This document shows, piece after piece, positions 1 to 64,000 of a stretch of DNA of 64,000 bases. The stretch comes from Gemmatimonadales bacterium (GTDB lineage: Bacteria > Gemmatimonadota > Gemmatimonadetes > Gemmatimonadales > Gemmatimonadaceae), in contig JBBQNT010000001.1 of the NCBI GenBank assembly GCA_038330215.1, positions 1,356 to 65,355 on the forward strand, in the 5' to 3' direction. Every line of letters begins with the position of its first letter. Within the stretch, counting starts at the first letter, position 1. The notes under the pieces were generated by a model, which saw only the letters and a program-made list of their open reading frames with translations, made no database searches and was not told the DNA's origin. Both the position numbers and the translations under genes were made by a program.

Positions 1-2
1 GC

Positions 3-389
3 TCGGTGGGTCATCTGATCATGACCAGCATCCACGCTGAAAATCCCGAGGCAGCGTGTTCGCGACTGGCATCGATGGCAGGCCAGATACTGGGGCAAAG
101 TGTCGCCCAGGACATGCTGGCCTCCTCACTTCGTCTCGTTGTCTCGCAAACGCTGGAACGCAATCCGACGCCGACAAGCAAGTGGGATCGACGCATCATT
201 GACGGCGAGCTGCTCTGGTCGGACTCGTACTACACCAAGGCTGCCAATACGATCCGCAAAGGCGACTGGGCGCGGATCAATAACCTGGTCAAGGAACAGA
301 AGCAGCAGATGAACGAAGGACTGCGCATGAACACGGGAGCGTCCGAGATGATTACCAAGCTGAGCGTGCCGGAGGCCCAGACGCCATGA
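3..389 (+). CDS. PilT/GspE/DotB(VirB11)-family secretion or pilus ATPase, C-terminal fragment (5' end outside window)
   Basis: Frame is open to the window start. GHLIMTSIHAEN matches the His-box (GHLVxSTLHTN) of PilT/GspE-type hexameric ATPases. Stop overlaps the next start (ATGA at 386-389). Confidence 0.7.
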   Translation, partial: SVGHLIMTSIHAENPEAACSRLASMAGQILGQSVAQDMLASSLRLVVSQTLERNPTPTSKWDRRIIDGELLWSDSYYTKAANTIRKGDWARINNLVKEQKQQMNEGLRMNTGASEMITKLSVPEAQTP

Positions 390-1009
390 AACGCTTGAGC
401 GTCGCAGGCTTCACGCTTATGGAACTGCTGCTCGCGCTGATCGTCATCACTGCAATGACGGCGGCGACCTGGGTGTACATGCGCCCTGCCGATCATCAGA
501 GCAAAGTTGCGGCTTTCGTCATGGACCTCGATGCGCTGCGTGATCGCATCAAGGATCGTGGTGTTGCTGCAACCAACACGGTTCTTCCGTACACATCAAT
601 GTCGACGAGCACGCTCTACGGGTGGGGCATTGTTCCGGCATCCATGTCGAACGCCGATGTGAACCGGATGGACTCGCCTTGGGGAACGCGCGTGCTGGTG
701 TCGTACTGGTCATTGGTCAATGCCGCCGGCACCGCCCTCGACGTGGGGCAGGGGGCAGGATTCAATCTCCGCATCGAGATGCCTGACAGTCTCGCGGATC
801 GACAAGCAATGTGTGCACCGCTGGTGACCTTGCTCGCGCCGATTTTCCCTCAAATGAGCTACACCGCGATCGGCAGCATTGGGCAGCAGCCGCCGGGAAC
901 GATCGTGATCTCTGGCGACTTGCCCGCGACAGCGAGCCGCATGCCAACGATCGTCAGTACCGTCTGCGGACAAGTGAGCCAGTTCGTTCTGGTCGTCGCC
1001 GATGCTTAG
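386..1009 (+). CDS. type IV pilin-like protein (prepilin-type N-terminus)
   Basis: MKRLSVAG/FTLMELLLALIVITAM has a short leader, Gly, Phe+1, Glu+5 and a hydrophobic helix, i.e. a class III (prepilin peptidase) signal. Confidence 0.8.
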   Translation: MKRLSVAGFTLMELLLALIVITAMTAATWVYMRPADHQSKVAAFVMDLDALRDRIKDRGVAATNTVLPYTSMSTSTLYGWGIVPASMSNADVNRMDSPWGTRVLVSYWSLVNAAGTALDVGQGAGFNLRIEMPDSLADRQAMCAPLVTLLAPIFPQMSYTAIGSIGQQPPGTIVISGDLPATASRMPTIVSTVCGQVSQFVLVVADA

Positions 1010-1556
1010 GCGCCACCATGGAGGGTGGGCATTTATCGATGCGCTTCTGACTAGCGCAGTGGTAGCGACGTTTCTTGGGGGTTTGGTCTGGATGTCCGTC
1101 AAGCAGCAACGAGCCGCCAAGGTCGATGAGGTCGTAGGCACGGTGATGTCGATGGCTATGCATGGCGAACTTGCTGCGGCGATGTTCTCTGCCGACGATC
1201 AACCCTACACAGCCGGCGCGCTGTCGAACTTGGCGGCCATGCCATCCGAGTGGCGGGAAAACGCGACTCAGTTCCGAAATCCGCTCAGCAACGGGGACTT
1301 CAAGGGCTATCAGTCCGCAGCGGACGGTTACGTCTTCTGGTGGTCCGATGTTCCACGATGGGCATGCGTCGACTTGGTAACGCGAATTGCAAGTCTCGGC
1401 TTCGTATCAGTGAACGGGATTGATCTCAACAGAAGCAGTACTGAAGTCGGCAAACGAGTTGTCATCAGTACGACTACGCTCGCCCAAAGATGCAACATCA
1501 ATGCCGCCGGCGACGTGGCGACAATTATCCTCACCGGTCCAGCGCCACCCTTGTAA
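1002..1556 (+). CDS. minor pilin / pseudopilin-like protein (degenerate prepilin N-terminus)
   Basis: HHGG/WAFIDALLTSAVVATFLGGLVW resembles a pilin N-terminal helix. It overlaps the previous gene by 8 nt, suggesting translational coupling within the pilin cluster. Confidence 0.55.
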   Translation: MLRRHHGGWAFIDALLTSAVVATFLGGLVWMSVKQQRAAKVDEVVGTVMSMAMHGELAAAMFSADDQPYTAGALSNLAAMPSEWRENATQFRNPLSNGDFKGYQSAADGYVFWWSDVPRWACVDLVTRIASLGFVSVNGIDLNRSSTEVGKRVVISTTTLAQRCNINAAGDVATIILTGPAPPL

Positions 1557-1568
1557 TCAGGACACCTC

Positions 1569-2798
1569 ATGAAGAACACGACCCAGAACGGCTTTTCGTT
1601 GATCGAGATGCTTCTCGCCGCGGCACTGTTCAGCGTGCTGATTGGTGCCGCCATCATGTACAGCAATATGTCGATGCAAGACGCCAATCGCGACAAGCTC
1701 ATCAAGGAGCAAGCTCGCGAGATGGCACATGTCGCGAAAGGGCTGGAGCAGTACATGGTGGCCAACTCGAAGAATTGGACACTGGACTCGTTGCAAACAG
1801 TTTCGATCGACACGTTGATCACAGCGACTTTCCTTCCGCCGAGTTTTGCTCGGCGACCCGACATGTCGGGGACGACGTACAACGGCGTATCTCCGTTCGG
1901 CTCGCGATACAACATGTCGGCGATCGCTGCGCTCAAGGACGGAAAGCGCGTGCATCGTGGTGTGGTGTGGGAAACCGGTACGCCAATCGCCTGGGCGCGG
2001 TATGCGAAAATCGGGATCGCGCAAGGTTCTGAGCCGGTCAACAGTTCGGGTGCGAACAGCAAGCTCAATGCCGTGAAGATGGAGATTGCACGAGCGCTCA
2101 ATAGCCAACAGCAACACCCTGCACCCGGTATCGCGAACGTCGGAGCCGCGACTGCCCGTGGCGCCATGGGTTCATGGGTTCAGGATGTAGCCGCGTTTCT
2201 TGGCACTGGGGGGACCTTCGCGGTGCCCAGCGTGGTGATCCTCGCTGGCTGGCCGGAGTACGGCAGCGTGTTGCCGCCGACTACACAGGCCAACAACTTC
2301 GGCACATGCACCGTCCAGGCCGCCCATTGCGGAACTGGCGGCGACCTGTGTTTGTACCCGTCGTCGGTTCCCACGAACGGCGTGTGCCCCGCTGGACAGA
2401 TCGAGGTTAAGCGCTTCCCTCATTGTGGAAGCGTCGGAACCATCGTGAGTGTGCCTGAGGTGGGCAGCTCGCTAAGCTACGGACAAGAAGGCCATGTCCT
2501 CTCAGACGACCCAGTTACCGAGCCCGATCAAGCCCAGTGCATTTATGAGCGTCCGGGCAACCCATCATGGCAGGACTACTGTATCGGTCTACGGGACGAA
2601 ATAAATGGTGGGGAAGCCACGGACTATGCAAGCTATGGCACCGTACGGGTCAATGATACCCAGATGGCGTTCTATCAATGCTCGGCAACAACGTATCAAT
2701 ACACCACCGGCATAACGAGACCCAGCGTGTACGGTCCGGTGATCAAGGAAGGCCCATTCGGAAGGACGGACGTCTTGTGCTGTTTGCCGGGGAATTAA
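1569..2798 (+). CDS. large minor pilin / tip-adhesin-like protein (PilV-like)
   Basis: MKNTTQNG/FSLIEMLLAAALFSVLIG is a prepilin motif. The protein is 409 aa, with about 10 Cys concentrated in the C-terminal ~170 aa. Confidence 0.75.
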   Translation: MKNTTQNGFSLIEMLLAAALFSVLIGAAIMYSNMSMQDANRDKLIKEQAREMAHVAKGLEQYMVANSKNWTLDSLQTVSIDTLITATFLPPSFARRPDMSGTTYNGVSPFGSRYNMSAIAALKDGKRVHRGVVWETGTPIAWARYAKIGIAQGSEPVNSSGANSKLNAVKMEIARALNSQQQHPAPGIANVGAATARGAMGSWVQDVAAFLGTGGTFAVPSVVILAGWPEYGSVLPPTTQANNFGTCTVQAAHCGTGGDLCLYPSSVPTNGVCPAGQIEVKRFPHCGSVGTIVSVPEVGSSLSYGQEGHVLSDDPVTEPDQAQCIYERPGNPSWQDYCIGLRDEINGGEATDYASYGTVRVNDTQMAFYQCSATTYQYTTGITRPSVYGPVIKEGPFGRTDVLCCLPGN

Positions 2799-2828
2799 CC
2801 GTTCCTGAGGGCTTGAGAAGTCAGCCGC

Positions 2829-2886
2829 TTGACGCGGCAAGATTATGGCGTAGCATCGGCACTGGGTTCGCATTGCGAACCCAGTG
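2829..2886 (+). promoter_or_regulatory. putative sigma70-like promoter (TTGACG-16 nt-TAGCAT, 2829-2856) followed by a perfect 13-bp-arm inverted repeat (2860-2886)
   Basis: CACTGGGTTCGCA-t-TGCGAACCCAGTG read directly. It lies between the pilV-like stop (2798) and ATG 2908. Confidence 0.4.
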
Positions 2887-2907
2887 CGTCACTACTAAGG
2901 ATTCGGT

Positions 2908-3987
2908 ATGAAATATATTGCGAGGTTCCTGGTCACAATAGCTGCTGGCTTCTCTTCCAGCGCTAGCGCTCAACTTGTACTCAACGACTTTGAATTTGCC
3001 ATTCGACCCCAGGCCGGTGTGTATTACGACGCGACTCAATCAGGCACTGGCTTGACGGTTGACGTCATCCCGTTGTCGCCTACTAGTGACCTGTTTTTTG
3101 GAACGTATTACCACTATATGCCGGACGGTTCGGCGACTTGGATGAACTTTCAGAATCCCTTGGTGCAGGCGCCAAGAGCGGACTACCAATCGACGGGCAT
3201 CGCTGCCACCGTTCGAGGTAGCTGGCTACGCGCACAGGGTGGTCAGTGCTTCGACTGCGCATATCATTCGATCACAAGCGATTTCCCGCCGCTCGGTGAG
3301 CGGACGATCGAGATCATCGGCAGTCGGCACTTGCGAATGCCGCCATCGGGCAATGCGGCCGTCCGCAACATGAAGTTGGTCAAGGCGGTCACCCAAGGGA
3401 TCAACTTCAGCAAGGCGCTGCTTGAGAACGGCGCTGTGTGGTCCGTGAAGCAACGCTCTGTTAATTCACAGGGTGTAGCAGCGGTCAGCTCCGCAGGATG
3501 GCTCAAGTTTCGTAAGCGGCCCGTGACGGACGCGACGGCGATCTTCTCCACGTTGGCAGATCCCAATGCAGTCATTGGCATTCCTGCGCATGTGCAGGTA
3601 CCGGTCGGTGTGGCAAACACAGAACAGCAGTACGAAGCGACGTGTGTGCGTGAAGGTGGAACAGTCGGTGGATGCACAAGCTTTCTCTACGAGAGCACCT
3701 CGGACCCCTCAGGCAATAGAATCACCTTCTTTGTGGATCCAGCCACCGATCGGATCAGGATGTATGAGCGCTGTTTGAGTGGGTCCGGGGCTCCGTGCCC
3801 GACTCAAGTGGCAACGTATGTTCAGTCGGTTGGGGATGTCATTGAAGCGGGACCTGACGCGGGCGGTATGGAGCGGTTGGTAATCCGCGTGCTTGCGCCC
3901 TGGGCTGGCGGTTACGCTCGCGAGTACGAACTGACAAGGTTGTCACCGTCACACCTAGCAGAGGTGTTCCCGAACGGCGTGCCGTGA
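2908..3987 (+). CDS. exported protein of unknown function
   Basis: Signal-peptide-like MKYIARFLVTIAAGFSSSASA/QL; aagga SD-like sequence upstream; good GC3. Confidence 0.7.
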   Translation: MKYIARFLVTIAAGFSSSASAQLVLNDFEFAIRPQAGVYYDATQSGTGLTVDVIPLSPTSDLFFGTYYHYMPDGSATWMNFQNPLVQAPRADYQSTGIAATVRGSWLRAQGGQCFDCAYHSITSDFPPLGERTIEIIGSRHLRMPPSGNAAVRNMKLVKAVTQGINFSKALLENGAVWSVKQRSVNSQGVAAVSSAGWLKFRKRPVTDATAIFSTLADPNAVIGIPAHVQVPVGVANTEQQYEATCVREGGTVGGCTSFLYESTSDPSGNRITFFVDPATDRIRMYERCLSGSGAPCPTQVATYVQSVGDVIEAGPDAGGMERLVIRVLAPWAGGYAREYELTRLSPSHLAEVFPNGVP

Positions 3988-4247
3988 TGACGATGGCGAC
4001 TAACTCACCCGCTCCGACGCGGCCAACGACACTTCTAAAAAGGTGGGTTGCGGTCACCGGTGGCACAGACGCGGGCGCTCGACGCGTACTCGGAATTGCG
4101 CGAGCCACATGGAGCGCCTACGTCAACGAGCACAGGGTTGTTCCACTTTATGTGTTGAACAGCATAGAAGCGCACTTGGCGCTGCGCCAGGCAGCACCAA
4201 GTGCTTTTGACCGACTGCTTATGCAACGTGGCAAGAGGTCATCGTGA
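3984..4247 (+). CDS. small putative DNA-binding (HTH-like) protein
   Basis: 87 aa. The segment ARRVLGIARATWSAYVNEHRVVP looks like helix-turn-helix. 4-nt overlaps with both neighbours. Confidence 0.45.
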   Translation: MMTMATNSPAPTRPTTLLKRWVAVTGGTDAGARRVLGIARATWSAYVNEHRVVPLYVLNSIEAHLALRQAAPSAFDRLLMQRGKRSS

Positions 4248-4744
4248 AGGCAACGCTAAACCTGATCATTTTATGTTGTGGCGGCATGTTCAATCACGCT
4301 GTCGATGCCGCTGCGAGTGCGAGAGAGGTGCGGGAGTGGCGAAAGTGCGCTAAGGAAGCCGTGGCGTCGTTCGACGTTCCTCTCGTCGTTCTCACACTAA
4401 TTTATGAGATGGAGGGCGGGCGCCTCGGCGCGGAGACGCCGAACCTGGACAAAAACGGCACCGTGCAATCGCATGACATTGGACCCATGCAAATCAATTC
4501 CCAGCATCTGCCGGTGCTGTCGAAGTATGGAATAACGCGGTCGATGCTCCGCGATCAGATGTGCGTGAATGTCGGCGTCGCCGCATGGATGGTGCGAGGG
4601 CTCATGAACAAGCACGCTCGGGTAGCAGACGTCGTAGCTCGTTATCACTCTCCTACGCCGAAGCATCAAGCTACGTACTTGGCTCGTGCGACGAGCATTG
4701 TAGAACGACGCATGCGAGACCTTTCTGTGACGCCCGCCGAGTAG
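4244..4744 (+). CDS. lytic transglycosylase (SLT domain; VirB1 / R64 PilT-like)
   Basis: YEMEGG...SHDIGPMQINSQHL gives a catalytic Glu plus the G-x-MQI(N) motif. N-terminal signal-like segment. Confidence 0.8.
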   Translation: MKATLNLIILCCGGMFNHAVDAAASAREVREWRKCAKEAVASFDVPLVVLTLIYEMEGGRLGAETPNLDKNGTVQSHDIGPMQINSQHLPVLSKYGITRSMLRDQMCVNVGVAAWMVRGLMNKHARVADVVARYHSPTPKHQATYLARATSIVERRMRDLSVTPAE

Positions 4745-4799
4745 CTACCGGTCGAGGAGCGCTTGACGGTCTTCGCAGTCCCACCACCACGACCTGGGG

Positions 4800-7322
4800 C
4801 TAGATCTCGTCGGGGTTGATGCCGATATCGGCCATCGTTCTTCTCATCGCCTGCAGCACCGCGTCGGCGGGATTGGTAACGCGCAAGGCCTCGATCGCGG
4901 CGTCGCTCGGGTAGGCCGACACCACTGAGTCCACGACGTGCACGAGCTGCTCACGCTCGGGCGAATCATCACCGAGCAACTCATCGAATGAAACGTAGGG
5001 TGGCATGTCGTCGAACGGCTCGTCACTGCGATCGGGGATCTCGATCGACATGCCGAACAACGCACGTAGATCTTGAGCGAACTCATCGTACCCAGGTGCA
5101 TCTCGACTATCTCGGATGACCGGGACTTCGTCGAAGTTGATCTCCTCCTCAGTCGGCCGCACATCCGCGGCTTCGAGATCATCGGCAGGAAGGGCGTCGA
5201 AAAAGCCCTTGGCGCTCGCGGCGGATCTCGTCGACGCCGGCGAAACGCCGCCGGCGTCGAACACAGGCAGTGCCGAAGCATCGGGCCACTCGGGAGCAGC
5301 TGCAGCTGCTCCGCGTTCCACCGAACTCGGTGCTGGCACAACGGGCAAGGTCGGGAAGTAATTGTCGCTGACTAGGTTCGCTGCAGGGCGCGGCTTGGCA
5401 ACGCCCGGAGGAACAGGAGGTGCAATCGGTGATGGGGCGTCAGCGACTGCAGGCTGCTCCTGCAGCGCCGCATTGGCATGATCGTCGACGACGACGGCGA
5501 GCTTCTCGCCGACGCGCAGGTATCGATTGACCTGCAGGTAGGGTGTCGGTGTCGGGTTAGCGTAGAACGTGCGTACGCGAATCAACTCACCGCCGAACAC
5601 GATGTGAAATTCACCTTCTGTCTGAGCTTGGAGGTCGGTGAAGTCGGCCCGCTTCATCTTCTCGATGCTGGCCTGCAGCGTGTCGCTGTATCCGCCCACC
5701 AAGCTGTCAGGTTTGATCGCGAATCCGCTGGTCGCCGTGACCTTTGCTTCACCGACCAAGGCTTCCAGACGCTGGTAGCTTTCGTTGTCGGATAGTCGGC
5801 CGAAATACTTGATGTTCGCGTTGCCCCAAATTTCGTCGGCTTCGCTCTCCGAACCTCGTTTGATCGAGGCCCACGTCTGTCCGGCCCAGATGACACTGAA
5901 GCCACCGAGCAGGCTTCGGGCCTGCGCCGCAATCACGGCAAAGCCTGGCGAGCTTTGGTAGCCGGCTTCGTCGAGGATGATCTTGTTTGGAATCTTCGCG
6001 CCAGCGGTGAGCGTGTCGACCACTTCGCGCTTGGACCCCTCGATCTTGCTTCCCAGCCCTGCAGAGACTGCATCGCGAATCGCCGAGAGGTTGATCTTGC
6101 CGAGGTTCTGCAGCTCGGACAGCGACTTCTCGGTTGCCGGCAACATGATCACGAGCACGCGGCGATTGCGCACTACGTCACCGTAGTCGACCTCGCCGAG
6201 GACGCCGAAAAATATGTGGCCGTAGGTGTCAGTCAGCGACGACAAAGCGCGGGTGAAGTACATCTGCGAAAAGCCGTGCTGTCGACCGGCTTCTTCGTGA
6301 ATAGCTTCCAGCTTCGGTTTGCCGTCGGCATCGCGCACTACATCGCCCTGGCGATTGGTCTGCACGCGATCTTGAGGCGGCTTCCAGTTCGGCAACGACT
6401 TCATGTACGCCATCAGCGAATTCTTCGCAGTCTCGGTTCGAAGCCGAGTATCGAAAGCCAAGGATTCCAGACGCTCGATCGGCAGATAGTCCCGAAGTGT
6501 CGAAACGCCAAGATCGATGTGGCCACCATCACGAAGGTCGACAAGCCCATACAGCACCGCAGTCATCATCGTCAGCGCTCGTTCGCCGAAGACCGCGTTG
6601 TCGCCCTCGGGAGACGGAATCAACGACGACATGATCTGCACGAGCGAGTCCGCGGATCCGGACGCCAACGGATTGGCCGTGTTGGTCAACCGATCGCCGG
6701 ATCCGCTCGCGGCAACCGATCGATTGCCGGTCATGTAATTGATCAGCAGAAAATCGTCCTCGCGTCCCATTCGACGACAGATACCAGCAATGTCGAACGC
6801 GAGCGACGGCGACGCCTTCGCGTCCGAGTAGATCAGACCACCTCCGATACCGATGTAGTTCGCGGACTCTCCAGTTAGGCACACCGACTTGCCCGATCCC
6901 GTAGTGGCGAGCATCAGGCCGTGTGTGCAGGCGTCGTCTCGCGTCATCCAGACTTCCTGGTTTCCGAGTTCCCAGGCGTTGCCGACATAGATGAGGCCTC
7001 TGGCGTCGTGGAAGCCACGTCGGCCGGGCAACGGAGAGTTCAGGTCCTTGATGCCGGCGGAAAAGGGAAGGCGGAGCGGCAGATGTCGATGACGGGTATG
7101 GGACAGGTGGATCCACAACACCAGGCCGATCATCAGCGGTGATACATGCACCAGGGCGGGAACAAAAAAAATGACTATCGCCATGACCACCAGAATCACG
7201 GCAGTAGTCAGAGGATCGGCAAGACCGTCCTTAAGCAGCTCTGAAAGGCGGCGCGTGTCGCGCCGAAAGTTGGCGCTGCGCTCATCCGCGTTGCGCACGC
7301 CTCGAACGCGGGGATTCGCCAT
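4800..7322 (-). CDS. type IV secretion coupling protein (T4CP), DotL/IcmO/TrbC-like
   Basis: Two N-terminal TM helices; Walker A GLMLATTGSGKSV; Walker B-like KIILDEAG; long acidic, Pro/Ala-rich C-terminal tail; 840 aa. Confidence 0.8.
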   Translation of the reverse strand: MANPRVRGVRNADERSANFRRDTRRLSELLKDGLADPLTTAVILVVMAIVIFFVPALVHVSPLMIGLVLWIHLSHTRHRHLPLRLPFSAGIKDLNSPLPGRRGFHDARGLIYVGNAWELGNQEVWMTRDDACTHGLMLATTGSGKSVCLTGESANYIGIGGGLIYSDAKASPSLAFDIAGICRRMGREDDFLLINYMTGNRSVAASGSGDRLTNTANPLASGSADSLVQIMSSLIPSPEGDNAVFGERALTMMTAVLYGLVDLRDGGHIDLGVSTLRDYLPIERLESLAFDTRLRTETAKNSLMAYMKSLPNWKPPQDRVQTNRQGDVVRDADGKPKLEAIHEEAGRQHGFSQMYFTRALSSLTDTYGHIFFGVLGEVDYGDVVRNRRVLVIMLPATEKSLSELQNLGKINLSAIRDAVSAGLGSKIEGSKREVVDTLTAGAKIPNKIILDEAGYQSSPGFAVIAAQARSLLGGFSVIWAGQTWASIKRGSESEADEIWGNANIKYFGRLSDNESYQRLEALVGEAKVTATSGFAIKPDSLVGGYSDTLQASIEKMKRADFTDLQAQTEGEFHIVFGGELIRVRTFYANPTPTPYLQVNRYLRVGEKLAVVVDDHANAALQEQPAVADAPSPIAPPVPPGVAKPRPAANLVSDNYFPTLPVVPAPSSVERGAAAAAPEWPDASALPVFDAGGVSPASTRSAASAKGFFDALPADDLEAADVRPTEEEINFDEVPVIRDSRDAPGYDEFAQDLRALFGMSIEIPDRSDEPFDDMPPYVSFDELLGDDSPEREQLVHVVDSVVSAYPSDAAIEALRVTNPADAVLQAMRRTMADIGINPDEI

Positions 7323-7341
7323 GGCGAGAAGTCAGCTCAAT

Positions 7342-7599
7342 TCAAAGTGCGACAGGAACTGCGGCCGGATCCATCACGGCCGAATAGCAACCAGGTCGAG
7401 CCAGAAGCCAAGACCGGATCCGTGCGAGTGCATCAGGATCCAACGCGATCTCGCCAGGGCCAAGCGACTGCGAGAGTTCATCGTATTTTTCGGTCCGATC
7501 GATCACCGAGAACGCCTTAATCGGGCTGAATAAGCCACCATCGGCATCGCGCGCACTTTGAAGCTCGGCATCGGTAGAGAGCCACTCGATGGGGGTCAT
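7342..7599 (-). CDS. hypothetical protein (85 aa), immediately upstream of the T4CP gene
   Basis: Same strand, 19-nt gap to the T4CP start, plausible composition. No recognisable motif. Confidence 0.5.
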   Translation of the reverse strand: MTPIEWLSTDAELQSARDADGGLFSPIKAFSVIDRTEKYDELSQSLGPGEIALDPDALARIRSWLLARPGCYSAVMDPAAVPVAL

Positions 7600-7605
7600 A
7601 TCAAC

Positions 7606-7640
7606 TTGATCCTTGTGCGTATTCCAGCTATGTTACACAA
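7606..7640 (+). promoter_or_regulatory. putative promoter TTGATC(7606-7611)-17 nt-TATGTT(7629-7634) overlapped by operator-like inverted repeat GTGCGTA-N12-TACACAA (7615-7640)
   Basis: Read directly in the 59-bp divergent intergenic region. Belongs to the 26-bp IR family described in the findings. Confidence 0.5.
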
Positions 7641-7658
7641 AAATCGGCAGCACAGCCA

Positions 7659-8096
7659 ATGGCAAGTTCGATCTTACTCCGAAACCAGCTGTTCACCGGC
7701 GAGGTCGACGGCCACACCATCAGCCTCTTCTTGGAAGAGGCTGAGTCTGGTCTTCATCCCGTCGCGAAAGCGATCCGCCAAGGATCCGGGCGCCGCTTGT
7801 TCGAGCGCCTGATGCAGGCCATGGTCGAGCAACCGCATGATGTCATTACCAGCATGCGCCGCAACCTTGATCGCCCGGCTACCCTGTTTGCCTGTCTTCC
7901 GGCCGACGAGATGTTTGAGCTTTTTGCTGCGATCGAAGAAGTGGATCCAGGCCTCCTTCAGGCTGCGGTGGAGCAAGCGCCTGGCGCAATACGTGTGGTA
8001 GCGAACGAGCGTTTCAGCTTCCTCGGGGCGATGCACAAGCTCTGTACGTTGTTGACGTTTTGCCAGCGATCCCCGAAACATCAACCTTCAATGTAA
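7659..8096 (+). CDS. hypothetical protein (145 aa, acidic, helical)
   Basis: Preceded by the promoter-like site. It ends 12 nt before the next + gene, which has a GGAG SD. The competing antisense ORF was rejected (see rejected list). Confidence 0.5.
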   Translation: MASSILLRNQLFTGEVDGHTISLFLEEAESGLHPVAKAIRQGSGRRLFERLMQAMVEQPHDVITSMRRNLDRPATLFACLPADEMFELFAAIEEVDPGLLQAAVEQAPGAIRVVANERFSFLGAMHKLCTLLTFCQRSPKHQPSM

Positions 8097-8108
8097 GCGG
8101 AGTTCCCC

Positions 8109-8555
8109 ATGTTCATCCGATGGCGCTGTGTGCTGCTCACCCTCTTGATCGCCGTCACGCCTGCTTGGGCTCAGGAGTATCCGAACGAAGGCGACCGCTG
8201 CCAAGAAATCACGACGATGAGCAACGACGTCTTCGGACTCGTCATCGATGCCAACAAGGCGCGCATCAAAGCTTTCATCCGACCCTCAGCGAAGCTTTTC
8301 AAAGCGGATTGCCTGCGTACGATCGTTACTCGTCTCGGTGGCTTTCGGCATCTGATGAGTTTTCTCAACGGAAGCGGCTCCTTGTGGACGCGCCTTCCCG
8401 ACATCGGTGCGCTGCTTTGCAATGCTGTCATCGAAAATCTTCCGGACAATTGGAATGGCGACGCTGGTGCGCCGGTTCCACTGATCGACATCCTGTCCGC
8501 TCCAGCAGTTGCGCCATCTCGGCAACGTATGGCGATCGTGCGGGGAGTGGCGTGA
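8109..8555 (+). CDS. exported protein (148 aa), unknown function
   Basis: Signal peptide MFIRWRCVLLTLLIAVTPAWA/QE; gcggag SD about 8 nt upstream. Confidence 0.65.
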   Translation: MFIRWRCVLLTLLIAVTPAWAQEYPNEGDRCQEITTMSNDVFGLVIDANKARIKAFIRPSAKLFKADCLRTIVTRLGGFRHLMSFLNGSGSLWTRLPDIGALLCNAVIENLPDNWNGDAGAPVPLIDILSAPAVAPSRQRMAIVRGVA

Positions 8556-9637
8556 TGCGCCTCACTCGGTTCGGGCGGTGCATGGTTGGCTCCACCGTGC
8601 TCCTGATCGCCACATTGACCAGCGCGCCCCGGCCCGCGAAAGCGACGGTCGGAGAGGATGCGGCGTTGATCATTGCGTTCCTGCAGGGCACGTTCACCAC
8701 GGTCTCTCAGGCGTTCTTTCAGAACTTGATTCAAGAGCAGTTGCTGGGCAAGGGAAACACGGCGGTCGTAGAGCAGATCGCTGCCGACACCGTGGGCGTG
8801 CAGCAGGCGCTGCAGCATCATGTGTCGGCGACAGTCGAAGCAATGACCCGCCAGACCACTGAGCAGGTGAATGATTTCACGCGTCGCGAATTCGGTGCAC
8901 TTGGCCACGTGCAGATCGGTGGACGATTGGTGAACATCGGATCAAACGCGCCATCTGCATGCCGGCGGACGCAGGACGCGAAGGTGCTCGAACGTGGCGG
9001 CGTCAACCTCGCTTCTACCCAACGGGACATCACGGACACGTCGGCCGCCTACAACTCACGCTTTCAGTCCCAGGTCGCTCAAACCGGTGCCATGAGCACC
9101 GACCGCCGTCGCTATGGCGACAAGGTGTTCGCGCTCGACTGGTTGCAGGACGTGTCGATCGAGACTGACCAGGACAGCTACGACCGCGCGAAACGCTCGA
9201 TCGCCTACGCCACCTACACCACACCGCTGCCCATGCCGCCCACCACGCAGACGGCATCCGGCGCCGAGTATTCGTCACGCCTCGCGCAGCACCGTGAAGC
9301 AGTGAAGCTGCCGCAATCCGTCCTGGCTCGTCAGCTCGCCCTGCGTCGGCCGATAACGGGCGACGAACGCGGCCGTAGCTACATCGAGATCATCACTGAT
9401 TGGGGACGCCAAGCTGCAGAGGACGCGATCAAGCCGGCAGCGATGCAGGTCAAGACCCAGGCAGGAATCGAGCGCGAGAACACGCTTCTGCTGAACTCGC
9501 TCGTCGCGATGCAGGCCGAGTCGATCAAAGCCCAACACGACACCAATGCGCTGCTCGCGGTGATCGCGGCACGTGAGCTTGACGGCCGGTCGAAAGAACT
9601 GCGCGACGAATACGCCGGGACGATCTCGGCTGACTAG
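8555..9637 (+). CDS. exported or membrane-anchored protein (~360 aa), unknown function; possible transfer-apparatus component
   Basis: Internal ATG of track ORF 8060..9637 overlaps the upstream stop (TGATG). N-terminus MRLTRFGRCMVGSTVLLIATLTSAPRPAKA is signal-like. Confidence 0.6.
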   Translation: MRLTRFGRCMVGSTVLLIATLTSAPRPAKATVGEDAALIIAFLQGTFTTVSQAFFQNLIQEQLLGKGNTAVVEQIAADTVGVQQALQHHVSATVEAMTRQTTEQVNDFTRREFGALGHVQIGGRLVNIGSNAPSACRRTQDAKVLERGGVNLASTQRDITDTSAAYNSRFQSQVAQTGAMSTDRRRYGDKVFALDWLQDVSIETDQDSYDRAKRSIAYATYTTPLPMPPTTQTASGAEYSSRLAQHREAVKLPQSVLARQLALRRPITGDERGRSYIEIITDWGRQAAEDAIKPAAMQVKTQAGIERENTLLLNSLVAMQAESIKAQHDTNALLAVIAARELDGRSKELRDEYAGTISAD

Positions 9638-9645
9638 CCCGATTG

Positions 9646-9663
9646 CACTGAGAGACTGAGAGA
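9646..9663 (+). promoter_or_regulatory. leader motif copy 1: CACTGAGAGACTGAGAGA
   Basis: Exact 18-mer shared with 16372-16389. The 15-mer core is shared with two further copies. 15 nt upstream of ATG 9679. Confidence 0.6.
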
Positions 9664-9678
9664 CAGGAGCCGAACATC

Positions 9679-10353
9679 ATGAAGGTAGAACCCAAATTCC
9701 GAATGCCGCTTGGACGCAGTCTTGCGATGACGGATCGCGCCGCCAATCGTCCGGTGAATGCGTCCGTGGCCACCGTCGAGCGCGTCGAGCGTGAGGCAGC
9801 GCGGAAATTCGCGGCAACCGTCGGTGACGCGCTGAGCAGTGTGCGTTTCCGTGCGGATACTTTCTCCGCTCATCTGGAAGGATTCGTTCGCACAAGCGGA
9901 GCGAGCGAGTTGATTGAGGCTGCGAACGACAGGAGCAAGCCGCACGTCGCGCAGGCCTGTCAAGGGGTTCTCCACAAAGCAGGAGTGGCGGGGTCGCCGC
10001 ATGCCCACCACGCACAGGCCGTGGCTACTGCATTGCGTGAAGCATTCGCCGAAGCAAAACGCGGTCTTGCTGATGCCCATCAGCGCTGGGGCGAAGAGCA
10101 CATCGACACGCCTGAGGCTCGCGAGCAGGTGCAGGCGATCGTCACCAGGATGCACGCAGCCGGTGTGGCGGCAATCACCTTCCTCGGCCACGTCGGTGAT
10201 CAAAACGGACAGCTCCTTGGTCGTGAGGCACGCACCCTGTACCAGGATCTCACGGATACGGCGCACGACGTGGTCGCCAATTTCGACCAGTTCGAGGCCG
10301 GGATGAAGCAGGCTCCAGCCAAGACCGCCAAGGGCGGCATGCGAATGTCATGA
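9679..10353 (+). CDS. hypothetical protein (224 aa)
   Basis: aggag SD upstream, ATGA overlap with the next gene, helical Ala-rich composition. Confidence 0.6.
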   Translation: MKVEPKFRMPLGRSLAMTDRAANRPVNASVATVERVEREAARKFAATVGDALSSVRFRADTFSAHLEGFVRTSGASELIEAANDRSKPHVAQACQGVLHKAGVAGSPHAHHAQAVATALREAFAEAKRGLADAHQRWGEEHIDTPEAREQVQAIVTRMHAAGVAAITFLGHVGDQNGQLLGREARTLYQDLTDTAHDVVANFDQFEAGMKQAPAKTAKGGMRMS

Positions 10354-11123
10354 CGAGTATGCGCGCACCGCTGGTGGTGATCGAAGCGCCTGGAAAGGCG
10401 CGTCGTCTAGCTCAGCTTCTGCGCGCAGCTGGCTACGCTGCGGATGTGTGGGCAACCCGTGGGCACTTCCGAAACAATCCGTCGTCGCTGTGGCCCCTGA
10501 ACATTGACCAGAACCTGGTGGAGACCGCGAGGAGCTACGACTCGGCGCGTCTGGCTGTCCTTCGTGCCGCCGCGCAGAGTCGTTCCGTAATTCTCGCCAC
10601 AGATCCAGATCAGGAAGGTGACGTCATCGCTCGGGACGTCCATGATGCCGTATGCAACATCGCGTCCAGCGTCCAGCGAGTCCACCTGCATGCACTCGAT
10701 GTAGCCGGCGTGAAGCGGGCATTCGCGAACGTCAGACCGTATGACCCAGTCGCCGCCGTACCTGGCGATGCACGACGTATCATCGATCGTCTGGTTGGCT
10801 CCGCATGTTCGAGTGCAAGGAAGCCAGTAGGGCGCGTGTTTACCGGCGCCCTCGGGGCCATGGATCGAACCGATCCAATCGTGGGACACGTCACGCTGAC
10901 GCTACCTGCCGTTGAAGGTCTTCCGTTCGTTGCCCGCGTACCTGTGACCGCACGTACACGGGAGATCTGGATGGAACGCTTGGCAGAATCACGAAGCTTC
11001 TCCGCTGCCACCGTGGCGTTCCAACACACCGAGCTTGGTCCGGCGTGGGGATACGCCAAGTTACTCAGCGTCGCTTCTGGCGCGGCGCTCATGCCGTCGC
11101 ACATTCGTGCAGGTGCGCCTTGA
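10350..11123 (+). CDS. topoisomerase IA-like protein, TOPRIM half (part 1 of a gene split over two frames)
   Basis: LVVIEAPGKARRL (catalytic Glu) and ILATDPDQEGD (DxD) are TOPRIM motifs of type IA topoisomerases. The ORF stops at 11123. Confidence 0.7.
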   Translation: MTSMRAPLVVIEAPGKARRLAQLLRAAGYAADVWATRGHFRNNPSSLWPLNIDQNLVETARSYDSARLAVLRAAAQSRSVILATDPDQEGDVIARDVHDAVCNIASSVQRVHLHALDVAGVKRAFANVRPYDPVAAVPGDARRIIDRLVGSACSSARKPVGRVFTGALGAMDRTDPIVGHVTLTLPAVEGLPFVARVPVTARTREIWMERLAESRSFSAATVAFQHTELGPAWGYAKLLSVASGAALMPSHIRAGAP

Positions 11124-12160
11124 GCGTCGCCGGCGGCGCCGCACTGCTGCAGCGGCTTTATGAAGAAGGCGCGCTGAGCTATCCGCGCTCTGACCATGAT
11201 GCACTCTCCGAAGAATCCGTTGAGATTCTTGCCCGTGTGGCCGAGCGGCATCGTCTGCCATTCGACGGAGCAAACATTCCTCGATTTCACCCCACCGCAG
11301 AGCGACCGCACGAAGCGGTGCACCCGCTCTTCGATGCTGCTACGAAGATCAATCTGGACATCCCGAGCCGCATGCTCTCGACCGCGGATCGGCTCATGCA
11401 CGACCTGACGCGTGCCTGGCTGAGACGATGCGCCGAGATCGATTTCGAGACCGCAGATACGGCGGGTTTGCCGGAGTGGGCGCAAGAACTGGCGTGGATC
11501 CGCCCTGCGACAACGCAACGTCATGCAGCGTTGATATTTGAGGAAGAGCGTGCGCCTCGTGCGAGGCTGACGCTCTACCAACCGGATCTGATCGCGTTGG
11601 GCGTGCTCGACGTGCACCGACTGGGGCGGCCGTCGACATTGGCCGTGCACGCCCAGCACATCGCTGATCGAGGCGTGCTGGATGTCAACGGCATGACCGT
11701 CGAGGGTCGCAGGCTGCTGGCGGACTCTCCCGAAGTGCTGGCGATACCTACGACATCGAGCACCATCGAATCGATTGTAGACGGAACCATTGGCGCCGAG
11801 TGCCCGGCCATCATGCCGTCGACGTCCGACATTACGCTCGCGCGACTCGCTCAGGTGATCGAGTACGCGGTTCCGGAACTCAAACCGCGTTTCGCGCGAG
11901 CCATCGAAGACCAGGCGTTGTCGGACAGCAGCGAGTTCGCTCCGTCGAACCGCGAGACAGAAGACGATCTCAGACGGCCTGTGTTCCTGTGGCCGTGGCT
12001 GACTCTTGCGGAAGAAGAGCAGTCAGTCGAGCGCATTGACGATCGGAAGCGTCAAGAAGAACTGCGCCGCCGCGAGGAAGAACGAGAGCGCATGGAAGCC
12101 CCCGCAGAAACGTCGCTGCCACAACCGGGAGGTGGTCATGCCGCACCCTTACTACGCTGA
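11045..12160 (+). CDS. topoisomerase IA-like protein, catalytic-tyrosine half (part 2; true start undefined)
   Basis: LLQRLYEEGALSYPRSD matches the QxLYE-G-x-I(T/S)YxRTD active-site Tyr motif. The frame differs from part 1 and overlaps it over 11045-11123. Confidence 0.65.
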   Translation: MGIRQVTQRRFWRGAHAVAHSCRCALSVAGGAALLQRLYEEGALSYPRSDHDALSEESVEILARVAERHRLPFDGANIPRFHPTAERPHEAVHPLFDAATKINLDIPSRMLSTADRLMHDLTRAWLRRCAEIDFETADTAGLPEWAQELAWIRPATTQRHAALIFEEERAPRARLTLYQPDLIALGVLDVHRLGRPSTLAVHAQHIADRGVLDVNGMTVEGRRLLADSPEVLAIPTTSSTIESIVDGTIGAECPAIMPSTSDITLARLAQVIEYAVPELKPRFARAIEDQALSDSSEFAPSNRETEDDLRRPVFLWPWLTLAEEEQSVERIDDRKRQEELRRREEERERMEAPAETSLPQPGGGHAAPLLR

Positions 12161-12566
12161 TCCAGAGCGTTCGGTGCCTGCTCTCGTCATCGGACGTCTG
12201 CGAACGGCCGGCTTCGAGGACGTGCGTCCAGCACCCGAACTGCTCGATGGCGACGACTTGGGAATAGATCTGACGGTAGAGCTGGCGTTCGGTCAGATGG
12301 ACGGACTGTTTCCTGTCGTGATCGCGCAAGCGCATCGTATTTTCGAAGACACGTGGCTCGATCGAGGTGGCGCGAGTTGGCCGTTCGCAATCGAGAACGA
12401 TCCGGACAGCATGACCGGTCGACGCGCTCGCTTCATTGGTGACAGTCAAGGCCTGGTCGTCGCGATGCTGTGCATCGTTGGCGTCTTAGAGCAATGGGTA
12501 GATCGCAGTGCGACGCCACCTCCGGTGCTCGCCATAGGGGACAATCATGAAAGTCGCGAACAGTAA
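12138..12566 (+). CDS. hypothetical protein (142 aa)
   Basis: Internal ATG of track ORF 12006..12566, preceded by ggaggtgg SD. Overlaps both neighbours. Confidence 0.5.
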   Translation: MPHPYYADPERSVPALVIGRLRTAGFEDVRPAPELLDGDDLGIDLTVELAFGQMDGLFPVVIAQAHRIFEDTWLDRGGASWPFAIENDPDSMTGRRARFIGDSQGLVVAMLCIVGVLEQWVDRSATPPPVLAIGDNHESREQ

Positions 12567-14799
12567 ATCCATCCTGCATGTTCTGATGTCAAAGCGGATG
12601 TTGCTTGGAGCAGCCGCGGCAACGATGTCGAGTGTCAGTCTCGCACAAAGCGTCAGTGCCGATTCTGCCTTTCGCGACATCTTTGGCGTCGATCCGTCCT
12701 CGCTTGCCTCGATCATGGCGGGCAACAACGGAACGCTCATCGGAGCAGTTTCGAACGTGATCAACATCGTGGCACTCACTGCAGCCGTGTTCGCGATGAT
12801 CCTGACCTTCTTCGTCGGTTTGGCCCAAAGCGCTCACGACGGCAGTGTTCTTGGTAAGCGGTATTCATCGCTGTGGGTGCCACTCCGATCGGTTATCGGA
12901 TTGGGATTCCTCACGCCCCTTCCAGGCGGATACTCGATGCTGCAAGCGTTCGTGCTCTGGATCGGTACCTTGGGTTCGATGTTTGCTGACCAAGCATGGA
13001 CGGGGTCGCTGTCGTACATGAGTCAAGGCAACGCGCCAGCGACGATTATGTCCACGCCAAACTCCCGAGCGACTGTGACGGCCATGTTCAACGCCTCAGT
13101 TTGCGCAGCACGCGCTCAAGCCGTGGCTCGTGAGGCGGGGGACGGAAGCTTTGGGGTCGAGGTCATCAAGGTTGGTCGCGCCATATCGCGAGCTGGTGCC
13201 CCGGCGTACTATGAATCGCAGGGCGATCTTGCCGGCGTTGGTACGGCCGCGTTCGTCGTGCGCGGTGGCGTTCGATTCGACGGGCAGGGCGCCATGTACG
13301 GCGCCAAAGCAGTCTGCGGGGAGGTGATGGTCGAGCACACGATGCCACCTGGCGGTGCGCTCAGCGGAGCGATATTCGCGACCGCGAATGAGCAGGTCGC
13401 GAACTTGCATGCGATGTCGGACGACACGATGCGGGTAGCCACCGACATGGTGGCCGGTGGTGTGCTGAGTGGTACCGATGTTCGCCGTCAACTGCTGGCG
13501 ATCGAGTCCGCGTACGCGATCGCTGAGTCCGAGCGCATCAGACGTTACGGCACTGCGGCGTCAGGCGCGCTGCAGGAGGCAAGGGAGTTGACGATTCAGC
13601 GAGCGGGCAACGGCGGCTGGATTACCGCGGGGGCTTGGTACAACACGCTCGCAGGGGCATCCAACGCAGTGCAGGAAGGTGCGCAGACAGAGACGATCAC
13701 GCGAGGGGCGCGTCTGGACCAGATGCCTGCATCGTTACGAGACGACATCAAACCATTCGTCGACAGCGCAGAAACCATCACGCGCGCAACCTCGGGGACC
13801 GGCCAGGTGGACACCGCTGCGGCCGAGGCCGGAGTCAGCCCAGCTGGCGCCGGCGACACCTCGGAACCTGGTTGGTGGGACAGCGTGACCAGCTCGTTGA
13901 GCCCCAGTGCGTTGTGGAACTCAGCATTCAACAACGCCACGGGCATCGTGTCGACGTGGTGTCGTGGGATCTTCGAGTCGCTCGTGCATGTGATGATCGG
14001 TGACCCCGGCGACGACCCCATCATCAAGCTCCAGCAGTTCGGGCACGCAGGACTCAACACGCTGGAGGTTGTCCTATCTGGCATGTTCCTGATTGCGGTG
14101 ACGTTGGGTGCCTTGGTGGTTGGGCTGGGCGCTTCCATAGGCATTTTCATGATGATGGTGCCGACTATCATCGGCCTCGGATTGCCGCTAGTAATCCTCG
14201 CCTACTACCTCCCTATGATTCCATTCATTTACTGGACATTCGGCACGCTCGCATGGGTGCTGCTCTTGCTCGAAGGCGTGGCGATCGCGCCGATGTGGGC
14301 GGCGGCGCATGTGTGGCCGGAGGGCGAAGGCCTCGCCGGCGAGAGAGCCAAGCAGGGATGGGTCTTGATGCTGTCGTTGCTGCTGCGGCCGGTGCTGATG
14401 GTGTTTGGTTTCGTTGCCGCCATCCTGGTCGTCCGCTTCATGAGCTTGGTGCTTGGAACGACGTTCCGTCTTTTCATGGACGCAAGCATGGGTAGTCAAA
14501 CCTTCGGCATCATCTCGACCGCGGCCTATCTCATTGCCCTGGTCGCGTTGGTCATCGCAGTGTCGAAGCAGGCCTTCGCGCTGATCTATCTGGTTCCCGA
14601 TCGCGCACTGCGCTTCATCGGCGCCGGCGACTCATTGGGCGAGGCGGGCTCGATCAGCAATGTGCGGGAAGCTGCAGGGCCGATCGTAGCAATGGGCGCC
14701 GCCGGCGCCGGTGCGGTGATGTCGGCCGCCAAGAGTGCGAGTGCAGTGGGGCAGGGTGCCAAGTCCGCTGCAGGCGCCGTCGTGTCGAAGGGGAAATAA
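12547..14799 (+). CDS. DotA/TraY-family polytopic membrane protein (type IVB secretion/conjugation)
   Basis: 750 aa, similar in size to R64 TraY (from memory). Signal-like N-terminus, early TM helices around SVLGKRYSSLWVPLRSVIGLGFLTPLPGG, a large soluble middle and a cluster of C-terminal TM helices. Family call is by recollection of the motif and topology. Confidence 0.6.
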   Translation: MKVANSKSILHVLMSKRMLLGAAAATMSSVSLAQSVSADSAFRDIFGVDPSSLASIMAGNNGTLIGAVSNVINIVALTAAVFAMILTFFVGLAQSAHDGSVLGKRYSSLWVPLRSVIGLGFLTPLPGGYSMLQAFVLWIGTLGSMFADQAWTGSLSYMSQGNAPATIMSTPNSRATVTAMFNASVCAARAQAVAREAGDGSFGVEVIKVGRAISRAGAPAYYESQGDLAGVGTAAFVVRGGVRFDGQGAMYGAKAVCGEVMVEHTMPPGGALSGAIFATANEQVANLHAMSDDTMRVATDMVAGGVLSGTDVRRQLLAIESAYAIAESERIRRYGTAASGALQEARELTIQRAGNGGWITAGAWYNTLAGASNAVQEGAQTETITRGARLDQMPASLRDDIKPFVDSAETITRATSGTGQVDTAAAEAGVSPAGAGDTSEPGWWDSVTSSLSPSALWNSAFNNATGIVSTWCRGIFESLVHVMIGDPGDDPIIKLQQFGHAGLNTLEVVLSGMFLIAVTLGALVVGLGASIGIFMMMVPTIIGLGLPLVILAYYLPMIPFIYWTFGTLAWVLLLLEGVAIAPMWAAAHVWPEGEGLAGERAKQGWVLMLSLLLRPVLMVFGFVAAILVVRFMSLVLGTTFRLFMDASMGSQTFGIISTAAYLIALVALVIAVSKQAFALIYLVPDRALRFIGAGDSLGEAGSISNVREAAGPIVAMGAAGAGAVMSAAKSASAVGQGAKSAAGAVVSKGK

Positions 14800-14802
14800 C
14801 CA

Positions 14803-15534
14803 ATGTTCGACGATACCGACGAAGCCATCATCGACTGCGTAGACGAGACTTCGTCTACGCCGAACGAGAACGCGCAAGGTAAGCGCAAGCATGCGGATCA
14901 GCGTGCGGCCGAGGAAGCGATGAAGCGCCGGCCGCGGCGCTCACGAGACGGTGCAAATGCCGATCGCGCTGGCGGCCGTAGTGAGTTCGACCAGTTCGCT
15001 GCCAACGCGTATTTTGATCCAATCCGGCAGCAGATGATCGATCGCCACTATGGCGCAGGTACTGCGTCCGCCCTTATTTCGGCAAGGCTCAAGGTCACGC
15101 AGATTCTGTTTAGCGATGCCCATGGATCGGTGGCAGGCATACAGCTCGGCGACCGCTCGTTGAAGGCAATCGTGCTCGATCGAGGCAATTCGCTCGCCTC
15201 GTCGACGCAGACTGTCGACGAGGCGCGGCTCATGGTCGAACTTGCGATTGCAAAGGGCTGGCCCGCTGTGAACATCCGAGGCAATGCTTCCTTCTGCGCC
15301 GAAGCCATGGCGTACGCCGAGAGCAAAGGCATGCGCGTCAGCGCGCTCAACGGGAAGAGCATCGAATCTGGTGCCGAACAGCAGGCGCGGGGTTCGAGTG
15401 AACCAACGACGCCGACACCATCAACACCGAACTACGTGCAACCGCGTGCGCCAACCACCGACCGCAACACGGAACCTGAGGACGTAGAATTCGTAGACCG
15501 GCCGCGCAACGTGAAGCGATTGAGCCTCAGTTGA
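14803..15534 (+). CDS. hypothetical protein with LPD7-like C-terminal domain
   Basis: LDRGNSL...VDEARLMVELAIAKGWPAVNIRGNASFCAEAMAYAESKGMRV resembles the D-x-G...KGW..i.i.G...F...A...G pattern of the polyvalent-protein-associated domain LPD7 (from memory). Confidence 0.5.
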   Translation: MFDDTDEAIIDCVDETSSTPNENAQGKRKHADQRAAEEAMKRRPRRSRDGANADRAGGRSEFDQFAANAYFDPIRQQMIDRHYGAGTASALISARLKVTQILFSDAHGSVAGIQLGDRSLKAIVLDRGNSLASSTQTVDEARLMVELAIAKGWPAVNIRGNASFCAEAMAYAESKGMRVSALNGKSIESGAEQQARGSSEPTTPTPSTPNYVQPRAPTTDRNTEPEDVEFVDRPRNVKRLSLS

Positions 15535-15649
15535 TGTATGCGGCGCCTACGAAGATGGCGATCACACCAATGATCAGCGCAAATCCAGGTGCCAGTGCAC
15601 GTGCGTTGTGGACGAACGATGCACGTTCTTCATCAGTCCAGCTGCTCAT
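15527..15649 (-). CDS. small tail-anchored membrane protein (40 aa)
   Basis: MSSWTDEERASFVHNARALAPGFALIIGVIAIFVGAAYIN. aggaga SD 6 nt upstream of the internal ATG of track ORF 15527..15766. Confidence 0.4.
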   Translation of the reverse strand: MSSWTDEERASFVHNARALAPGFALIIGVIAIFVGAAYIN

Positions 15650-15761
15650 GTCGCTTCTCCTGATCAGTTCGAGCCTCGAACATAGCTTGCATTCGGGCGA
15701 GTGAATCATACCTGAATTTCGCGCTCCAAATATGGAGCATAAGTCGCTGGCGTATGGATCT

Positions 15762-15779
15762 TGCATCTTATAAGATGCA
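15762..15779. promoter_or_regulatory. perfect 18-bp palindrome TGCATCTTATAAGATGCA upstream of the XRE/HipB-like gene
   Basis: Read directly. Flanked by GGATC/GGATA-type half sites, in a divergent intergenic region. Confidence 0.5.
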
Positions 15780-15810
15780 GGGATAAGATTCTGCAGCGAG
15801 GTGCGTATCC

Positions 15811-16362
15811 ATGTTGACTACCGCCGGTGAGAAAAGTGACGCCGTTGATACTGGGGTGGAAACCTCAGCCCCACAGGGAGCCTGGCCGCCTGCCGGTGCT
15901 GTCGACGAAGAGATCGTGCTCGAAACTCCCGCAGTACCCGACGAGCCCGATTCGGCAGCTCCTGCGCAATCGGACAACGTGCGAACGCTCGCTGATGGCA
16001 GAAGCATCACCCGCCGTGTCAACGCGCTTCGCGAGACCACGGCACGCAAGGTCGGAATGGACAGCATGGCGCGCCACCTGCGCGCCTTTCGGGAAGAAGT
16101 TCTGCGTGTCCGTCAGGAGGACATGGCATTCCTGCTGGGCGTCAGTCGCATGACGTATCAGCGTATGGAGAACGGGCACACTGGTGTTGCGATTGACGCG
16201 TGGTTGCGCGCGATGCAACTCATGGATCACCTGCCTACCCTGACGAAGATGGATCTTGCCCGTGATCGCGCTGCGCTGGCCAAATTTCAGCGACAAGCCG
16301 ATGAACATGAGCGCGAGCTGGCTGCTTTGGAAGAGGCGAACCCGGAGCGCTTTTACGGCTGA
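15811..16362 (+). CDS. XRE-family HTH protein, HipB-like antitoxin candidate (start uncertain; alternative ATG at 16057)
   Basis: FREEVLRVRQEDMAFLLGVSRMTYQRMENG is an XRE HTH, immediately upstream of the HipA-like gene. The N-terminal ~80 aa are acidic/Pro-rich low complexity. Confidence 0.7.
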   Translation: MLTTAGEKSDAVDTGVETSAPQGAWPPAGAVDEEIVLETPAVPDEPDSAAPAQSDNVRTLADGRSITRRVNALRETTARKVGMDSMARHLRAFREEVLRVRQEDMAFLLGVSRMTYQRMENGHTGVAIDAWLRAMQLMDHLPTLTKMDLARDRAALAKFQRQADEHERELAALEEANPERFYG

Positions 16363-16371
16363 CGTTGTACC

Positions 16372-16389
16372 CACTGAGAGACTGAGAGA
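16372..16389 (+). promoter_or_regulatory. leader motif copy 2: CACTGAGAGACTGAGAGA
   Basis: Identical 18-mer to 9646-9663. 8 nt upstream of ATG 16398, in the hipB-hipA-like intercistronic gap. Confidence 0.6.
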
Positions 16390-16397
16390 GGCTGACT

Positions 16398-17807
16398 ATG
16401 CGAGAGACGATTGCGGTATACACCCAGGACTTGAATGGTCGCTGGCAGCGAACAGGATTGATTCGCGGTCCGCAGGATGGTGACGGTGGTGGGTTCATCT
16501 ACGCGAAGGACTACCACGGGCCGTCGCTCGCGCCGCAACTCGACTACACCGCACGCGAACCCGATGGTGTTGGCGGTGAGCGCGTCTTTCTGCTGCCCGG
16601 CGAGTTGATCGATGGTCCGCAGTCGCGGACGGATCTCCATAGCGTCTTCGAGAGCGCATTGCCGGGCAAAGCGGGGCGCCAGGTGATCGCGATGCGTTCG
16701 CCTGGGTTCCTCAAGCTCTCGCCTTTCGAGCAGCTCGCCACGCTGGCAGCGCTTGGTGATTGGCGAAGCGGCGGGATGATGTTCGTGCGCAGCTCGGAAG
16801 GACTCGATTTCCGCGCAACGCCTGGACTCGAAGCGCTCTCTGCGTTGAACGACGAGATCAATCGCAAAGTGCTCGAAATTACCGAGCGCGGTGGGATCCC
16901 GACTGGCACGACGATCGGTCGGCCGGAGGATCAGTGGGCCTTGGCCACCAACAGGTCGGAAGCGTTCACGGTCGAGGTGTGCCACAACGGCCAGTTCTGG
17001 GTGGCTGGCGCGGCACGAGAGATCATGGAATCGGAACAGGAAGGGCGTCTGGAGGCCGGGCTGCTGAAGGCCTCTGAGATGTCCGGTATTCCCACGGTCG
17101 ATCGGCTGCTCTATGAACCGACGAACGGCCATGGTGAAGCGCTGTTGCTCACGAAGCGCAGCGACACCGTTGCACTGCCGCCGCTGGACAACGCCGGCGA
17201 TCTCGATGATGAGGACAATGTCCCCAGTTTGCGTACGCACAAGATCAGCATGTTCGTTGCGCTCGATGTCACCGAGCGAACGCAGCTCGACTACGTCGAC
17301 ATGGCGCGATTTCTGGAGGTCAACAGCGCTCAGCCGGACACGGATGTGCGGGATCTGTACAGCCGCATGATGCTGAATGCCTTTTCGGAAGTGTCCAATG
17401 ATCACCTTGGTCAATTCGAACTGCTGCAGCGAGGCGATCGCTGGAACCTCGCTCCATCCCACGGACTGATGATCGACGACCCCGACCATCAGCGTCCTCA
17501 CGCGTTGAAGATGGCGGGCACGGCGCGACCGGAATTTAGCGTGGAATGGATCGACCGATGCTCGAAGGCTTTCGGCCTGCCACGCGAGGAAGGTCGCGAG
17601 ATCGCGTCGAAGGTGTTGCGCGAGGTTGCACGACTGCCCGAATACTGGCGCGCATACGGCATGTCCGAAGAGATGCTCGCGCGAGTGTCGAAGTACACGC
17701 AGACCGGCCTTCATCAGACGCTTCGGAACAAGCTCGAAGGAACGCTCGACAGTGGTATGGATTGGACTCCGTCGTCATCGCCATCGAAGAGCATGCGCAT
17801 GGGCTGA
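16398..17807 (+). CDS. HipA-family (HipA_C-like) kinase-fold protein, toxin candidate with atypical catalytic motifs
   Basis: RTHKISMFVAL...YVDMARFL...LYSRMMLNAFSEVSNDHLGQFELL...WNLAPSHGL follows the HipA C-terminal pattern (R.H..S...L, N.DDHLRN, W.L(S/A)PAYD). Paired with an upstream XRE gene. Confidence 0.7.
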   Translation: MRETIAVYTQDLNGRWQRTGLIRGPQDGDGGGFIYAKDYHGPSLAPQLDYTAREPDGVGGERVFLLPGELIDGPQSRTDLHSVFESALPGKAGRQVIAMRSPGFLKLSPFEQLATLAALGDWRSGGMMFVRSSEGLDFRATPGLEALSALNDEINRKVLEITERGGIPTGTTIGRPEDQWALATNRSEAFTVEVCHNGQFWVAGAAREIMESEQEGRLEAGLLKASEMSGIPTVDRLLYEPTNGHGEALLLTKRSDTVALPPLDNAGDLDDEDNVPSLRTHKISMFVALDVTERTQLDYVDMARFLEVNSAQPDTDVRDLYSRMMLNAFSEVSNDHLGQFELLQRGDRWNLAPSHGLMIDDPDHQRPHALKMAGTARPEFSVEWIDRCSKAFGLPREEGREIASKVLREVARLPEYWRAYGMSEEMLARVSKYTQTGLHQTLRNKLEGTLDSGMDWTPSSSPSKSMRMG

Positions 17808-17830
17808 TCGCAATTCCATGCCAGCACCGA

Positions 17831-17857
17831 GCCCGCGGAGACGCGGGCTTTTTGTTT
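17831..17857 (+). terminator. rho-independent terminator after the hipA-like gene
   Basis: GCCCGCG-gaga-CGCGGGC followed by TTTTTGTTT. Confidence 0.7.
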
Positions 17858-17888
17858 GCCTGAAATACTGGGGCCGTTTCGACTGGAC

Positions 17889-17914
17889 GTGTGTAATATA
17901 TGTACAATACACAC
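17889..17914 (+). promoter_or_regulatory. operator-like IR GTGTGTA-N12-TACACAC overlapping -10-like TACAAT (17903-17908), upstream of topB
   Basis: Read directly. 26 nt upstream of ATG 17941, which has an aggag SD. Confidence 0.55.
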
Positions 17915-17940
17915 TCGAAGAAACGGACCAGGAGTAAGTC

Positions 17941-20205
17941 ATGAGCACTGTGTGGCTGTTCGAAAAGCCCAGCCAGGCAAACGACGTCGCTACGGCAGTC
18001 GGCATCATCGGAAAGCGCAACGGTTGCATCGAGACGAAGCTCGGCATCTTCACTTGGGGCTTTGGGCATCTGCTCGAACAGCTGCAGCCCGATGACTACG
18101 ACGCTGCACACAAAGCCTGGCGACTGGACACCTTGCCCATCGTGCCGGAACGGTGGCGCGTTCGTCCCGCATCCGCTCGTGCAGGGCAGTTGAAGATCGT
18201 CTGCGAACTGATCAAGGCCGCGTCCGAGGTCGTGATCGCCACGGACGCCGACCGCGAAGGCGAGTGCATCGGTCGCGAGATCCTCGACCATGCAAAGTAC
18301 CGCGGGCCGACCAAGCGCCTGTGGTTGTCAGCGCTGGATCCCGTGTCCGTGCGCCGAGCAGTCGGCGCGTTGCGCGACGGAAAGAGCACCGCGCCGCTCT
18401 ATTGGGCGGCGCAGGCCCGCTCTCGCGCTGACTGGCTCGTCGGTATGAACCTCACACGCGCAGCCACACTCATCGCGCAAGCTGGCGGAGCGCAGGGCGT
18501 TCGATCTGTCGGGCGCGTGCAGACACCGACGCTCGCCTTGGTGGTGCGACGGGACGCAGAGATCGCAGCGTTCGTCCCTCGCGACTATTTCGAGATCGAA
18601 GCTGATGTCAATGCGAGCGGGCAGTCGCTCGTCATGAAGTATGCACCTGGCGGAGAGAACAGGCTCTTCGAACGAGCAACAGCTGAAGAGATCGCGCAGC
18701 GAGTGATCGGCGCCGAAGGGCCGCTGCAGGTCCAGACCGAGCGCAAGCGCCAGTCACCGCCGAAGCTGATGTCGTTGAAGGATCTGCAAAAGGCTTGCAG
18801 CAAGAAGTTTGGCTTCGGCGCCGACAAGACGCTGGAGGTTGCACAGTCGTTGTACGAAACGCACAAGATCCTGAGCTACCCGCGTTCCGATTGCTCCTAC
18901 ATGCCCAATGAGCAGGAAGCCGACGTCGGACCGATCCTCACGCACCTGGCGCAGCTCGATGTGCTCGGTGGGCCCGCGCAGAAGGCAGCGGCTCAACCTG
19001 TCGTGCGCAAGTCTGTCTTCGACAGCAGCAAGACCACGGCACATCATGCGATTGTCCCAACGCTCGTGCCGGCGCGTCTGGATGCGCTCTCGCCAGATGA
19101 ACGACGCGTCTACCTGCTGGTCGCTCAGCACTACATCGCGTCGCTGTCGCCCGACTACGTCTACGACGAGACCAAGGCGGCACTCGATGCGAACGGGATT
19201 CCACTGACGGCTGTTGGCCGTACACCCATCACCGCGGGCTGGAAGAGCGTATTTGGCAATCAGAAAGATGACGAGGACGACGACAAGGCCTCCTTGCCGT
19301 CGATCCCGAATGGCACGCGCAGCCAGGTGATGACTGCGCGTGTTGAAGGAAAGCGTACCGAGCCGCCCAAGCAGTACACCGAGGGCACGTTGATCGACGA
19401 TATGAACTCCATTGCAAAGTTCTGCACCGATCCACGCGTCAAGGCGCGCCTGAAGGAAACGTCCGGCATCGGAACGTCTGCGACGCAGGGCAACATCATC
19501 AAGACGCTGCGCGATCGAAGTTTCATCGCGCCGGTCGGGAAGAACACCATCGTGTCAACGCCAGCTGGTCGAGCGCTCATCGGTTTCCTTCCGGACGAGC
19601 TATGCGATCCAGCACTGACCGCGTTGTGGGAAGACCGTCTCTCCGAACTTGCGGAAGGCAAACTGCCCGAGGCTGCGAGAGAGGAATTCGTCGATCGCGT
19701 GTTGCAGCAGGTGAACCGGCTGCTCGGCGAGATGCGTACGGCTCCAGCTCCTGACATGAGCGGCGAGGCAGGTTCCAATGGCCGATCCGCTCGTTCCACT
19801 CGATCGCCGGCCGCGAACCGCGGCGGCGGCCGAAGCCGCGGCAGCGCCCCGGCAAAGCGTGTGGAGAGCGATCGCACGAGCACCGCGCGAGATGGCGCGC
19901 CCACAGACAAGATGCTGGCGTACGCACAAAAGATCGCTGAATCGCGTGGGCTCAAGAAGCCGCCGGATTCCATCCGGACCAGCTTCGAAGCATGTCGCAA
20001 GTTCATCGATGAACACGGCACAGAATTGACGAAGCAGCGTGAATCGGGGCGACCAAGCGACCGGCAATTGCAGTTCGCGCAGAACCTGGCCAATCGTATG
20101 GGCTTGGCATTGCCGGCCGGCTGCTTTACCTCAAGTGACGACTGCCGTCGCTTTATCGACGTACACAATCCGGGTACCGCGAGTCGCGGACCGACTCGCC
20201 GCTGA
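17941..20205 (+). CDS. topB: DNA topoisomerase III
   Basis: WLFEKPSQA, VIATDADREGE (TOPRIM) and ILSYPRSDCSY (active-site Tyr). Two C-terminal repeats: KMLAYAQKIAESRGL...CRKFIDEH and RQLQFAQNLANRMGL...CRRFIDVH. Confidence 0.9.
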   Translation: MSTVWLFEKPSQANDVATAVGIIGKRNGCIETKLGIFTWGFGHLLEQLQPDDYDAAHKAWRLDTLPIVPERWRVRPASARAGQLKIVCELIKAASEVVIATDADREGECIGREILDHAKYRGPTKRLWLSALDPVSVRRAVGALRDGKSTAPLYWAAQARSRADWLVGMNLTRAATLIAQAGGAQGVRSVGRVQTPTLALVVRRDAEIAAFVPRDYFEIEADVNASGQSLVMKYAPGGENRLFERATAEEIAQRVIGAEGPLQVQTERKRQSPPKLMSLKDLQKACSKKFGFGADKTLEVAQSLYETHKILSYPRSDCSYMPNEQEADVGPILTHLAQLDVLGGPAQKAAAQPVVRKSVFDSSKTTAHHAIVPTLVPARLDALSPDERRVYLLVAQHYIASLSPDYVYDETKAALDANGIPLTAVGRTPITAGWKSVFGNQKDDEDDDKASLPSIPNGTRSQVMTARVEGKRTEPPKQYTEGTLIDDMNSIAKFCTDPRVKARLKETSGIGTSATQGNIIKTLRDRSFIAPVGKNTIVSTPAGRALIGFLPDELCDPALTALWEDRLSELAEGKLPEAAREEFVDRVLQQVNRLLGEMRTAPAPDMSGEAGSNGRSARSTRSPAANRGGGRSRGSAPAKRVESDRTSTARDGAPTDKMLAYAQKIAESRGLKKPPDSIRTSFEACRKFIDEHGTELTKQRESGRPSDRQLQFAQNLANRMGLALPAGCFTSSDDCRRFIDVHNPGTASRGPTRR

Positions 20206-20226
20206 AACCACAAATAGGGGAAGATC

Positions 20227-21165
20227 ATGAGCACCGATACATCCGAGATCGCCACATCCGAGATCGCCGCGAAGTTTCCAGTAAAGGACATTTACGCTGT
20301 ACACCCTACGGAGGGCACACCCATCCTCATCACCGTGGGCGAACTTGGTTTCGCGCGGATCTCGACTACGCGTCCTATCGACGAGTTGAATGACCAGGCC
20401 ACACTGCCACATCACATCGAAGCGGCCGTCTCCGGCAGTCTGTTCGGGTGGCACGTGCCTGCCGCCGATCCTGACCTCTGGTTGCAGCGCCTTGGTCAAC
20501 GGCAACACGTTGCCAGCAACGACATGGCCCATGACCAGGTCACGCCGCTCATCCTCTCTGCAAGCGATCGCGAGTTCCTGCGCAGCGTGCTGCAGGCCTC
20601 GACAGGATGGAGCGCGCATAGCAAGGCACTGCTCGCGAGGATCGACGCCGGTGGTGATCGCATCGTCGTCCAAGCGGGCATCGAGGGCGGCGTAGTGCAA
20701 GGCTGGACGTCCAACTGTCCTGTTGACGCGATCATCATCGAATGGGACGAGATCACGCACGTGGTCGTGGGCGACGACGGATCCACGAAGCTCATCGGGT
20801 GCTACTCCGGTGTTCCGCGTGTGGATCATGGCGAAGCCTCGAAAGCATGCCAGATGCGTGACCACGCAATTGAGATCAACTGCGACCAGGTCGGGATCGT
20901 TTTGATCGCGACGGATGGTCATCGTTGGACACAGGTGGTTGATGTAGAGAAAAGCATCGACGTCGATGCGGTCGTCGACAACGTCGTGGAAGCGTGGATG
21001 GAGGGCGGCGAATTGCGTAGCGCGGGCGAGGTCGACCGAATGATCGTGCTCGTACGGAAGAACCATCAGCGGCCGACCGTGCATGCCCATCTTTCCGGTG
21101 CTGAGGCGCAGGAGCGACTCGCGTCGACACAGCGTATCGTTCGTGCAGCTCCAGGCTTGCGGTAA
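20227..21165 (+). CDS. hypothetical protein (312 aa)
   Basis: Same-strand operon position between topB and the ATPase gene, protein-like composition. Contains an in-frame 15-bp tandem duplication (TSEIATSEIA). Confidence 0.6.
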   Translation: MSTDTSEIATSEIAAKFPVKDIYAVHPTEGTPILITVGELGFARISTTRPIDELNDQATLPHHIEAAVSGSLFGWHVPAADPDLWLQRLGQRQHVASNDMAHDQVTPLILSASDREFLRSVLQASTGWSAHSKALLARIDAGGDRIVVQAGIEGGVVQGWTSNCPVDAIIIEWDEITHVVVGDDGSTKLIGCYSGVPRVDHGEASKACQMRDHAIEINCDQVGIVLIATDGHRWTQVVDVEKSIDVDAVVDNVVEAWMEGGELRSAGEVDRMIVLVRKNHQRPTVHAHLSGAEAQERLASTQRIVRAAPGLR

Positions 21166-21171
21166 GCGACC

Positions 21172-22545
21172 ATGAAGCTCGCACTGGGATTGCGCTCCTA
21201 TGAACGCGCAAAGCAAAACAAGGACGTTCCTGTCCTGTGGGACGAACAGCGGGCCATCAATGGTCACTGGCTTCTCGTGGGATCCAGCGGTACCGGAAAG
21301 ACACACACGCTTCGACGCCTGATCGAAGGAATGACGCGCCAGAGTGCGTTACGAGTCCATGTCTTCGACGTGCACGGAGACATCGTGCTTGACGGAAACG
21401 GGGTCGTGTCGATGCCGAACGCTTCAGTCGTGCGTTTCAGTGAAAGCACGCTCTACGGCTTGAATCCATTGAGCGTGGATCCGGATCCGCACTTCGGCGG
21501 AATCCGACGAAAGATTCAGGGCCTGCTCAACGCGCTCAATCAAACGTCGCGCGAACTCGGTGCTCGGCAGGAGGCTGTGCTCCGCGCGATCCTGCTCGAA
21601 CTCTATGCGGCCAATGGCTACTTCGAAACGGACCCGAACTCGTGGAAGACCGCCGGCGAAATGGTTCGCGGCTACGCAAAAAAATCACCCACTCTTGTCG
21701 ACGCGTTGCGTTTCGCCCGCGCAAAGCACAAGGCCATCTATCTCGGTACCAACGCAAAGGCGATATCGCTGCTTGAAGCTGTCAACAAGAAGGCTGGACA
21801 GCTCTATGCCAAGGCTCGGGCCCTGGCCAAAGAACACGATGCCGAACAAGCCGACATCAAGGATGCCGAGCTGGAGAAAGCCATCGATGCCTCTCTCGCC
21901 GCCTTCGAGCAAGCGGTGCGTTCGATCCGCACCGGTCGTGAGCTTGAAGACGCCATTCGATATGACAGCAAGGAGGTGCTCAAGACGATCGTGGAGCGCC
22001 TTGAGAATCTCGCGAGTACCGGGATCTTTCGGCCCGAGGCGCCGCCGTTCGAACCGCGCAAGAGCGTCTGGGGCTATGACATTCGCTCGTTGCCCGAAGA
22101 CGAGAAGAAGCTGTTCGTACGGTTCCGTCTGGAACAAATATTTCAGGAGGCGAGACAGCGCGGTGTGCAATCTGAGTTGCGTGATCTCATAGTCGTGGAC
22201 GAAGCACATATATTCTTCGATCAAAATCCCGAGAACCCTCTCTCAGTGCTCGCCAAGGAATCGCGCAAGTTCGGCGTTGGGCTGGTGTGTGCATCGCAAA
22301 GTCCCACACACTTCAGTGATGACTTTCTGGGCAACTGCGGCACGAAGATTCTGCTCGGCCTCGACACGATGTACTGGGATGGCGCTTGCCGCAAGCTCAA
22401 GATTGAGCCCGACAAGTTGCGATATCTCAAGCCGGCGCGCACCGCGGCGATCTCGATCAAGGTGAAAGGCGAACTCACCACGAACTTCCTCAACGTCGAT
22501 GTCGACAACGACGCGGTCGACCAAGCAATCGCGATGACATTCTGA
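21172..22545 (+). CDS. P-loop ATPase, HerA/FtsK-like (DUF87-type)
   Basis: Walker A LLVGSSGTGKTH; Walker B LIVVDEAHIFF; ESRKFGVGLVCASQSPTHF resembles the HerA (E/G)RK(F/Y)G...SQrP motif. Confidence 0.7.
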   Translation: MKLALGLRSYERAKQNKDVPVLWDEQRAINGHWLLVGSSGTGKTHTLRRLIEGMTRQSALRVHVFDVHGDIVLDGNGVVSMPNASVVRFSESTLYGLNPLSVDPDPHFGGIRRKIQGLLNALNQTSRELGARQEAVLRAILLELYAANGYFETDPNSWKTAGEMVRGYAKKSPTLVDALRFARAKHKAIYLGTNAKAISLLEAVNKKAGQLYAKARALAKEHDAEQADIKDAELEKAIDASLAAFEQAVRSIRTGRELEDAIRYDSKEVLKTIVERLENLASTGIFRPEAPPFEPRKSVWGYDIRSLPEDEKKLFVRFRLEQIFQEARQRGVQSELRDLIVVDEAHIFFDQNPENPLSVLAKESRKFGVGLVCASQSPTHFSDDFLGNCGTKILLGLDTMYWDGACRKLKIEPDKLRYLKPARTAAISIKVKGELTTNFLNVDVDNDAVDQAIAMTF

Positions 22546-22576
22546 CCATCATCCACATGACGCCCAGGAGTACCGA

Positions 22577-22780
22577 ATGCCGACCGCGCGAAAGAGCATT
22601 GTCGCAGCATCCACCGAGCGCAAATGCCGTGTTTGCAAGTGCACGCAGTTCAACGCCTGCCCTGAAGGATGTTGGTGGGTCGAGTGGGATCTCTGCAGCA
22701 GCTGCGCGACACCTGCTGCAGCGGAAACGTCGACAGCTTCGAAACGGTCGGTCCGCAGCCCGAGAAAGCGGACGAAGTAG
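22577..22780 (+). CDS. small Cys-rich (zinc-ribbon-like) protein
   Basis: RKCRVCKCTQFNACPEGCWWVEWDLCSSC contains 8 Cys. aggag SD 7 nt upstream. Chosen over overlapping ORFs in other frames. Confidence 0.5.
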   Translation: MPTARKSIVAASTERKCRVCKCTQFNACPEGCWWVEWDLCSSCATPAAAETSTASKRSVRSPRKRTK

Positions 22781-22835
22781 TCGATTCGCTCCTGCAGGCC
22801 TGCAGCAGACGCTTCAACCTTGAGAGACGAATGCC

Positions 22836-23942
22836 ATGCAAAATTCAGCCCTGAGCTACGAGCCATCTGAGTTTGCGTTGATCGCACGCCTGGCCCGTGA
22901 CATCGGGCGGCCGATCTGCGTGCTCGATGTCGAAACGACCGGTCTGCCGAGCGACAAGACGCCGGTAGCGCTCGTTGAGTTTGGGTACGTCGTCGTCACC
23001 TCAGACAACGAGGTAAAAGTTGCCGGCACGCTCGTGAATCCGCAGGTGACCATTCCATGGCACGCAACCAAGATCCATGGCATCCAAGATCGCGACGTAC
23101 GCGACGCGCCGCATTTCACGGCGATCGCGCCGGCGATCGCCGCCATGTTCGGTAAGTTTGCAATCGTGGGATTCAACAGTACGGCGTTCGACGTTCGTGT
23201 TCTGCAGGAGAATCTTGCGCGAGCAGGCCAGCCCTGCGACGCACCGGCGGTGCAGCTCGATATTCGTGACGTGTGGCGAACCAACGGCCACGGCGAGCGC
23301 GGCAAGCTTGCTGACCTGGCGCTGCACTACGGCGTCGACCAGGTGAGCGCACATCGCGCCGTTGGCGACGCATTGACCACTGCACGAATTCTCGACGCCA
23401 TGATCTATCGTCATGGCGCAGACGATGTCCGCCGCAGCTTGATCGAGACGCTCACGGTTCATTGCGCCGCGGCCGAGGAAACCTCTCAGCGCCGCGCCCC
23501 TGCAGCGGAGGCTTCTGTAAGAGGCGCCGGCGCCGCCGGCCGGCGCCCCCTGCAGGAGCGCGGTGGCATCTCGATCAAGAATGCGATCGCGCAGCATATC
23601 GAGCACGCCAATCGCATCTCGCCGGCGGACTACGACACGATTGCCGCACGCTGCGGCGTGAAGCCAGCGTCAGTGTCGTTCCAGTTGTCCGAAATGATCA
23701 CAAATGGCGATGTCGCCCCGGAGCATGCAGCTGACCAGCGTGTTCAGACGCTGATCGCCGTGCACCTGGCGGCTGCCCGGCGTCAAGCGGGCGGTACGTC
23801 CCTCCTGAAGCCTCTTAAGGCAGCTCTCGACGCCCTGGCGGGCATCAACGTCGACTACGTCCAGCTGCGCATCGCACTGCTCGCGCACGGGCAGGAGCCA
23901 TCAGCTGCCCATGGCTCGCGCGGCGGGCCTTCGATGCGGTGA
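22836..23942 (+). CDS. DnaQ-like 3'-5' exonuclease (DEDDh) with C-terminal extension
   Basis: Exo I VLDVETTGL, Exo II GFNSTAFDVRVL, Exo III HRAVGDALTTARIL. Confidence 0.85.
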   Translation: MQNSALSYEPSEFALIARLARDIGRPICVLDVETTGLPSDKTPVALVEFGYVVVTSDNEVKVAGTLVNPQVTIPWHATKIHGIQDRDVRDAPHFTAIAPAIAAMFGKFAIVGFNSTAFDVRVLQENLARAGQPCDAPAVQLDIRDVWRTNGHGERGKLADLALHYGVDQVSAHRAVGDALTTARILDAMIYRHGADDVRRSLIETLTVHCAAAEETSQRRAPAAEASVRGAGAAGRRPLQERGGISIKNAIAQHIEHANRISPADYDTIAARCGVKPASVSFQLSEMITNGDVAPEHAADQRVQTLIAVHLAAARRQAGGTSLLKPLKAALDALAGINVDYVQLRIALLAHGQEPSAAHGSRGGPSMR

Positions 23943-23998
23943 TTTCCGCGTGCAAATTTGAGTGTCGTCTAGCCTTAAACCTGCGGAGCCTGTAAGAT

Positions 23999-24024
23999 CT
24001 GTGAAGTACATTATCTATTCACAC
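23999..24024 (+). promoter_or_regulatory. weak/degenerate member of the 26-bp IR family (CTGTGAA-N12-TTCACAC)
   Basis: Same 12-nt spacing; 5/7 and 6/7 arm matches; 20 nt upstream of ATG 24045. Confidence 0.3.
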
Positions 24025-24044
24025 AGAACCCGCCGAGGCTCCTC

Positions 24045-24551
24045 ATGCCCAACCAGAAGATATCGCTCCGCTCGCGGCTTCTCGTGGTGCTCCTGGCATG
24101 TCTCACCATGACGCTGACGGCGGCGGCCGGATCCGGCAGCGAGCTGCCGGCGGCGTTCGCGAAATCCAACGCCTACGGCGCGTACATGAAGATCGACGGC
24201 CGCTGGTACGGCATCACGTCCACCGATCTTTGGGATTACGATCCACTCGGAATGACCCTGTTCGTTGATGACACCACGGCTACGAACTGCCGGCGGGCCA
24301 ATGGTCAATTTCCCAGCGTCGGTGGCACTTCGTCAGTGCTTTTTGGTGTCGGAAGTCCCTCGACATCGTTCTTCGGGTCGCGCATCACGGGTGGTGAGGC
24401 ATTCACCATTCGGCAGAAGACGCATCCAGATCTGCCGTTGATTCTTGAGATTTACAGCCTCGACACCGACGTCCGCTGCACCGGGGAAGTGGCGGCGCCG
24501 AACATGACGCCCCCCGTCGAAACGCCGATCTTCGTCAACCAGTTCGAGTGA
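24045..24551 (+). CDS. exported protein (168 aa), unknown function
   Basis: Signal-like SRLLVVLLACLTMTLTAAAGSG. Confidence 0.65.
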   Translation: MPNQKISLRSRLLVVLLACLTMTLTAAAGSGSELPAAFAKSNAYGAYMKIDGRWYGITSTDLWDYDPLGMTLFVDDTTATNCRRANGQFPSVGGTSSVLFGVGSPSTSFFGSRITGGEAFTIRQKTHPDLPLILEIYSLDTDVRCTGEVAAPNMTPPVETPIFVNQFE

Positions 24552-24712
24552 CCTTCGGTCACTACAGAGCAACGAGTTTGGGATGCCCTGCGGTCCGCTT
24601 ACCCCCTGAGCCCTGACCCCAGATGCCGAATCGACGGCATGACTCGTCCACCAGCGCAGCGCATTCGACTCGGGCATTTTGCAACCGCGGCCCTCAAATC
24701 ATGGTACAGTTT

Positions 24713-24738
24713 GTGCGTATTCCAGTAGCAATACGCAC
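24713..24738 (+). promoter_or_regulatory. operator-like perfect IR GTGCGTA-N12-TACGCAC
   Basis: Read directly. Shares the 13-mer GTGCGTATTCCAG with the site at 7615. 40 nt upstream of ATG 24779. Confidence 0.55.
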
Positions 24739-24778
24739 ATCACGCGTTGCTGCATTCTCGGACCAATGAGGGGCTGCG

Positions 24779-26077
24779 ATGTTCACGAAAACTGTAGTTC
24801 GACGCGTTGCAATTGCAACGCTGCTGTTCGGCGTGCAGATGGTTTCCGCCTCCAGCTTGGTGATGACGCTCCCCAACGGGCAAATCTACCGTATTCCGAT
24901 TAACGCATCTGAGCCAGTCCGGGTATCACCCTTCGGAACGGGGGATGTGCATGTGCCGGTGACGATCGCCGCCGGCGTCGCCGGCGACGGCTTCTGTCCC
25001 CCGGCATCCCGCAGCGCCAGCACATTCGCCCCGGCTGCCACGCTCGACGCTTCGCTGGTCCTAGTCACTCTCGCTGGCGGCGGCGTTTACGCGCTCCCTG
25101 TGGCTTCTCAGGCCGTCAAGATCGATCCACTCACCGGTGACATCGTCTTCCACACATCGTTGGCTGCTGGTGTCCCTGGTGATGGATTCTGTCCGGGCAG
25201 CGGAGGTGGTCCAGCAGCGCCTGTGTTCACGACCTCGCTGACCGCGACGCCGACAGAGATCTCGATCGGCGCCCAGGTCACTTTGACCTGGGCGACCACT
25301 GGAGCGACCAGTTGCACCGGTAGTGTGACCAGGGACGGATCGACGATCACGCTGTCGGGGTGGTCAGGTACGCGGCCGACCTCGTCCGCGGGATTCAGTC
25401 CGTTGTCGATCGCTACAGCTGGTACGTATGCATTCTCGATCTCGTGCGCCAACGCTGCTGGCACCAGGACCTCGACGGCGCCGGCCGTCGTGGTCGGTGG
25501 CGGCACCAGCTCGTGCTCGGCCGTCGTGCCCATCGCCGGGCTCACCAGGCAGACCACGATGACCAACACCAACTTCCTGCAGGGGAACAGCGAACTGCCC
25601 CTCGGAACCGTTGCCACAACGTCATGGGACTACTTTTACGGACAAGGCCAGCCCTGGCCGACTCGTACCGCGAATGGCACCTTGGCGGTGAAAGCCGGGA
25701 AGTTCATCGCGCTGGAATTCCGAACGGGGTCGTCGACGATTGAGACGTTTGGATCGGTTGAATGGGTACCACCAGCCGCGAACGTCGGCATGCCGCTCGT
25801 GGTGCTCAGCAAGTGCGCTGGCGACTTCGTCAACCTGCCGCCGACGTCGCCGGCGAGCACAAATGGAATATGCAGAAACTACAGTGGCGGCTACGGCAGA
25901 CTGGTGTGGTCACTCAACAGTCTCGACCCGCTGGCCTGCCGTCTACAGCCGAATACGACGTATTTCTTCAACGTCGCCTACGTCGACTACAACACGTGGG
26001 AGTCGTCCTGCTCGGCACCCGAGGCATCAACAGGTTCGAACCCCACGAGCTGCCACCTCTTTGCGCAACCACGTTGA
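24779..26077 (+). CDS. exported protein with two ~55-aa tandem repeats ending in AAGV(A/P)GDGFCP
   Basis: Signal-like VRRVAIATLLFGVQMVSASS. Repeats SLVMTLPNGQIYRIP...VAGDGFCP and SLVLVTLAGGGVYALP...VPGDGFCP. Confidence 0.7.
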   Translation: MFTKTVVRRVAIATLLFGVQMVSASSLVMTLPNGQIYRIPINASEPVRVSPFGTGDVHVPVTIAAGVAGDGFCPPASRSASTFAPAATLDASLVLVTLAGGGVYALPVASQAVKIDPLTGDIVFHTSLAAGVPGDGFCPGSGGGPAAPVFTTSLTATPTEISIGAQVTLTWATTGATSCTGSVTRDGSTITLSGWSGTRPTSSAGFSPLSIATAGTYAFSISCANAAGTRTSTAPAVVVGGGTSSCSAVVPIAGLTRQTTMTNTNFLQGNSELPLGTVATTSWDYFYGQGQPWPTRTANGTLAVKAGKFIALEFRTGSSTIETFGSVEWVPPAANVGMPLVVLSKCAGDFVNLPPTSPASTNGICRNYSGGYGRLVWSLNSLDPLACRLQPNTTYFFNVAYVDYNTWESSCSAPEASTGSNPTSCHLFAQPR

Positions 26078-26084
26078 GGATCCC

Positions 26085-26342
26085 ATGAGCCACGACCACC
26101 GTCGTGCAATGCCCAACCCGAACTCCACGTTGCTGACCAGCGCGATCGTCGGTGGCTTCGGGATCGACATTCCACCAGAACATGTGGTGCCGCCACCGGG
26201 CATGGGGGTCATCATGCTGTTCGTGCCATTGGAAAAGGTCGTGGGTCAGACCGCCCCGGAGGTTCAAGATGACCTTGGCCTGCCGTGGTCGACGGGCGAT
26301 GGGAACGGTGTCTGGCTTGCGGACTTCCTCGGAAACACATAG
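26085..26342 (+). CDS. hypothetical protein (85 aa)
   Basis: Internal ATG of track ORF 25740..26342 with a gagga SD; 8 nt after the upstream stop. Confidence 0.35.
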   Translation: MSHDHRRAMPNPNSTLLTSAIVGGFGIDIPPEHVVPPPGMGVIMLFVPLEKVVGQTAPEVQDDLGLPWSTGDGNGVWLADFLGNT

Positions 26343-26668
26343 TTCCATGCCGCCCGCGGCCTATCGCGCATCCATGCGCATTGGCGCCATCCTTGCGCCT
26401 GCAGCCTCGTCCAGCGCGACTGTCGCCGACTAACCGCCGGCGATCCGCTCCGCGGACGTTTGGCAGGATGCGGTTGATAAGCAGTTCGTCAAAACTCGAA
26501 AGCGTAATGAGCGATCGAACTGGACTTGTATGAGATCGCGCGCTCAGTCGAAAGTATGTGGCGGTGCGCGATCCCGAGGGAGCGCCGGATTGCGATGAGC
26601 ACCTGATATGATGATCTTGGACGGCTGGTGCGGTGTGAAACAAATACTGCCACGACGAGGTCGTAAAT

Positions 26669-27199
26669 ATGGCGAATCCAGAGCCGCAATGGCAACCGAT
26701 CAGCGTCCTTCCTGCAATTGCTCTTGTGCTCGCGGAGCAGAGTGCGGAGACGGACAAGCAACTCGTCTCCCTGAAAGGCACTTGTGATCGACCTGCTGCG
26801 CTCGATAGCGCAACCATCGAGAATGTTGTGCGTGTCTATTCGGAGCAGGCAACTTTTGTGGATTTGTATCTGCAGCAGCTTGAACGATGGAAAGGCGATG
26901 CAACCACCGAGCTGTTGCGAGGTGAGGTTTATCGACTTGAGGGAGTTGCCCGCCATCTAAGTCGCACAGTGGACGAAATCCTAAGTGTTGCATCGACGCT
27001 CGCTGAGGCGTGCATCGATCGCGTGATGGAGAAAAATGACATTGAGCAAGCGATTGATTTTCTTTCCAGCGCAATTCAGGAAAGGAAACAGGTTCGCGCC
27101 CATCATGAGCATTTTAGGAGCCCTGGCGCCCGCGATGGCGATAGCGAAGGACCAACTCTGAACATCACTGATACGGAGAAGAGCCATACTCGGCCATGA
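26669..27199 (+). CDS. hypothetical helical protein (176 aa) in the lower-GC patch
   Basis: Protein-like composition; no motif recognised. Confidence 0.55.
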   Translation: MANPEPQWQPISVLPAIALVLAEQSAETDKQLVSLKGTCDRPAALDSATIENVVRVYSEQATFVDLYLQQLERWKGDATTELLRGEVYRLEGVARHLSRTVDEILSVASTLAEACIDRVMEKNDIEQAIDFLSSAIQERKQVRAHHEHFRSPGARDGDSEGPTLNITDTEKSHTRP

Positions 27200-27232
27200 A
27201 CAGCCCAGAATTCGCTCGGATCTACTTAGAGC

Positions 27233-27712
27233 TCAGGAGCACAGCAGTTCAACTGCCATACGACGGCCGTCGCGCCAGATCATCACCGGTGCGTAGTAGC
27301 CAGGATAGATCCGCGCATCGCGATCCTGCAGCTCGCTTCGCCGAAGATCCGCCAGGCGCGCCAACGTCCGCTCGATCCTGTCGCCGGCGATGCGCTTGCT
27401 CTCGACGGCCGCTTTCGTCGTCTTGGCCAGAAGACCGCGCTCAGCATCCGCCAGGCGTTTTTTCTGCTTGAACACCTCCTACTCAAGCGCGGAGGCCTGT
27501 TCGGTATTGAAGTGATCGATCAGCTGCTTGATCTCGCGTTCGGCATCCGTCCGCGGCGCTGCGAACGACGCATCCATGGCCTTCGGCGTCTTGATCTTCG
27601 GATCTCGGGCGCGCTTCACGTAGAGCTCGAAATACTCACCGATGCTGAGGTCCGCACCGTAGACGTGCACATACGCACGCCACTCCGCCCATACCATCGC
27701 CGAATAGCACAC
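27233..27712 (-). pseudogene. possible SRAP (YedK/DUF159)-like gene, interrupted by an in-frame amber codon and C-terminally truncated
   Basis: GTG-TGC start gives MCYSAMVWAEW... (Cys2), with a gaggg SD 7 nt upstream. Track ORFs 27479..27775 and 27233..27475 are in the same frame, separated by TAG (27479-27481). IYPGYYAPVMIW resembles the SRAP (Y/F)PG..AP(V/I) motif (from memory). Confidence 0.35.
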
Positions 27713-28174
27713 GTGCCAGCCCTCGCGCTGCCGATACCGAATCCTAACGCCAGCGACGGAGTAGGGCAGGCACACCTGATCGAATCGCCGCCGCCCACGT
27801 AGGAAATCTCTGAGGAACCCTTCGGAACCGTCGGAGCTGCGCCTAAGATTCCGCCCAACAAGACATCCGCTTCATGCCAGCCGTCCGCGTCAAACAATGC
27901 TCCATGGCACGCCGATGCGGCTCTTACAGCCCTAGCCAGTTAGACATCATTCTTTCCATTATTGCCACTATAGCTTCCACTGTGGTCACGCTCTTCACTA
28001 ACCTTCTGATGTTAATAAAATAAGACCATGCAGTCATTGTGCATCAGATGAGACAAATGCAGGAATCCTGCATCAGCTAGAGCAATACTGGAATTCACAG
28101 CAGCCGTTATGATCCGGTGGGATTTCAGTGGTTTAGCACATTGGCGCATAACGCGCACAACCCTGCCTCGTCAT

Positions 28175-28207
28175 GCACATATTGTGCATCGGATGCACAA
28201 TATGTGC
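28175..28207. repeat. near-perfect 33-bp palindrome GCACATATTGTGCATC-g-GATGCACAATATGTGC in a non-coding region
   Basis: Read directly. The half-site ATTGTGCATC recurs at 28036-28045. A second 7-1-7 palindrome, TGCAGGA-a-TCCTGCA, is at 28058-28072. Confidence 0.9.
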
Positions 28208-28567
28208 GTTTAATGAGCAAATTGTGTGTATAGTGGGGCTACGACAGTGGTGTTTTGACCTGTCGCACCCACCTCGCAGGTGCTCTGCGTTATGACCAAG
28301 AAGCCGACACTCCACGTCGTCCGCTGAGTTGCCCCATACCCAGTAATGCTGGAAAGATCAGCAGCGGAATATGGCCACGCGAAACCGGAACGGCGAGCCA
28401 GCTGCTCCGAAATCCGCATCCGTCCGTTCCCGCGAAGAGAACTCGTCTGTTCTAAGTCCGGAACCTCAACCTGACACTTTCGCTTCGGACGCCGCAAGCC
28501 GTAGTTTCCAGCAGACAAATTCTTCGACCGGCAAACACCTCTGATTAGACGTGCCAACAAACCGCCG

Positions 28568-28798
28568 TCAATTCGTCGGTTCGAGTTCGTTGTCATCAGT
28601 AGCAGCTTCCTCGGCATGCTGTTTTGCAATGGCTGCGAAGACGCGTTCGACGACTTTGCCGCCGTGATCACATGCCATCGTCGCAGCCACGCGCTCCAGC
28701 ATGTGTTGGTAACCGGCAATTCCACCACCGGGCGTACAGGCGTTCGTCGCGTCGATGAACGCCCACAAAGCTTGATCAACCATCTTCTTGCGGGCCAC
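28568..28798 (-). CDS. hypothetical small protein (76 aa)
   Basis: Last ORF of the minus-strand cargo operon; plausible composition. Confidence 0.45.
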   Translation of the reverse strand: MARKKMVDQALWAFIDATNACTPGGGIAGYQHMLERVAATMACDHGGKVVERVFAAIAKQHAEEAATDDNELEPTN

Positions 28799-28863
28799 CG
28801 GTCATACCTCCTGCGACTATTGAAGCTTCAACAAAGAGAGCGTGTTCTTCCGCGTGGTAGCTT

Positions 28864-29196
28864 TCAGCAGCACCGTCGAAACCAGGCTCGTAGGTGCGTA
28901 GCGCACATTTGGTGAACCTCACCGAAATCATTGTGAATGCCAACAAATGGCGGGTTTGCTATTGGGTGCATCGATTCGACAACATAAATCTCGCCGGCGG
29001 TGAAAACCCGTGGTTCGTCCGGGTCTTCCTCCATATGCAAATGATGTATCGCGCGAAGCCTTGTGCCTGGTGTCATGTCCCAGACCAAACGATGATCCGC
29101 ACCTATGTAAGCCCCGCTCCTCGAAGCGCCCGAATGTGCGTTGCTGGTCATGGCGAAAGGTCCTTGCCGAGGGCAATTGTAGGATTTGGCAATCAC
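28864..29196 (-). CDS. hypothetical protein (start uncertain; alternative ATG at 29151)
   Basis: ORF track; aagga SD precedes the internal ATG. Confidence 0.45.
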   Translation of the reverse strand: MIAKSYNCPRQGPFAMTSNAHSGASRSGAYIGADHRLVWDMTPGTRLRAIHHLHMEEDPDEPRVFTAGEIYVVESMHPIANPPFVGIHNDFGEVHQMCATHLRAWFRRCC

Positions 29197-29206
29197 GCGT
29201 TTCGGA

Positions 29207-29887
29207 TCAAGTCAGCTTCGGAAACGGCATGACCTGGCCACCCTTGGATCCGGTCTCCGTGAAGGCCAGGTTGCCGGCGAGCGTCGCATCTTGTTTGGTG
29301 CGGGATCCACTATTTAGCGTCTGCGCGAGGCGGGCCACTTGGCGCGCGAGCTGCTGCACGTCGTGCTCAATGAGGGCGGGATCAAACGCCGGCGACGGAC
29401 CACGTTCCCCCTGCGGTTCCTTGCACTCAACACGCCACTTCAGCAAACCCGCGGTAAACCAGCCAGAGGTCTCCCAAACGTAGCGAAGACGCGAGTCGGT
29501 GCCTTCCGCACGCGGTGCAAGCAGCCCCTGGGCGTCGATTAACGCGCTTAGCTGCTGCATAGATTCGACGGGTCGGGTGTCGCGCGATCCCTGCGTGCCG
29601 ATCGGTGTCTTGAGGGTGATCAGTGGACCACCCAGCGTCGTGCCGAAACCGCTGTCCCAACCCCGGTCACGCACTGTATCGCAGCGCACACCGGGGAGCT
29701 GGTTCAGCGCGTCGACGAGGGGACGCATCCGGCTGGTGACGTCTACGGCCGAATCGGTCGAACTGCCGTACGGGGTTGAGGCGCGCCGAGCGAGCGTCGA
29801 CCGAATGAGCCGAATGCCTATCACTACTAGCACCAGCAGCAGGAGAAGGTTCATGATGGCTTGGACGGTGCTGGCATCGATGGGCAT
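29207..29887 (-). CDS. membrane-anchored hypothetical protein (226 aa)
   Basis: Internal ATG of track ORF 29207..30013 with an aagga SD. N-terminal TM helix AIMNLLLLLVLVVIGIRLI. Confidence 0.5.
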   Translation of the reverse strand: MPIDASTVQAIMNLLLLLVLVVIGIRLIRSTLARRASTPYGSSTDSAVDVTSRMRPLVDALNQLPGVRCDTVRDRGWDSGFGTTLGGPLITLKTPIGTQGSRDTRPVESMQQLSALIDAQGLLAPRAEGTDSRLRYVWETSGWFTAGLLKWRVECKEPQGERGPSPAFDPALIEHDVQQLARQVARLAQTLNSGSRTKQDATLAGNLAFTETGSKGGQVMPFPKLT

Positions 29888-30009
29888 GGCGGGATCCTTG
29901 AGTGAGGGAACGGGCTGCGCTCGTGCAGACTGGCGACAGCCTGTCGCAGCTCCTGCGAATACGAGACCGCAATAGTCTGTCTCTTTGAAACACCCACACG
30001 GACTGTTTC

Positions 30010-30579
30010 TCAATAGTTTTCTTGAGCTGCCTCCTCCTCTTCGCTGAGATCATGCAGCCACTGGCGTTCCTCGTCGACGATCCCCAGCACCACATCGACT
30101 GCCGGGATGCCGGCGCGATCAAGAGTGACAATGCCACTCGATGTTTCGATGGAGTCGAACTGGCTATGTTCGGCGCCGCCGCGGAAGGCCAGGCTCATGC
30201 GCAGCGTGACCATATCGACGATCGCGGTGTACAGCCGGTCGTAGTCGTATCTTAGACGCGCATAGTCGCAATCAGAAGCGCTACAGAGCAGCGCTACAGA
30301 GCCTCCCTCCGAGATCCACTGCGTCGCTACGTGGACCTCAGCTGTGAATGCACCACTCCCGTCATTGAGCCAGCCCTTCACTGCGCCCAGCGGACGCAGG
30401 AGTATGTCGACCGGCACGCCCCGGTTGTTCCAACGGCTTGCCACCACGCTATCCGTTGCGATTACGCGTGTGGCGGTATTCAACCAACGCGTAGCCGCTT
30501 CCCAAAGCGTTGAAGGATCCATGATCGGCGCGGAGAGCCCAGGCAGGGAATCTGCTGCCCGGACGGTCTTCCAGCTCAT
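30010..30579 (-). CDS. hypothetical protein (189 aa), translationally coupled to the zinc peptidase gene
   Basis: ATGA overlap with the upstream gene; acidic C-terminus. Confidence 0.55.
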   Translation of the reverse strand: MSWKTVRAADSLPGLSAPIMDPSTLWEAATRWLNTATRVIATDSVVASRWNNRGVPVDILLRPLGAVKGWLNDGSGAFTAEVHVATQWISEGGSVALLCSASDCDYARLRYDYDRLYTAIVDMVTLRMSLAFRGGAEHSQFDSIETSSGIVTLDRAGIPAVDVVLGIVDEERQWLHDLSEEEEAAQENY

Positions 30580-31469
30580 GAGGACACCTCACGCTTACCT
30601 GTACGGAAAGCGAGTAGGGCGCCGTCGAGGATGGTCTGAAACGAATCACCATCCAGCTCACTGGTCAGCGAGTGTTGCCCAAGATGGAAGTGCATCGCAA
30701 TCGCACACAACGTGTAGGCCAGTCCATCGAGATCTACCTTGGCGTCATTGAGACAATCAAATATCCGTGCGCTCGTGGGCGGATGCGTACCAAGATAGGT
30801 GCCGCTGCCCTGCGGTTCGTCCAGGAACTGCATCGACAGCAGAGCGATCGCCATTCCAAGCTGTCGCTTTGTCCGCATCTGCGCATCTGCGCACGCACCC
30901 AAGACCCAGCCGACCGCATCGGCATCGGCTTCGCGTTCCTGTTGGTTGGTGTAGATCCGATGCGCCTGGGCATGGTTTCTGCGCAGATGCGCAATCTCGT
31001 GATGGAGGATCCAGCCGATCGCAACAAGAAACAGCTCATCGGTGCATGACGAGGTCTCGATACTTGGCTGCGGTGCGTCCTGTGGCCACAACCCGGTGCC
31101 CTCATAGAGCATGTTGTTCAACGCCCAATTGAACAGATCGAGTCGAGTGCAGAATTCAGGATCGCCGGCGAGACTCACGGCTTCGTACCCAAGCGCCTGC
31201 TTTTCCTCGAACACCGCGTAGAGTCGAAGCAACATGTGGGTGCAAGCCCAGACGTATTCGAGCGTCGCGATCGGCAAGGTCACCACGTAGGTTTCCGTGT
31301 TCACGCGCACACCGAAGCGCTTTTCTCCCGCAGCAAATATGATTGAGACATTCGCAGTGCTAGCGATGTAAGCGGCTTCGCGTTCCGGTGCCACAGTGTA
31401 GGCAGAAGCTGCTATGGCCTTTTCCAAGGACATGATCGGCGATCGGTACGGCGACTCAGAGCTTTTCAT
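30576..31469 (-). CDS. zinc metallopeptidase (HExxH), Lit (peptidase U49)- or ImmA/IrrE-like
   Basis: ILHHEIAHLRRNH followed by QQEREADADA (HExxH...ExEAD). 297 aa, with HExxH at residues 157-161. Confidence 0.7.
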   Translation of the reverse strand: MKSSESPYRSPIMSLEKAIAASAYTVAPEREAAYIASTANVSIIFAAGEKRFGVRVNTETYVVTLPIATLEYVWACTHMLLRLYAVFEEKQALGYEAVSLAGDPEFCTRLDLFNWALNNMLYEGTGLWPQDAPQPSIETSSCTDELFLVAIGWILHHEIAHLRRNHAQAHRIYTNQQEREADADAVGWVLGACADAQMRTKRQLGMAIALLSMQFLDEPQGSGTYLGTHPPTSARIFDCLNDAKVDLDGLAYTLCAIAMHFHLGQHSLTSELDGDSFQTILDGALLAFRTGKREVSS

Positions 31470-31515
31470 CGGCGGTGTCCTTGATGGATCGGATCGTTGG
31501 TCAGTGTTTTGACCT

Positions 31516-33108
31516 CTACTGCACCCGGTTGCTCACGTCAGGCGGAACGTAGATGTGGCCGTGGGACGCATCCGGTCCGCTCGCCAGATCACTGCCGACC
31601 AAGATTGGTTTGATCCATATCCGACGTCGACTTGCCCGTTGTTGGCCATATGGTTGCATCCTCCAATGGCCGCGCCGCCAGTGAACGCGTACACCGCCTC
31701 CGATCTCGCCGCTTGCTTGCGCGGGAGGCCCGTCTACTTCTCCCCCTACCAAGCGAACGACAGCAAATCCGTCTGATGTAAGTGCCGAATTCAGCTTGTA
31801 GCGCTTGGCAGGACTATTCATCCATTTCGCAACGCGATCAGGTGGTGTGTCCCGACCAGGCGTGGGTTCAGGGAGATGATGCTCGATGCTTTCAAGATAA
31901 AACAGGCTGTTGAAAAGCAATGCTGCGCAGTGCCGCATCAATACCGCAGAGTCTTCGATTTCAGCACGCAGGTAAGACTTCAAAGCTCGGGAATTGTCGT
32001 CGGCGGCGGGGTCGTCCGCATCCTCTTGGAGACGGCGCTTCATCGACGCCTCGATCGCCTCAGGTACCGCCATTTGCAACTCATGGGGCAAGAGGTCGAA
32101 AAACATGCCAGGGTATCCAACCTGTCGGCCGTCGCTGTGCACTGTAACGAATCCCACTTTCAGTCGCTTCGCACCGGCAGCGTCCCAAGGCGCGTAAGCA
32201 ACGTAAGCTCCATCGACATACTCGAACGTGCCTACGGCTTCGTCAAAGGGGAGGCGGATCTGTTCTTGCAAGCCAAAGCGCACAAAGAAGGCTTCGTACG
32301 GCGTATGAAGGTCAGACAGTGTTGCGTCCTTGACATCGGTGTGCGTGAGCAATTCTGTCAATCGATCATGCAGATCAAAGATTTGCCGGCCGTTACCCTC
32401 GAACTGCGCGATCAAGGGCACCCACTTCTCGTAGCTGACAATCTTGGCGGCGGTTTCTCCCAAAGCTCCAGGCGGTACCTCGCCCCGCTTTGTTGCTGCG
32501 AATAGTCCATCCAGCATGGGATGGATGAGAGATTCACGCAGGTGCGGGTAGAAGTTGGACGCAACCATTCCGTCCGGCGTTACCCAGCCTTTGCGAGCCG
32601 CATCACGTGCTATGAACCATGAAGGCGTATTTCGCATGCGGATGGGAGCGTAAGGCGAACGCTCCTCCGCACTGCTGGCGTCGGGCGTCTGCGCAGTGGC
32701 GTGAGGTTGGTCATGTGCAAGATCGTTGACCTTTGCGAAGAGATTGGCCAGGGCCTCTTTGATCCCTTCGAGTATCGGAGCGAGTTCCTGCGCGGTAACC
32801 TTCCGCACCTCAATGCCGTGCTGTCGACCGACCTCAGCAAACGTGTTCTCAGGGGATGCGCCTTCCTCCAGCAGCAGCATTTTGGGCCACTGCTTTCGCT
32901 CGCGCCATCCCTTTGCAAACAAATGGGAGACCATCTGAATGTCGGGCGCTTCCATGCCAACTGGCGCGACGGCGCGACCGATGATGTAGGTGCTCGCCGC
33001 GTCCATCAACAAATACATATTGAACGCTCCTTCCGCCAGAAGCAGCGGCGCGTCGTTCGCTTTCACCGCGAGCCAGGCTTGATTCACTCGAAATTGGTCA
33101 GGACGCAT
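31516..33108 (-). CDS. hypothetical protein (530 aa) directly downstream of the integrase gene
   Basis: Long ORF with good composition. Conspicuous basic C-terminal motif VRVHWRRGHWRMQPYG...RRRIWIKPILVG. No family recognised. Confidence 0.65.
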   Translation of the reverse strand: MRPDQFRVNQAWLAVKANDAPLLLAEGAFNMYLLMDAASTYIIGRAVAPVGMEAPDIQMVSHLFAKGWRERKQWPKMLLLEEGASPENTFAEVGRQHGIEVRKVTAQELAPILEGIKEALANLFAKVNDLAHDQPHATAQTPDASSAEERSPYAPIRMRNTPSWFIARDAARKGWVTPDGMVASNFYPHLRESLIHPMLDGLFAATKRGEVPPGALGETAAKIVSYEKWVPLIAQFEGNGRQIFDLHDRLTELLTHTDVKDATLSDLHTPYEAFFVRFGLQEQIRLPFDEAVGTFEYVDGAYVAYAPWDAAGAKRLKVGFVTVHSDGRQVGYPGMFFDLLPHELQMAVPEAIEASMKRRLQEDADDPAADDNSRALKSYLRAEIEDSAVLMRHCAALLFNSLFYLESIEHHLPEPTPGRDTPPDRVAKWMNSPAKRYKLNSALTSDGFAVVRLVGGEVDGPPAQASGEIGGGVRVHWRRGHWRMQPYGQQRASRRRIWIKPILVGSDLASGPDASHGHIYVPPDVSNRVQ

Positions 33109-33158
33109 TGGGTCACTCCTCGAATATGTCTTTTGTTATCAAAGCCCGCGATGGATGC

Positions 33159-34361
33159 TCATGCTTTGTCGTCAGCTAGCCGCTTCGTCAGTCCTGGTGC
33201 TGGTAACGGCTGTTGTTCACGAGCGATTGCCATCGCGGTGTCCACAGTCAACAATTCTCTGGCGTAGTAGTTGACCATCGCATCGTTCGCCCAGCCGGCG
33301 GCCCGAGCGATCGCTGAACCGGAGTGACCTTGCGCGACCAGGTCATGCGTTGATCCGACGCGAGTTGAATGACCACTGATCCGGGACGCATCGATGCCGG
33401 CCTGTTGCAGGCGACGTTTGAAGATTCGCGCGACCTCCTGTGGTGCGATCGCGTTCGGGCTGATCTCGGCAGTGCGCATGGTGCGAAGCGAACCATGCTT
33501 GCGCTTCGCCTCTTTTCCGCGCTTGGCGGAGCGCAAGCGCACGGCGCGGAACAAGGGGCCACGCTCAAGGCCTGCGGCCTGGATCCAGCGATCGATGTAT
33601 TCCATCGTCGCAGCACTGACGTGGCGTAGCAGGCCGTGACCCTCGCCGTCGGTTTTTGAACTCGGGATCTCCAGCCTACCCGCGCCGCCGTCAAGACGCG
33701 TGAGTTCCGAGATCCGGACCCGTGCGATCTCCTCGCGGCGTGCCAGCGTATCGGACGCCAAGCACATCAGCGCCGCATCACGCAGGGCACGCAGATCGCC
33801 GTCAAGAGCTTGCAGCACGGCCGTCAACTGGGCCTGCCGCAATGGGGCCGCCGGCCGTTTCCGATTGCGGCCGTCCTTCGCGAGCTGGCGGGCGATGCCT
33901 TTCCAGATCAGAGTCCACATCGGATGCGCGGTGGGATCTGGCACGCCGGCGGCGCGGTGCGCCAGGCGGATGGTCGACAGGTACCGATCAAGAGTGGCGC
34001 GGCGCAAGCCTCTGTCGATCGCGTTTTGGAAGAACTGCTGCAGATCCGTTCGCGCTTTGGTTTCTGCCTTGATGCGCTCGGCCGGCGCCGTCGACGGCGC
34101 AATGTACACCAGAGGCGGGACGCCGGCGTTGCGGCACCAGGTGGCGTACGTGGTCCAGTCACCGCGTACCGCACGCACGGTGGACTCCGACATGGCGACC
34201 TCGTATTGGCGCGTAAACTCCCGCAAACGATCGGCGACTTCGGACGGCAGCAGCGGCACATGGCCATCGACGGTCATCGGCAGCAGCGCGTCGACCACTA
34301 CCAGCGCGTGATCGACGATTGCCGGTGCCGGCGAATCCAGTGCGGGCTCAGTGCTTGGCAT
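33159..34361 (-). CDS. tyrosine recombinase / phage-type integrase
   Basis: LASDTLARREEI (Arg), HSTRVGSTHDL (HxxR) and AMVNYYAR (catalytic Tyr region); SAM-like N-terminal domain. Confidence 0.85.
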   Translation of the reverse strand: MPSTEPALDSPAPAIVDHALVVVDALLPMTVDGHVPLLPSEVADRLREFTRQYEVAMSESTVRAVRGDWTTYATWCRNAGVPPLVYIAPSTAPAERIKAETKARTDLQQFFQNAIDRGLRRATLDRYLSTIRLAHRAAGVPDPTAHPMWTLIWKGIARQLAKDGRNRKRPAAPLRQAQLTAVLQALDGDLRALRDAALMCLASDTLARREEIARVRISELTRLDGGAGRLEIPSSKTDGEGHGLLRHVSAATMEYIDRWIQAAGLERGPLFRAVRLRSAKRGKEAKRKHGSLRTMRTAEISPNAIAPQEVARIFKRRLQQAGIDASRISGHSTRVGSTHDLVAQGHSGSAIARAAGWANDAMVNYYARELLTVDTAMAIAREQQPLPAPGLTKRLADDKA

Positions 34362-35247
34362 GGTGATTTCCTCGGCGTTGCCACGCGAGCGCGATCACAC
34401 GCTGCGGATCCGCACGAAAGACGTCGGCGGGTGTGCGCATGCCCAGCGCGGGATCGGGAGCGAACAACCAGAGCGTGGCCGATCGGCCACTACCATCCGC
34501 ATCGTGGGGCAGCACTTCGACCAGTGCGGCCGTATCAGACAACGGCTGGCCTGCCGCGTCGAACTGGAAGTCGGGATAGCGATAGGCATTGCCGTCCCAC
34601 ACACCGAAAATCCGGCCCTTCTGGCGAGCGCGGGTGGCCACCATCTTGGGGTTGCTGTGATGGGTCGTGCGCGCCAGCGCAATGCCCACGGCTACGCTGT
34701 CGCGAAATCGCTCTGTCTGCCTGAGGATCCTGTCCAACATGTCCTCATCATCTTCCTGCGCAGGCTGCGGTGGTCCGCGAAGGACACGACGTGGCGTCGC
34801 CGGCGACGTGTCCGTCAGCAGAGTCGTCCAGCGCGCTACCGTCTCGCGATATCGTGTCCGTTCCTGCTCGGGCGGGATCGCGATGTCGAGCACCCACATT
34901 GGCGCCGAGATCTCGGCCTGTGCCTTCAGCGCACCGATCGTCGACTGCAGCAGCCGCGGCGCGCTGCTGACCTCCCAGCGGATCGACCAGTGCCAATGGG
35001 CGTCTTCCTGCAGACCGTCATGCATCAGGCTGCTGTGCAGCAGCTTCAGCGCCTTCTGGCGCAGCCGCAGCACGCCTTCCCAGGTGAGGCCTTGGTCGTC
35101 CGGCGACGTAAGTTCGATCAGCCGGAAACACGGCGCTGCGTGCGTTTCCTGCAGGACGGCGTCGAGGCTTGGGAATGCGAACTGCGCCACGCGAAGCCGA
35201 GGCTCGCCGCCGGCGAGTTCGAGCAGGCGGATCGCCGCGGTGATCAT
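34348..35247 (-). CDS. hypothetical protein with DUF2384 (Xre/MbcA/ParS antitoxin-type)-like C-terminus
   Basis: TLWLFAPDPALGMRTPADVFRADPQRVIALAW resembles W...P...LgG.tP.dll...p..V..l (from memory). Overlaps the integrase start by 14 nt. Confidence 0.5.
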   Translation of the reverse strand: MITAAIRLLELAGGEPRLRVAQFAFPSLDAVLQETHAAPCFRLIELTSPDDQGLTWEGVLRLRQKALKLLHSSLMHDGLQEDAHWHWSIRWEVSSAPRLLQSTIGALKAQAEISAPMWVLDIAIPPEQERTRYRETVARWTTLLTDTSPATPRRVLRGPPQPAQEDDEDMLDRILRQTERFRDSVAVGIALARTTHHSNPKMVATRARQKGRIFGVWDGNAYRYPDFQFDAAGQPLSDTAALVEVLPHDADGSGRSATLWLFAPDPALGMRTPADVFRADPQRVIALAWQRRGNHHAKH

Positions 35248-35253
35248 CGCAGG

Positions 35254-35529
35254 CTAGGCCCGCGCGCGGACGCGCGTCAGGCCGCGTTTGTGGGCCTGCG
35301 CGTTCTCGCGAAGGTTCTGGATGCCATTGCCATCGGTTAGCCAGCTCTTCACTTCCTGCAGCTCGCGTTGGTCGATCGCCGCGATGACGTGCGCCAGATC
35401 GGCGACAGCCTGCTTCTGCGCGATCTCATCGTTGCGGTAGGCGGTCAGAACGGCGCCGAGGTAGTGGCCAAGGGCGTCGTGGTCGCTCTCCGTGAGCACG
35501 CCGGCGGCGTTGAGGTCGTTCATCGGCAA
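35254..35529 (-). CDS. hypothetical small protein (91 aa), first gene of the integrase operon
   Basis: ORF track; TTG or ATG start; helical composition. Confidence 0.5.
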   Translation of the reverse strand: MPMNDLNAAGVLTESDHDALGHYLGAVLTAYRNDEIAQKQAVADLAHVIAAIDQRELQEVKSWLTDGNGIQNLRENAQAHKRGLTRVRARA

Positions 35530-35570
35530 TTTCCTTCGGTTGGGGGTGCCACGTCAGGTTATCCAAACGC

Positions 35571-35714
35571 GTTACGCGGCGCAATGCGCGCTAAGTATGC
35601 TTATCGTGCATGCGTTGCGGGTTCGGTTCGATGGTAACAGCAAGGGTAACGATATCTCCATAAATGCCGCCTCTAGGTGGATTAATCACATATTATAGGT
35701 TACGCTATGGTAAC
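35571..35714. repeat. cluster of GGTAAC/GGTTAC/GTTACG hexamers (5 copies) in the divergent intergenic region
   Basis: GGTAAC at 35633, 35645 and 35709; GGTTAC at 35698; GTTACG at 35571. The pairs are spaced 11-12 bp apart. Confidence 0.4.
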
Positions 35715-35774
35715 GCCAACCCCACCGGAACCACCGTGCACACCTTGCCCCACACCCCACCGCCGGTCGTCAGC

Positions 35775-36848
35775 ATGGCGACCGTCTTGGCAGTGCTGCC
35801 CACCCTCGATCGCGTCACGGTGCGCTCCGTCCGCGCTGCGCTCGGCAACCGCGGCTCGATGCGTGACATCGGCCGCGTACTCCGGGAGGTTCGCAAGACG
35901 CCCGCCGAGCAGCTGCGCGACGCGCTGGCGCACAAGGAGAAGCCACCAGGCGACGCGATCGTCGATGCACTGCATCACATGGAGGAGCAGCTGCTGGAGC
36001 CCCTACGGCAACTGCAGCGCGATCGAACGACGGCTTCAGGCGTCAACGTGGTCATCGGTGTCCGCGAGGAGCTGCGTCACCTGCGTGCGCTGATCGAGCG
36101 GATGCCGGCGTCGACGTCCAAGGTCGACGACGATCACGCGATCGACAATCGCTTGGCCGCGTTGCTCGTGCCCTGGCTGGCGCGCATCGAAACGGCGCTG
36201 ACGAAGCAATCGGCGACGCCGGCGATCAACCAGCTCACCCAACGGATCCAGACGCTGGAGCAGACGGTCCGACAGCGCGACCTCGAACTGCCGGCCGAGC
36301 TGCGTCAGTTGCAGATGCGGGTGGAGGCGATTGGTCACCAGGTCTACACCGGCACGCTGCAAATCGAGACACAGATCGCGGCCGCGGCCGACACGGCAGT
36401 CGTCCATCACCAGGCCCTCGCGGATCTCGACGTGCGCGTGGCCAACGCCCATCACGACCTGGTCGAGCGCCACGCGCACCAGTCACGCCGACTCGCCGAG
36501 TCAGAAGCCGCGCGAGTCCTGGATGCCGGTCATCTGCACCAGCACCTGGCGGCCCTGCGAACGGATCTGGCCAACACCGCCAAGGCCCAGCAGACCGAGC
36601 AGCGTGGCCAGCAGACGCGTCTACGGCGTGTGTTGAGGGATTTGGCGCTGACGCAGTTGCACACTGCTGCTGGTATCGCTGCGGCCGTCAGTCGTCGGCC
36701 CGCGAAGTCGAAGGCAGCCCTCCGACCCACGCGACGTCGCGCTTCAACGGTGAACACGCGGGGCAACGACGGCGCACAACGAAAGCGTTCATCGAAACCG
36801 ATCGGTAAAGCGCAATCCATGAAGCGGCGCAGTCGCCCGAAGAGGTAG
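35775..36848 (+). CDS. KfrA-like DNA-binding coiled-coil protein (start uncertain; track ORF begins at 35664)
   Basis: RVTVRSVRAALGNRGSMRDIGRVLREVRK resembles the KfrA N-terminal DNA-binding domain. The rest is long Ala/Gln/Arg-rich helical sequence. Confidence 0.55.
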   Translation: MATVLAVLPTLDRVTVRSVRAALGNRGSMRDIGRVLREVRKTPAEQLRDALAHKEKPPGDAIVDALHHMEEQLLEPLRQLQRDRTTASGVNVVIGVREELRHLRALIERMPASTSKVDDDHAIDNRLAALLVPWLARIETALTKQSATPAINQLTQRIQTLEQTVRQRDLELPAELRQLQMRVEAIGHQVYTGTLQIETQIAAAADTAVVHHQALADLDVRVANAHHDLVERHAHQSRRLAESEAARVLDAGHLHQHLAALRTDLANTAKAQQTEQRGQQTRLRRVLRDLALTQLHTAAGIAAAVSRRPAKSKAALRPTRRRASTVNTRGNDGAQRKRSSKPIGKAQSMKRRSRPKR

Positions 36849-37290
36849 CTCTCAGTTAAAAGTAGCCGGTCCAGGTCTTCGTCATGCCGGACAGAGCGCA
36901 GTGATCATCTGAGTCGGAATGGGAGTCCAGAAAGTTCCTTCCGGAACTGGTGTTCATGACCAACCGGGATTTCCACCCACTACAACGCTGGGGCGACTTG
37001 TTCGCTGACGCTACAAGTTGGAGGTGGTTTGTTGACGTTTCTGCAAATTGGGGGCGTTTGACGGCGCCTTTGTGGTCGGTTGTTCGTCGCGGCGGAGGCA
37101 GTTGTTCGGCACAGACAGAGGGCGGATTCAATGCGGCGCGGAACCGGTTGTATACTGTTCCTGCGCATGCCGGCGTACGCTTGCCCACCTTGGGCGCACC
37201 CGAACGGGACGGTGTTTGACCCACCCTCGGTGATTCCTTCGCTGCGGCTGGTCGTGGGCAACCAGCGAGCAGTTCTTGAAGGACTGATCC

Positions 37291-38028
37291 GTGAATGCGA
37301 TCGAGATTTCCAAGTTACGGCAAACTGCCCGTCAACTGAAACGCAGCACTGGCGTTACGCACTATGAGGCGCTGGACAATGTGGCACGCGAGCATGGCTA
37401 CGAGAGGTGGTCTGCGTTGATCGCATCATCAAGGTTTGATGCTGCGCTTCTTGCTCATGAAGAAAGCGAATTGCAGAGGGTTACCGCGCTGTCTCGTGCA
37501 CCTGCGATAGCTCAACCAACTCCAAAGTCGTGGTCGTGCGTATTTCACCACGTCCGAATCGAAGCGATGGTGTTTCGTGCGTTCGCGACAGATGAAGGGC
37601 CCTACCTGAATGGCGCCGTCCATTCCTTCAAGTCATTGGAAGGTGGAGGTCAGGTTGCTCTCGGTGTTTGCGGCATCGTCCGCTTTGAAGAAGACGTAGC
37701 GTACATGAGAGTAAGCGCCGGTGAGTGGTGGGTCTGCAAGTACACGCGGGAGTCACGAATCCCTGTAAGCGCGCTTTCGCCGCAAGGGCGAAATGCGCTG
37801 GCGTACGAGTTCGGAATCGCACACGGACCAACGGGAATCTCCGACGACCACGGCAGGCGTTTTCTGAAGTCGCCTGCCTTTTCGTCACTGAAAGAGTGGG
37901 TTCGTTTGCATCCCCGATTGGCGCGCACCCTGTCCAAATCGCACGCGCCCTATGTTCCCGGATGGTACGAGTATGCCACTGATCAGGAGCCGCCTTGGAC
38001 TTTACGAAATATAAGGGATAAGCCGTGA
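37291..38028 (+). CDS. hypothetical protein (245 aa)
   Basis: GTG start. N-terminal motif ISKLRQTARQLKRSTGVTHYEALDNVAREHGYERWSAL is shared in pattern with the 41102 gene. Confidence 0.55.
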   Translation: MNAIEISKLRQTARQLKRSTGVTHYEALDNVAREHGYERWSALIASSRFDAALLAHEESELQRVTALSRAPAIAQPTPKSWSCVFHHVRIEAMVFRAFATDEGPYLNGAVHSFKSLEGGGQVALGVCGIVRFEEDVAYMRVSAGEWWVCKYTRESRIPVSALSPQGRNALAYEFGIAHGPTGISDDHGRRFLKSPAFSSLKEWVRLHPRLARTLSKSHAPYVPGWYEYATDQEPPWTLRNIRDKP

Positions 38029-38927
38029 ATGATGTCGAGTTTGCAGCTGCTGTGAGTCGCGCACGTTCCGCGCTCTGGGGTGCGCGGCTAACGGACGATC
38101 TCCGCCGCCTCCGGGCTACATGTGCCACAGGGTCTCCGGAAGCTAGGGACTTTGACCGCTACTACCGGCAAATTCTGAAACGACTGCCCGACTATTCGAG
38201 CGGCCTGGTCATGGTTCCGACAGCCGATGTAAAGCGATACAGCACCGGCTTCTCGTACGAATACGACGGGCCATTGTGGTACGCAGTTGATCCATCCACG
38301 ACCGAGTTCCTCATGATGAGGCAGCGCGAGTCGGCAGAGAAGCGAATGAGGCTAGAAAAGCTCATTTACTCGATGAGCTGTGGCCTTCTTGATGAGGAAG
38401 CTCGCGAAGAACCACTCGATCGTGTGACCTCGTTGGCGTTCGCGATCCGAGAGGAAAAGAAGGAACGACCTCAACATGCCTTTCTACTTGGGCGTTTACT
38501 CGCGCGCGAGACGGTTTACCTCTCTCTGAGGTCGGGATACGCGGACGCTGGAGCGATCTTGTGGTCCGTGTTCCAGCTTGACACCCTCAGGGACCTCATC
38601 GACGAAGAGGGGTACACCTTCTCAACGTCAGAGAGCTGCTTTCGCCTTTTCGTTGAGGCCCTTCGAGAAAAGCTTGCGCTGGCTCTTCTGTGGACGAGCG
38701 GGTCCACGGACGAATTTGAACGACCTCTCGCCCACAACTCGAAGATGGACCTGACGTCGCGATTCGTATTGCGGTTTGCTACCCCAGGTATGAACGCAAC
38801 CGACAGCCTGATCGAGGCTTTGAACATAAGCGCAATGGGGCATACCCGCGGCCTGTCAACGTTGGCAGTCGAGCTGAAAAAATCTCCGATCTTCGAAACC
38901 CCACATAGGCTCCACACTGCTACGTGA
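38025..38927 (+). CDS. hypothetical protein (300 aa)
   Basis: 4-nt overlap with the upstream gene; lower-GC region. Confidence 0.55.
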   Translation: MNDVEFAAAVSRARSALWGARLTDDLRRLRATCATGSPEARDFDRYYRQILKRLPDYSSGLVMVPTADVKRYSTGFSYEYDGPLWYAVDPSTTEFLMMRQRESAEKRMRLEKLIYSMSCGLLDEEAREEPLDRVTSLAFAIREEKKERPQHAFLLGRLLARETVYLSLRSGYADAGAILWSVFQLDTLRDLIDEEGYTFSTSESCFRLFVEALREKLALALLWTSGSTDEFERPLAHNSKMDLTSRFVLRFATPGMNATDSLIEALNISAMGHTRGLSTLAVELKKSPIFETPHRLHTAT

Positions 38928-39036
38928 TGTCCGCACGCGATGAATCAGGCAGAGCAAGTACACCCACTCTCATACGTAAGCGAGAACGCCGTAGTGAACG
39001 CAGACGATGTCGGTCACATCTATCGCGTGAGCTAAT

Positions 39037-39846
39037 CTACGTCGGCGACTTCCGACGGGAATACATGCGTCGTTGACGCATTGAATCCAAACCATTCCGT
39101 GTTTGCTGAAGCTCCTGGTGCTCTGAGGCGAGCACGTCGTGCTGCTGTTCCGCACGCCGCCATGGGTGAGTATCCGCGGCAACCTTCATTCGTGAGCTGC
39201 CTCGACGAACAGTACCGCGAGGACTGGGCGTCAACGCGTCTTCTACACTCCAGCCATGCGCGAGGCGCGCTCGTATAGTGCTTTCTGGAATACACGTCTT
39301 TCGCGCCCAGTCAGCCAGGTGCATCGCTTCCCCACCAGCTTTCAAAACCCTCAGGTCATTGCGGCTCGCAATTCTCGCCTTCATCGCTGCGACGATGTTG
39401 CTCGGATCTCGAATTGTCATGGTGCGCGGAAACGTTATCCCGCACCGATCAGCAACGGCTTGAAGAGTAGTGGGTTCGACGCACAAGTCACGCGCGATCG
39501 CACCTCGGCTCAAACCGGATGCTGCCATCTCACGAAGAGTATCGGCGAGCCCAATCCCCGATATTGCGAGCAAGTGGCAGTCGAGAAGCGCGCTCCCAAC
39601 AGGGAGTCGATATCCACGTCGTGCCAGGGCTGCTTTCAATGTGCTGTGAGGTATTACGAGACGGATCGCCAATGCCTTCAACGTCATTCGTTCAGCCGCG
39701 GCACGACGAGCGAGAGCGACAATGGAGCACTTCGCCGCAGCTTGTATTCCCGGAATCGCGCTCGGAGCCTTCTGGACCCAGTGACGTGACGCAGTGAGCA
39801 CTTTACCTATCCGCGTGCCAGTACGCCGCCCAGGTCGAGCGCTCAT
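39037..39846 (-). CDS. multi-HTH DNA-binding protein (hypothetical)
   Basis: Several HTH-like segments, e.g. MTLKALAIRLVIPHSTLKAAL, LSRGAIARDLCVEPTTLQAV and HLADWARKTCIPESTIRARLAHGWSVEDAL. Confidence 0.55.
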   Translation of the reverse strand: MSARPGRRTGTRIGKVLTASRHWVQKAPSAIPGIQAAAKCSIVALARRAAAERMTLKALAIRLVIPHSTLKAALARRGYRLPVGSALLDCHLLAISGIGLADTLREMAASGLSRGAIARDLCVEPTTLQAVADRCGITFPRTMTIRDPSNIVAAMKARIASRNDLRVLKAGGEAMHLADWARKTCIPESTIRARLAHGWSVEDALTPSPRGTVRRGSSRMKVAADTHPWRRAEQQHDVLASEHQELQQTRNGLDSMRQRRMYSRRKSPT

Positions 39847-40865
39847 TGAACTGACACTTTGCGCCGGCGACGTGTGCGAGCAAACTCGCGCGACACAGAG
39901 CCTGTTTCTGACGTAACAGGCTCGAACTTACCATTGCAATCATCGCAGCTCAGCCGTAGATTCGGCTTGCCCCAGACCGAATGCAGACCAGAGGGGCAAC
40001 TATATTTCGTTCTGTTGGAATTCGCCACGACGCCCGCACTCACTTCTCGAACAGTGACGTCCAGTTGTTCGAATGGAACCACCGCACCAGCGCCTGCGTC
40101 GCTGATCTCGCTGCCGCCACTAGCCTCCTCGACCAGCAAATAGCCAGCGACGTCGCCAGTCGCTAAAGGATTCACGATCTCGGCAAGAGCGCTGCGCACT
40201 GGCTCCGACAGCTTCGGCCGCACCGGCTGTATAGGCACGACACGGTCATACCACGTGATCCGAAATCCGCTGGCAATTAATTCCGCGCATTTCTTGGCGA
40301 ACAGCCCGTTCGCCATGATGTAGTCGGCCATGTGATCGCCAGTCTCAGCACCGCCCACCTCGCCTGTAGACGAGGGATGTAGGCCAATACGTTTCATCTC
40401 CCTTCCCCACTCGGCGTTGTGGTAGCCGGTGCGGCTCTTCTGCTTGCCGAAGTGTCTTTGCCATTGATGGCATTGCTCGTGGGCCACCGTGCTCAATATC
40501 TCGTCGAGCGGTTGAATCGAAAAGAGAGTGGGGTTCATTGCCAACTCGTCCGCCTTTCTCCGGTTGGCGGGACGATTCGCGTTACTCGATGCGAAGCGAT
40601 CACCGGCGAAATATCCGCACACACTCTCTCGCCTGGTGAAGGTGATCAGCACACCAGGCAACCGTCCCTCGAACAGCTCGCGATTGAAGAAGTCGTAGGC
40701 CCTTTGAAGCTCGCCGTAGACCTCGTCGGTCGGTGTTGCATCGTAGGACGTTGATCCAGCGATCGCAGGAATCCCGTCTCGTTGCGCGGCTGCTGTATCA
40801 GACGCAGTTGCTGCAGCAGCTCGTCGTCCTTCGACTTTCGGCATGACCGGTCCTGTTTTGTGCAC
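39843..40865 (-). CDS. SprT-like zinc metalloprotease domain protein
   Basis: VAHEQCHQWQRHFG (HExxH) plus C-terminal Cys pairs YSCPSG...SCDDCNG (zinc ribbon). Confidence 0.75.
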   Translation of the reverse strand: MHKTGPVMPKVEGRRAAAATASDTAAAQRDGIPAIAGSTSYDATPTDEVYGELQRAYDFFNRELFEGRLPGVLITFTRRESVCGYFAGDRFASSNANRPANRRKADELAMNPTLFSIQPLDEILSTVAHEQCHQWQRHFGKQKSRTGYHNAEWGREMKRIGLHPSSTGEVGGAETGDHMADYIMANGLFAKKCAELIASGFRITWYDRVVPIQPVRPKLSEPVRSALAEIVNPLATGDVAGYLLVEEASGGSEISDAGAGAVVPFEQLDVTVREVSAGVVANSNRTKYSCPSGLHSVWGKPNLRLSCDDCNGKFEPVTSETGSVSREFARTRRRRKVSVQ

Positions 40866-40959
40866 TACAATGCTATCTCATTGATCTATATACCAGCAAT
40901 AGCTGACGGGGTTGGTAAGCATCGAGGGATGCCCGCAGTGATAGAATTGCCGTGCGCTA

Positions 40960-40973
40960 GGCATGCGCATGCC
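40960..40973. promoter_or_regulatory. perfect 14-bp palindrome GGCATGCGCATGCC in the divergent intergenic region
   Basis: Read directly, between the SprT-like gene (start 40865) and ATG 41102. Confidence 0.4.
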
Positions 40974-41101
40974 ATCCGTCAAAGCAAAGCTGTTATCAGC
41001 ACTGCCGCAGTTGTTGAGATCTACTCGGCCATGGCTTCGTTCACGGGCGCTCGATCTCGGTAGACGGATGACGATGTTTCGGCGACCTTGGAGAACAGGT
41101 C

Positions 41102-42400
41102 ATGTCATCTATTGCCGTCGTACCCTCATCGATCGAAAGCATCAAGCGTCTCGCCACCTCGATCAAACGCGACCAGAAACTCACACACAGCCGCGCCCTC
41201 GACGCCGCGGCTGTACGAGCGGGATTCTCGAATTTTCGCCACGCCAGGAATGCGCTCACCAGCGCACCAGCGTCGTCGACTAGGCAACCACCGGCGCAGC
41301 CGCTTTATCCGTTGTGGATCACTGCGTACTGGCGCGATCAGGCCGGACGATGCGGCCGAGAAACGCTTCGCATGCTCGTTCGACGCCCATGGGGCTCGAT
41401 TCTGCGGCCCAGCCAGATGACACGCATACATGGAATGGGCTACTTCCGGTCAGATGCTTCTGACGCATTTGAGTCGAGGACAGACTTAACCGACCAACGC
41501 TCCGCCAGGGAAGAAGTGTGCCGCGCTGCGCGAAGCCTGCAGTTCATGGAGATCACCGGGCTCCTACCGCTCACAGGACAATTGTCTCGCCTTTCGGAGA
41601 AGGTGCAGGGAATGCCTCGTCGCGACCACGTGTCGTACTGGCATGACCCGGCTACCGAGACTATGGTTGTCGTCGACGAACCGTACTTGGACGGCTTTGG
41701 GATTCCTGAGCGGGAGGATTGGGCCCGCTCGAATGGCGCCGCGATCGCCAGCTCGCGATGGAGTGGCATGCATAGCCCTGGCAGCTCTGCCGCTTTTCTT
41801 CTGACTTCTATTGATGGTCGTGCTGACATTCTGGCAACTCTGGTGCAGCAGCTCGATGCTGCGGCCGAGCCCGTGCGAAAGGATCTATGGCCTGGTGAGA
41901 CTGCGTCGTATCTGCCGCTCTTTGTCAGCCCTGAGCGGGCTCGTGATGGCCGTGCAAAAAGGGCGCGCAGGAAGCCTCTGTACGCGGGTCAGATCCGCAA
42001 CAAAGCGATCGTCTATGGACGGACGTTTTTCGGAGGCGCGTGGCGTCCGAACGCACGCATGCCTTTGACAGCGCATCGGGAAGCCGGGAATCTGCTCAAG
42101 GAGCTTCTACAGCACGGACGCTTGAGAGGATCCGCCTACGGACGACTCGGTCACGTGAGATCCGAACTCGACGAGTGGGTACAACGCGAGTACACCGACT
42201 CGCGCGATCTTCCGCATGAAGACCTGAACAAGCTGTACTACCAAGGCTCTGCATCGAGTGGTCTGGATCCTTCCGACGCGATCGCGCGAGTCGATGAACT
42301 GCTCAGACAGCACTATCCCGACTGCGTTCCTCGTCGCGACCTGGTGCGGTCACTTGCAGCAGCAAAGAAGGATCTGCTGAGAGAACCACGACAGCGGTAA
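41102..42400 (+). CDS. hypothetical protein (432 aa)
   Basis: ggagaa SD. N-terminal IESIKRLATSIKRDQKLTHSRALDAAAVRAGFSNFRHA parallels the N-terminus of the 37291 gene. Confidence 0.6.
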   Translation: MSSIAVVPSSIESIKRLATSIKRDQKLTHSRALDAAAVRAGFSNFRHARNALTSAPASSTRQPPAQPLYPLWITAYWRDQAGRCGRETLRMLVRRPWGSILRPSQMTRIHGMGYFRSDASDAFESRTDLTDQRSAREEVCRAARSLQFMEITGLLPLTGQLSRLSEKVQGMPRRDHVSYWHDPATETMVVVDEPYLDGFGIPEREDWARSNGAAIASSRWSGMHSPGSSAAFLLTSIDGRADILATLVQQLDAAAEPVRKDLWPGETASYLPLFVSPERARDGRAKRARRKPLYAGQIRNKAIVYGRTFFGGAWRPNARMPLTAHREAGNLLKELLQHGRLRGSAYGRLGHVRSELDEWVQREYTDSRDLPHEDLNKLYYQGSASSGLDPSDAIARVDELLRQHYPDCVPRRDLVRSLAAAKKDLLREPRQR

Positions 42401-42408
42401 CTGCCTCG

Positions 42409-42438
42409 CGGCCCGCGTCTCAATTGAGCCGCGGGCCG
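42409..42438. terminator. GC-rich hairpin between convergent genes (possible bidirectional terminator; no U-tract)
   Basis: CGGCCCGCG-12 nt-CGCGGGCCG. Confidence 0.35.
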
Positions 42439-43097
42439 GTCAATCGCTGCGAAGCGGCGCCGCGCTGCAGATACTGCTCGATGTCCAATCGACGTTGCAG
42501 CTCGCTTGCGACAACGCCAAGCCGGCCATTGAACACCGGTGTCGACACACGAGCTGCCTCATTCCACGGCACGGCGCACGTGGCGAAGGTCCACGATGCC
42601 GCCGATGGCGTCGTGGCCATCGCCGCGATACGGACATCGGATACGCGCAACAGCGCCTGCAAATGGTCGTTAAAGGGCCCGAGAAGGTAGGCCTTCCGTC
42701 CTTCGGAAACAGCACTGACGAAATACGCCTGGTCGCTGAAGTTCAGGACGAAATAGCTCCCGAATGACACGGCAACCATCTCGTCCGTCCCCTCATGCAA
42801 ACCCGTCCTAGGACGCCAGGCACCCACCTCGCGACCAACAAGATGCGGCGCCGCTTTCGCCTCACCAGGTCGCGCCCACGTAACTATCAAAGCCTCGCTG
42901 TCACTCTCGTTCATCAAGCACGCAGCATCCTTGCCGAACAGCTGCAGTCGAACGTCTGGCGCGCCCGTGCGCAAGAGCCGAATCTTAACTTCGTGAGGCG
43001 GTCGACCGACAACGGTGGCAGACGAATAGATAGGCACCGCGGCGTCGTGGTTCGCACTGACCGCTGATAGCCCCTCTTCGGTAACAAAAAACCGCAC
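42420..43097 (-). CDS. hypothetical protein (225 aa)
   Basis: Last gene of the minus-strand C5-MTase operon. Confidence 0.55.
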   Translation of the reverse strand: MRFFVTEEGLSAVSANHDAAVPIYSSATVVGRPPHEVKIRLLRTGAPDVRLQLFGKDAACLMNESDSEALIVTWARPGEAKAAPHLVGREVGAWRPRTGLHEGTDEMVAVSFGSYFVLNFSDQAYFVSAVSEGRKAYLLGPFNDHLQALLRVSDVRIAAMATTPSAASWTFATCAVPWNEAARVSTPVFNGRLGVVASELQRRLDIEQYLQRGAASQRLTGPRLN

Positions 43098-43099
43098 GT

Positions 43100-43687
43100 T
43101 CAGAGCCTCATTCCGAAGGGCTTGGACGGTCGCTGCTCGTCGCCGGCGTCATCCAGTCCGTTCGCCCATTCATGGGCGAGTCTGCTCGCCGCTCGCTGGG
43201 CATCGATCTGCGATGTGAAGCTGGACTCTTGATCCCAACGAACGTTGCCTTCGCTGTTGAGCGGACACACGTCCGCACCGGCGATGAAGACGTCGTCGAC
43301 CTTCGCAACCAGCGGCCGTGCCTCGCACATGCCGTCGTCACTTGTTTGCCAGGAGCCGGCCCAGCATCGCGCCGGCCCTTCCCTCTGCGCGTCCTGCAGG
43401 CGCAGCAACTCGAACTCTGTCGCTTCATCGGCATCGGCCGCCGCCATCTGCCTCTCGGGGAGCGCCAGCAGCTGGTCCGGTGCGTACGCCTGCAGGACCT
43501 CGTGATCGAGAACCAGTATTGGCTGATCCTCATCCTGCTCATGGTAGGCGTAGATTCTCTCGCCAGCACTCCAACGGCGCTCGGCGTCGTCACGGCTCAC
43601 GATTACCATCCCACCCGCCTTCAACTCGTCGATCTCGGCGTCGGACGCCGGCAAGCACCCTGACTCAGCCTTCATTTGTTTCTCCAT
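43100..43687 (-). CDS. hypothetical acidic protein (195 aa)
   Basis: 2-nt gap to the downstream gene; Asp/Glu-rich. Confidence 0.55.
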   Translation of the reverse strand: MEKQMKAESGCLPASDAEIDELKAGGMVIVSRDDAERRWSAGERIYAYHEQDEDQPILVLDHEVLQAYAPDQLLALPERQMAAADADEATEFELLRLQDAQREGPARCWAGSWQTSDDGMCEARPLVAKVDDVFIAGADVCPLNSEGNVRWDQESSFTSQIDAQRAASRLAHEWANGLDDAGDEQRPSKPFGMRL

Positions 43688-43717
43688 ACGATGTGTTTTT
43701 CCATACCATTCCGAACA

Positions 43718-44053
43718 TCACCGCATCGACAATCGCCGACGCGAATCGACAACCGGTTCGTTGCGATCGCCGTCAACGCCGATGTCATCGCCATCGGCCA
43801 AGACGTCGATCGCCAGCGGAGACAACGCATCCTTCTTGGTCCATCCGTGGCGCGAGAGCCGAAGCGCATGCGCATCGAGTGGCACGCACTCCGCATCCGA
43901 CCATCCTTCCGCTTCGGCGAGCGCTTCGCGTTCAGTTTGATAGTCAATCGCGCCGTACTGCAGAGCGCCGGCGTCCGTGTCGTATAAACACGCGGCGTAA
44001 CCGAACAGTGTGGAGCGAACTCCGATAAACGTCGTGTTGTCACGATCAGGCAT
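43718..44053 (-). CDS. hypothetical small protein (111 aa)
   Basis: FGYAACLYDTDAGALQYGAIDYQTEREALAEAEGW parallels TGYFAFMHDN...GIGRYRNRDDAVRDAVRW in the 44412 gene. Confidence 0.45.
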   Translation of the reverse strand: MPDRDNTTFIGVRSTLFGYAACLYDTDAGALQYGAIDYQTEREALAEAEGWSDAECVPLDAHALRLSRHGWTKKDALSPLAIDVLADGDDIGVDGDRNEPVVDSRRRLSMR

Positions 44054-44058
44054 GGCGA

Positions 44059-44415
44059 CTACCTCGTCGGTGAGTGCGTGCGTTCCGCGCTCGGCAACGG
44101 ATACGAAAGCCGCATAAGGAACTGGTGCGCGGTTTCGAGCACGTCATCCGCTGTTGCGGGACCATTTGCGTTGAGCCACGCCTCGCTCGCGATCGTCGAC
44201 ACGGCTGCAGACAGCGATGCGCGTGCATCACGAGCCCCTTCAACACCATCCTTCTGTAACCCTTCGTCAAGGAACTCCTTGAACGCTTCAATAGTGGCCA
44301 GAGTGTCGCCTTGGCGCTTCACCCAGTGCTTCAGACTGAACTGAACGAACCCGGCAAGCGCAGCACGCGCGTTCTCTCTGACTTCGGCGCTGTAGTCTTC
44401 CTCGTTGATCATCAC
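44059..44415 (-). CDS. hypothetical small protein (118 aa)
   Basis: 4-nt overlap with the upstream gene; helical. Confidence 0.5.
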   Translation of the reverse strand: MMINEEDYSAEVRENARAALAGFVQFSLKHWVKRQGDTLATIEAFKEFLDEGLQKDGVEGARDARASLSAAVSTIASEAWLNANGPATADDVLETAHQFLMRLSYPLPSAERTHSPTR

Positions 44416-44702
44416 CGACGTGGGCCTCTTGAGCGATGCCTCGCAGCAGCGGGCTGCAGATCCTTCGCGTCGGCCAAGAGGCCGAGTTCAAACGCCCTTG
44501 CGTGTGTTTCCGGCGACAGCGCAACTTCATCTGCCGCGGCCCATCGAACCGCATCGCGCACTGCGTCGTCTCTGTTTCTATAGCGTCCGATTCCACTTTG
44601 GATGGGCTCAAACGGAGCGAAATTGTCGTGCATGAAGGCGAAGTACCCTGTCATTCCCATCGAAATGCTGATTGCTACCTTGTTTTCGTCGATATTGCTC
44701 AT
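44412..44702 (-). CDS. hypothetical small protein (96 aa)
   Basis: 4-nt overlap with the MTase gene stop. Confidence 0.5.
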   Translation of the reverse strand: MSNIDENKVAISISMGMTGYFAFMHDNFAPFEPIQSGIGRYRNRDDAVRDAVRWAAADEVALSPETHARAFELGLLADAKDLQPAAARHRSRGPRR

Positions 44703-46384
44703 AGACCAGGTGCCCTCCTTTTCGTGATGCGTTCTGCTGCAACAATCATGTGCTCAGCAACGCGCTCCCCAAGGGCAACTGCGTGCCCGAACAGAATCGA
44801 CTGCCCAAGTGCTTCATGAGCGACCGTGCTGCTGACGCCGGCGACGAGCGATTCTGGAATGCCTTTCACACGTGCGTGCTCAGTCGGCGTCAGCAAGCGC
44901 TCCAATCCATCGGCCCGAGTAAGTTGGGCTTCGGTGGATCTGCGCTTGGAGTACCCACGGCCGATACATCCAACCGTCGTCGCGTCTTCCCCTACGAGTT
45001 GTCGCTTGAAATTCTTTCCTTCAAGCGCATCGCGCGCCGCCTTCCGGTGCAAATACTCGTTCCCAGACCAGCTCGGATTATCATCGCTAACCGGTTCGAG
45101 CACCTCGCCAAGCCGAGCATACTTCCGCGCAATTTGCGGCAGTTGATCGAGACTAAATCCTTCTGCGAGACCTTCGCTCAAGCACACCATCCACCATCGC
45201 TGGCGCGACTCGATCGTGCCGGCCTGCTCGTGATCGAGCACGGTCTCGAAAATCTTGTAACGGTTCTCCGTGAGGTACGCCCGCAAGATCGCGTAGGACG
45301 CGCTGGTCGACGCGAGCGTGATGTTCTCGCTGATGATCGCGCTGGGCTGGACGGCATCGATCAGACGCAAGGCACCGAAAATTGCCAACGTGTCGGTGGG
45401 ATGATCTTCCGCGACCGCGAGCTTCCTCTTCGCTTTTCCTGAGCGCGAATGCAGAGTGCACGGTAGCGAGATGGACAGCAACGACGCCTTCGAGAGCAAG
45501 CACGGCGCCAACTCTTCGAGGCTTGCCTCGAAGAGGCGCGTAGCGCCGGTGACTGCGGGATTGTTGTCGTTCGCGATTTCGAGATAGCGCCGTTCGCGAT
45601 CGACAATCCAGTCGACGCGACTGCGCAGTCCTGCACGCTGGACGCCTTCTGAAATCGCGAGAGTAGAAACGCCGGCGCCGGCGCACAGCGTTCCCTCGGT
45701 CAAGTAACCGCGGGTCACCTGGTCGCACAGCCGCGCTTCACGCTCCGCTTTTGCCACCTCGCGCGCGGCCAGCGTGAACTGGATCTGGCCAGGACGGATG
45801 ACCGCCTGCAGGCGCATACCTTCACTGACGATCTCGCTCAGCGCTTCCGAGGCCACATCGATAATCGGTGTGGGTGCCCGATTCGCCCGAGCACGTCCTG
45901 AAACGACGCGATCGCCATCAGCGTCGATCGTCAACGTGATGGTCCGTCGTTCGAGATCGAGGACAACGGAATACGCTGCGCCCTTCTCGAATCCTGCGTC
46001 GCTCAACCGGAGGCCTTCCAGCCACACCCGGCGGCGCCCACGATGCTCGCCCACCGTTGTGTAACTCACCTGCACGGGATCGTCATTTCGGCCCACGACC
46101 TGGCCGCGCGGCATCTTGATCATCCGCACTTGCGGAAACTGTGATCGCACGTCGTCAGCGAACTCACGCATCCCGATGTTCGCCGGCCGTAGCCATCCGT
46201 CAGGACCTCGCTCGAAGCCCAGCTCGCGCAACTCCTCTGCGTACGCCTCGGCGCCGGCGCCGCGAGCGCGAAGACTGTTCACGCGATCTGCTTTTTGATC
46301 GCCACGGACGAGCTGGAACTCAAGCCGGTATCCAGACAGATCGAACCATGTCGGATCTGCCATGTTCTCTGATCGTTCGTCCAT
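44699..46384 (-). CDS. DNA (cytosine-5) methyltransferase-like protein with ~200-aa N-terminal extension
   Basis: Motif I TLCAGAGVSTLA, motif IV SLPCTLHSRSG, motif VI ISENI, motif VIII ESRQRWW, motif IX LLTPTEHARVKGIP, motif X-like GQSI. Confidence 0.75.
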   Translation of the reverse strand: MDERSENMADPTWFDLSGYRLEFQLVRGDQKADRVNSLRARGAGAEAYAEELRELGFERGPDGWLRPANIGMREFADDVRSQFPQVRMIKMPRGQVVGRNDDPVQVSYTTVGEHRGRRRVWLEGLRLSDAGFEKGAAYSVVLDLERRTITLTIDADGDRVVSGRARANRAPTPIIDVASEALSEIVSEGMRLQAVIRPGQIQFTLAAREVAKAEREARLCDQVTRGYLTEGTLCAGAGVSTLAISEGVQRAGLRSRVDWIVDRERRYLEIANDNNPAVTGATRLFEASLEELAPCLLSKASLLSISLPCTLHSRSGKAKRKLAVAEDHPTDTLAIFGALRLIDAVQPSAIISENITLASTSASYAILRAYLTENRYKIFETVLDHEQAGTIESRQRWWMVCLSEGLAEGFSLDQLPQIARKYARLGEVLEPVSDDNPSWSGNEYLHRKAARDALEGKNFKRQLVGEDATTVGCIGRGYSKRRSTEAQLTRADGLERLLTPTEHARVKGIPESLVAGVSSTVAHEALGQSILFGHAVALGERVAEHMIVAAERITKRRAPGL

Positions 46385-46389
46385 TGGTT

Positions 46390-46404
46390 TCTCTCAGTCT
46401 CTCA
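46390..46404 (-). promoter_or_regulatory. leader motif copy 3 (TGAGAGACTGAGAGA on the minus strand)
   Basis: 5 nt upstream of start 46384. Confidence 0.6.
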
Positions 46405-46413
46405 AGGTGTAGT

Positions 46414-46439
46414 GTGTGTATTGTGCTAGTATTACACAT
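46414..46439. promoter_or_regulatory. operator-like IR GTGTGTA-N12-TACACAT in the divergent promoter region
   Basis: Read directly. The minus-strand reading gives a -10-like CACAAT adjacent to ACACAC. Confidence 0.55.
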
Positions 46440-46496
46440 ATCGTGTATAACCCGCACGCGGCACCTTCCGGGTGCCCAAAAACGACCGGAGCAACC

Positions 46497-47858
46497 ATGA
46501 ATGCCATGCTGAAACCGACGAGCGAAACGCACACGGACGTCACGAATCTGGATCTGCGACGTCGGTACCCAAACAAGGGGCACGCGGCCGCCTTCCGCAA
46601 GGGCTATCAAGCCTTCGAGAATTCGAACACGCGACACCCTCCGTACGGCATCGACACGGTTGATTCACGTGCCTACCGACGGGCGTGGCTCGATGGCTAC
46701 GATGCCAGTGCGGCAGCCACTCAGCAGCTTGCTGCCGAAGCTGACCTTCAAGCTCACATCGAAACTCCGAAATGCACTGTACACACCGTCCCCATCAGCG
46801 GCACCACGCAGGCGGCCACTTGGCCACCTGTGGTCAACCAGTTCGGGATGGTCGGTCATGCTGCACTTGCAAACGTTCTCGCTGACCAGGTGGCCTATGC
46901 GCTCGCGACCGGAAAGCGCTACGCGGACCGTTTATTGGTCGGTCCGCCTGGCGTAGGCAAATCGTGCTTAGCCCGCGCAATGGCGCGTCAGTTGGTCGAC
47001 GGCGGCTGTGTATTGCTCAACGCCGCGAGTTGCCGATCTCCCGAAGAATTCATCGACGCGCTCGCCGAGCACGGGCTCTTCGATGAGGCGGAAGGCAATG
47101 ACATTCCGACCGCTAAATCGATCGTTCTTGTAGACGAGGCTCACAGCCTCTCCAAGCGCTTGAAGGACTGGCTCTTGTCGGCGACCGATGATTGTAGAGA
47201 AGCGTCCGTAAACGACCGAACGTACCGCTTCGATCACGTCACCATCTTCTTCGCGACCACGGATCCGGGAAAACTCGCGCCGGCACTGCAATCTCGGTGC
47301 GACACACTTCATCTGCGTGCGTACACGCTTGGCGAAGTAGCCGAAATCGTGCACGTGAACGCCGCGCAGCAATATCCAGGCCTGCTGCTCGACCAGACGG
47401 CCTGCCATGAGGTTGCCGCGCGTCAACGAGCGCAGCCGAGGCGTGCCGTGCGATGTGTTGGCACCGCGCTCGTACCGTTCGCTCACGGCCAACTACTTGC
47501 AGCTGGTCACATTCCCGACAACGACGCCATCGCAGCATGGCTCACCGCGGAGCGCATCGGGGCCTACTTCGATCGACAGGGCATCGACCTCAACGGCATC
47601 GACCCCATTACCCGCTCAGCACTCACTTACCTGGCTCGTAACGGAACCGTGCCTGCGCAACGATTGCGACAGGCACTGTCGCTTTCCACCGACGCCGATT
47701 TTCAGAGCGTCGACGAATATCTTGTTCGGCTGGGACTGGTCGAGATCTCAACACGAGGTCGCCGGTTGACAGACCTTGGCATCGACTATCTCCGCGCACC
47801 TGTCTGTCTGCACGGGTCGATCACGGCGCCATCAATGGACGACAGCCATGAACAATGA
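46497..47858 (+). CDS. RuvB-like AAA+ ATPase with Rmf-like N-terminal extension
   Basis: Walker A LLVGPPGVGKSCL; Walker B IVLVDEAHSL; sensor/Arg-finger FFATTDPGKLAPALQSRC; C-terminal winged helix VDEYLVRLGLVEISTRGRRLT like RuvB domain III. N-terminus AAFRKGYQAF...YRRAWLDGY. ggag SD before the internal ATG of track ORF 46416. Confidence 0.7.
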   Translation: MNAMLKPTSETHTDVTNLDLRRRYPNKGHAAAFRKGYQAFENSNTRHPPYGIDTVDSRAYRRAWLDGYDASAAATQQLAAEADLQAHIETPKCTVHTVPISGTTQAATWPPVVNQFGMVGHAALANVLADQVAYALATGKRYADRLLVGPPGVGKSCLARAMARQLVDGGCVLLNAASCRSPEEFIDALAEHGLFDEAEGNDIPTAKSIVLVDEAHSLSKRLKDWLLSATDDCREASVNDRTYRFDHVTIFFATTDPGKLAPALQSRCDTLHLRAYTLGEVAEIVHVNAAQQYPGLLLDQTACHEVAARQRAQPRRAVRCVGTALVPFAHGQLLAAGHIPDNDAIAAWLTAERIGAYFDRQGIDLNGIDPITRSALTYLARNGTVPAQRLRQALSLSTDADFQSVDEYLVRLGLVEISTRGRRLTDLGIDYLRAPVCLHGSITAPSMDDSHEQ

Positions 47859-48585
47859 GGACCTGGTCATTCGATCAGTCAGCGACGGATCTCGCGTCAC
47901 CGCTCGCCAAGTGCTTGCGATGTGCCCGAGCACGGGAGACACGACCGGCGCAGTCGAGTTGCTTCGCCGAATGGAGCGCGCCGGCAAGCTGCAGGCGTAC
48001 ACGGCTCGGCCGGGTGCCAACAAGACATTCGGTCTTCCTGAGGCTGGTTCGAAGTCGAAGTCTTCTTCCTCGACGAGAGGATCATCGCGCAGCACAGAAG
48101 TCGCTCAACACGACAAGAAAGAACCCTCGCGTCGCCGGCGGCGAAACCGGGCGACGCAGCGCGATGACGCGGCTCTCCTGGCGGCGTTCACCCACGCTGG
48201 CGGGCGCGCCACCGCTTCTGAAATGATGGCGATCGCCAGAAAGGCTGGGCTCAACGACGCTCGCCGAAAGGCGACGCTGCGACGCTTGGTCGACACCGCC
48301 CAGATCGCCGTCCAAGGGCGCACCGCAGGCGCGGTTTACTCTCTGCCGAACCACACCCGTCATCGCCACCAGGCCGCGCCTACGACGCCTGTAGCGCGGC
48401 CCGAGCAGATCCTCTTCGCCACGGTAGACCAGCAGGTTGCCTGCCTACTCGTGGCTTGCCTGCAGGCTGAGCGCATCGCGTACGCGCTGCTCCTCAAAGC
48501 CGCTTGCAAGTCCAAGGATCCCGCTGTGAAAAAACTCGCTGTGGCGGCGAAAGCACTTCGACTCAGCTCCAAGGGGATGATGTGA
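47848..48585 (+). CDS. protein with two winged-helix-like DNA-binding repeats
   Basis: VTARQVLAM...AVELLRRMERAGKLQAY...KTFGLP and ATASEMMAI...ATLRRLVDTAQIAVQG...AVYSLP, separated by a basic Ser/Arg-rich linker. 11-nt overlap with the upstream gene. Confidence 0.5.
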   Translation: MNNEDLVIRSVSDGSRVTARQVLAMCPSTGDTTGAVELLRRMERAGKLQAYTARPGANKTFGLPEAGSKSKSSSSTRGSSRSTEVAQHDKKEPSRRRRRNRATQRDDAALLAAFTHAGGRATASEMMAIARKAGLNDARRKATLRRLVDTAQIAVQGRTAGAVYSLPNHTRHRHQAAPTTPVARPEQILFATVDQQVACLLVACLQAERIAYALLLKAACKSKDPAVKKLAVAAKALRLSSKGMM

Positions 48586-48586
48586 C

Positions 48587-49132
48587 ATGAATACTGCTGA
48601 TCGCCAACACTTCATCCTCGTCAAGCGCGAGGACCATTCCTCAGCAGGCGCACGGCTGTCGGCGCGTGCTGCAGCCGACAGGCTGCTTGACGCACTCATC
48701 TGGCCACTCTGGGCTCACACGCCTTGTCGAAAGAAAGTACGCACGGGCGATGCCGTTGCCGTCTACCTCGCGGGGCCTGGCAACCGCACTGTGATCGCTA
48801 CGGCCGACGTGATTGATAAGATCGACTGGCAGAAGTCGATGCTTCGCTCGTATCCGCTCGTACTTAGCGGCACACCGACTGTCGTACTCCGGCTCGGCAA
48901 CGTTCGACGACTCGTCACCCCTCTACCGATTGCACAGCGTCTCGACGCATTGGGCTTCATCTCGCGAGGGCCAAAGTGGGGCGCTGCGTTGATGGGTGGG
49001 ATGCGATCCTTGAGTCACGGCGATTTCAGTCTCCTGACCACACCGTTGTACACCGAGCAGGGCCAACGCACCGCACCGAGCGATGAGCCTAGTCGGGACG
49101 AACCCGTCGAGAGTTTTGAGGACGTGCAATGA
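48587..49132 (+). CDS. hypothetical protein, tentatively PUA-like (EVE/ASCH-type) fold
   Basis: HFILVKRE...WPLW...VRTGDAVAVYLAGPGNRTVIATADV pattern. The resemblance is weak and by eye only. Confidence 0.4.
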   Translation: MNTADRQHFILVKREDHSSAGARLSARAAADRLLDALIWPLWAHTPCRKKVRTGDAVAVYLAGPGNRTVIATADVIDKIDWQKSMLRSYPLVLSGTPTVVLRLGNVRRLVTPLPIAQRLDALGFISRGPKWGAALMGGMRSLSHGDFSLLTTPLYTEQGQRTAPSDEPSRDEPVESFEDVQ

Positions 49133-50025
49133 ACGCCGACGCCGACACTTTGAAGTCATCGCTCGATCTGGTGTCGCAGTTGGATCGAGTGACTAACCTC
49201 TTTGTTCCGAATCCCGGTCAAAATTCGATCCTGCTCGAACTTTGCAAGCTGGTCGATGCGCCCAGTAGCAGCCGTCCCGTCAACATTGTGCTGATCGCTG
49301 AGCCGAACTTCGGCAAATCGGAAACGCTCAAGTACTTCGAGCGAAAGGTCAACCCCGAGTTCAGCTACACCAAGGAGACGACCGAAATTCCAGTCGTTCG
49401 CGTCAGCATGGTCGATGTACAAGATGCTGTAGGTTTGCTCCGCACTACACTTTCTTCAATCGGCATTCGCTACTCGGTGCGAGACCCACTCGACGAATTA
49501 TGGAGGAGATTGAAACTCCATGTCGGGCCGCTGATGCTGCGAGTCTTTGTGTTCGATGACGCTCACGCCGCCGCCGAATTGCGTGAAGCGCGACAGAAGG
49601 AACTGCTCAAGACGTTCCGCCGCTTTGGAGGCATCACCCAACGGCCCATCGCACTTGCGGGCGCAGAGACGCTTCGCTCGTTCATCGATAGTGACCGGGA
49701 ATACCGAACGCGCTTCATTCCGCTGTCCATTCCTGCGATTGCGTCCAAGTCGGACCTGCAGCGGTTCCTCAAAGGATTCGATGAACGACTGGGACTTGAT
49801 CCCACGAGCAACTTATCTCATGCAGACACGGTGGCACTCGTGCATGAACTAGTGGGCTTGGAGCTTGGCGCCGTGTGCCTTTTGATCAAGCATGCTGCCC
49901 AGACCGCCATTCGCAACGGCTCGGTATGCATCACGCCGCAGTTGCTGAAAGATGCGGTTCAGACCGTCCCCGACCTGCAGCAAGTACACCAACATAGGCG
50001 CGGCTCCTTGATGATCCGGGACTAA
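49129..50025 (+). CDS. TniB-like AAA ATPase (no transposase partner nearby)
   Basis: Walker A EPNFGKSETLKYF; IPVVRVSM; Walker B RVFVFDDAHA; PIALAGAETL...RTRFIPLSIPAIAS...FLKGFDERLGL follows the TniB pattern (from memory). Confidence 0.65.
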   Translation: MNADADTLKSSLDLVSQLDRVTNLFVPNPGQNSILLELCKLVDAPSSSRPVNIVLIAEPNFGKSETLKYFERKVNPEFSYTKETTEIPVVRVSMVDVQDAVGLLRTTLSSIGIRYSVRDPLDELWRRLKLHVGPLMLRVFVFDDAHAAAELREARQKELLKTFRRFGGITQRPIALAGAETLRSFIDSDREYRTRFIPLSIPAIASKSDLQRFLKGFDERLGLDPTSNLSHADTVALVHELVGLELGAVCLLIKHAAQTAIRNGSVCITPQLLKDAVQTVPDLQQVHQHRRGSLMIRD

Positions 50026-50132
50026 CTGTTGACACCCTACTTGTCCGTCGTCGTCTACTGCGAGTGCGACTACCTTGCTTCTTGCTCCGCACTGAACACG
50101 CCTTGATTCGCCGTGTTCCGTGACTCGACACC

Positions 50133-50639
50133 TCATCCGAGACGCAACGCAGGCAGTAGTTGGGGTTGCACTTCTTCTTCCTCCGGCAGTACGACGGCGG
50201 CACTCGCGACCTCAACAACAAACCCTCGCCGCGCCAACTCCGTCACGACGCTATTGACGCAACCAGACTCGTCCGTAGGGTCGTACCAAGCACCCGTGAC
50301 CTCAAATGTCTGTCCCGCCACCTCAAGCCGTTTTACCAGGTCACCGATGACGGCGACCTGGTCAGGATCCTGTGCTTCGCTTCGCACCGAAATCGCGCCG
50401 CGTCGACGTGCGCGACGAAGACAGGCGGAGATGGCGGTGTTGAAGGCGGGATACTCCGGCAGTTCGTCGGACAAGTCGCCATCGAGGACGATGAAGCCAC
50501 CGGTCCAATTTTCCAGAAGCGCCGCGATCTCAGCGCGGCATTCAGCTGCGGCGCGTCGTCCCAGGTGATAGTTGGCGCTCCCACACGCGGAGCCCGGATG
50601 AACCAGCACCAGAACGCGATCCTGATCGCCAGCTGACAT
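50133..50639 (-). CDS. hypothetical protein, weak isochorismatase/cysteine-hydrolase-like C-terminal motif
   Basis: ESGCVNSVVTELARRGFVVEVASAA resembles G..t..CV..Ta.dA...G..V. The N-terminal Asp of the catalytic triad is not evident. Confidence 0.4.
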   Translation of the reverse strand: MSAGDQDRVLVLVHPGSACGSANYHLGRRAAAECRAEIAALLENWTGGFIVLDGDLSDELPEYPAFNTAISACLRRARRRGAISVRSEAQDPDQVAVIGDLVKRLEVAGQTFEVTGAWYDPTDESGCVNSVVTELARRGFVVEVASAAVVLPEEEEVQPQLLPALRLG

Positions 50640-50642
50640 GGG

Positions 50643-51488
50643 TCAACGGAAGCGCGGGCCGACGCCGGCGCCGATCGGAAGCACCTCTCCAATGTCTCGT
50701 CGAGCGAGCGGTGCTGGACGGACGCCAGAACCTTCAAGCGCTTTTCTGCACTCGTCGACCGACGAGCCAAACCGCCGCGCGTCGTACACGCAGATCTCTT
50801 CCTCGCCGGCGATCACGTAGAGATCGCCGGCGGCGACGCGCATCAACGCGTGAGCGACATTCCCATGGCCATCGCCAGACTCTACGGCGACGTCGTTGCT
50901 CGGGTGCGAACGGAACGCTGATGCCATGAAGCCGGTCAGCCCAACAACCTCCTCCTCGAAAGCCTCTTCCACCACGTCCGACCACCACGAAACTACGCGT
51001 TCCGCCGAAGCGACGGCATCGTCACAGTGATCATCTCGGGCGGCTTCGCCTTGATCGGGCTTGAACGCATCCATCCATGCCGGCACTTCGTCAACGATGT
51101 TGGTCAGCACGACATGGGACTTCGCCCACGCCCAGACGCCGCAGTATGCGCCCTCGTCGTCGCCGGCACTGACGCGCACGTTTTCGGCATCGTCGAAGTC
51201 GAGGTCGGTTGTCTCGACCAGGTCGCAATCGGCACCGCACTGTCGAAACCATTCCTCTGGAATCCAGACGCCTATGGGCCATGACCCGTCGTGTTCGACC
51301 GGCGAATCACCATTGGAGGTCCAGACCCGGCGCACGGTGTCTCCGTCGAGAATCATCTCCGCAGTCGCGAACAACATCGCCGCCTTGTCTTCGGCAGCTT
51401 CATCTGCCACGTCGCGATCGAGCGTCACCGCGGCCACCAAATGGCCGCCACGCAAAAGGTGCACAAGGTGCTTGGTTACCAGGCTCAT
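50643..51488 (-). CDS. hypothetical, strongly acidic protein (281 aa)
   Basis: Asp/Glu-rich throughout. The C-terminal GDLYVIAGEEEICVYDARRFGSSVDECRKAL parallels the C-terminus of the next gene. Confidence 0.55.
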   Translation of the reverse strand: MSLVTKHLVHLLRGGHLVAAVTLDRDVADEAAEDKAAMLFATAEMILDGDTVRRVWTSNGDSPVEHDGSWPIGVWIPEEWFRQCGADCDLVETTDLDFDDAENVRVSAGDDEGAYCGVWAWAKSHVVLTNIVDEVPAWMDAFKPDQGEAARDDHCDDAVASAERVVSWWSDVVEEAFEEEVVGLTGFMASAFRSHPSNDVAVESGDGHGNVAHALMRVAAGDLYVIAGEEEICVYDARRFGSSVDECRKALEGSGVRPAPLARRDIGEVLPIGAGVGPRFR

Positions 51489-51514
51489 AATTTCGTTCCG
51501 TCTGTGTTGGCTCT

Positions 51515-52075
51515 CTACGGAGCAGCCAGGTGCGACCGGTGACGCTTGCCGATCGTCACAACGTCCTCGTCATCCACCGCGGTGGCGATGCGAAGAGCAC
51601 TGACATCCCACGTCTCCACCGCAGCAAAGACTCGCGCGCATTCTGTGGCCAATTCCAGGCAACCAGGAACACGGTAGACGTGCACCATGTCGCGCGTGGC
51701 CATCACGTAGCAGCGATCTCCGTTCGTTGCTTCATGGATGCTGTGCGAGGATCTGGCACCCCTTCCGCCGAGCATCGAAGCATCGACAGAGTCCGCCCCC
51801 ATCGCCGCGTGCACATCGCTTTCATCGTAGAAATGCGCACGCACCACACGCCACCGGTCGATAATTTCCAGCGCGAAGGCGGCCAACTCGGACGAGACGG
51901 CTGCAACAGATTCGCTGCGCTCGACTTCGCGTGCTGCAGCCGCGATTATCTTGGGATCTTGCGCCACGTCGTGTGCGTACAAAAGTCGTAGCAGTTCCAG
52001 AGTGGGACTCGAAAGCTCTCGGGTTTTCGAGCCAGGCGCGCTATTCATCGGCGTCACGTCAGTACGAACGGTCAC
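51515..52075 (-). CDS. hypothetical protein (186 aa)
   Basis: The C-terminal GDRCYVMATRDMVHVYRVPGCLELATECARVF motif is shared with the 50643 gene. Confidence 0.5.
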   Translation of the reverse strand: MTVRTDVTPMNSAPGSKTRELSSPTLELLRLLYAHDVAQDPKIIAAAAREVERSESVAAVSSELAAFALEIIDRWRVVRAHFYDESDVHAAMGADSVDASMLGGRGARSSHSIHEATNGDRCYVMATRDMVHVYRVPGCLELATECARVFAAVETWDVSALRIATAVDDEDVVTIGKRHRSHLAAP

Positions 52076-52078
52076 GAG

Positions 52079-52804
52079 TCACCGACGGCGCTTCGAGCGA
52101 GTCCGCTCGCTCTTAGACTTCGTCGCTGCCGGTGGCTGACCGCCGCCGGCGTTTGCACGGCCGAGAGGCAACCACAGCGATACATCCCGGAGCACCGTCA
52201 TACCGCTGACCGGAGCTCGGGTGCGCAGTGCGTGATAATCCGCTGCAGAGCGCATCGCGTAGCCGATCCCGAAGCCAGACCAGAGAATTGCTGCAAGGAA
52301 GTAGACGACAACAGCAACCTTCGAGCCCGCGCTGATCGCACCGAACGCGACCATCGTAACCCCGACGAGGAACATGCCTACACCGAGTGCCCACATACCG
52401 CGGGCCGAGCGCATGATTTGCAGACGCTCGGGATCCGCGATGTCACGCAGTTGCGCTTCTGCCGCCTCGACATCCTCGGGCGAGTGCTTCGTGCGCGCCT
52501 GCCGCCACGCTGACCGCAACGTATCGCGCAGCAGCCCAAACGCCCTACCGATTCGCCCCAGCGACGCCTTGGTCTCATGGACAGAATGACGCGCTGTGGA
52601 AATAGGAAGAAACCAGTTAGCTGAGCGGCCCGCGAAACGCGCTGCGCGCCGGAGCATGCTCGGCCGCTGAGCCGCTGAGCCTCTGGCGCCTCTGGCGCCT
52701 CTGGCGCCCTGGTCTCCGCTCTCTACCTTCGCCGCGGTCGGCTCGGCCGCGGTCGTCTTTACGACCGAGCCCTCTCCAGTCTGTTCCGAATCTTCGATGC
52801 CCAT
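52079..52804 (-). CDS. membrane protein (241 aa; 2-3 TM helices) with a GAR x3 repeat
   Basis: MWALGVGMFLVGVTMVAFGAI and VAVVVYFLAAILWSGFGIGYA; aggga SD. Confidence 0.6.
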   Translation of the reverse strand: MGIEDSEQTGEGSVVKTTAAEPTAAKVESGDQGARGARGARGSAAQRPSMLRRAARFAGRSANWFLPISTARHSVHETKASLGRIGRAFGLLRDTLRSAWRQARTKHSPEDVEAAEAQLRDIADPERLQIMRSARGMWALGVGMFLVGVTMVAFGAISAGSKVAVVVYFLAAILWSGFGIGYAMRSAADYHALRTRAPVSGMTVLRDVSLWLPLGRANAGGGQPPAATKSKSERTRSKRRR

Positions 52805-52840
52805 GCTGATCCCTGTTCCAACCTGTGGTGCAAGATGCGT

Positions 52841-53818
52841 CTACATGCTCGGCGAGCTGGACGGCCGGCGTCGTTCAAGCACCCCGTTCTGCTCGGACCC
52901 CACCTTCAAGGCCTCGTCCAGGCGCGCAGCCAGCTTCGGTGCATCGGAGCGTGCGGCCAGCAGGTTGCGGATCGCGTGCTCGATCTCCGGAGCCGACGCC
53001 AGTGCAATCTTCAACTGTGTCTTGATCCTCGGCTCCGCGAGCAGTACGTCGACGACGGCTGCCGAGTTGTCGGTGCCGTGAACCGCCAGGTAGCTCAGCA
53101 ATGACGTCCCATCCTTGACGGCGGCGTCACCGCCTTGACGCGCCAGGTAGCGCACGACATCCGCTTGTCCTTCGCCAGCGGCCAGCCACATCACCGCTGA
53201 AATCTCCGACACGTCGCTCGGCACGTCCTTCAGCTCCACGACAGGCGATTCCCGCTTCGGCTGGCTTAAGTGATAATCCAGGATGACTGCGACGACATCC
53301 AGCTTGCCACGCTTCGCTGCAGAACACAGGGGCGTCAGCTCGATGCTGGAGCTGACGTCAACGCCGTGCGCGTGAGCAGTCCGCAGCAACAGACGCATCG
53401 CTCGCGCATCGCCCTCGCGTGCCGCGATGTGAAACGAGTTGCAGTGGTTAGTCAGCGAACCCAGATCGGCGCGAGCACCACTCTCCAGCAGGACGTTGAT
53501 GAGCGGCTGGTTCAACGACACCAGCGCAATCATCAACGGTGTATTGCCTTCGCTGTCGCGAGAGTTAACCGCCGCTCCGAACTCGATGAGCGAACGGGCG
53601 CAGCGCGCCGCCGCATCGGCAGGCACCGGCCGGGTCGAGCGACGTCGATACTGCGATTCCGCCTCGGCGCACACCGCATGCAGCGCGCTGTGGCCGGGCG
53701 TCGCCGGCATCATCGCGTTGATGCTGACACCGGGCGTATCATTCAAGAACGTCTGCACCTTCGCCGGGTCGAGGGAGCGCACCGCCAGCAGCAGAGCCTC
53801 GTGAATCGCATTGCTCAT
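52841..53818 (-). CDS. ankyrin-repeat protein (325 aa)
   Basis: Repeated G(N/H)(T/S)(P/A)L(H/M)xA...G...vv..LL units, e.g. GNTPLMIALVSLNQPLINVLLESGA. Start taken at the internal ATG (MSNAIHEALL), because the longer track ORF would overlap the upstream gene. Confidence 0.8.
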   Translation of the reverse strand: MSNAIHEALLLAVRSLDPAKVQTFLNDTPGVSINAMMPATPGHSALHAVCAEAESQYRRRSTRPVPADAAARCARSLIEFGAAVNSRDSEGNTPLMIALVSLNQPLINVLLESGARADLGSLTNHCNSFHIAAREGDARAMRLLLRTAHAHGVDVSSSIELTPLCSAAKRGKLDVVAVILDYHLSQPKRESPVVELKDVPSDVSEISAVMWLAAGEGQADVVRYLARQGGDAAVKDGTSLLSYLAVHGTDNSAAVVDVLLAEPRIKTQLKIALASAPEIEHAIRNLLAARSDAPKLAARLDEALKVGSEQNGVLERRRPSSSPSM

Positions 53819-53833
53819 GGGCGTATCCGTTGT

Positions 53834-53859
53834 GTGTGTATTAGATACTAAGTATACAC
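53834..53859. promoter_or_regulatory. operator-like IR GTGTGTA-N12-TATACAC upstream of the ankyrin operon
   Basis: Read directly in the 49-bp gap between the helicase stop (53868) and the ankyrin start (53818). Confidence 0.5.
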
Positions 53860-53867
53860 AAAACCTT

Positions 53868-56800
53868 TCAATGCCGCATCCGACCGGCCGACGCTGCCCG
53901 CTGAGGTTGCTCCACCAGCTCGGCCTCGTCGTCGTCTGTATCGGCCTCCGGTAGGGACTCCATCTCGCCCAGGTCGGCGAGCGCCGCCTGGACATCGAAA
54001 TCGTCCAGTGTTGTGGCCTTCCGACCCGCGTCGACGCCGTACTGCGCGAGCGCTTCCACGAATCCCTGCATTCCGAGCCCCGTTGCCGACTCATTCGCCT
54101 TGGCCAACTCCACGTTGATCTCGGACTGCTCCCGGCGAAGAACAGTCAGAGCGTCTTCGTGTGGCCATCGCTCAGTCATCGCCGCTTTGACCTCGGAGAT
54201 CTCTTCCCGATTGCGGGTCAACGTGTCGCGTCCGCGGCGGATTGCGTCCGCGATCGCGGTGGCTCCGTTCTCGATACGGCGCACCATTCCGACAGGGCTC
54301 AGCGAAATGTCGATCGTCTGCAGGGGAACCAGCGTCGCCTGGCCTTTCGGCGTCAGCATCATGTAGGGCGACGCGTTGAAGCTCGTACGCAACACCACCG
54401 ACAGGCCTTCGAAATCCCCAAGCACGTGCACCTGCTTGTAGGTTTCTTTCGCTGCCGCTGTCGCAGCGATCAACAACGAGTTGCCGGCGTCTCGACGACT
54501 TGCGTACTCGCGCGACCCGACCGTCATCACGAAGGGCGGGCCGTTTCCCGCGATTTCCTCCTCGGCCTCGACTGCGGGACCAGCAAGAGCCTTCGTCTTC
54601 GGCGCTTCCGATTCCTTGCGCGCTGCAGCTGCCTCCGCAGCAGCTTGGTGACGACTGGCCCTGCTTGGCATCGCCGCGTCAATCACCGCCTGCATGTTCA
54701 GCAGCACGTTCAGCTCTCGCTCGACCCGATCAATCGTGGATCCACACAGATCCAGCCGCGACTGCCGGCTGCTTCGCTGCTGTCCCCACGCCATGCGCAA
54801 CAGGTCAAGTCGGCGCACCTCCGTGTCGACAACGCACTTTCGGCGAACCAGCGGATTGTCCGAGGCTTCCGCCTCGATCGCCTCGAACGACATCGTTCCC
54901 GAGTCCTCCGCGATCTTGCGAACCAACCCCGCACCATCGTTACCGCTCGCCAACCCTTCCATGACCTGGGCGATGAAGTTCGCCTTCAGCGTCACAAGTC
55001 GCCAGTTCCAGTCCTCCAGCATGCCCTTCGTGACGTACGTCCAGATCTCGACCTCAGGAAACTGATTGCCGTTGCGAATGATCCGGCCGTTGCGCTGAGT
55101 GACCGCGCCAGGATGAAACGGTGCATTCAGGTGATGGAGTCCCGCCAATCGGTCTTGGATGTTCGCTCCCTCCCCCATCTTCTCGGTAGAGCCGAGCAAC
55201 ACCCGGATGGTCCCCTCTCGCACACGCCTGTACATCGCGAGCTTGTCGACATCCGACTTCGCGTCGTGAATGTAGGCAATCTCGTCGCGAGGAATCCCAC
55301 GATCAACCAGCTTGGCCGTCAATGCCTCGTAGGCATTGAAGCTGATATCCGCTTTTCCGGCTCGTGGTGTCGCAAGATCGAGGAATATCGCTTGTGCACC
55401 TCGGCGATCTGACGTCTTGTGGTGAATCCGTGCAACGCAATCTGCCACCTCGCGAAGCTTCGAGCCGCCGACATCCTCGGGCAACTCAGGATAGAGGGTT
55501 CGTACGTCGAGAGCCCCACGACGCGCATCACCCAGCACACACAGGATGTTGTCTTGACCCTTCTCCGGCTTTCGCCCACTTCGTTGACGGATCTCTTCAA
55601 CGCGTGCGGCGAGCGACTCGCGCAAGCGCTGTTGAAGCTCTGTCGGCTCCACCGACACCGTATGGAAGTTCGGTGTCGGCCGATCGAAGAACGCGTTGGT
55701 GTCGGGAACTGAATCGACAAACTGCGCCAGCATGCGCACGAGTTCGGGAACGTTCCGGATCTCAGCCAGGCGGTTGACGATTCGATACCCCTTGCCCGCG
55801 GGATCCGGCTCCAGTGATTGCACCGTGTCTGCGAACTGTGCGCGCCATGCGTCGAAGTGCATGACGTTGGCTTGTTCCAGAAGTCCGGGCTGCAGGTATC
55901 GCTGCATGTTGAACACCTCGGCAACGGTGTTCGTGATCATCGATCCGGTGGCAAAAATCACCTTGCCGCCGTTCTCCTGCAGGAACCGGACTTTGGAAAG
56001 CATGTCGAAGGCGCGCTGCGACGCCGACGACGGAATACCGAGAATTTGCTCGCTGCTATGAACCTGCAGCGCCTTGAAGCGATGGGCCTCGTCTACCATG
56101 AGGGTCGTCACGCCCAGGTCGGCGAGCGTGATACGCATGTCATCCTTTTCGTCGAGGTTCATCAGCTTCGTGAGCTGCGCGCACTTGCCTGCAAGCTGCG
56201 CCTCCATCTGCTTCACACGACGCGCGTTGCCGCCTTCCTGCTGCACGGCAGCTACCTGTTCGCCGTATGCGGCAATCTCGTCCATGAGAAAGCGGACCTC
56301 CGCGTCCTTCGGCAGACGCAGCCGCTTGTACGCCTCCGGTGTCGCCAGAATCAGATCAGGCGATGTCACCTGCACGCGCCGCCAGAATCGACCTCGGCCA
56401 GACGGCGTGAGGTCTTCAGAGCGGATCGTCAGAATTCGCGCTGTTGGAAACCATCGTTTCGCCTCGCCGGCGAACTGGATGATGACGTTCTTCGGCGTCA
56501 CGACCAGGCTCTTGCCGCCGAGGACCTGGCGCAGCTTCACCGCGGTCGCGGACATCGTGGCCGTCTTCCCGAAGCCCACCGGGTGCGCGAGCAGGACGTT
56601 GTCGTCCAGCAGGCACCTCGCAAGCCCTGTCGCCTGGTGCGTCCGCAGCTGACGTGTCGTCGTCATACCTGACACGCTGATGGGAATCTGCCGATAGTCG
56701 GCAGACCGATGCGCATTGAACAGCTCGTTGTATGACGTCTCCAGCGACTTCACGCGCTCCGGCGCGTCCCACACCCAGCGCGCAAACAACTCTTTCAGCT

Positions 56801-59800
56801 CCCTCTGCTTCTCGATCGCGATTGCCGTCGCGACCTCGTCGACCACCCGCTTCTTGTCGTCCTCATCCGATGGCTTCGTGACCTTGGCCGACTTACCGTT
56901 CAGGGCGGCCTCGATCAGTTCATACGTGCGCATGCGTGGCGTGTCGTAGGTCTCCGAGCGCTGATACTTCGGAACCTTCACCTCCCAGCCTCCGGTTACC
57001 GATGAGAATGTGACGTCGAAGTGCGCCATCAGCGGGCTGGTGTCGTACACGTGGTAAAGGAAATCGCGAATGATCGCTGGCTCGATCCAGCGCATGCCTA
57101 GCGCAGCGGAGATCTCGTCCTTCGTCAGCCACTGTGGAAGGCGCTCACGCAAGGCAGCAACATTCGCGCCCAGCTCCGAATTGGCTTCGGCGGCGCGTTC
57201 GGCAATCCGCAACTTCTCACGCACATTGCCGGACAGATATCGCGCTGCGATGTCCCACTGGCCGCTCGCCGGATCTCGGAACACTTGCTCCGAAAGCTCG
57301 GCAACGCACTGGTCCCAGGCCTTGCCGGAATGCTTCGCAATCCATTCGGCGTCCACACCACCTGTTTGATCGATGCAAGCGACCAAAGCGTCTTGCACGG
57401 ACTCGCAACGCACGACGCCACGCGGCCCGATCGTCCTCGTGGTGAATATCTCGGCCTTGCCGATGAATCGGTTTTCGTCATCGAGAACTTCAAGCGCATG
57501 CACCGCGTCGAAAATAGGATCGTCTTGGAGCAGCCGACGATTCTTGTTGCGACGTCCCTCTGCTACCCGTCCATGCGCCTCGACGAACGCGGCGTATGCC
57601 TTTTCGAGTCGGTCCTGCAAGATAGCCAACTCACCGTCATCGCAACCACTCAGTTGCGCTTGAATCAGGTCCGCAACGGCATCGCGCAGAGGGATGTAGT
57701 CGCGGATGCGCTGCTCGTCGCGCCCATTCAGGCCAGTGATTCGCGTCGGCTTGCCGTTGAGCACTGCTCCGACGTCGTCGCTTCCCAAGATCGCGAATGC
57801 TCCCTCCGATCGCGGATCGAAGAACGGCCGGACATCCGGCTCTGCATCTCCGCCAGCGGCGGAGATCTCGCTCGCACTCAAGGGCCGATGAATGCCGGCC
57901 GGGACATGCTGCGGAATGATCCCGAGCCAATCCGACAGCGATCGCGGTAACCCGCCATCCGGATGGTGCCGAGTCACGCTGTTACGCACGGCGCCGTACA
58001 TTCGTTTCGACGACACCAAGTGTCCGAGGACATGACCGCGACTCGTTGCAAAGATTCCGTTCATCGTCATCGACGATTCGTCGACGCCCTCACGGACGAT
58101 GCAATCGGACCAGTCAAAATCTGCCGGCGCTTCGCCGGGCAGCCGCTTCCGAATCATCAGCAGATCCGTCGTGACATCTGTGTTCGCGTTCGACTTAAAG
58201 GCGTCCTCTGGCAATCGGAACGCTGCGACCAGGTCGCCACGCTCGTACATCGCCTCACGCACCTTCGGATTCTGACGATCGAGCGTGCCGGTACCGGTGA
58301 GGCACATCAGCACGCCCCCTGGACGCAGCTTGTCGAGCGACTTGACGATGAAGTAGTCGTGGATATACGCGTTGAGTTTCCGATAGTCCGGATCGAAGAC
58401 CTGAAAGCTACCGAACGGCACGTTTCCGATCACGAGATCGATCGACTGATCCGGAATCGCGGTCTCTTCGAACCCAGCCGCGAAGACCTTCGCCCGCGGA
58501 AACAACATGCGCAGGACTCCGGCCGTTGCAGGATCCTTCTCGACGGCGACAAAGCGCGTCGCTTCCTTGACCTGATCAGGTACGCGTGCAATGAACATTC
58601 CGGTACCAGCACCGGGCTCCAACACGCGCCCGCCAACAAATCCCGCATTCAGCGCCGCTGACCACATCGCATCGATCACTTGGTGATGCGTGTAGTGGGC
58701 GTTCATCGTACTGGCGCGCATCTGCGCGTACTCGTCGTCGCTCGCCAGCGCCCGCAACTGCTCGTTGAACGAGCGAAACAGCGCGTGCTCTTCGCTGAAC
58801 ACACCCGGCAACCCACCCCAACCGACATAGCCGATCAGCGCATCGAGGTCCTCTTCGCTCGGCTCATCTCCGCTTCGCCGAAGTCCCTGCAGGATGCGCA
58901 ACGCCTTCAGGTTCCCCTCCACCGCCATTCGATCGTTCCATGCCGACCGTAGAACACGCTCAGGTTCATCAAGGCGGTAGTTCTCTCGTCCCGACTGCGG
59001 AACATCCAGAAGCGCGGACGCGAAATCATCGTCATTGGCGAGCGTCGCCGGCTCGATCGCAGCTGCTGCAGGTTCGGACGTAGTCGTTGTGTCGACCGGC
59101 GGGGCTTTGTCCGTGCGCTGCTCCACCGGTCCGGCAGCCGCCGCTGGATCCGCATCACTGGCCGCGACGCTTTCGGGCTCTTCGTCCCGCTGCAACGCCC
59201 CGGATCCGAAACCCTGCGTCACCATGTTTCTCAGGAGCAAGTTGCCGAAGGTCCGATCAAGCCGGCGGACTTCTCCGCCCATGAGCGGGTTCTGGGTAGC
59301 GGTTTCGATGAGCGTCAACGTGCCATCGACGTTGAGGCGAAACACTGCTTCTGCGTCGATGAACGTGTCACCGTTCTGACGCCGGTAATGCGTGAACATC
59401 ACACGCTGGTGCTCGCCCGTGTGGCGACCATTCGCATCGACAGTCGGATGCGGTTGACGCTCGATCACGAGCTGCATGTACGGCGGGTTGTCGATTCGTG
59501 CGATGAAATCGAGGTTCTGATCGCGGTCGATCACGGCGATGCGTTCGGCGAGACCAAGGGCGTGCAGCAACCGGGCAGCGTCCCGCTCTGCAGGACTATG
59601 CTGCTCCTGCGCGCCGGCAACGCCGGCACGGCGCTTCAACTGCTCTGCAGGTGCCGCGCTCGTCGCTGGTGTTGGTATCGCATCGGATTCGAGCTTCGCT
59701 ACGCGCTCGTTCGTCCACACCACGAACGTCTCGCGAGGCACCTGCACGATCTGCATGAGTGGGAACGCATCGCGCACCGCTTGAAACCGGAACGCTTCGT

Positions 59801-60014
59801 CAGCACCGAACTTACGATGCCAACGCCCCGACTTTGAGTGCGGCCGCATCCCGAATGCGCTCAGCGCGTCGGCGTTCCGTTCCGTTTGTCCCCCGGCGAC
59901 CAGCACTCGCTCGCGGGAACCTCGGCTGGACACCAGGAAGAACTTCAAACCGTAGGCGGCAAGATCCACCCACGGGACCGGCGCGCTGGCCGGTGCGGTC
60001 GATTCGTTGGTCAT
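53868..60014 (-). CDS. polyvalent protein: N-terminal conserved domain, N6-adenine DNA methyltransferase, SNF2/DEAD-like helicase and long C-terminal region (2048 aa)
   Basis: MTase motif I VLEPGAGTGMF, motif IV DLVIGNVPFG. Helicase motif I LLAHPVGFGKTA, motif II LMVDEAHRFK, motif VI GAVTQRNGRIIRNGN. Confidence 0.85.
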   Translation of the reverse strand: MTNESTAPASAPVPWVDLAAYGLKFFLVSSRGSRERVLVAGGQTERNADALSAFGMRPHSKSGRWHRKFGADEAFRFQAVRDAFPLMQIVQVPRETFVVWTNERVAKLESDAIPTPATSAAPAEQLKRRAGVAGAQEQHSPAERDAARLLHALGLAERIAVIDRDQNLDFIARIDNPPYMQLVIERQPHPTVDANGRHTGEHQRVMFTHYRRQNGDTFIDAEAVFRLNVDGTLTLIETATQNPLMGGEVRRLDRTFGNLLLRNMVTQGFGSGALQRDEEPESVAASDADPAAAAGPVEQRTDKAPPVDTTTTSEPAAAAIEPATLANDDDFASALLDVPQSGRENYRLDEPERVLRSAWNDRMAVEGNLKALRILQGLRRSGDEPSEEDLDALIGYVGWGGLPGVFSEEHALFRSFNEQLRALASDDEYAQMRASTMNAHYTHHQVIDAMWSAALNAGFVGGRVLEPGAGTGMFIARVPDQVKEATRFVAVEKDPATAGVLRMLFPRAKVFAAGFEETAIPDQSIDLVIGNVPFGSFQVFDPDYRKLNAYIHDYFIVKSLDKLRPGGVLMCLTGTGTLDRQNPKVREAMYERGDLVAAFRLPEDAFKSNANTDVTTDLLMIRKRLPGEAPADFDWSDCIVREGVDESSMTMNGIFATSRGHVLGHLVSSKRMYGAVRNSVTRHHPDGGLPRSLSDWLGIIPQHVPAGIHRPLSASEISAAGGDAEPDVRPFFDPRSEGAFAILGSDDVGAVLNGKPTRITGLNGRDEQRIRDYIPLRDAVADLIQAQLSGCDDGELAILQDRLEKAYAAFVEAHGRVAEGRRNKNRRLLQDDPIFDAVHALEVLDDENRFIGKAEIFTTRTIGPRGVVRCESVQDALVACIDQTGGVDAEWIAKHSGKAWDQCVAELSEQVFRDPASGQWDIAARYLSGNVREKLRIAERAAEANSELGANVAALRERLPQWLTKDEISAALGMRWIEPAIIRDFLYHVYDTSPLMAHFDVTFSSVTGGWEVKVPKYQRSETYDTPRMRTYELIEAALNGKSAKVTKPSDEDDKKRVVDEVATAIAIEKQRELKELFARWVWDAPERVKSLETSYNELFNAHRSADYRQIPISVSGMTTTRQLRTHQATGLARCLLDDNVLLAHPVGFGKTATMSATAVKLRQVLGGKSLVVTPKNVIIQFAGEAKRWFPTARILTIRSEDLTPSGRGRFWRRVQVTSPDLILATPEAYKRLRLPKDAEVRFLMDEIAAYGEQVAAVQQEGGNARRVKQMEAQLAGKCAQLTKLMNLDEKDDMRITLADLGVTTLMVDEAHRFKALQVHSSEQILGIPSSASQRAFDMLSKVRFLQENGGKVIFATGSMITNTVAEVFNMQRYLQPGLLEQANVMHFDAWRAQFADTVQSLEPDPAGKGYRIVNRLAEIRNVPELVRMLAQFVDSVPDTNAFFDRPTPNFHTVSVEPTELQQRLRESLAARVEEIRQRSGRKPEKGQDNILCVLGDARRGALDVRTLYPELPEDVGGSKLREVADCVARIHHKTSDRRGAQAIFLDLATPRAGKADISFNAYEALTAKLVDRGIPRDEIAYIHDAKSDVDKLAMYRRVREGTIRVLLGSTEKMGEGANIQDRLAGLHHLNAPFHPGAVTQRNGRIIRNGNQFPEVEIWTYVTKGMLEDWNWRLVTLKANFIAQVMEGLASGNDGAGLVRKIAEDSGTMSFEAIEAEASDNPLVRRKCVVDTEVRRLDLLRMAWGQQRSSRQSRLDLCGSTIDRVERELNVLLNMQAVIDAAMPSRASRHQAAAEAAAARKESEAPKTKALAGPAVEAEEEIAGNGPPFVMTVGSREYASRRDAGNSLLIAATAAAKETYKQVHVLGDFEGLSVVLRTSFNASPYMMLTPKGQATLVPLQTIDISLSPVGMVRRIENGATAIADAIRRGRDTLTRNREEISEVKAAMTERWPHEDALTVLRREQSEINVELAKANESATGLGMQGFVEALAQYGVDAGRKATTLDDFDVQAALADLGEMESLPEADTDDDEAELVEQPQRAASAGRMRH

Positions 60015-60023
60015 CCGTCACGT

Positions 60024-60038
60024 TCTCTCAGTCTCTCA
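60024..60038 (-). promoter_or_regulatory. leader motif copy 4 (TGAGAGACTGAGAGA on the minus strand)
   Basis: 9 nt upstream of start 60014. Confidence 0.6.
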
Positions 60039-60056
60039 AATCCGCTAAGTGCGGAT

Positions 60057-60082
60057 GTGTGTAGTCTACGCAGTATACACAC
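60057..60082. promoter_or_regulatory. operator-like perfect IR GTGTGTA-N12-TACACAC in the divergent promoter region
   Basis: Read directly, between start 60014 (-) and ATG 60140 (+). Confidence 0.55.
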
Positions 60083-60139
60083 AGAAAAGCTAGCGCTATT
60101 CTTGCCCCATTGATTGTGTAGTCAATAGGCGCCTCGAAA

Positions 60140-60337
60140 ATGCAAAAGCCAAAGAAGTCTCCCTTCCGATCGTCAGCTCGGCCACTCTTGGCCAGCTCTG
60201 CCGAAGGCACGCAGGTATGGACGCTGACGGATGAGTTCGGCGCCGAGATCCTGCGCGACATCGCTGGATCTCCGGCAGCGGCAGAGCACGCGATCGCACA
60301 CGCGATCGCCGTGCTCCGTGGTGACGTCTATGAATAA
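60140..60337 (+). CDS. hypothetical small protein (65 aa)
   Basis: ORF track; GC3 rises in the second half; first gene of the + operon. Confidence 0.45.
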   Translation: MQKPKKSPFRSSARPLLASSAEGTQVWTLTDEFGAEILRDIAGSPAAAEHAIAHAIAVLRGDVYE

Positions 60338-60361
60338 GTCCGAGTCGATGAAGGTGCGGGC

Positions 60362-62188
60362 ATGAGTGTTCGTACGCGCATCAGCCACAAGGAAATCCGC
60401 CACTGGCATGCATGCTGCGGCTTGGGCGGCGGCGGAAAAGGCTTCAATCGCGCCCGTGCGGAAGTTGGAAATCTACGCGCTCGCTTCCGTTGCATTGGTG
60501 GCGTCGATTCCGACCCCGCGGGGCTTCGCGATTTTGAGCGCTTGACTGGCGTGCGCGGCACGCTGCTGGACATGTTCAGTCGCGAGCAGTTCGTCGCGTG
60601 GCACGGTCATGAGCCTCCGCCGGGCTGGCACGAAGCAACGCCAGCTGATATCCGTGCCAGCGCTGGCGGCGAACGCCCGCACATCGTGTTCACGAGCGCG
60701 CCGTGCAAGGGCTTCTCGGGGCTGCTCCCGGAGTCGTTGTCGAAGTCTCTCAAGTACCAGGCACTGAATGACCTGGCGCTGCGCTGCATGTGGCTGACGC
60801 TCGAAGCCTGGGCGGAAGATCCGCCCGAGTTCATCATCCTCGAAAACGTTCCGCGCATCGCTACACGCGGCCGTCACCTGCTTGATCGCATGACCAGCTT
60901 GCTGTCGCGCTACGGCTACGCCGTTCACGAGAGTGCGCACGACTGCGGTGAACTGGGCGAGCTGGCGCAGTCGCGCAAGCGCTTTTTGCTCGTGGCCCGC
61001 CACATCGAAAAGGTGCCGCCATTCCTGTACGAGCCACGCAAGCGGCCTCTCCAAGCGGTCGGCTCGGTGCTGGGACGTATGCCAATGCCTTCAGTCGAAC
61101 TCGGCGGACCGATGCACCGGCTACCCGCACTACAGTGGAAAACGTGGGTGCGTCTTGCGTTCGTCGAGGCAGGTGCCGACTGGCGTTCGTTGAACAAGCT
61201 AGCCATCGAGAATGGCAACTTGCGCGACTACCTGATCGTGCCCGAAGGCACGGAAGCGTGGCACCGCGGCGTACTTGGCGTCACTCCGTGGGAGAAGCCC
61301 GCCGCCACTGTCACCGGCAACGGTCGCGCAACAACTGGCCGCTTCGCAGTCGCGGATCCTCGCGCCGCGGAAGGAGCTGCGCAATATCAGCAGTATGGTG
61401 TACTCAACTGGACAGAACACTCTGGCGCCGTGATTGGCGTCAAGAGCCCAGGACAAGGCACATTCAGCGTCGCCGACCCACGCTGCACGTGGTCGCCGGA
61501 CGCGCATTGCAACAAGTTCCGCATCGTTCCATGGGATCGCCCCGGTGGCACTGTCACCGGTGCTGATCGTGTGGGATCAGGCGCCCCGGTCGTTGCAGAT
61601 CCACGTTGCGACACAGGTCATCATGGAAGCGGCAAGTATCGTGTCACCGGCTTCGACGAAGCCGCAGGCACGATCATCGCCGGCAGCACTACAGGGCAAG
61701 GCGCATTCGCTGTGGCCGACCCCAGGCCATCCACCGACCTTAACAGCTGCCGTCATCTGACCGGCGAGCACTACGGCCCACCGCCATTGAACGGCGCCAA
61801 TCATGCGGTCATCAGCGCGGCGTTCGACTACGACAACTGGAACCCCGCCGCCGACGTAAAACTGCCGGGCCCGTCGCAGCAGTTGGCGTGCGTGATTCGT
61901 TCGAGAGATGGCACGTGGCACCGGCCGTTCACCACCCTCGAACTTGCCGCGCTGCAGTCGCTCATTGAGCCCGAAGAGCGCCTTGAGCTGGATGGCCTCA
62001 GCGACCAGGCCTGGCGCGAACGCATCGGCAACGCGGTGCCACCGGCCGCCGCAGAAGCGATCGCCTCAGTGATGGGGCGCACGCTGTTGATGGCGTGGAG
62101 CGGTACGACATTCTTTCTCGATGCCCAGCCGATATGGGTTCAGCCGATCGCTTTGGCTTCTTCCATGCCAGATCACACACATCCGTGA
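60362..62188 (+). CDS. DNA (cytosine-5) methyltransferase with a fourfold-repeat variable region
   Basis: Motif I ACCGLGGGGKGF, motif IV SAPCKGFSG, motif VI IILENVPRI, motif VIII AQSRKRFLLVA, motif X IGNAVPP. Four ...G.F.VADPR repeats lie between motifs VIII and IX. Confidence 0.85.
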   Translation: MSVRTRISHKEIRHWHACCGLGGGGKGFNRARAEVGNLRARFRCIGGVDSDPAGLRDFERLTGVRGTLLDMFSREQFVAWHGHEPPPGWHEATPADIRASAGGERPHIVFTSAPCKGFSGLLPESLSKSLKYQALNDLALRCMWLTLEAWAEDPPEFIILENVPRIATRGRHLLDRMTSLLSRYGYAVHESAHDCGELGELAQSRKRFLLVARHIEKVPPFLYEPRKRPLQAVGSVLGRMPMPSVELGGPMHRLPALQWKTWVRLAFVEAGADWRSLNKLAIENGNLRDYLIVPEGTEAWHRGVLGVTPWEKPAATVTGNGRATTGRFAVADPRAAEGAAQYQQYGVLNWTEHSGAVIGVKSPGQGTFSVADPRCTWSPDAHCNKFRIVPWDRPGGTVTGADRVGSGAPVVADPRCDTGHHGSGKYRVTGFDEAAGTIIAGSTTGQGAFAVADPRPSTDLNSCRHLTGEHYGPPPLNGANHAVISAAFDYDNWNPAADVKLPGPSQQLACVIRSRDGTWHRPFTTLELAALQSLIEPEERLELDGLSDQAWRERIGNAVPPAAAEAIASVMGRTLLMAWSGTTFFLDAQPIWVQPIALASSMPDHTHP

Positions 62189-62475
62189 ACGTAAAGACAT
62201 CAACCCCAAATCGATTTCGATACGGCGTTCACCGCGGCACTACACCGGCGAGAAAAGCACGCGGAGAACATGTGATTGCCAACGCATCGAAGGATCAGCC
62301 TTGGTCGCTGGTGGTGTGGGCCCCGGCCGGCTCGTTCATCGCAGTACGCGCCGGCCGATGGATAGATGCCTACGAACAACGCCCGCCATTCGAGCGTCAG
62401 CACGGCTGCTTGGTGACAATCGAGCCGTCCGGCAAATCCAACATACGCAACCTTCCCGAGGGCGACCAGCCATGA
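62185..62475 (+). CDS. hypothetical protein (96 aa)
   Basis: GTG overlapping the MTase stop (GTGA); GC3 acceptable. Confidence 0.4.
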   Translation: MNVKTSTPNRFRYGVHRGTTPARKARGEHVIANASKDQPWSLVVWAPAGSFIAVRAGRWIDAYEQRPPFERQHGCLVTIEPSGKSNIRNLPEGDQP

Positions 62476-62699
62476 CCGCGAACGGCAAGACACCCAAGAA
62501 GAAGATCGACGCGGCCTCTCGGAACCGGGCAGGACGGAAGGCGGGTCCTGTAACGCTGCGACGCCATCAGGTAATGCTTGACGACACAACGGCGGACCTC
62601 ATGCGCGGGTTGAAGAACGGCAACTTGAGTGGCGGCATTCGCGAGGCCGCGCTCATCGTCTCCAATGCTCTCGATGGAGATTCCCATGGACTCGATTAA
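62472..62699 (+). CDS. ribbon-helix-helix-like small protein (75 aa)
   Basis: VTLRRHQVMLDDTTADLMRGL...SGGIREAAL resembles a CopG/Arc-type beta-strand followed by two helices. ATGA overlap with the upstream ORF. Confidence 0.5.
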   Translation: MTANGKTPKKKIDAASRNRAGRKAGPVTLRRHQVMLDDTTADLMRGLKNGNLSGGIREAALIVSNALDGDSHGLD

Positions 62700-64000
62700 T
62701 GCTGACGTCGACGTCGATGCAGAACCAGCTGCCAACAAGAGGGTGCGAAATCGAATCGGCGACGTCGGCGAACGATTCGGTGGAGCCCGCAAGGATCTCG
62801 CCACCAAGGGTGACCTTGATCTCCAAGACCAGCAGCGCTCGGATCCGCCACCACAACTCGCGCTAAAGGCTCTCTGGCCGCGGCCTTCATTCCGCGACTT
62901 GGCGATCGCCGGCGACGTCCAGGTGTCGTACGCACTGATGTACGCCGCGATCTACGACAGCATTCGTTCATCGCCTGTCCGTGCCTCGTACCGCCTGTAC
63001 GACGATGATTTCTTCGACCGCCAGTACACCCGCGGCATCGCCTTCCTGCGGCAGGCCTTCGAACAGCGCCGCTACCCGACGCTTGACGAATTGACGACTG
63101 CCTATCGTGCGCACATGGGTGCTAACCAGCCAGACGAGAAGTCCACAACCGTCGCTTCGTGCGCGCTCGGTCGGAATGGCAGGAAGAAAGGCTCTATCCG
63201 TCATCCACTCGCGCTGACCACAGAGCTGAAGACCCGCATTGCATGCCTGGCAGATCTCGGCTGGCCGCAGGATCCCCGAGTAAAAGACAACGATCGCTTC
63301 GGTGTCGACTATTTCGAGTACGACAGGCCGGATACCCACCACACAGGATGGCGCGCCGTCCGGACGAAAAGCGATACAGCGCACTTTCTCAACGAGGATC
63401 CACTGCCCGACCGCGCCTCGGCGCTCGTTGTTGCGCGCCAGGCCTTCGAAGCGTTTCTGATCGAGCGTGAGGCCTCGGACGCGGACACGGCCAAGACCGG
63501 AAAGAAGAAGCGGCCGGCTGCCATCCCAAGACGCCCGGAGCTGAATCGGCCTGCAGAGCGCGTCGGCCCTGACTGGCGTTCGGGTAGTCACGTGACGCCA
63601 GATCAGTTCATGGCCGAGTTCGGTTGGCGCGGGGTCGAGATCGGCCTGTGGGTGAGCCAGTCGGAAGCGCAAGGGTTTCTCGACACGGCATTCGATGCCC
63701 TCTGCGATCTATGCGAGCTACTTCACCAGCCGCGGACCTTCGCATCCTTGTTCGGAAGGCTCGGGATCGCGTATGGAAGTCGCGGTCGGGGCTTCATTGG
63801 TGGTGCTGCGCATTTCGACAGCGCGCGTCATCTGGTCCACATCACCAAGGCTCAGGGCGTCGGTGCACTCGCGCACGAGTTCGGTCACGCACTCGATCAG
63901 CATCTCTTCGGACGCAACGTCCCGTCGACGGCGGCCGTCTCCACGGACCACTACCTGTCCGCCGCCTACTTCACGGAGAAGCGGATCCGCGGAGTGATTC
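62686..64000 (+). CDS. N-terminal part of a large (polyvalent-type) protein with a zincin HExxH motif; 3' end outside window
   Basis: Not in the ORF track because no stop lies in the window. I translated 62686-64000 manually with no stop codon. ggag SD 7 nt upstream. FGWRGVEIGLWV...AFDALCDLCELL...GSRGRG...AAHFD...ITKAQGVGALAHEFGHALD. Confidence 0.7.
   Translation, partial: MDSINADVDVDAEPAANKRVRNRIGDVGERFGGARKDLATKGDLDLQDQQRSDPPPQLALKALWPRPSFRDLAIAGDVQVSYALMYAAIYDSIRSSPVRASYRLYDDDFFDRQYTRGIAFLRQAFEQRRYPTLDELTTAYRAHMGANQPDEKSTTVASCALGRNGRKKGSIRHPLALTTELKTRIACLADLGWPQDPRVKDNDRFGVDYFEYDRPDTHHTGWRAVRTKSDTAHFLNEDPLPDRASALVVARQAFEAFLIEREASDADTAKTGKKKRPAAIPRRPELNRPAERVGPDWRSGSHVTPDQFMAEFGWRGVEIGLWVSQSEAQGFLDTAFDALCDLCELLHQPRTFASLFGRLGIAYGSRGRGFIGGAAHFDSARHLVHITKAQGVGALAHEFGHALDQHLFGRNVPSTAAVSTDHYLSAAYFTEKRIRGVI

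What the first reader, a model, noticed from the sequence alone, without database searches (positions are those of the whole stretch)
46497..50025. Tightly coupled four-gene operon: RuvB-like AAA+ / dual winged-helix / PUA-like / orphan TniB-like AAA, a candidate undescribed module
The four genes overlap or abut: an 11-nt overlap, a 1-nt gap and a 4-nt overlap. They are transcribed divergently from the C5-MTase operon out of an operator-bearing region. Gene 1 has all RuvB hallmarks (Walker A and B, SRC arginine finger, domain-III-like winged helix) plus an Rmf-like N-terminal extension. Gene 2 has two winged-helix repeats, an architecture reminiscent of iteron-binding Rep initiators. Gene 3 is tentatively a PUA/EVE-like fold, which in other contexts reads modified bases. 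Gene 4 follows the TniB/TnsC pattern but has no TniA, TnsB or TniQ partner anywhere in the window. No nuclease or recombinase is evident. I know of no described system that combines two different AAA+ ATPases with DNA binders and sits next to methyltransferases. It could be a replication/loader module of the element, a domesticated transposition-targeting ATPase, or a modification-sensing defence or anti-defence system.
Basis: partly seen in the sequence, partly recalled or inferred. Interest (0 to 1): 0.66.

Follow-up and report, generated by a model that had tools for sequence, protein, structure and literature searches.

The report
Mosaic operon, not a four-gene system
Four tightly packed genes on a conjugative element (a RuvB-like motor, its DNA-binding partner, a reader of modified DNA bases and a transposon-type ATPase without a transposase) are real, but only the first two travel together elsewhere, so this is a patchwork of accessory genes, not one new machine.

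Summary
Four + strand ORFs (46497-47858, 47848-48585, 48587-49132, 49129-50025) show coding-type base composition, ribosome-binding sites, and the stated 11-nt overlap, 1-nt gap and 4-nt overlap. They diverge from a C5 methyltransferase gene.

Three of the four domain calls survive. Gene 1 is RuvB-like by sequence and fold but is not a RuvB orthologue. Gene 3 is an EVE/PUA-like domain, shown by family profile only. Gene 4 is TniB/TnsC-family, and no TniA or TniQ is in the window. The dual winged-helix call for gene 2 could not be verified.

- Ten loci with gene 3 homologues lack genes 1, 2 and 4.
- Four loci with gene 1 homologues lack genes 3 and 4.
- One of the two relatives of gene 4, a truncated copy, follows a RepA gene. 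Nothing is known about the gene upstream of the other relative.

Only genes 1 and 2 recur as a translationally coupled pair. This was seen in two other elements, once in the opposite order.

Best reading: a mosaic accessory operon in a methyltransferase- and anti-restriction-rich region. It holds one undescribed two-gene unit (RuvB-like ATPase plus DNA-binding partner), a standalone EVE gene common on mobile elements, and an orphan TniB-like ATPase.

The parts
44699..46384 (-). Divergently transcribed C5 cytosine DNA methyltransferase (561 aa) with an N-terminal extension of about 230 aa. This is context, not part of the operon.
   Evidence: PF00145 48.3 bits. PADLOC DruM/DrmMII/MTase_II-type cytosine methylase models, about 1e-11. 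Its N-terminus resembles that of the 2048-aa methylase/helicase (z 5.8).
46385..46496 (.). 112-bp divergent intergenic region, locally AT-rich (41% GC over 46400-46455). It holds GTGTA at 46407, 46416 and 46443, TACAC at 46433, and a GGCACC-N5-GGTGCC hairpin at about 46459-46475. It is the presumed promoter and control region for both transcription units.
   Evidence: Sequence. Four GTGTA/TACAC copies against 0.11 expected, Poisson P about 6e-6. TRF array at 46407-46425. No consensus sigma-70 promoter was called, so function is inferred, not shown.
46497..47858 (+). g1: RuvB-like AAA+ ATPase, 453 aa. Residues 1-117 are a non-conserved extension with a weak Rmf-like motif. Residues about 118-335 are the AAA+ base and lid: Walker A GPPGVGKS at 149-156, Walker B VDEAH at 212-216, sensor-1 ATTDPG, arginine finger in an SRC motif at 266-268, sensor-2 PRRAVR. 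Residues about 366-436 are a RuvB_C-type winged helix.
   Evidence: Pfam and NCBIfam. PDB phmmer RuvB 2.5e-11 over residues 134-435. Family alignment. AF2 model with pLDDT 70-94 for residues 118-436. Foldseek: 34 of the top 36 matches are RuvB, best E 5e-16, target-normalised TM 0.54-0.64.
47848..48585 (+). g2: 245-aa partner of g1. It has two units of about 60 aa with a winged-helix-like pattern (residues 1-62 and 105-167, the latter ending in a conserved GRTxxAxYxL), joined by a basic Ser/Arg-rich linker, then a conserved C-terminal helix (about 190-240, AER...LL.A..S.D...LA.A).
   Evidence: Homologue immediately downstream of the g1 homologue in L004 with a 4-nt overlap: BLASTP 2e-10, Smith-Waterman z 14, each of three segments significant. 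Homologue immediately upstream of the g1 homologue in L005 with a 4-nt overlap: z 7.3-7.7. The fold is unverified.
48587..49132 (+). g3: standalone EVE (PUA-like) domain protein, 181 aa. The domain spans residues about 5-152 and is followed by an acidic tail. Conserved aromatic residues W39, Y60, W81 and W131 are candidates for a base-binding pocket.
   Evidence: Exhaustive phmmer found 375 representatives, most of those listed 150-170 aa. 31 of 80 members hit Pfam EVE. The family profile hits UPF0310 structures 2p5d (6e-13) and 1wmm (4e-6). A Vibrio pSEA2 homologue is annotated as an EVE domain protein. Invariant columns.
49129..50025 (+). g4: orphan TniB/TnsC-family AAA+ ATPase, 298 aa. Walker A is AEPNFGKS (57-64). 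Walker B is FVFDDAH, that is DD where DE is usual. No transposase or TniQ partner is present.
   Evidence: PF05621 81.2 bits. Profile against VchTnsC 5e-5 over residues 24-278. Canonical plasmid TniB proteins are only 25-28% identical and sit next to TniA, with TniQ in one of the three loci read. No TniA or TniQ in the window. Only one full-length relative, P0003 at 67% identity, plus one truncated copy.

Best explanation
The cluster is a genuine, probably co-translated operon, but it is an evolutionary mosaic of three independent units carried in the accessory region of a conjugative element. That region is rich in DNA-modification and anti-restriction genes.

Unit 1 (g1 and g2) is the only co-inherited part. 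It is a RuvB-like AAA+ ATPase with all catalytic motifs intact, paired with a dedicated partner protein. I infer that g1 forms a ring-shaped dsDNA translocase or remodeller. I infer that g2 binds DNA through two winged-helix-like units, binds the motor through its conserved C-terminal helix, and so brings the motor to DNA. This would be functionally analogous to RuvA recruiting RuvB, although g2 is not related to RuvA.

Unit 2 (g3) is a standalone EVE-domain reader of modified bases. It belongs to a family scattered over plasmids, integrative elements and prophages, with no fixed neighbour. Here it sits beside the element's own C5 methyltransferases. I infer that it binds 5-methylcytosine or another modified base on the element's DNA, most plausibly to mask it from modification-dependent restriction in new hosts.

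Unit 3 (g4) is a TniB/TnsC-type DNA-binding ATPase that has lost its transposase context. Its role is open.

Shown: gene structure, family membership, and the pattern of co-occurrence. Inferred: oligomeric state, DNA binding by g2, the ligand of g3, and any cooperation among the three units.
For: Gene structure.

g1 identity.

g1-g2 linkage. In L004 (g1 50% identical) the next gene overlaps by 4 nt and is a g2 homologue. In L005 (g1 52% identical) a g2 homologue lies upstream with a 4-nt overlap. The pair is therefore kept in both gene orders while the flanking genes differ.

g3 independence. Ten loci (L002, L003, L011-L016, L018, L020) carry g3 homologues of 35-58% identity with no g1, g2 or g4 match. 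An all-against-all comparison of eight of these loci finds the EVE gene to be the only gene they share.

g3 contexts are mobile-element accessory or anti-defence regions:
- The closest homologue, P0004, lies among Macro, RdgC, a DinG-like helicase, AcrVA2-like, N6/N4 methylase and Eco57I genes.
- L014 and L015 carry an ArdC/SprT-like gene also present in the window.
- L012 has DpdA; pSEA2 has DndB and a cytosine methylase.

g4. Family membership rests. The truncated relative lies beside RepA_C. No transposase is present.

No known defence system matches any of the four proteins.
Against: Sampling is thin for g1, g2 and g4. There are only five g1 relatives and two g4 relatives, and most lie on contigs shorter than 2.5 kb. 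The gene upstream of the 67%-identical g4 relative (at least 268 aa, 4-nt overlap) could not be read, so a g3-g4 or g2-g4 link in that element is not excluded.

The word-index search missed g3 homologues that the exhaustive search then found. Relatives of g1, g2 and g4 may be under-counted in the same way.

The tight coupling of all four genes (overlaps of 11 and 4 nt, gap of 1 nt) is compatible with functional cooperation in this particular element.

The g2 fold, DNA binding by g2 and the g3 ligand are untested. The 'shield against modification-dependent restriction' idea is inference from context only.
Confidence: 0.6

Rival explanations
1. All four proteins form one integrated, previously undescribed system. 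This could be a modification-sensing defence or anti-defence machine in which the EVE protein senses modified DNA and two different AAA+ ATPases act on it.
For: Translational coupling of all four genes. Position next to C5 methyltransferases. EVE domains serve as sensors in modification-dependent restriction (PMC7641849, PMC7897488). One g1 relative, P0157, has a long N-terminal extension with a PD-(D/E)xK-like motif, which hints at nuclease-coupled relatives (untested).
Against: No co-occurrence in any other locus examined: ten g3 loci, four g1 loci and two g4 loci. No nuclease or other effector is in the operon. There is no PADLOC match. The EVE family has no conserved neighbour at all.
Confidence: 0.1
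2. The operon, or at least g1, g2 and g4, is a replication or DNA-loading module of the element. On this reading g1 is an ORC/clamp-loader-like initiator or loader ATPase, g2 is an origin-binding protein and g4 is a loader-type ATPase.
For: g1 carries a clamp-loader-type SRC arginine finger, and its best PHROG hit is 'clamp loader of DNA polymerase' (9.6e-16). An AAA+ domain followed by a C-terminal winged helix is also the Orc1/Cdc6 layout (established knowledge). The truncated g4 relative in L001 follows a RepA_C replication gene. More distant RuvB-like genes on integrative elements sit beside an HTH protein and a tyrosine integrase.
Against: There is no iteron array or long direct repeat in or near the operon. 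The fold search puts RuvB ahead of clamp-loader subunits. No g1 or g2 relative was found by protein search (tblastn) in 72,556 plasmids, where replication modules would be expected to recur; the DNA search covered the operon as a whole. g4 is not kept with g1-g2 elsewhere.
Confidence: 0.15
3. g1-g2 assists recombination of the element. The RuvB-like motor would branch-migrate or resolve the Holliday-junction intermediates made by the element's tyrosine integrase, or process conjugative DNA, with g2 replacing RuvA as the junction- or DNA-binding adaptor.
For: The closest fold and sequence relative is RuvB across all three domains. Distant RuvB-like genes P0162 and P0166 lie two genes from tyrosine integrases in two different element families. 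The window encodes an integrase at 33159-34361.
Against: The integrase is about 12 kb away from the operon. g2 shows no similarity to RuvA. In L004 the pair lies among helicase, Mom and RecJ-like genes, not beside an integrase.
Confidence: 0.15

Closest known systems
RuvB, with RuvA (Holliday-junction branch-migration motor)
   Same: The layout has the same three domains: AAA+ base, lid and C-terminal winged helix. All ATPase motifs are present. RuvB is the best match by sequence (2.5e-11) and by fold (5e-16). Like RuvB, g1 has a dedicated adjacent partner gene.
   Different: g1 scores 66-75 bits against RuvB equivalog cut-offs of 282-299. Its arginine finger lies in a clamp-loader-type SRC motif. 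It has a non-conserved N-terminal extension of 117 residues. Its partner g2 is unrelated to RuvA. It is encoded on a mobile element, and only five relatives were found.
TniB / TnsC / MuB transposition target-selection ATPases (Tn5053/Tn402, Tn7-like, CAST)
   Same: g4 matches Pfam TniB well above threshold (81 bits). Its profile aligns to VchTnsC over almost its full length. A Walker A motif is present.
   Different: No TniA/TnsB transposase or TniQ is in the window. g4 is only 25-28% identical to TniB proteins that do sit in transposons. Walker B reads DD instead of DE. Only two relatives were found, one of them truncated.
Standalone EVE / UPF0310 proteins (PH1033, MJECL36) and EVE sensor domains of modification-dependent restriction enzymes such as VcaM4I
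   Same: The g3 family profile matches UPF0310 structures and Pfam EVE. g3 has the same size and single-domain architecture. MJECL36 carries a locus name of the large extrachromosomal element of M. jannaschii (own knowledge).
   Different: g3 itself falls below every library threshold. It is not fused or linked to a nuclease. Its family is found on bacterial conjugative elements and prophages next to varied DNA-modification and anti-defence genes, a context not covered in the EVE survey PMC7641849, whose text contains neither 'plasmid' nor 'conjugat'.
Anti-defence gene islands of conjugative plasmids and ICEs (ArdC, orphan methylases, Acr-like genes)
   Same: The window region from 30 to 62 kb holds an ArdC/SprT-like gene, DUF5623, two C5 methylases, a 2048-aa methylase/SNF2 helicase, an ankyrin protein and an AcrVA2-like relative. 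The closest g3 homologue lies in a similar island.
   Different: No anti-defence activity is known for any of the four proteins. The position relative to oriT was not determined, so whether this is a 'leading region' is not known.

Membership tests
RuvB (orthologue) | AAA+ core with Walker A, Walker B, sensor 1, arginine finger and sensor 2 | tested here: met
   GPPGVGKS, VDEAH, ATTDPG, SRC and PRRAVR are conserved in the family alignment. Pfam AAA 2.4e-13.
RuvB (orthologue) | Three-domain architecture ending in the RuvB_C winged helix | tested here: met
   PF05491 26.5 bits against a cut-off of 24.7. In the Foldseek search, 34 of the top 36 matches are RuvB chains aligned over about 320-340 columns.
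RuvB (orthologue) | Score above the curated equivalog cut-off (TIGR00635, NF000868) | tested here: not met
   66.1 and 75.4 bits against cut-offs of 299 and 282.
RuvB (orthologue) | Works with RuvA (adjacent ruvA, or a RuvA-like partner) | tested here: not met
   The adjacent partner g2 has no similarity to RuvA or to any PDB or Pfam entry. Interaction with the host RuvA is not testable here.
TniB/TnsC transposition ATPase | Sequence membership (Pfam PF05621 above the gathering score) | tested here: met
   81.2 bits against 22.4. VchTnsC 5e-5 over residues 24-278.
TniB/TnsC transposition ATPase | Encoded with a DDE transposase (TniA/TnsB) and a TniQ/TnsD targeting protein | tested here: not met
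   tblastn of TniA and TniQ from three plasmid transposons against the window gave nothing below E 0.05. No such Pfam domain was found in the larger window ORFs scanned.
TniB/TnsC transposition ATPase | Canonical Walker B (hhhhDE) for ATP hydrolysis | tested here: inconclusive
   g4 and P0003 both read F(V/I)FDDAH. The consequence for hydrolysis is unknown.
EVE (PUA-like) domain | Profile-level match to Pfam EVE PF01878 | tested here: met
   g3 alone gives no hit. 31 of 80 aligned family members match EVE, best E 3.9e-7.
EVE (PUA-like) domain | Match to solved EVE/UPF0310 structures | tested here: met
   The family profile hits 2p5d (MJECL36) at 6e-13 over residues 33-153 and 1wmm (PH1033) at 4e-6.
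EVE (PUA-like) domain | Binds a modified base (for example 5mC) in a conserved aromatic pocket | not testable with these tools
   W39 and W81 are invariant, and Y60 and W131 nearly invariant. This is compatible with a pocket but is not a test.
Winged-helix DNA-binding proteins / iteron-binding Rep initiators (g2) | Recognisable winged-helix fold, present twice | tested here: inconclusive
   No library or PDB hit. The AF2 single-sequence model has pLDDT 52. Foldseek found nothing with E below 4. Internal-repeat z is 2.3-3.4.
Winged-helix DNA-binding proteins / iteron-binding Rep initiators (g2) | Iterons near the gene | tested here: not met
   There is no iteron-like array, only a short GTGTA cluster in the promoter region.
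Known anti-phage defence systems (PADLOC-DB 2.0) | Any component matching a system model | tested here: not met
   g2, g3 and g4 give no hits. g1 gives only P-loop-level hits with E at or above 4e-4.
   The four-gene set was found in none of 16 further loci carrying a homologue of at least one of the genes (the P0003 contig could not be read). Only g1 with g2 recur together, in L004 and L005.

The most novel reading that the evidence does not exclude
Two separate novelties may be hidden in the mosaic.

(1) The standalone EVE family could be a new class of anti-restriction protein. Elements that methylate their own cytosines would carry it to cover 5mC or other modified bases and so escape modification-dependent (type IV) restriction after transfer.

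(2) g1-g2 could be a new mobile-element DNA motor: a RuvB-like ring recruited by a non-RuvA adaptor. In this element it may have been combined with the EVE reader and the TniB-like ATPase into a working, modification-guided DNA-handling unit.
Probability: 0.15. Interest if true: 0.7.

Novelty: new variant of a known kind. Interest (0 to 1): 0.33.

Why it matters
If the four genes had formed one conserved system, it would have been a new type of machine with two ATPases and a modified-base reader. The evidence says they do not.

Two smaller leads remain.

First, a RuvB-like motor with its own non-RuvA partner is carried by a rare group of conjugative elements. It could show how mobile elements remodel or process their DNA independently of host RuvAB.

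Second, a moderately large family of standalone EVE proteins (375 clusters at 50% identity) recurs in the DNA-modification and anti-defence islands of plasmids, ICEs and prophages. This family was not picked up by Pfam for the window protein. It gives a directly testable hypothesis for how self-methylating elements cope with modification-dependent restriction.

The orphan TniB-like gene adds a case of a transposition ATPase found outside any transposon.

Tried and rejected
- Direct library scans of g2 and g3 (Pfam, NCBIfam, PADLOC, PHROGs, PDB sequences) gave nothing.
- The word-index homologue search found only self for g3 and one relative for g4. It missed relatives of 57% identity that the exhaustive search later found, so its negatives are weak.
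- DNA (blastn) search of the operon as a whole against plasmids: no match. tblastn of g2 against plasmids: no match. tblastn of g1 against plasmids and phages: only true RuvB, DnaX and similar genes.
- Genome-contig scan with the g4 alignment: nothing. Viral-contig scans with the g1 and g4 alignments: nothing.
- The metagenome scan gave only a truncated g4 copy. DNA of the contig that carries P0003 was not available.
- The 23-sequence g3 alignment was too divergent for a locus scan.
The single-sequence model was poor and its fold search uninformative. Profiles of two and three g2 sequences found nothing in the PDB.
- The small HTH proteins beside distant RuvB-like genes are not detectably related to g2.
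- A weak TniQ hit at 47810-48043 is out of frame with g2 and was rejected as noise.
- Literature searches for RuvB-like ATPases on ICEs and for orphan TniB-like proteins found nothing relevant.
- The consensus scans found no sigma-70 promoter in the intergenic region and no convincing terminator after g4.

Full report

Yes. One search lists four + strand ORFs. g1 is open from GTG 46416, but its most likely start is ATG 46497, and it ends at 47858. g2 starts at ATG 47848 and ends at 48585. g3 is 48587-49132 and g4 is 49129-50025. The junctions are exactly as stated: an 11-nt overlap, a 1-nt gap and a 4-nt overlap.

All four ORFs have the GC pattern by codon position (about 0.65, 0.40-0.55, 0.65-0.71) that the topoisomerase and the large helicase gene of the same window show. 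g1, g3 and g4 have clear purine-rich Shine-Dalgarno-like motifs at the right distance; that of g2 is weak.

The upstream gene 44699-46384 on the minus strand is a C5 cytosine methyltransferase, so the divergent arrangement is real. The 112-bp spacer is locally AT-rich. It holds four GTGTA/TACAC copies against 0.11 expected and a GGCACC/GGTGCC hairpin. The consensus scan called no sigma-70 promoter there. "Operator-bearing" is therefore plausible but untested.

**2. What are the four proteins?**

*g1 (453 aa).* It matches AAA (2.4e-13) and RuvB_C (26.5 bits, just above the cut-off). It is below the cut-off for RuvB_N. Its best NCBIfam hits are the two RuvB equivalogs, but at 66-75 bits against cut-offs of 282-299. 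The PDB sequence search puts RuvB first (2.5e-11 over residues 134-435).

An AlphaFold model built on six family sequences is confident for residues 118-436. In the Foldseek search, 34 of its top 36 matches are RuvB, followed by clamp-loader subunits.

The family alignment shows Walker A, Walker B, sensor 1, an arginine finger and sensor 2. The arginine finger sits in an SRC motif, which is the clamp-loader form; the more distant RuvB-type relatives have RDRF at that position.

The first 117 residues are not conserved among relatives and are modelled with low confidence. The Rmf match is sub-threshold (E 0.027).

g1 is therefore RuvB-like. It is not a RuvB orthologue.

*g4 (298 aa).* It matches Pfam TniB at 81 bits. 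With its one full-length relative, its profile aligns to Vibrio cholerae TnsC over almost the whole length (5e-5). Plasmid TniB proteins are only 25-28% identical. In the three loci read they sit beside a Mu-type transposase, with TniQ present in one of them. No TniA or TniQ relative is in the window. Walker B reads DD instead of DE in both g4 and P0003.

*g3 (181 aa).* It has no direct hit in any library. An exhaustive phmmer search found 375 cluster representatives, and most of those listed are 150-170 aa. Of 80 aligned members, 31 match Pfam EVE. The family profile hits the solved UPF0310 proteins MJECL36 (6e-13) and PH1033 (4e-6). A Vibrio pSEA2 homologue is annotated as an EVE domain protein.

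*g2 (245 aa).* It has no hit anywhere. Its single-sequence model is poor (pLDDT 52) and finds no structural neighbour. The two proposed winged-helix units align to each other in a sensible register, but only weakly (z 2.3-3.4). The dual winged-helix idea is not refuted, and it is not shown either.

**3. Are the four genes a module?**

*g3.* Homologues of 35-58% identity were recovered with flanks of up to 10 kb from several sources:
- an Ahniella affigens plasmid (L002);
- Vibrio pSEA2 (L003);
- six loci from five metagenome-assembled genomes and the Aliidiomarina maris isolate (L011-L016);
- a viral contig (L018);
- a 273-kb metagenome contig carrying the closest homologue, P0004 (L020).

None of these loci contains a g1, g2 or g4 relative. 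An all-against-all comparison of the ORFs in eight of the loci shows that the EVE gene is the only gene they share. The contexts are accessory regions of mobile elements:
- Macro, RdgC, a DinG-like helicase, AcrVA2-like, N6/N4 methylase and Eco57I around P0004;
- an ArdC/SprT-like gene in L014 and L015, also present in the window;
- DpdA and an integrase in L012;
- a nuclease, RecT and SMC recombination set in L016;
- dTMP kinase in L002;
- DndB and a cytosine methylase in pSEA2.

*g1.* It has five relatives of 42-52% identity. None of their four loci has g3 or g4.

*g4.* It has one full-length relative (67% identity). The upstream gene there is at least 268 aa long, but its DNA could not be fetched, so its identity is unknown. 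A second, truncated copy follows a RepA_C replication gene.

**4. What is conserved?**

The g1-g2 pair. In L004 the gene that overlaps the g1 homologue by 4 nt is a g2 homologue. The evidence is BLASTP 2e-10 and a Smith-Waterman score of 146 against 42 +/- 7 for shuffles. The N-terminal unit, the middle unit and the C-terminal helix are each significant on their own.

In L005 a g2 homologue lies upstream of the g1 homologue, again with a 4-nt overlap (z 7.3-7.7). So the pair persists in both gene orders while the neighbours differ. This argues for a functional link and against mere synteny. In L007 the downstream gene is a radical SAM enzyme, and what lies upstream is unknown.

More distant RuvB-like genes (28-30% identity) on integrative elements are followed by a conserved HTH protein of about 150 aa and a tyrosine integrase. 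That small protein is not detectably related to g2.

**5. How it most likely works**

*Shown.* The gene structure, the family memberships, and which genes travel together.

*Inferred.*
- g1, like RuvB, assembles into a ring that translocates on or remodels double-stranded DNA using ATP.
- g2 binds DNA through its two small units and binds g1 through its conserved C-terminal helix. It would thereby act as RuvA does for RuvB, while being unrelated to RuvA.
- g3 binds a modified base. The element encodes at least two C5 methylases and a large methylase/helicase. The simplest ligand is therefore 5-methylcytosine on the element's own DNA. The most attractive role is masking it from modification-dependent restriction in new hosts.
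- g4 is a DNA-binding ATPase of the target-selection type without a transposase. Its role is open.

I put about 0.6 on the mosaic reading. I put much less on any specific biochemical role.

*Rivals.*
- A true four-protein system, about 0.1.
- A replication or loader module, about 0.15. There are no iterons, and no g1 or g2 relatives were found by protein search in 72,556 plasmids.
- A recombination helper for the integrase, about 0.15.

**6. Comparison with known systems, and novelty**

No described system matches. PADLOC gives nothing and the literature searches found nothing relevant. The parts belong to known families.

The new elements are these:
- a RuvB-like motor with a non-RuvA partner;
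- a mobile-element clade of standalone EVE proteins that lies below Pfam detection for this member;
- an orphan TniB-like ATPase.

That makes the finding a new variant of known kinds, not a new kind of system. Interest is moderate to low (0.33). The EVE anti-restriction hypothesis and the g1-g2 motor are the leads worth following.

Noticed in passing
window 44699-46384 (-) and 53868-60014 (-): The N-terminal 95-170 residues of the C5 methyltransferase and of the 2048-aa methylase/SNF2 helicase resemble each other (W.DL..Y.L.F.LV ... VR..FP; Smith-Waterman z 5.8). This may be a shared N-terminal module of unknown role on two DNA-modifying proteins of the same element.
   Followed up: partly
L006 22-2157 (P0157): This g1 relative (711 aa) has an N-terminal extension of about 370 aa with a PD-(D/E)xK-like motif (CDLLAL...EFIIEAVEVKT). 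That hints that some members of this ATPase family are fused to a nuclease. There is no Pfam support.
   Followed up: no
L025-L031: Two families of more distant RuvB-like ATPases (P0162 and P0166, about 320 aa) share a conserved arrangement on integrative elements: RuvB-like gene, a conserved HTH protein of about 150 aa (z 52 between the two families), then a tyrosine integrase.
   Followed up: partly
window 31516-33108 (-): This 530-aa ORF has no Pfam hit. It is nevertheless homologous (1e-17) to the AcrVA2-like protein of L020, so it is a possible anti-CRISPR-type gene on the element.
   Followed up: no
window 30576-31469 (-), 16398-17807 (+), 22836-23942 (+): Further cargo on the element: a Peptidase_U49 (Lit-like) protein, a protein with a HipA C-terminal (kinase-type) domain, and an RNase_T-family exonuclease.
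   Followed up: no
window 10350-12160 (+): Two overlapping ORFs carry a Toprim domain (10350-11123) and a fragment of Topoisom_bac (11045-12160). This looks like a second, frameshifted or split type IA topoisomerase, in addition to the intact one at 17941-20205.
   Followed up: no
window 19718-19814 (+): ARAGORN calls a 97-nt tRNA-Val inside the topoisomerase III ORF. It is probably a false positive.
   Followed up: no
L001 79-968: A truncated g4-like gene (residues 20-82 only, 63% identity) directly follows a RepA_C plasmid replication gene on a 1.4-kb metagenome contig.
   Followed up: partly
L002 (Ahniella affigens plasmid NZ_CP027861): This plasmid shares several distant homologues with the window: a T2SS/T4P ATPase, a lytic transglycosylase, the 24770-26074 protein and the EVE gene. 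It also carries MobI(A/C) and type IVB pilus genes. This suggests the window's element belongs to the same broad group of conjugative elements.
   Followed up: partly
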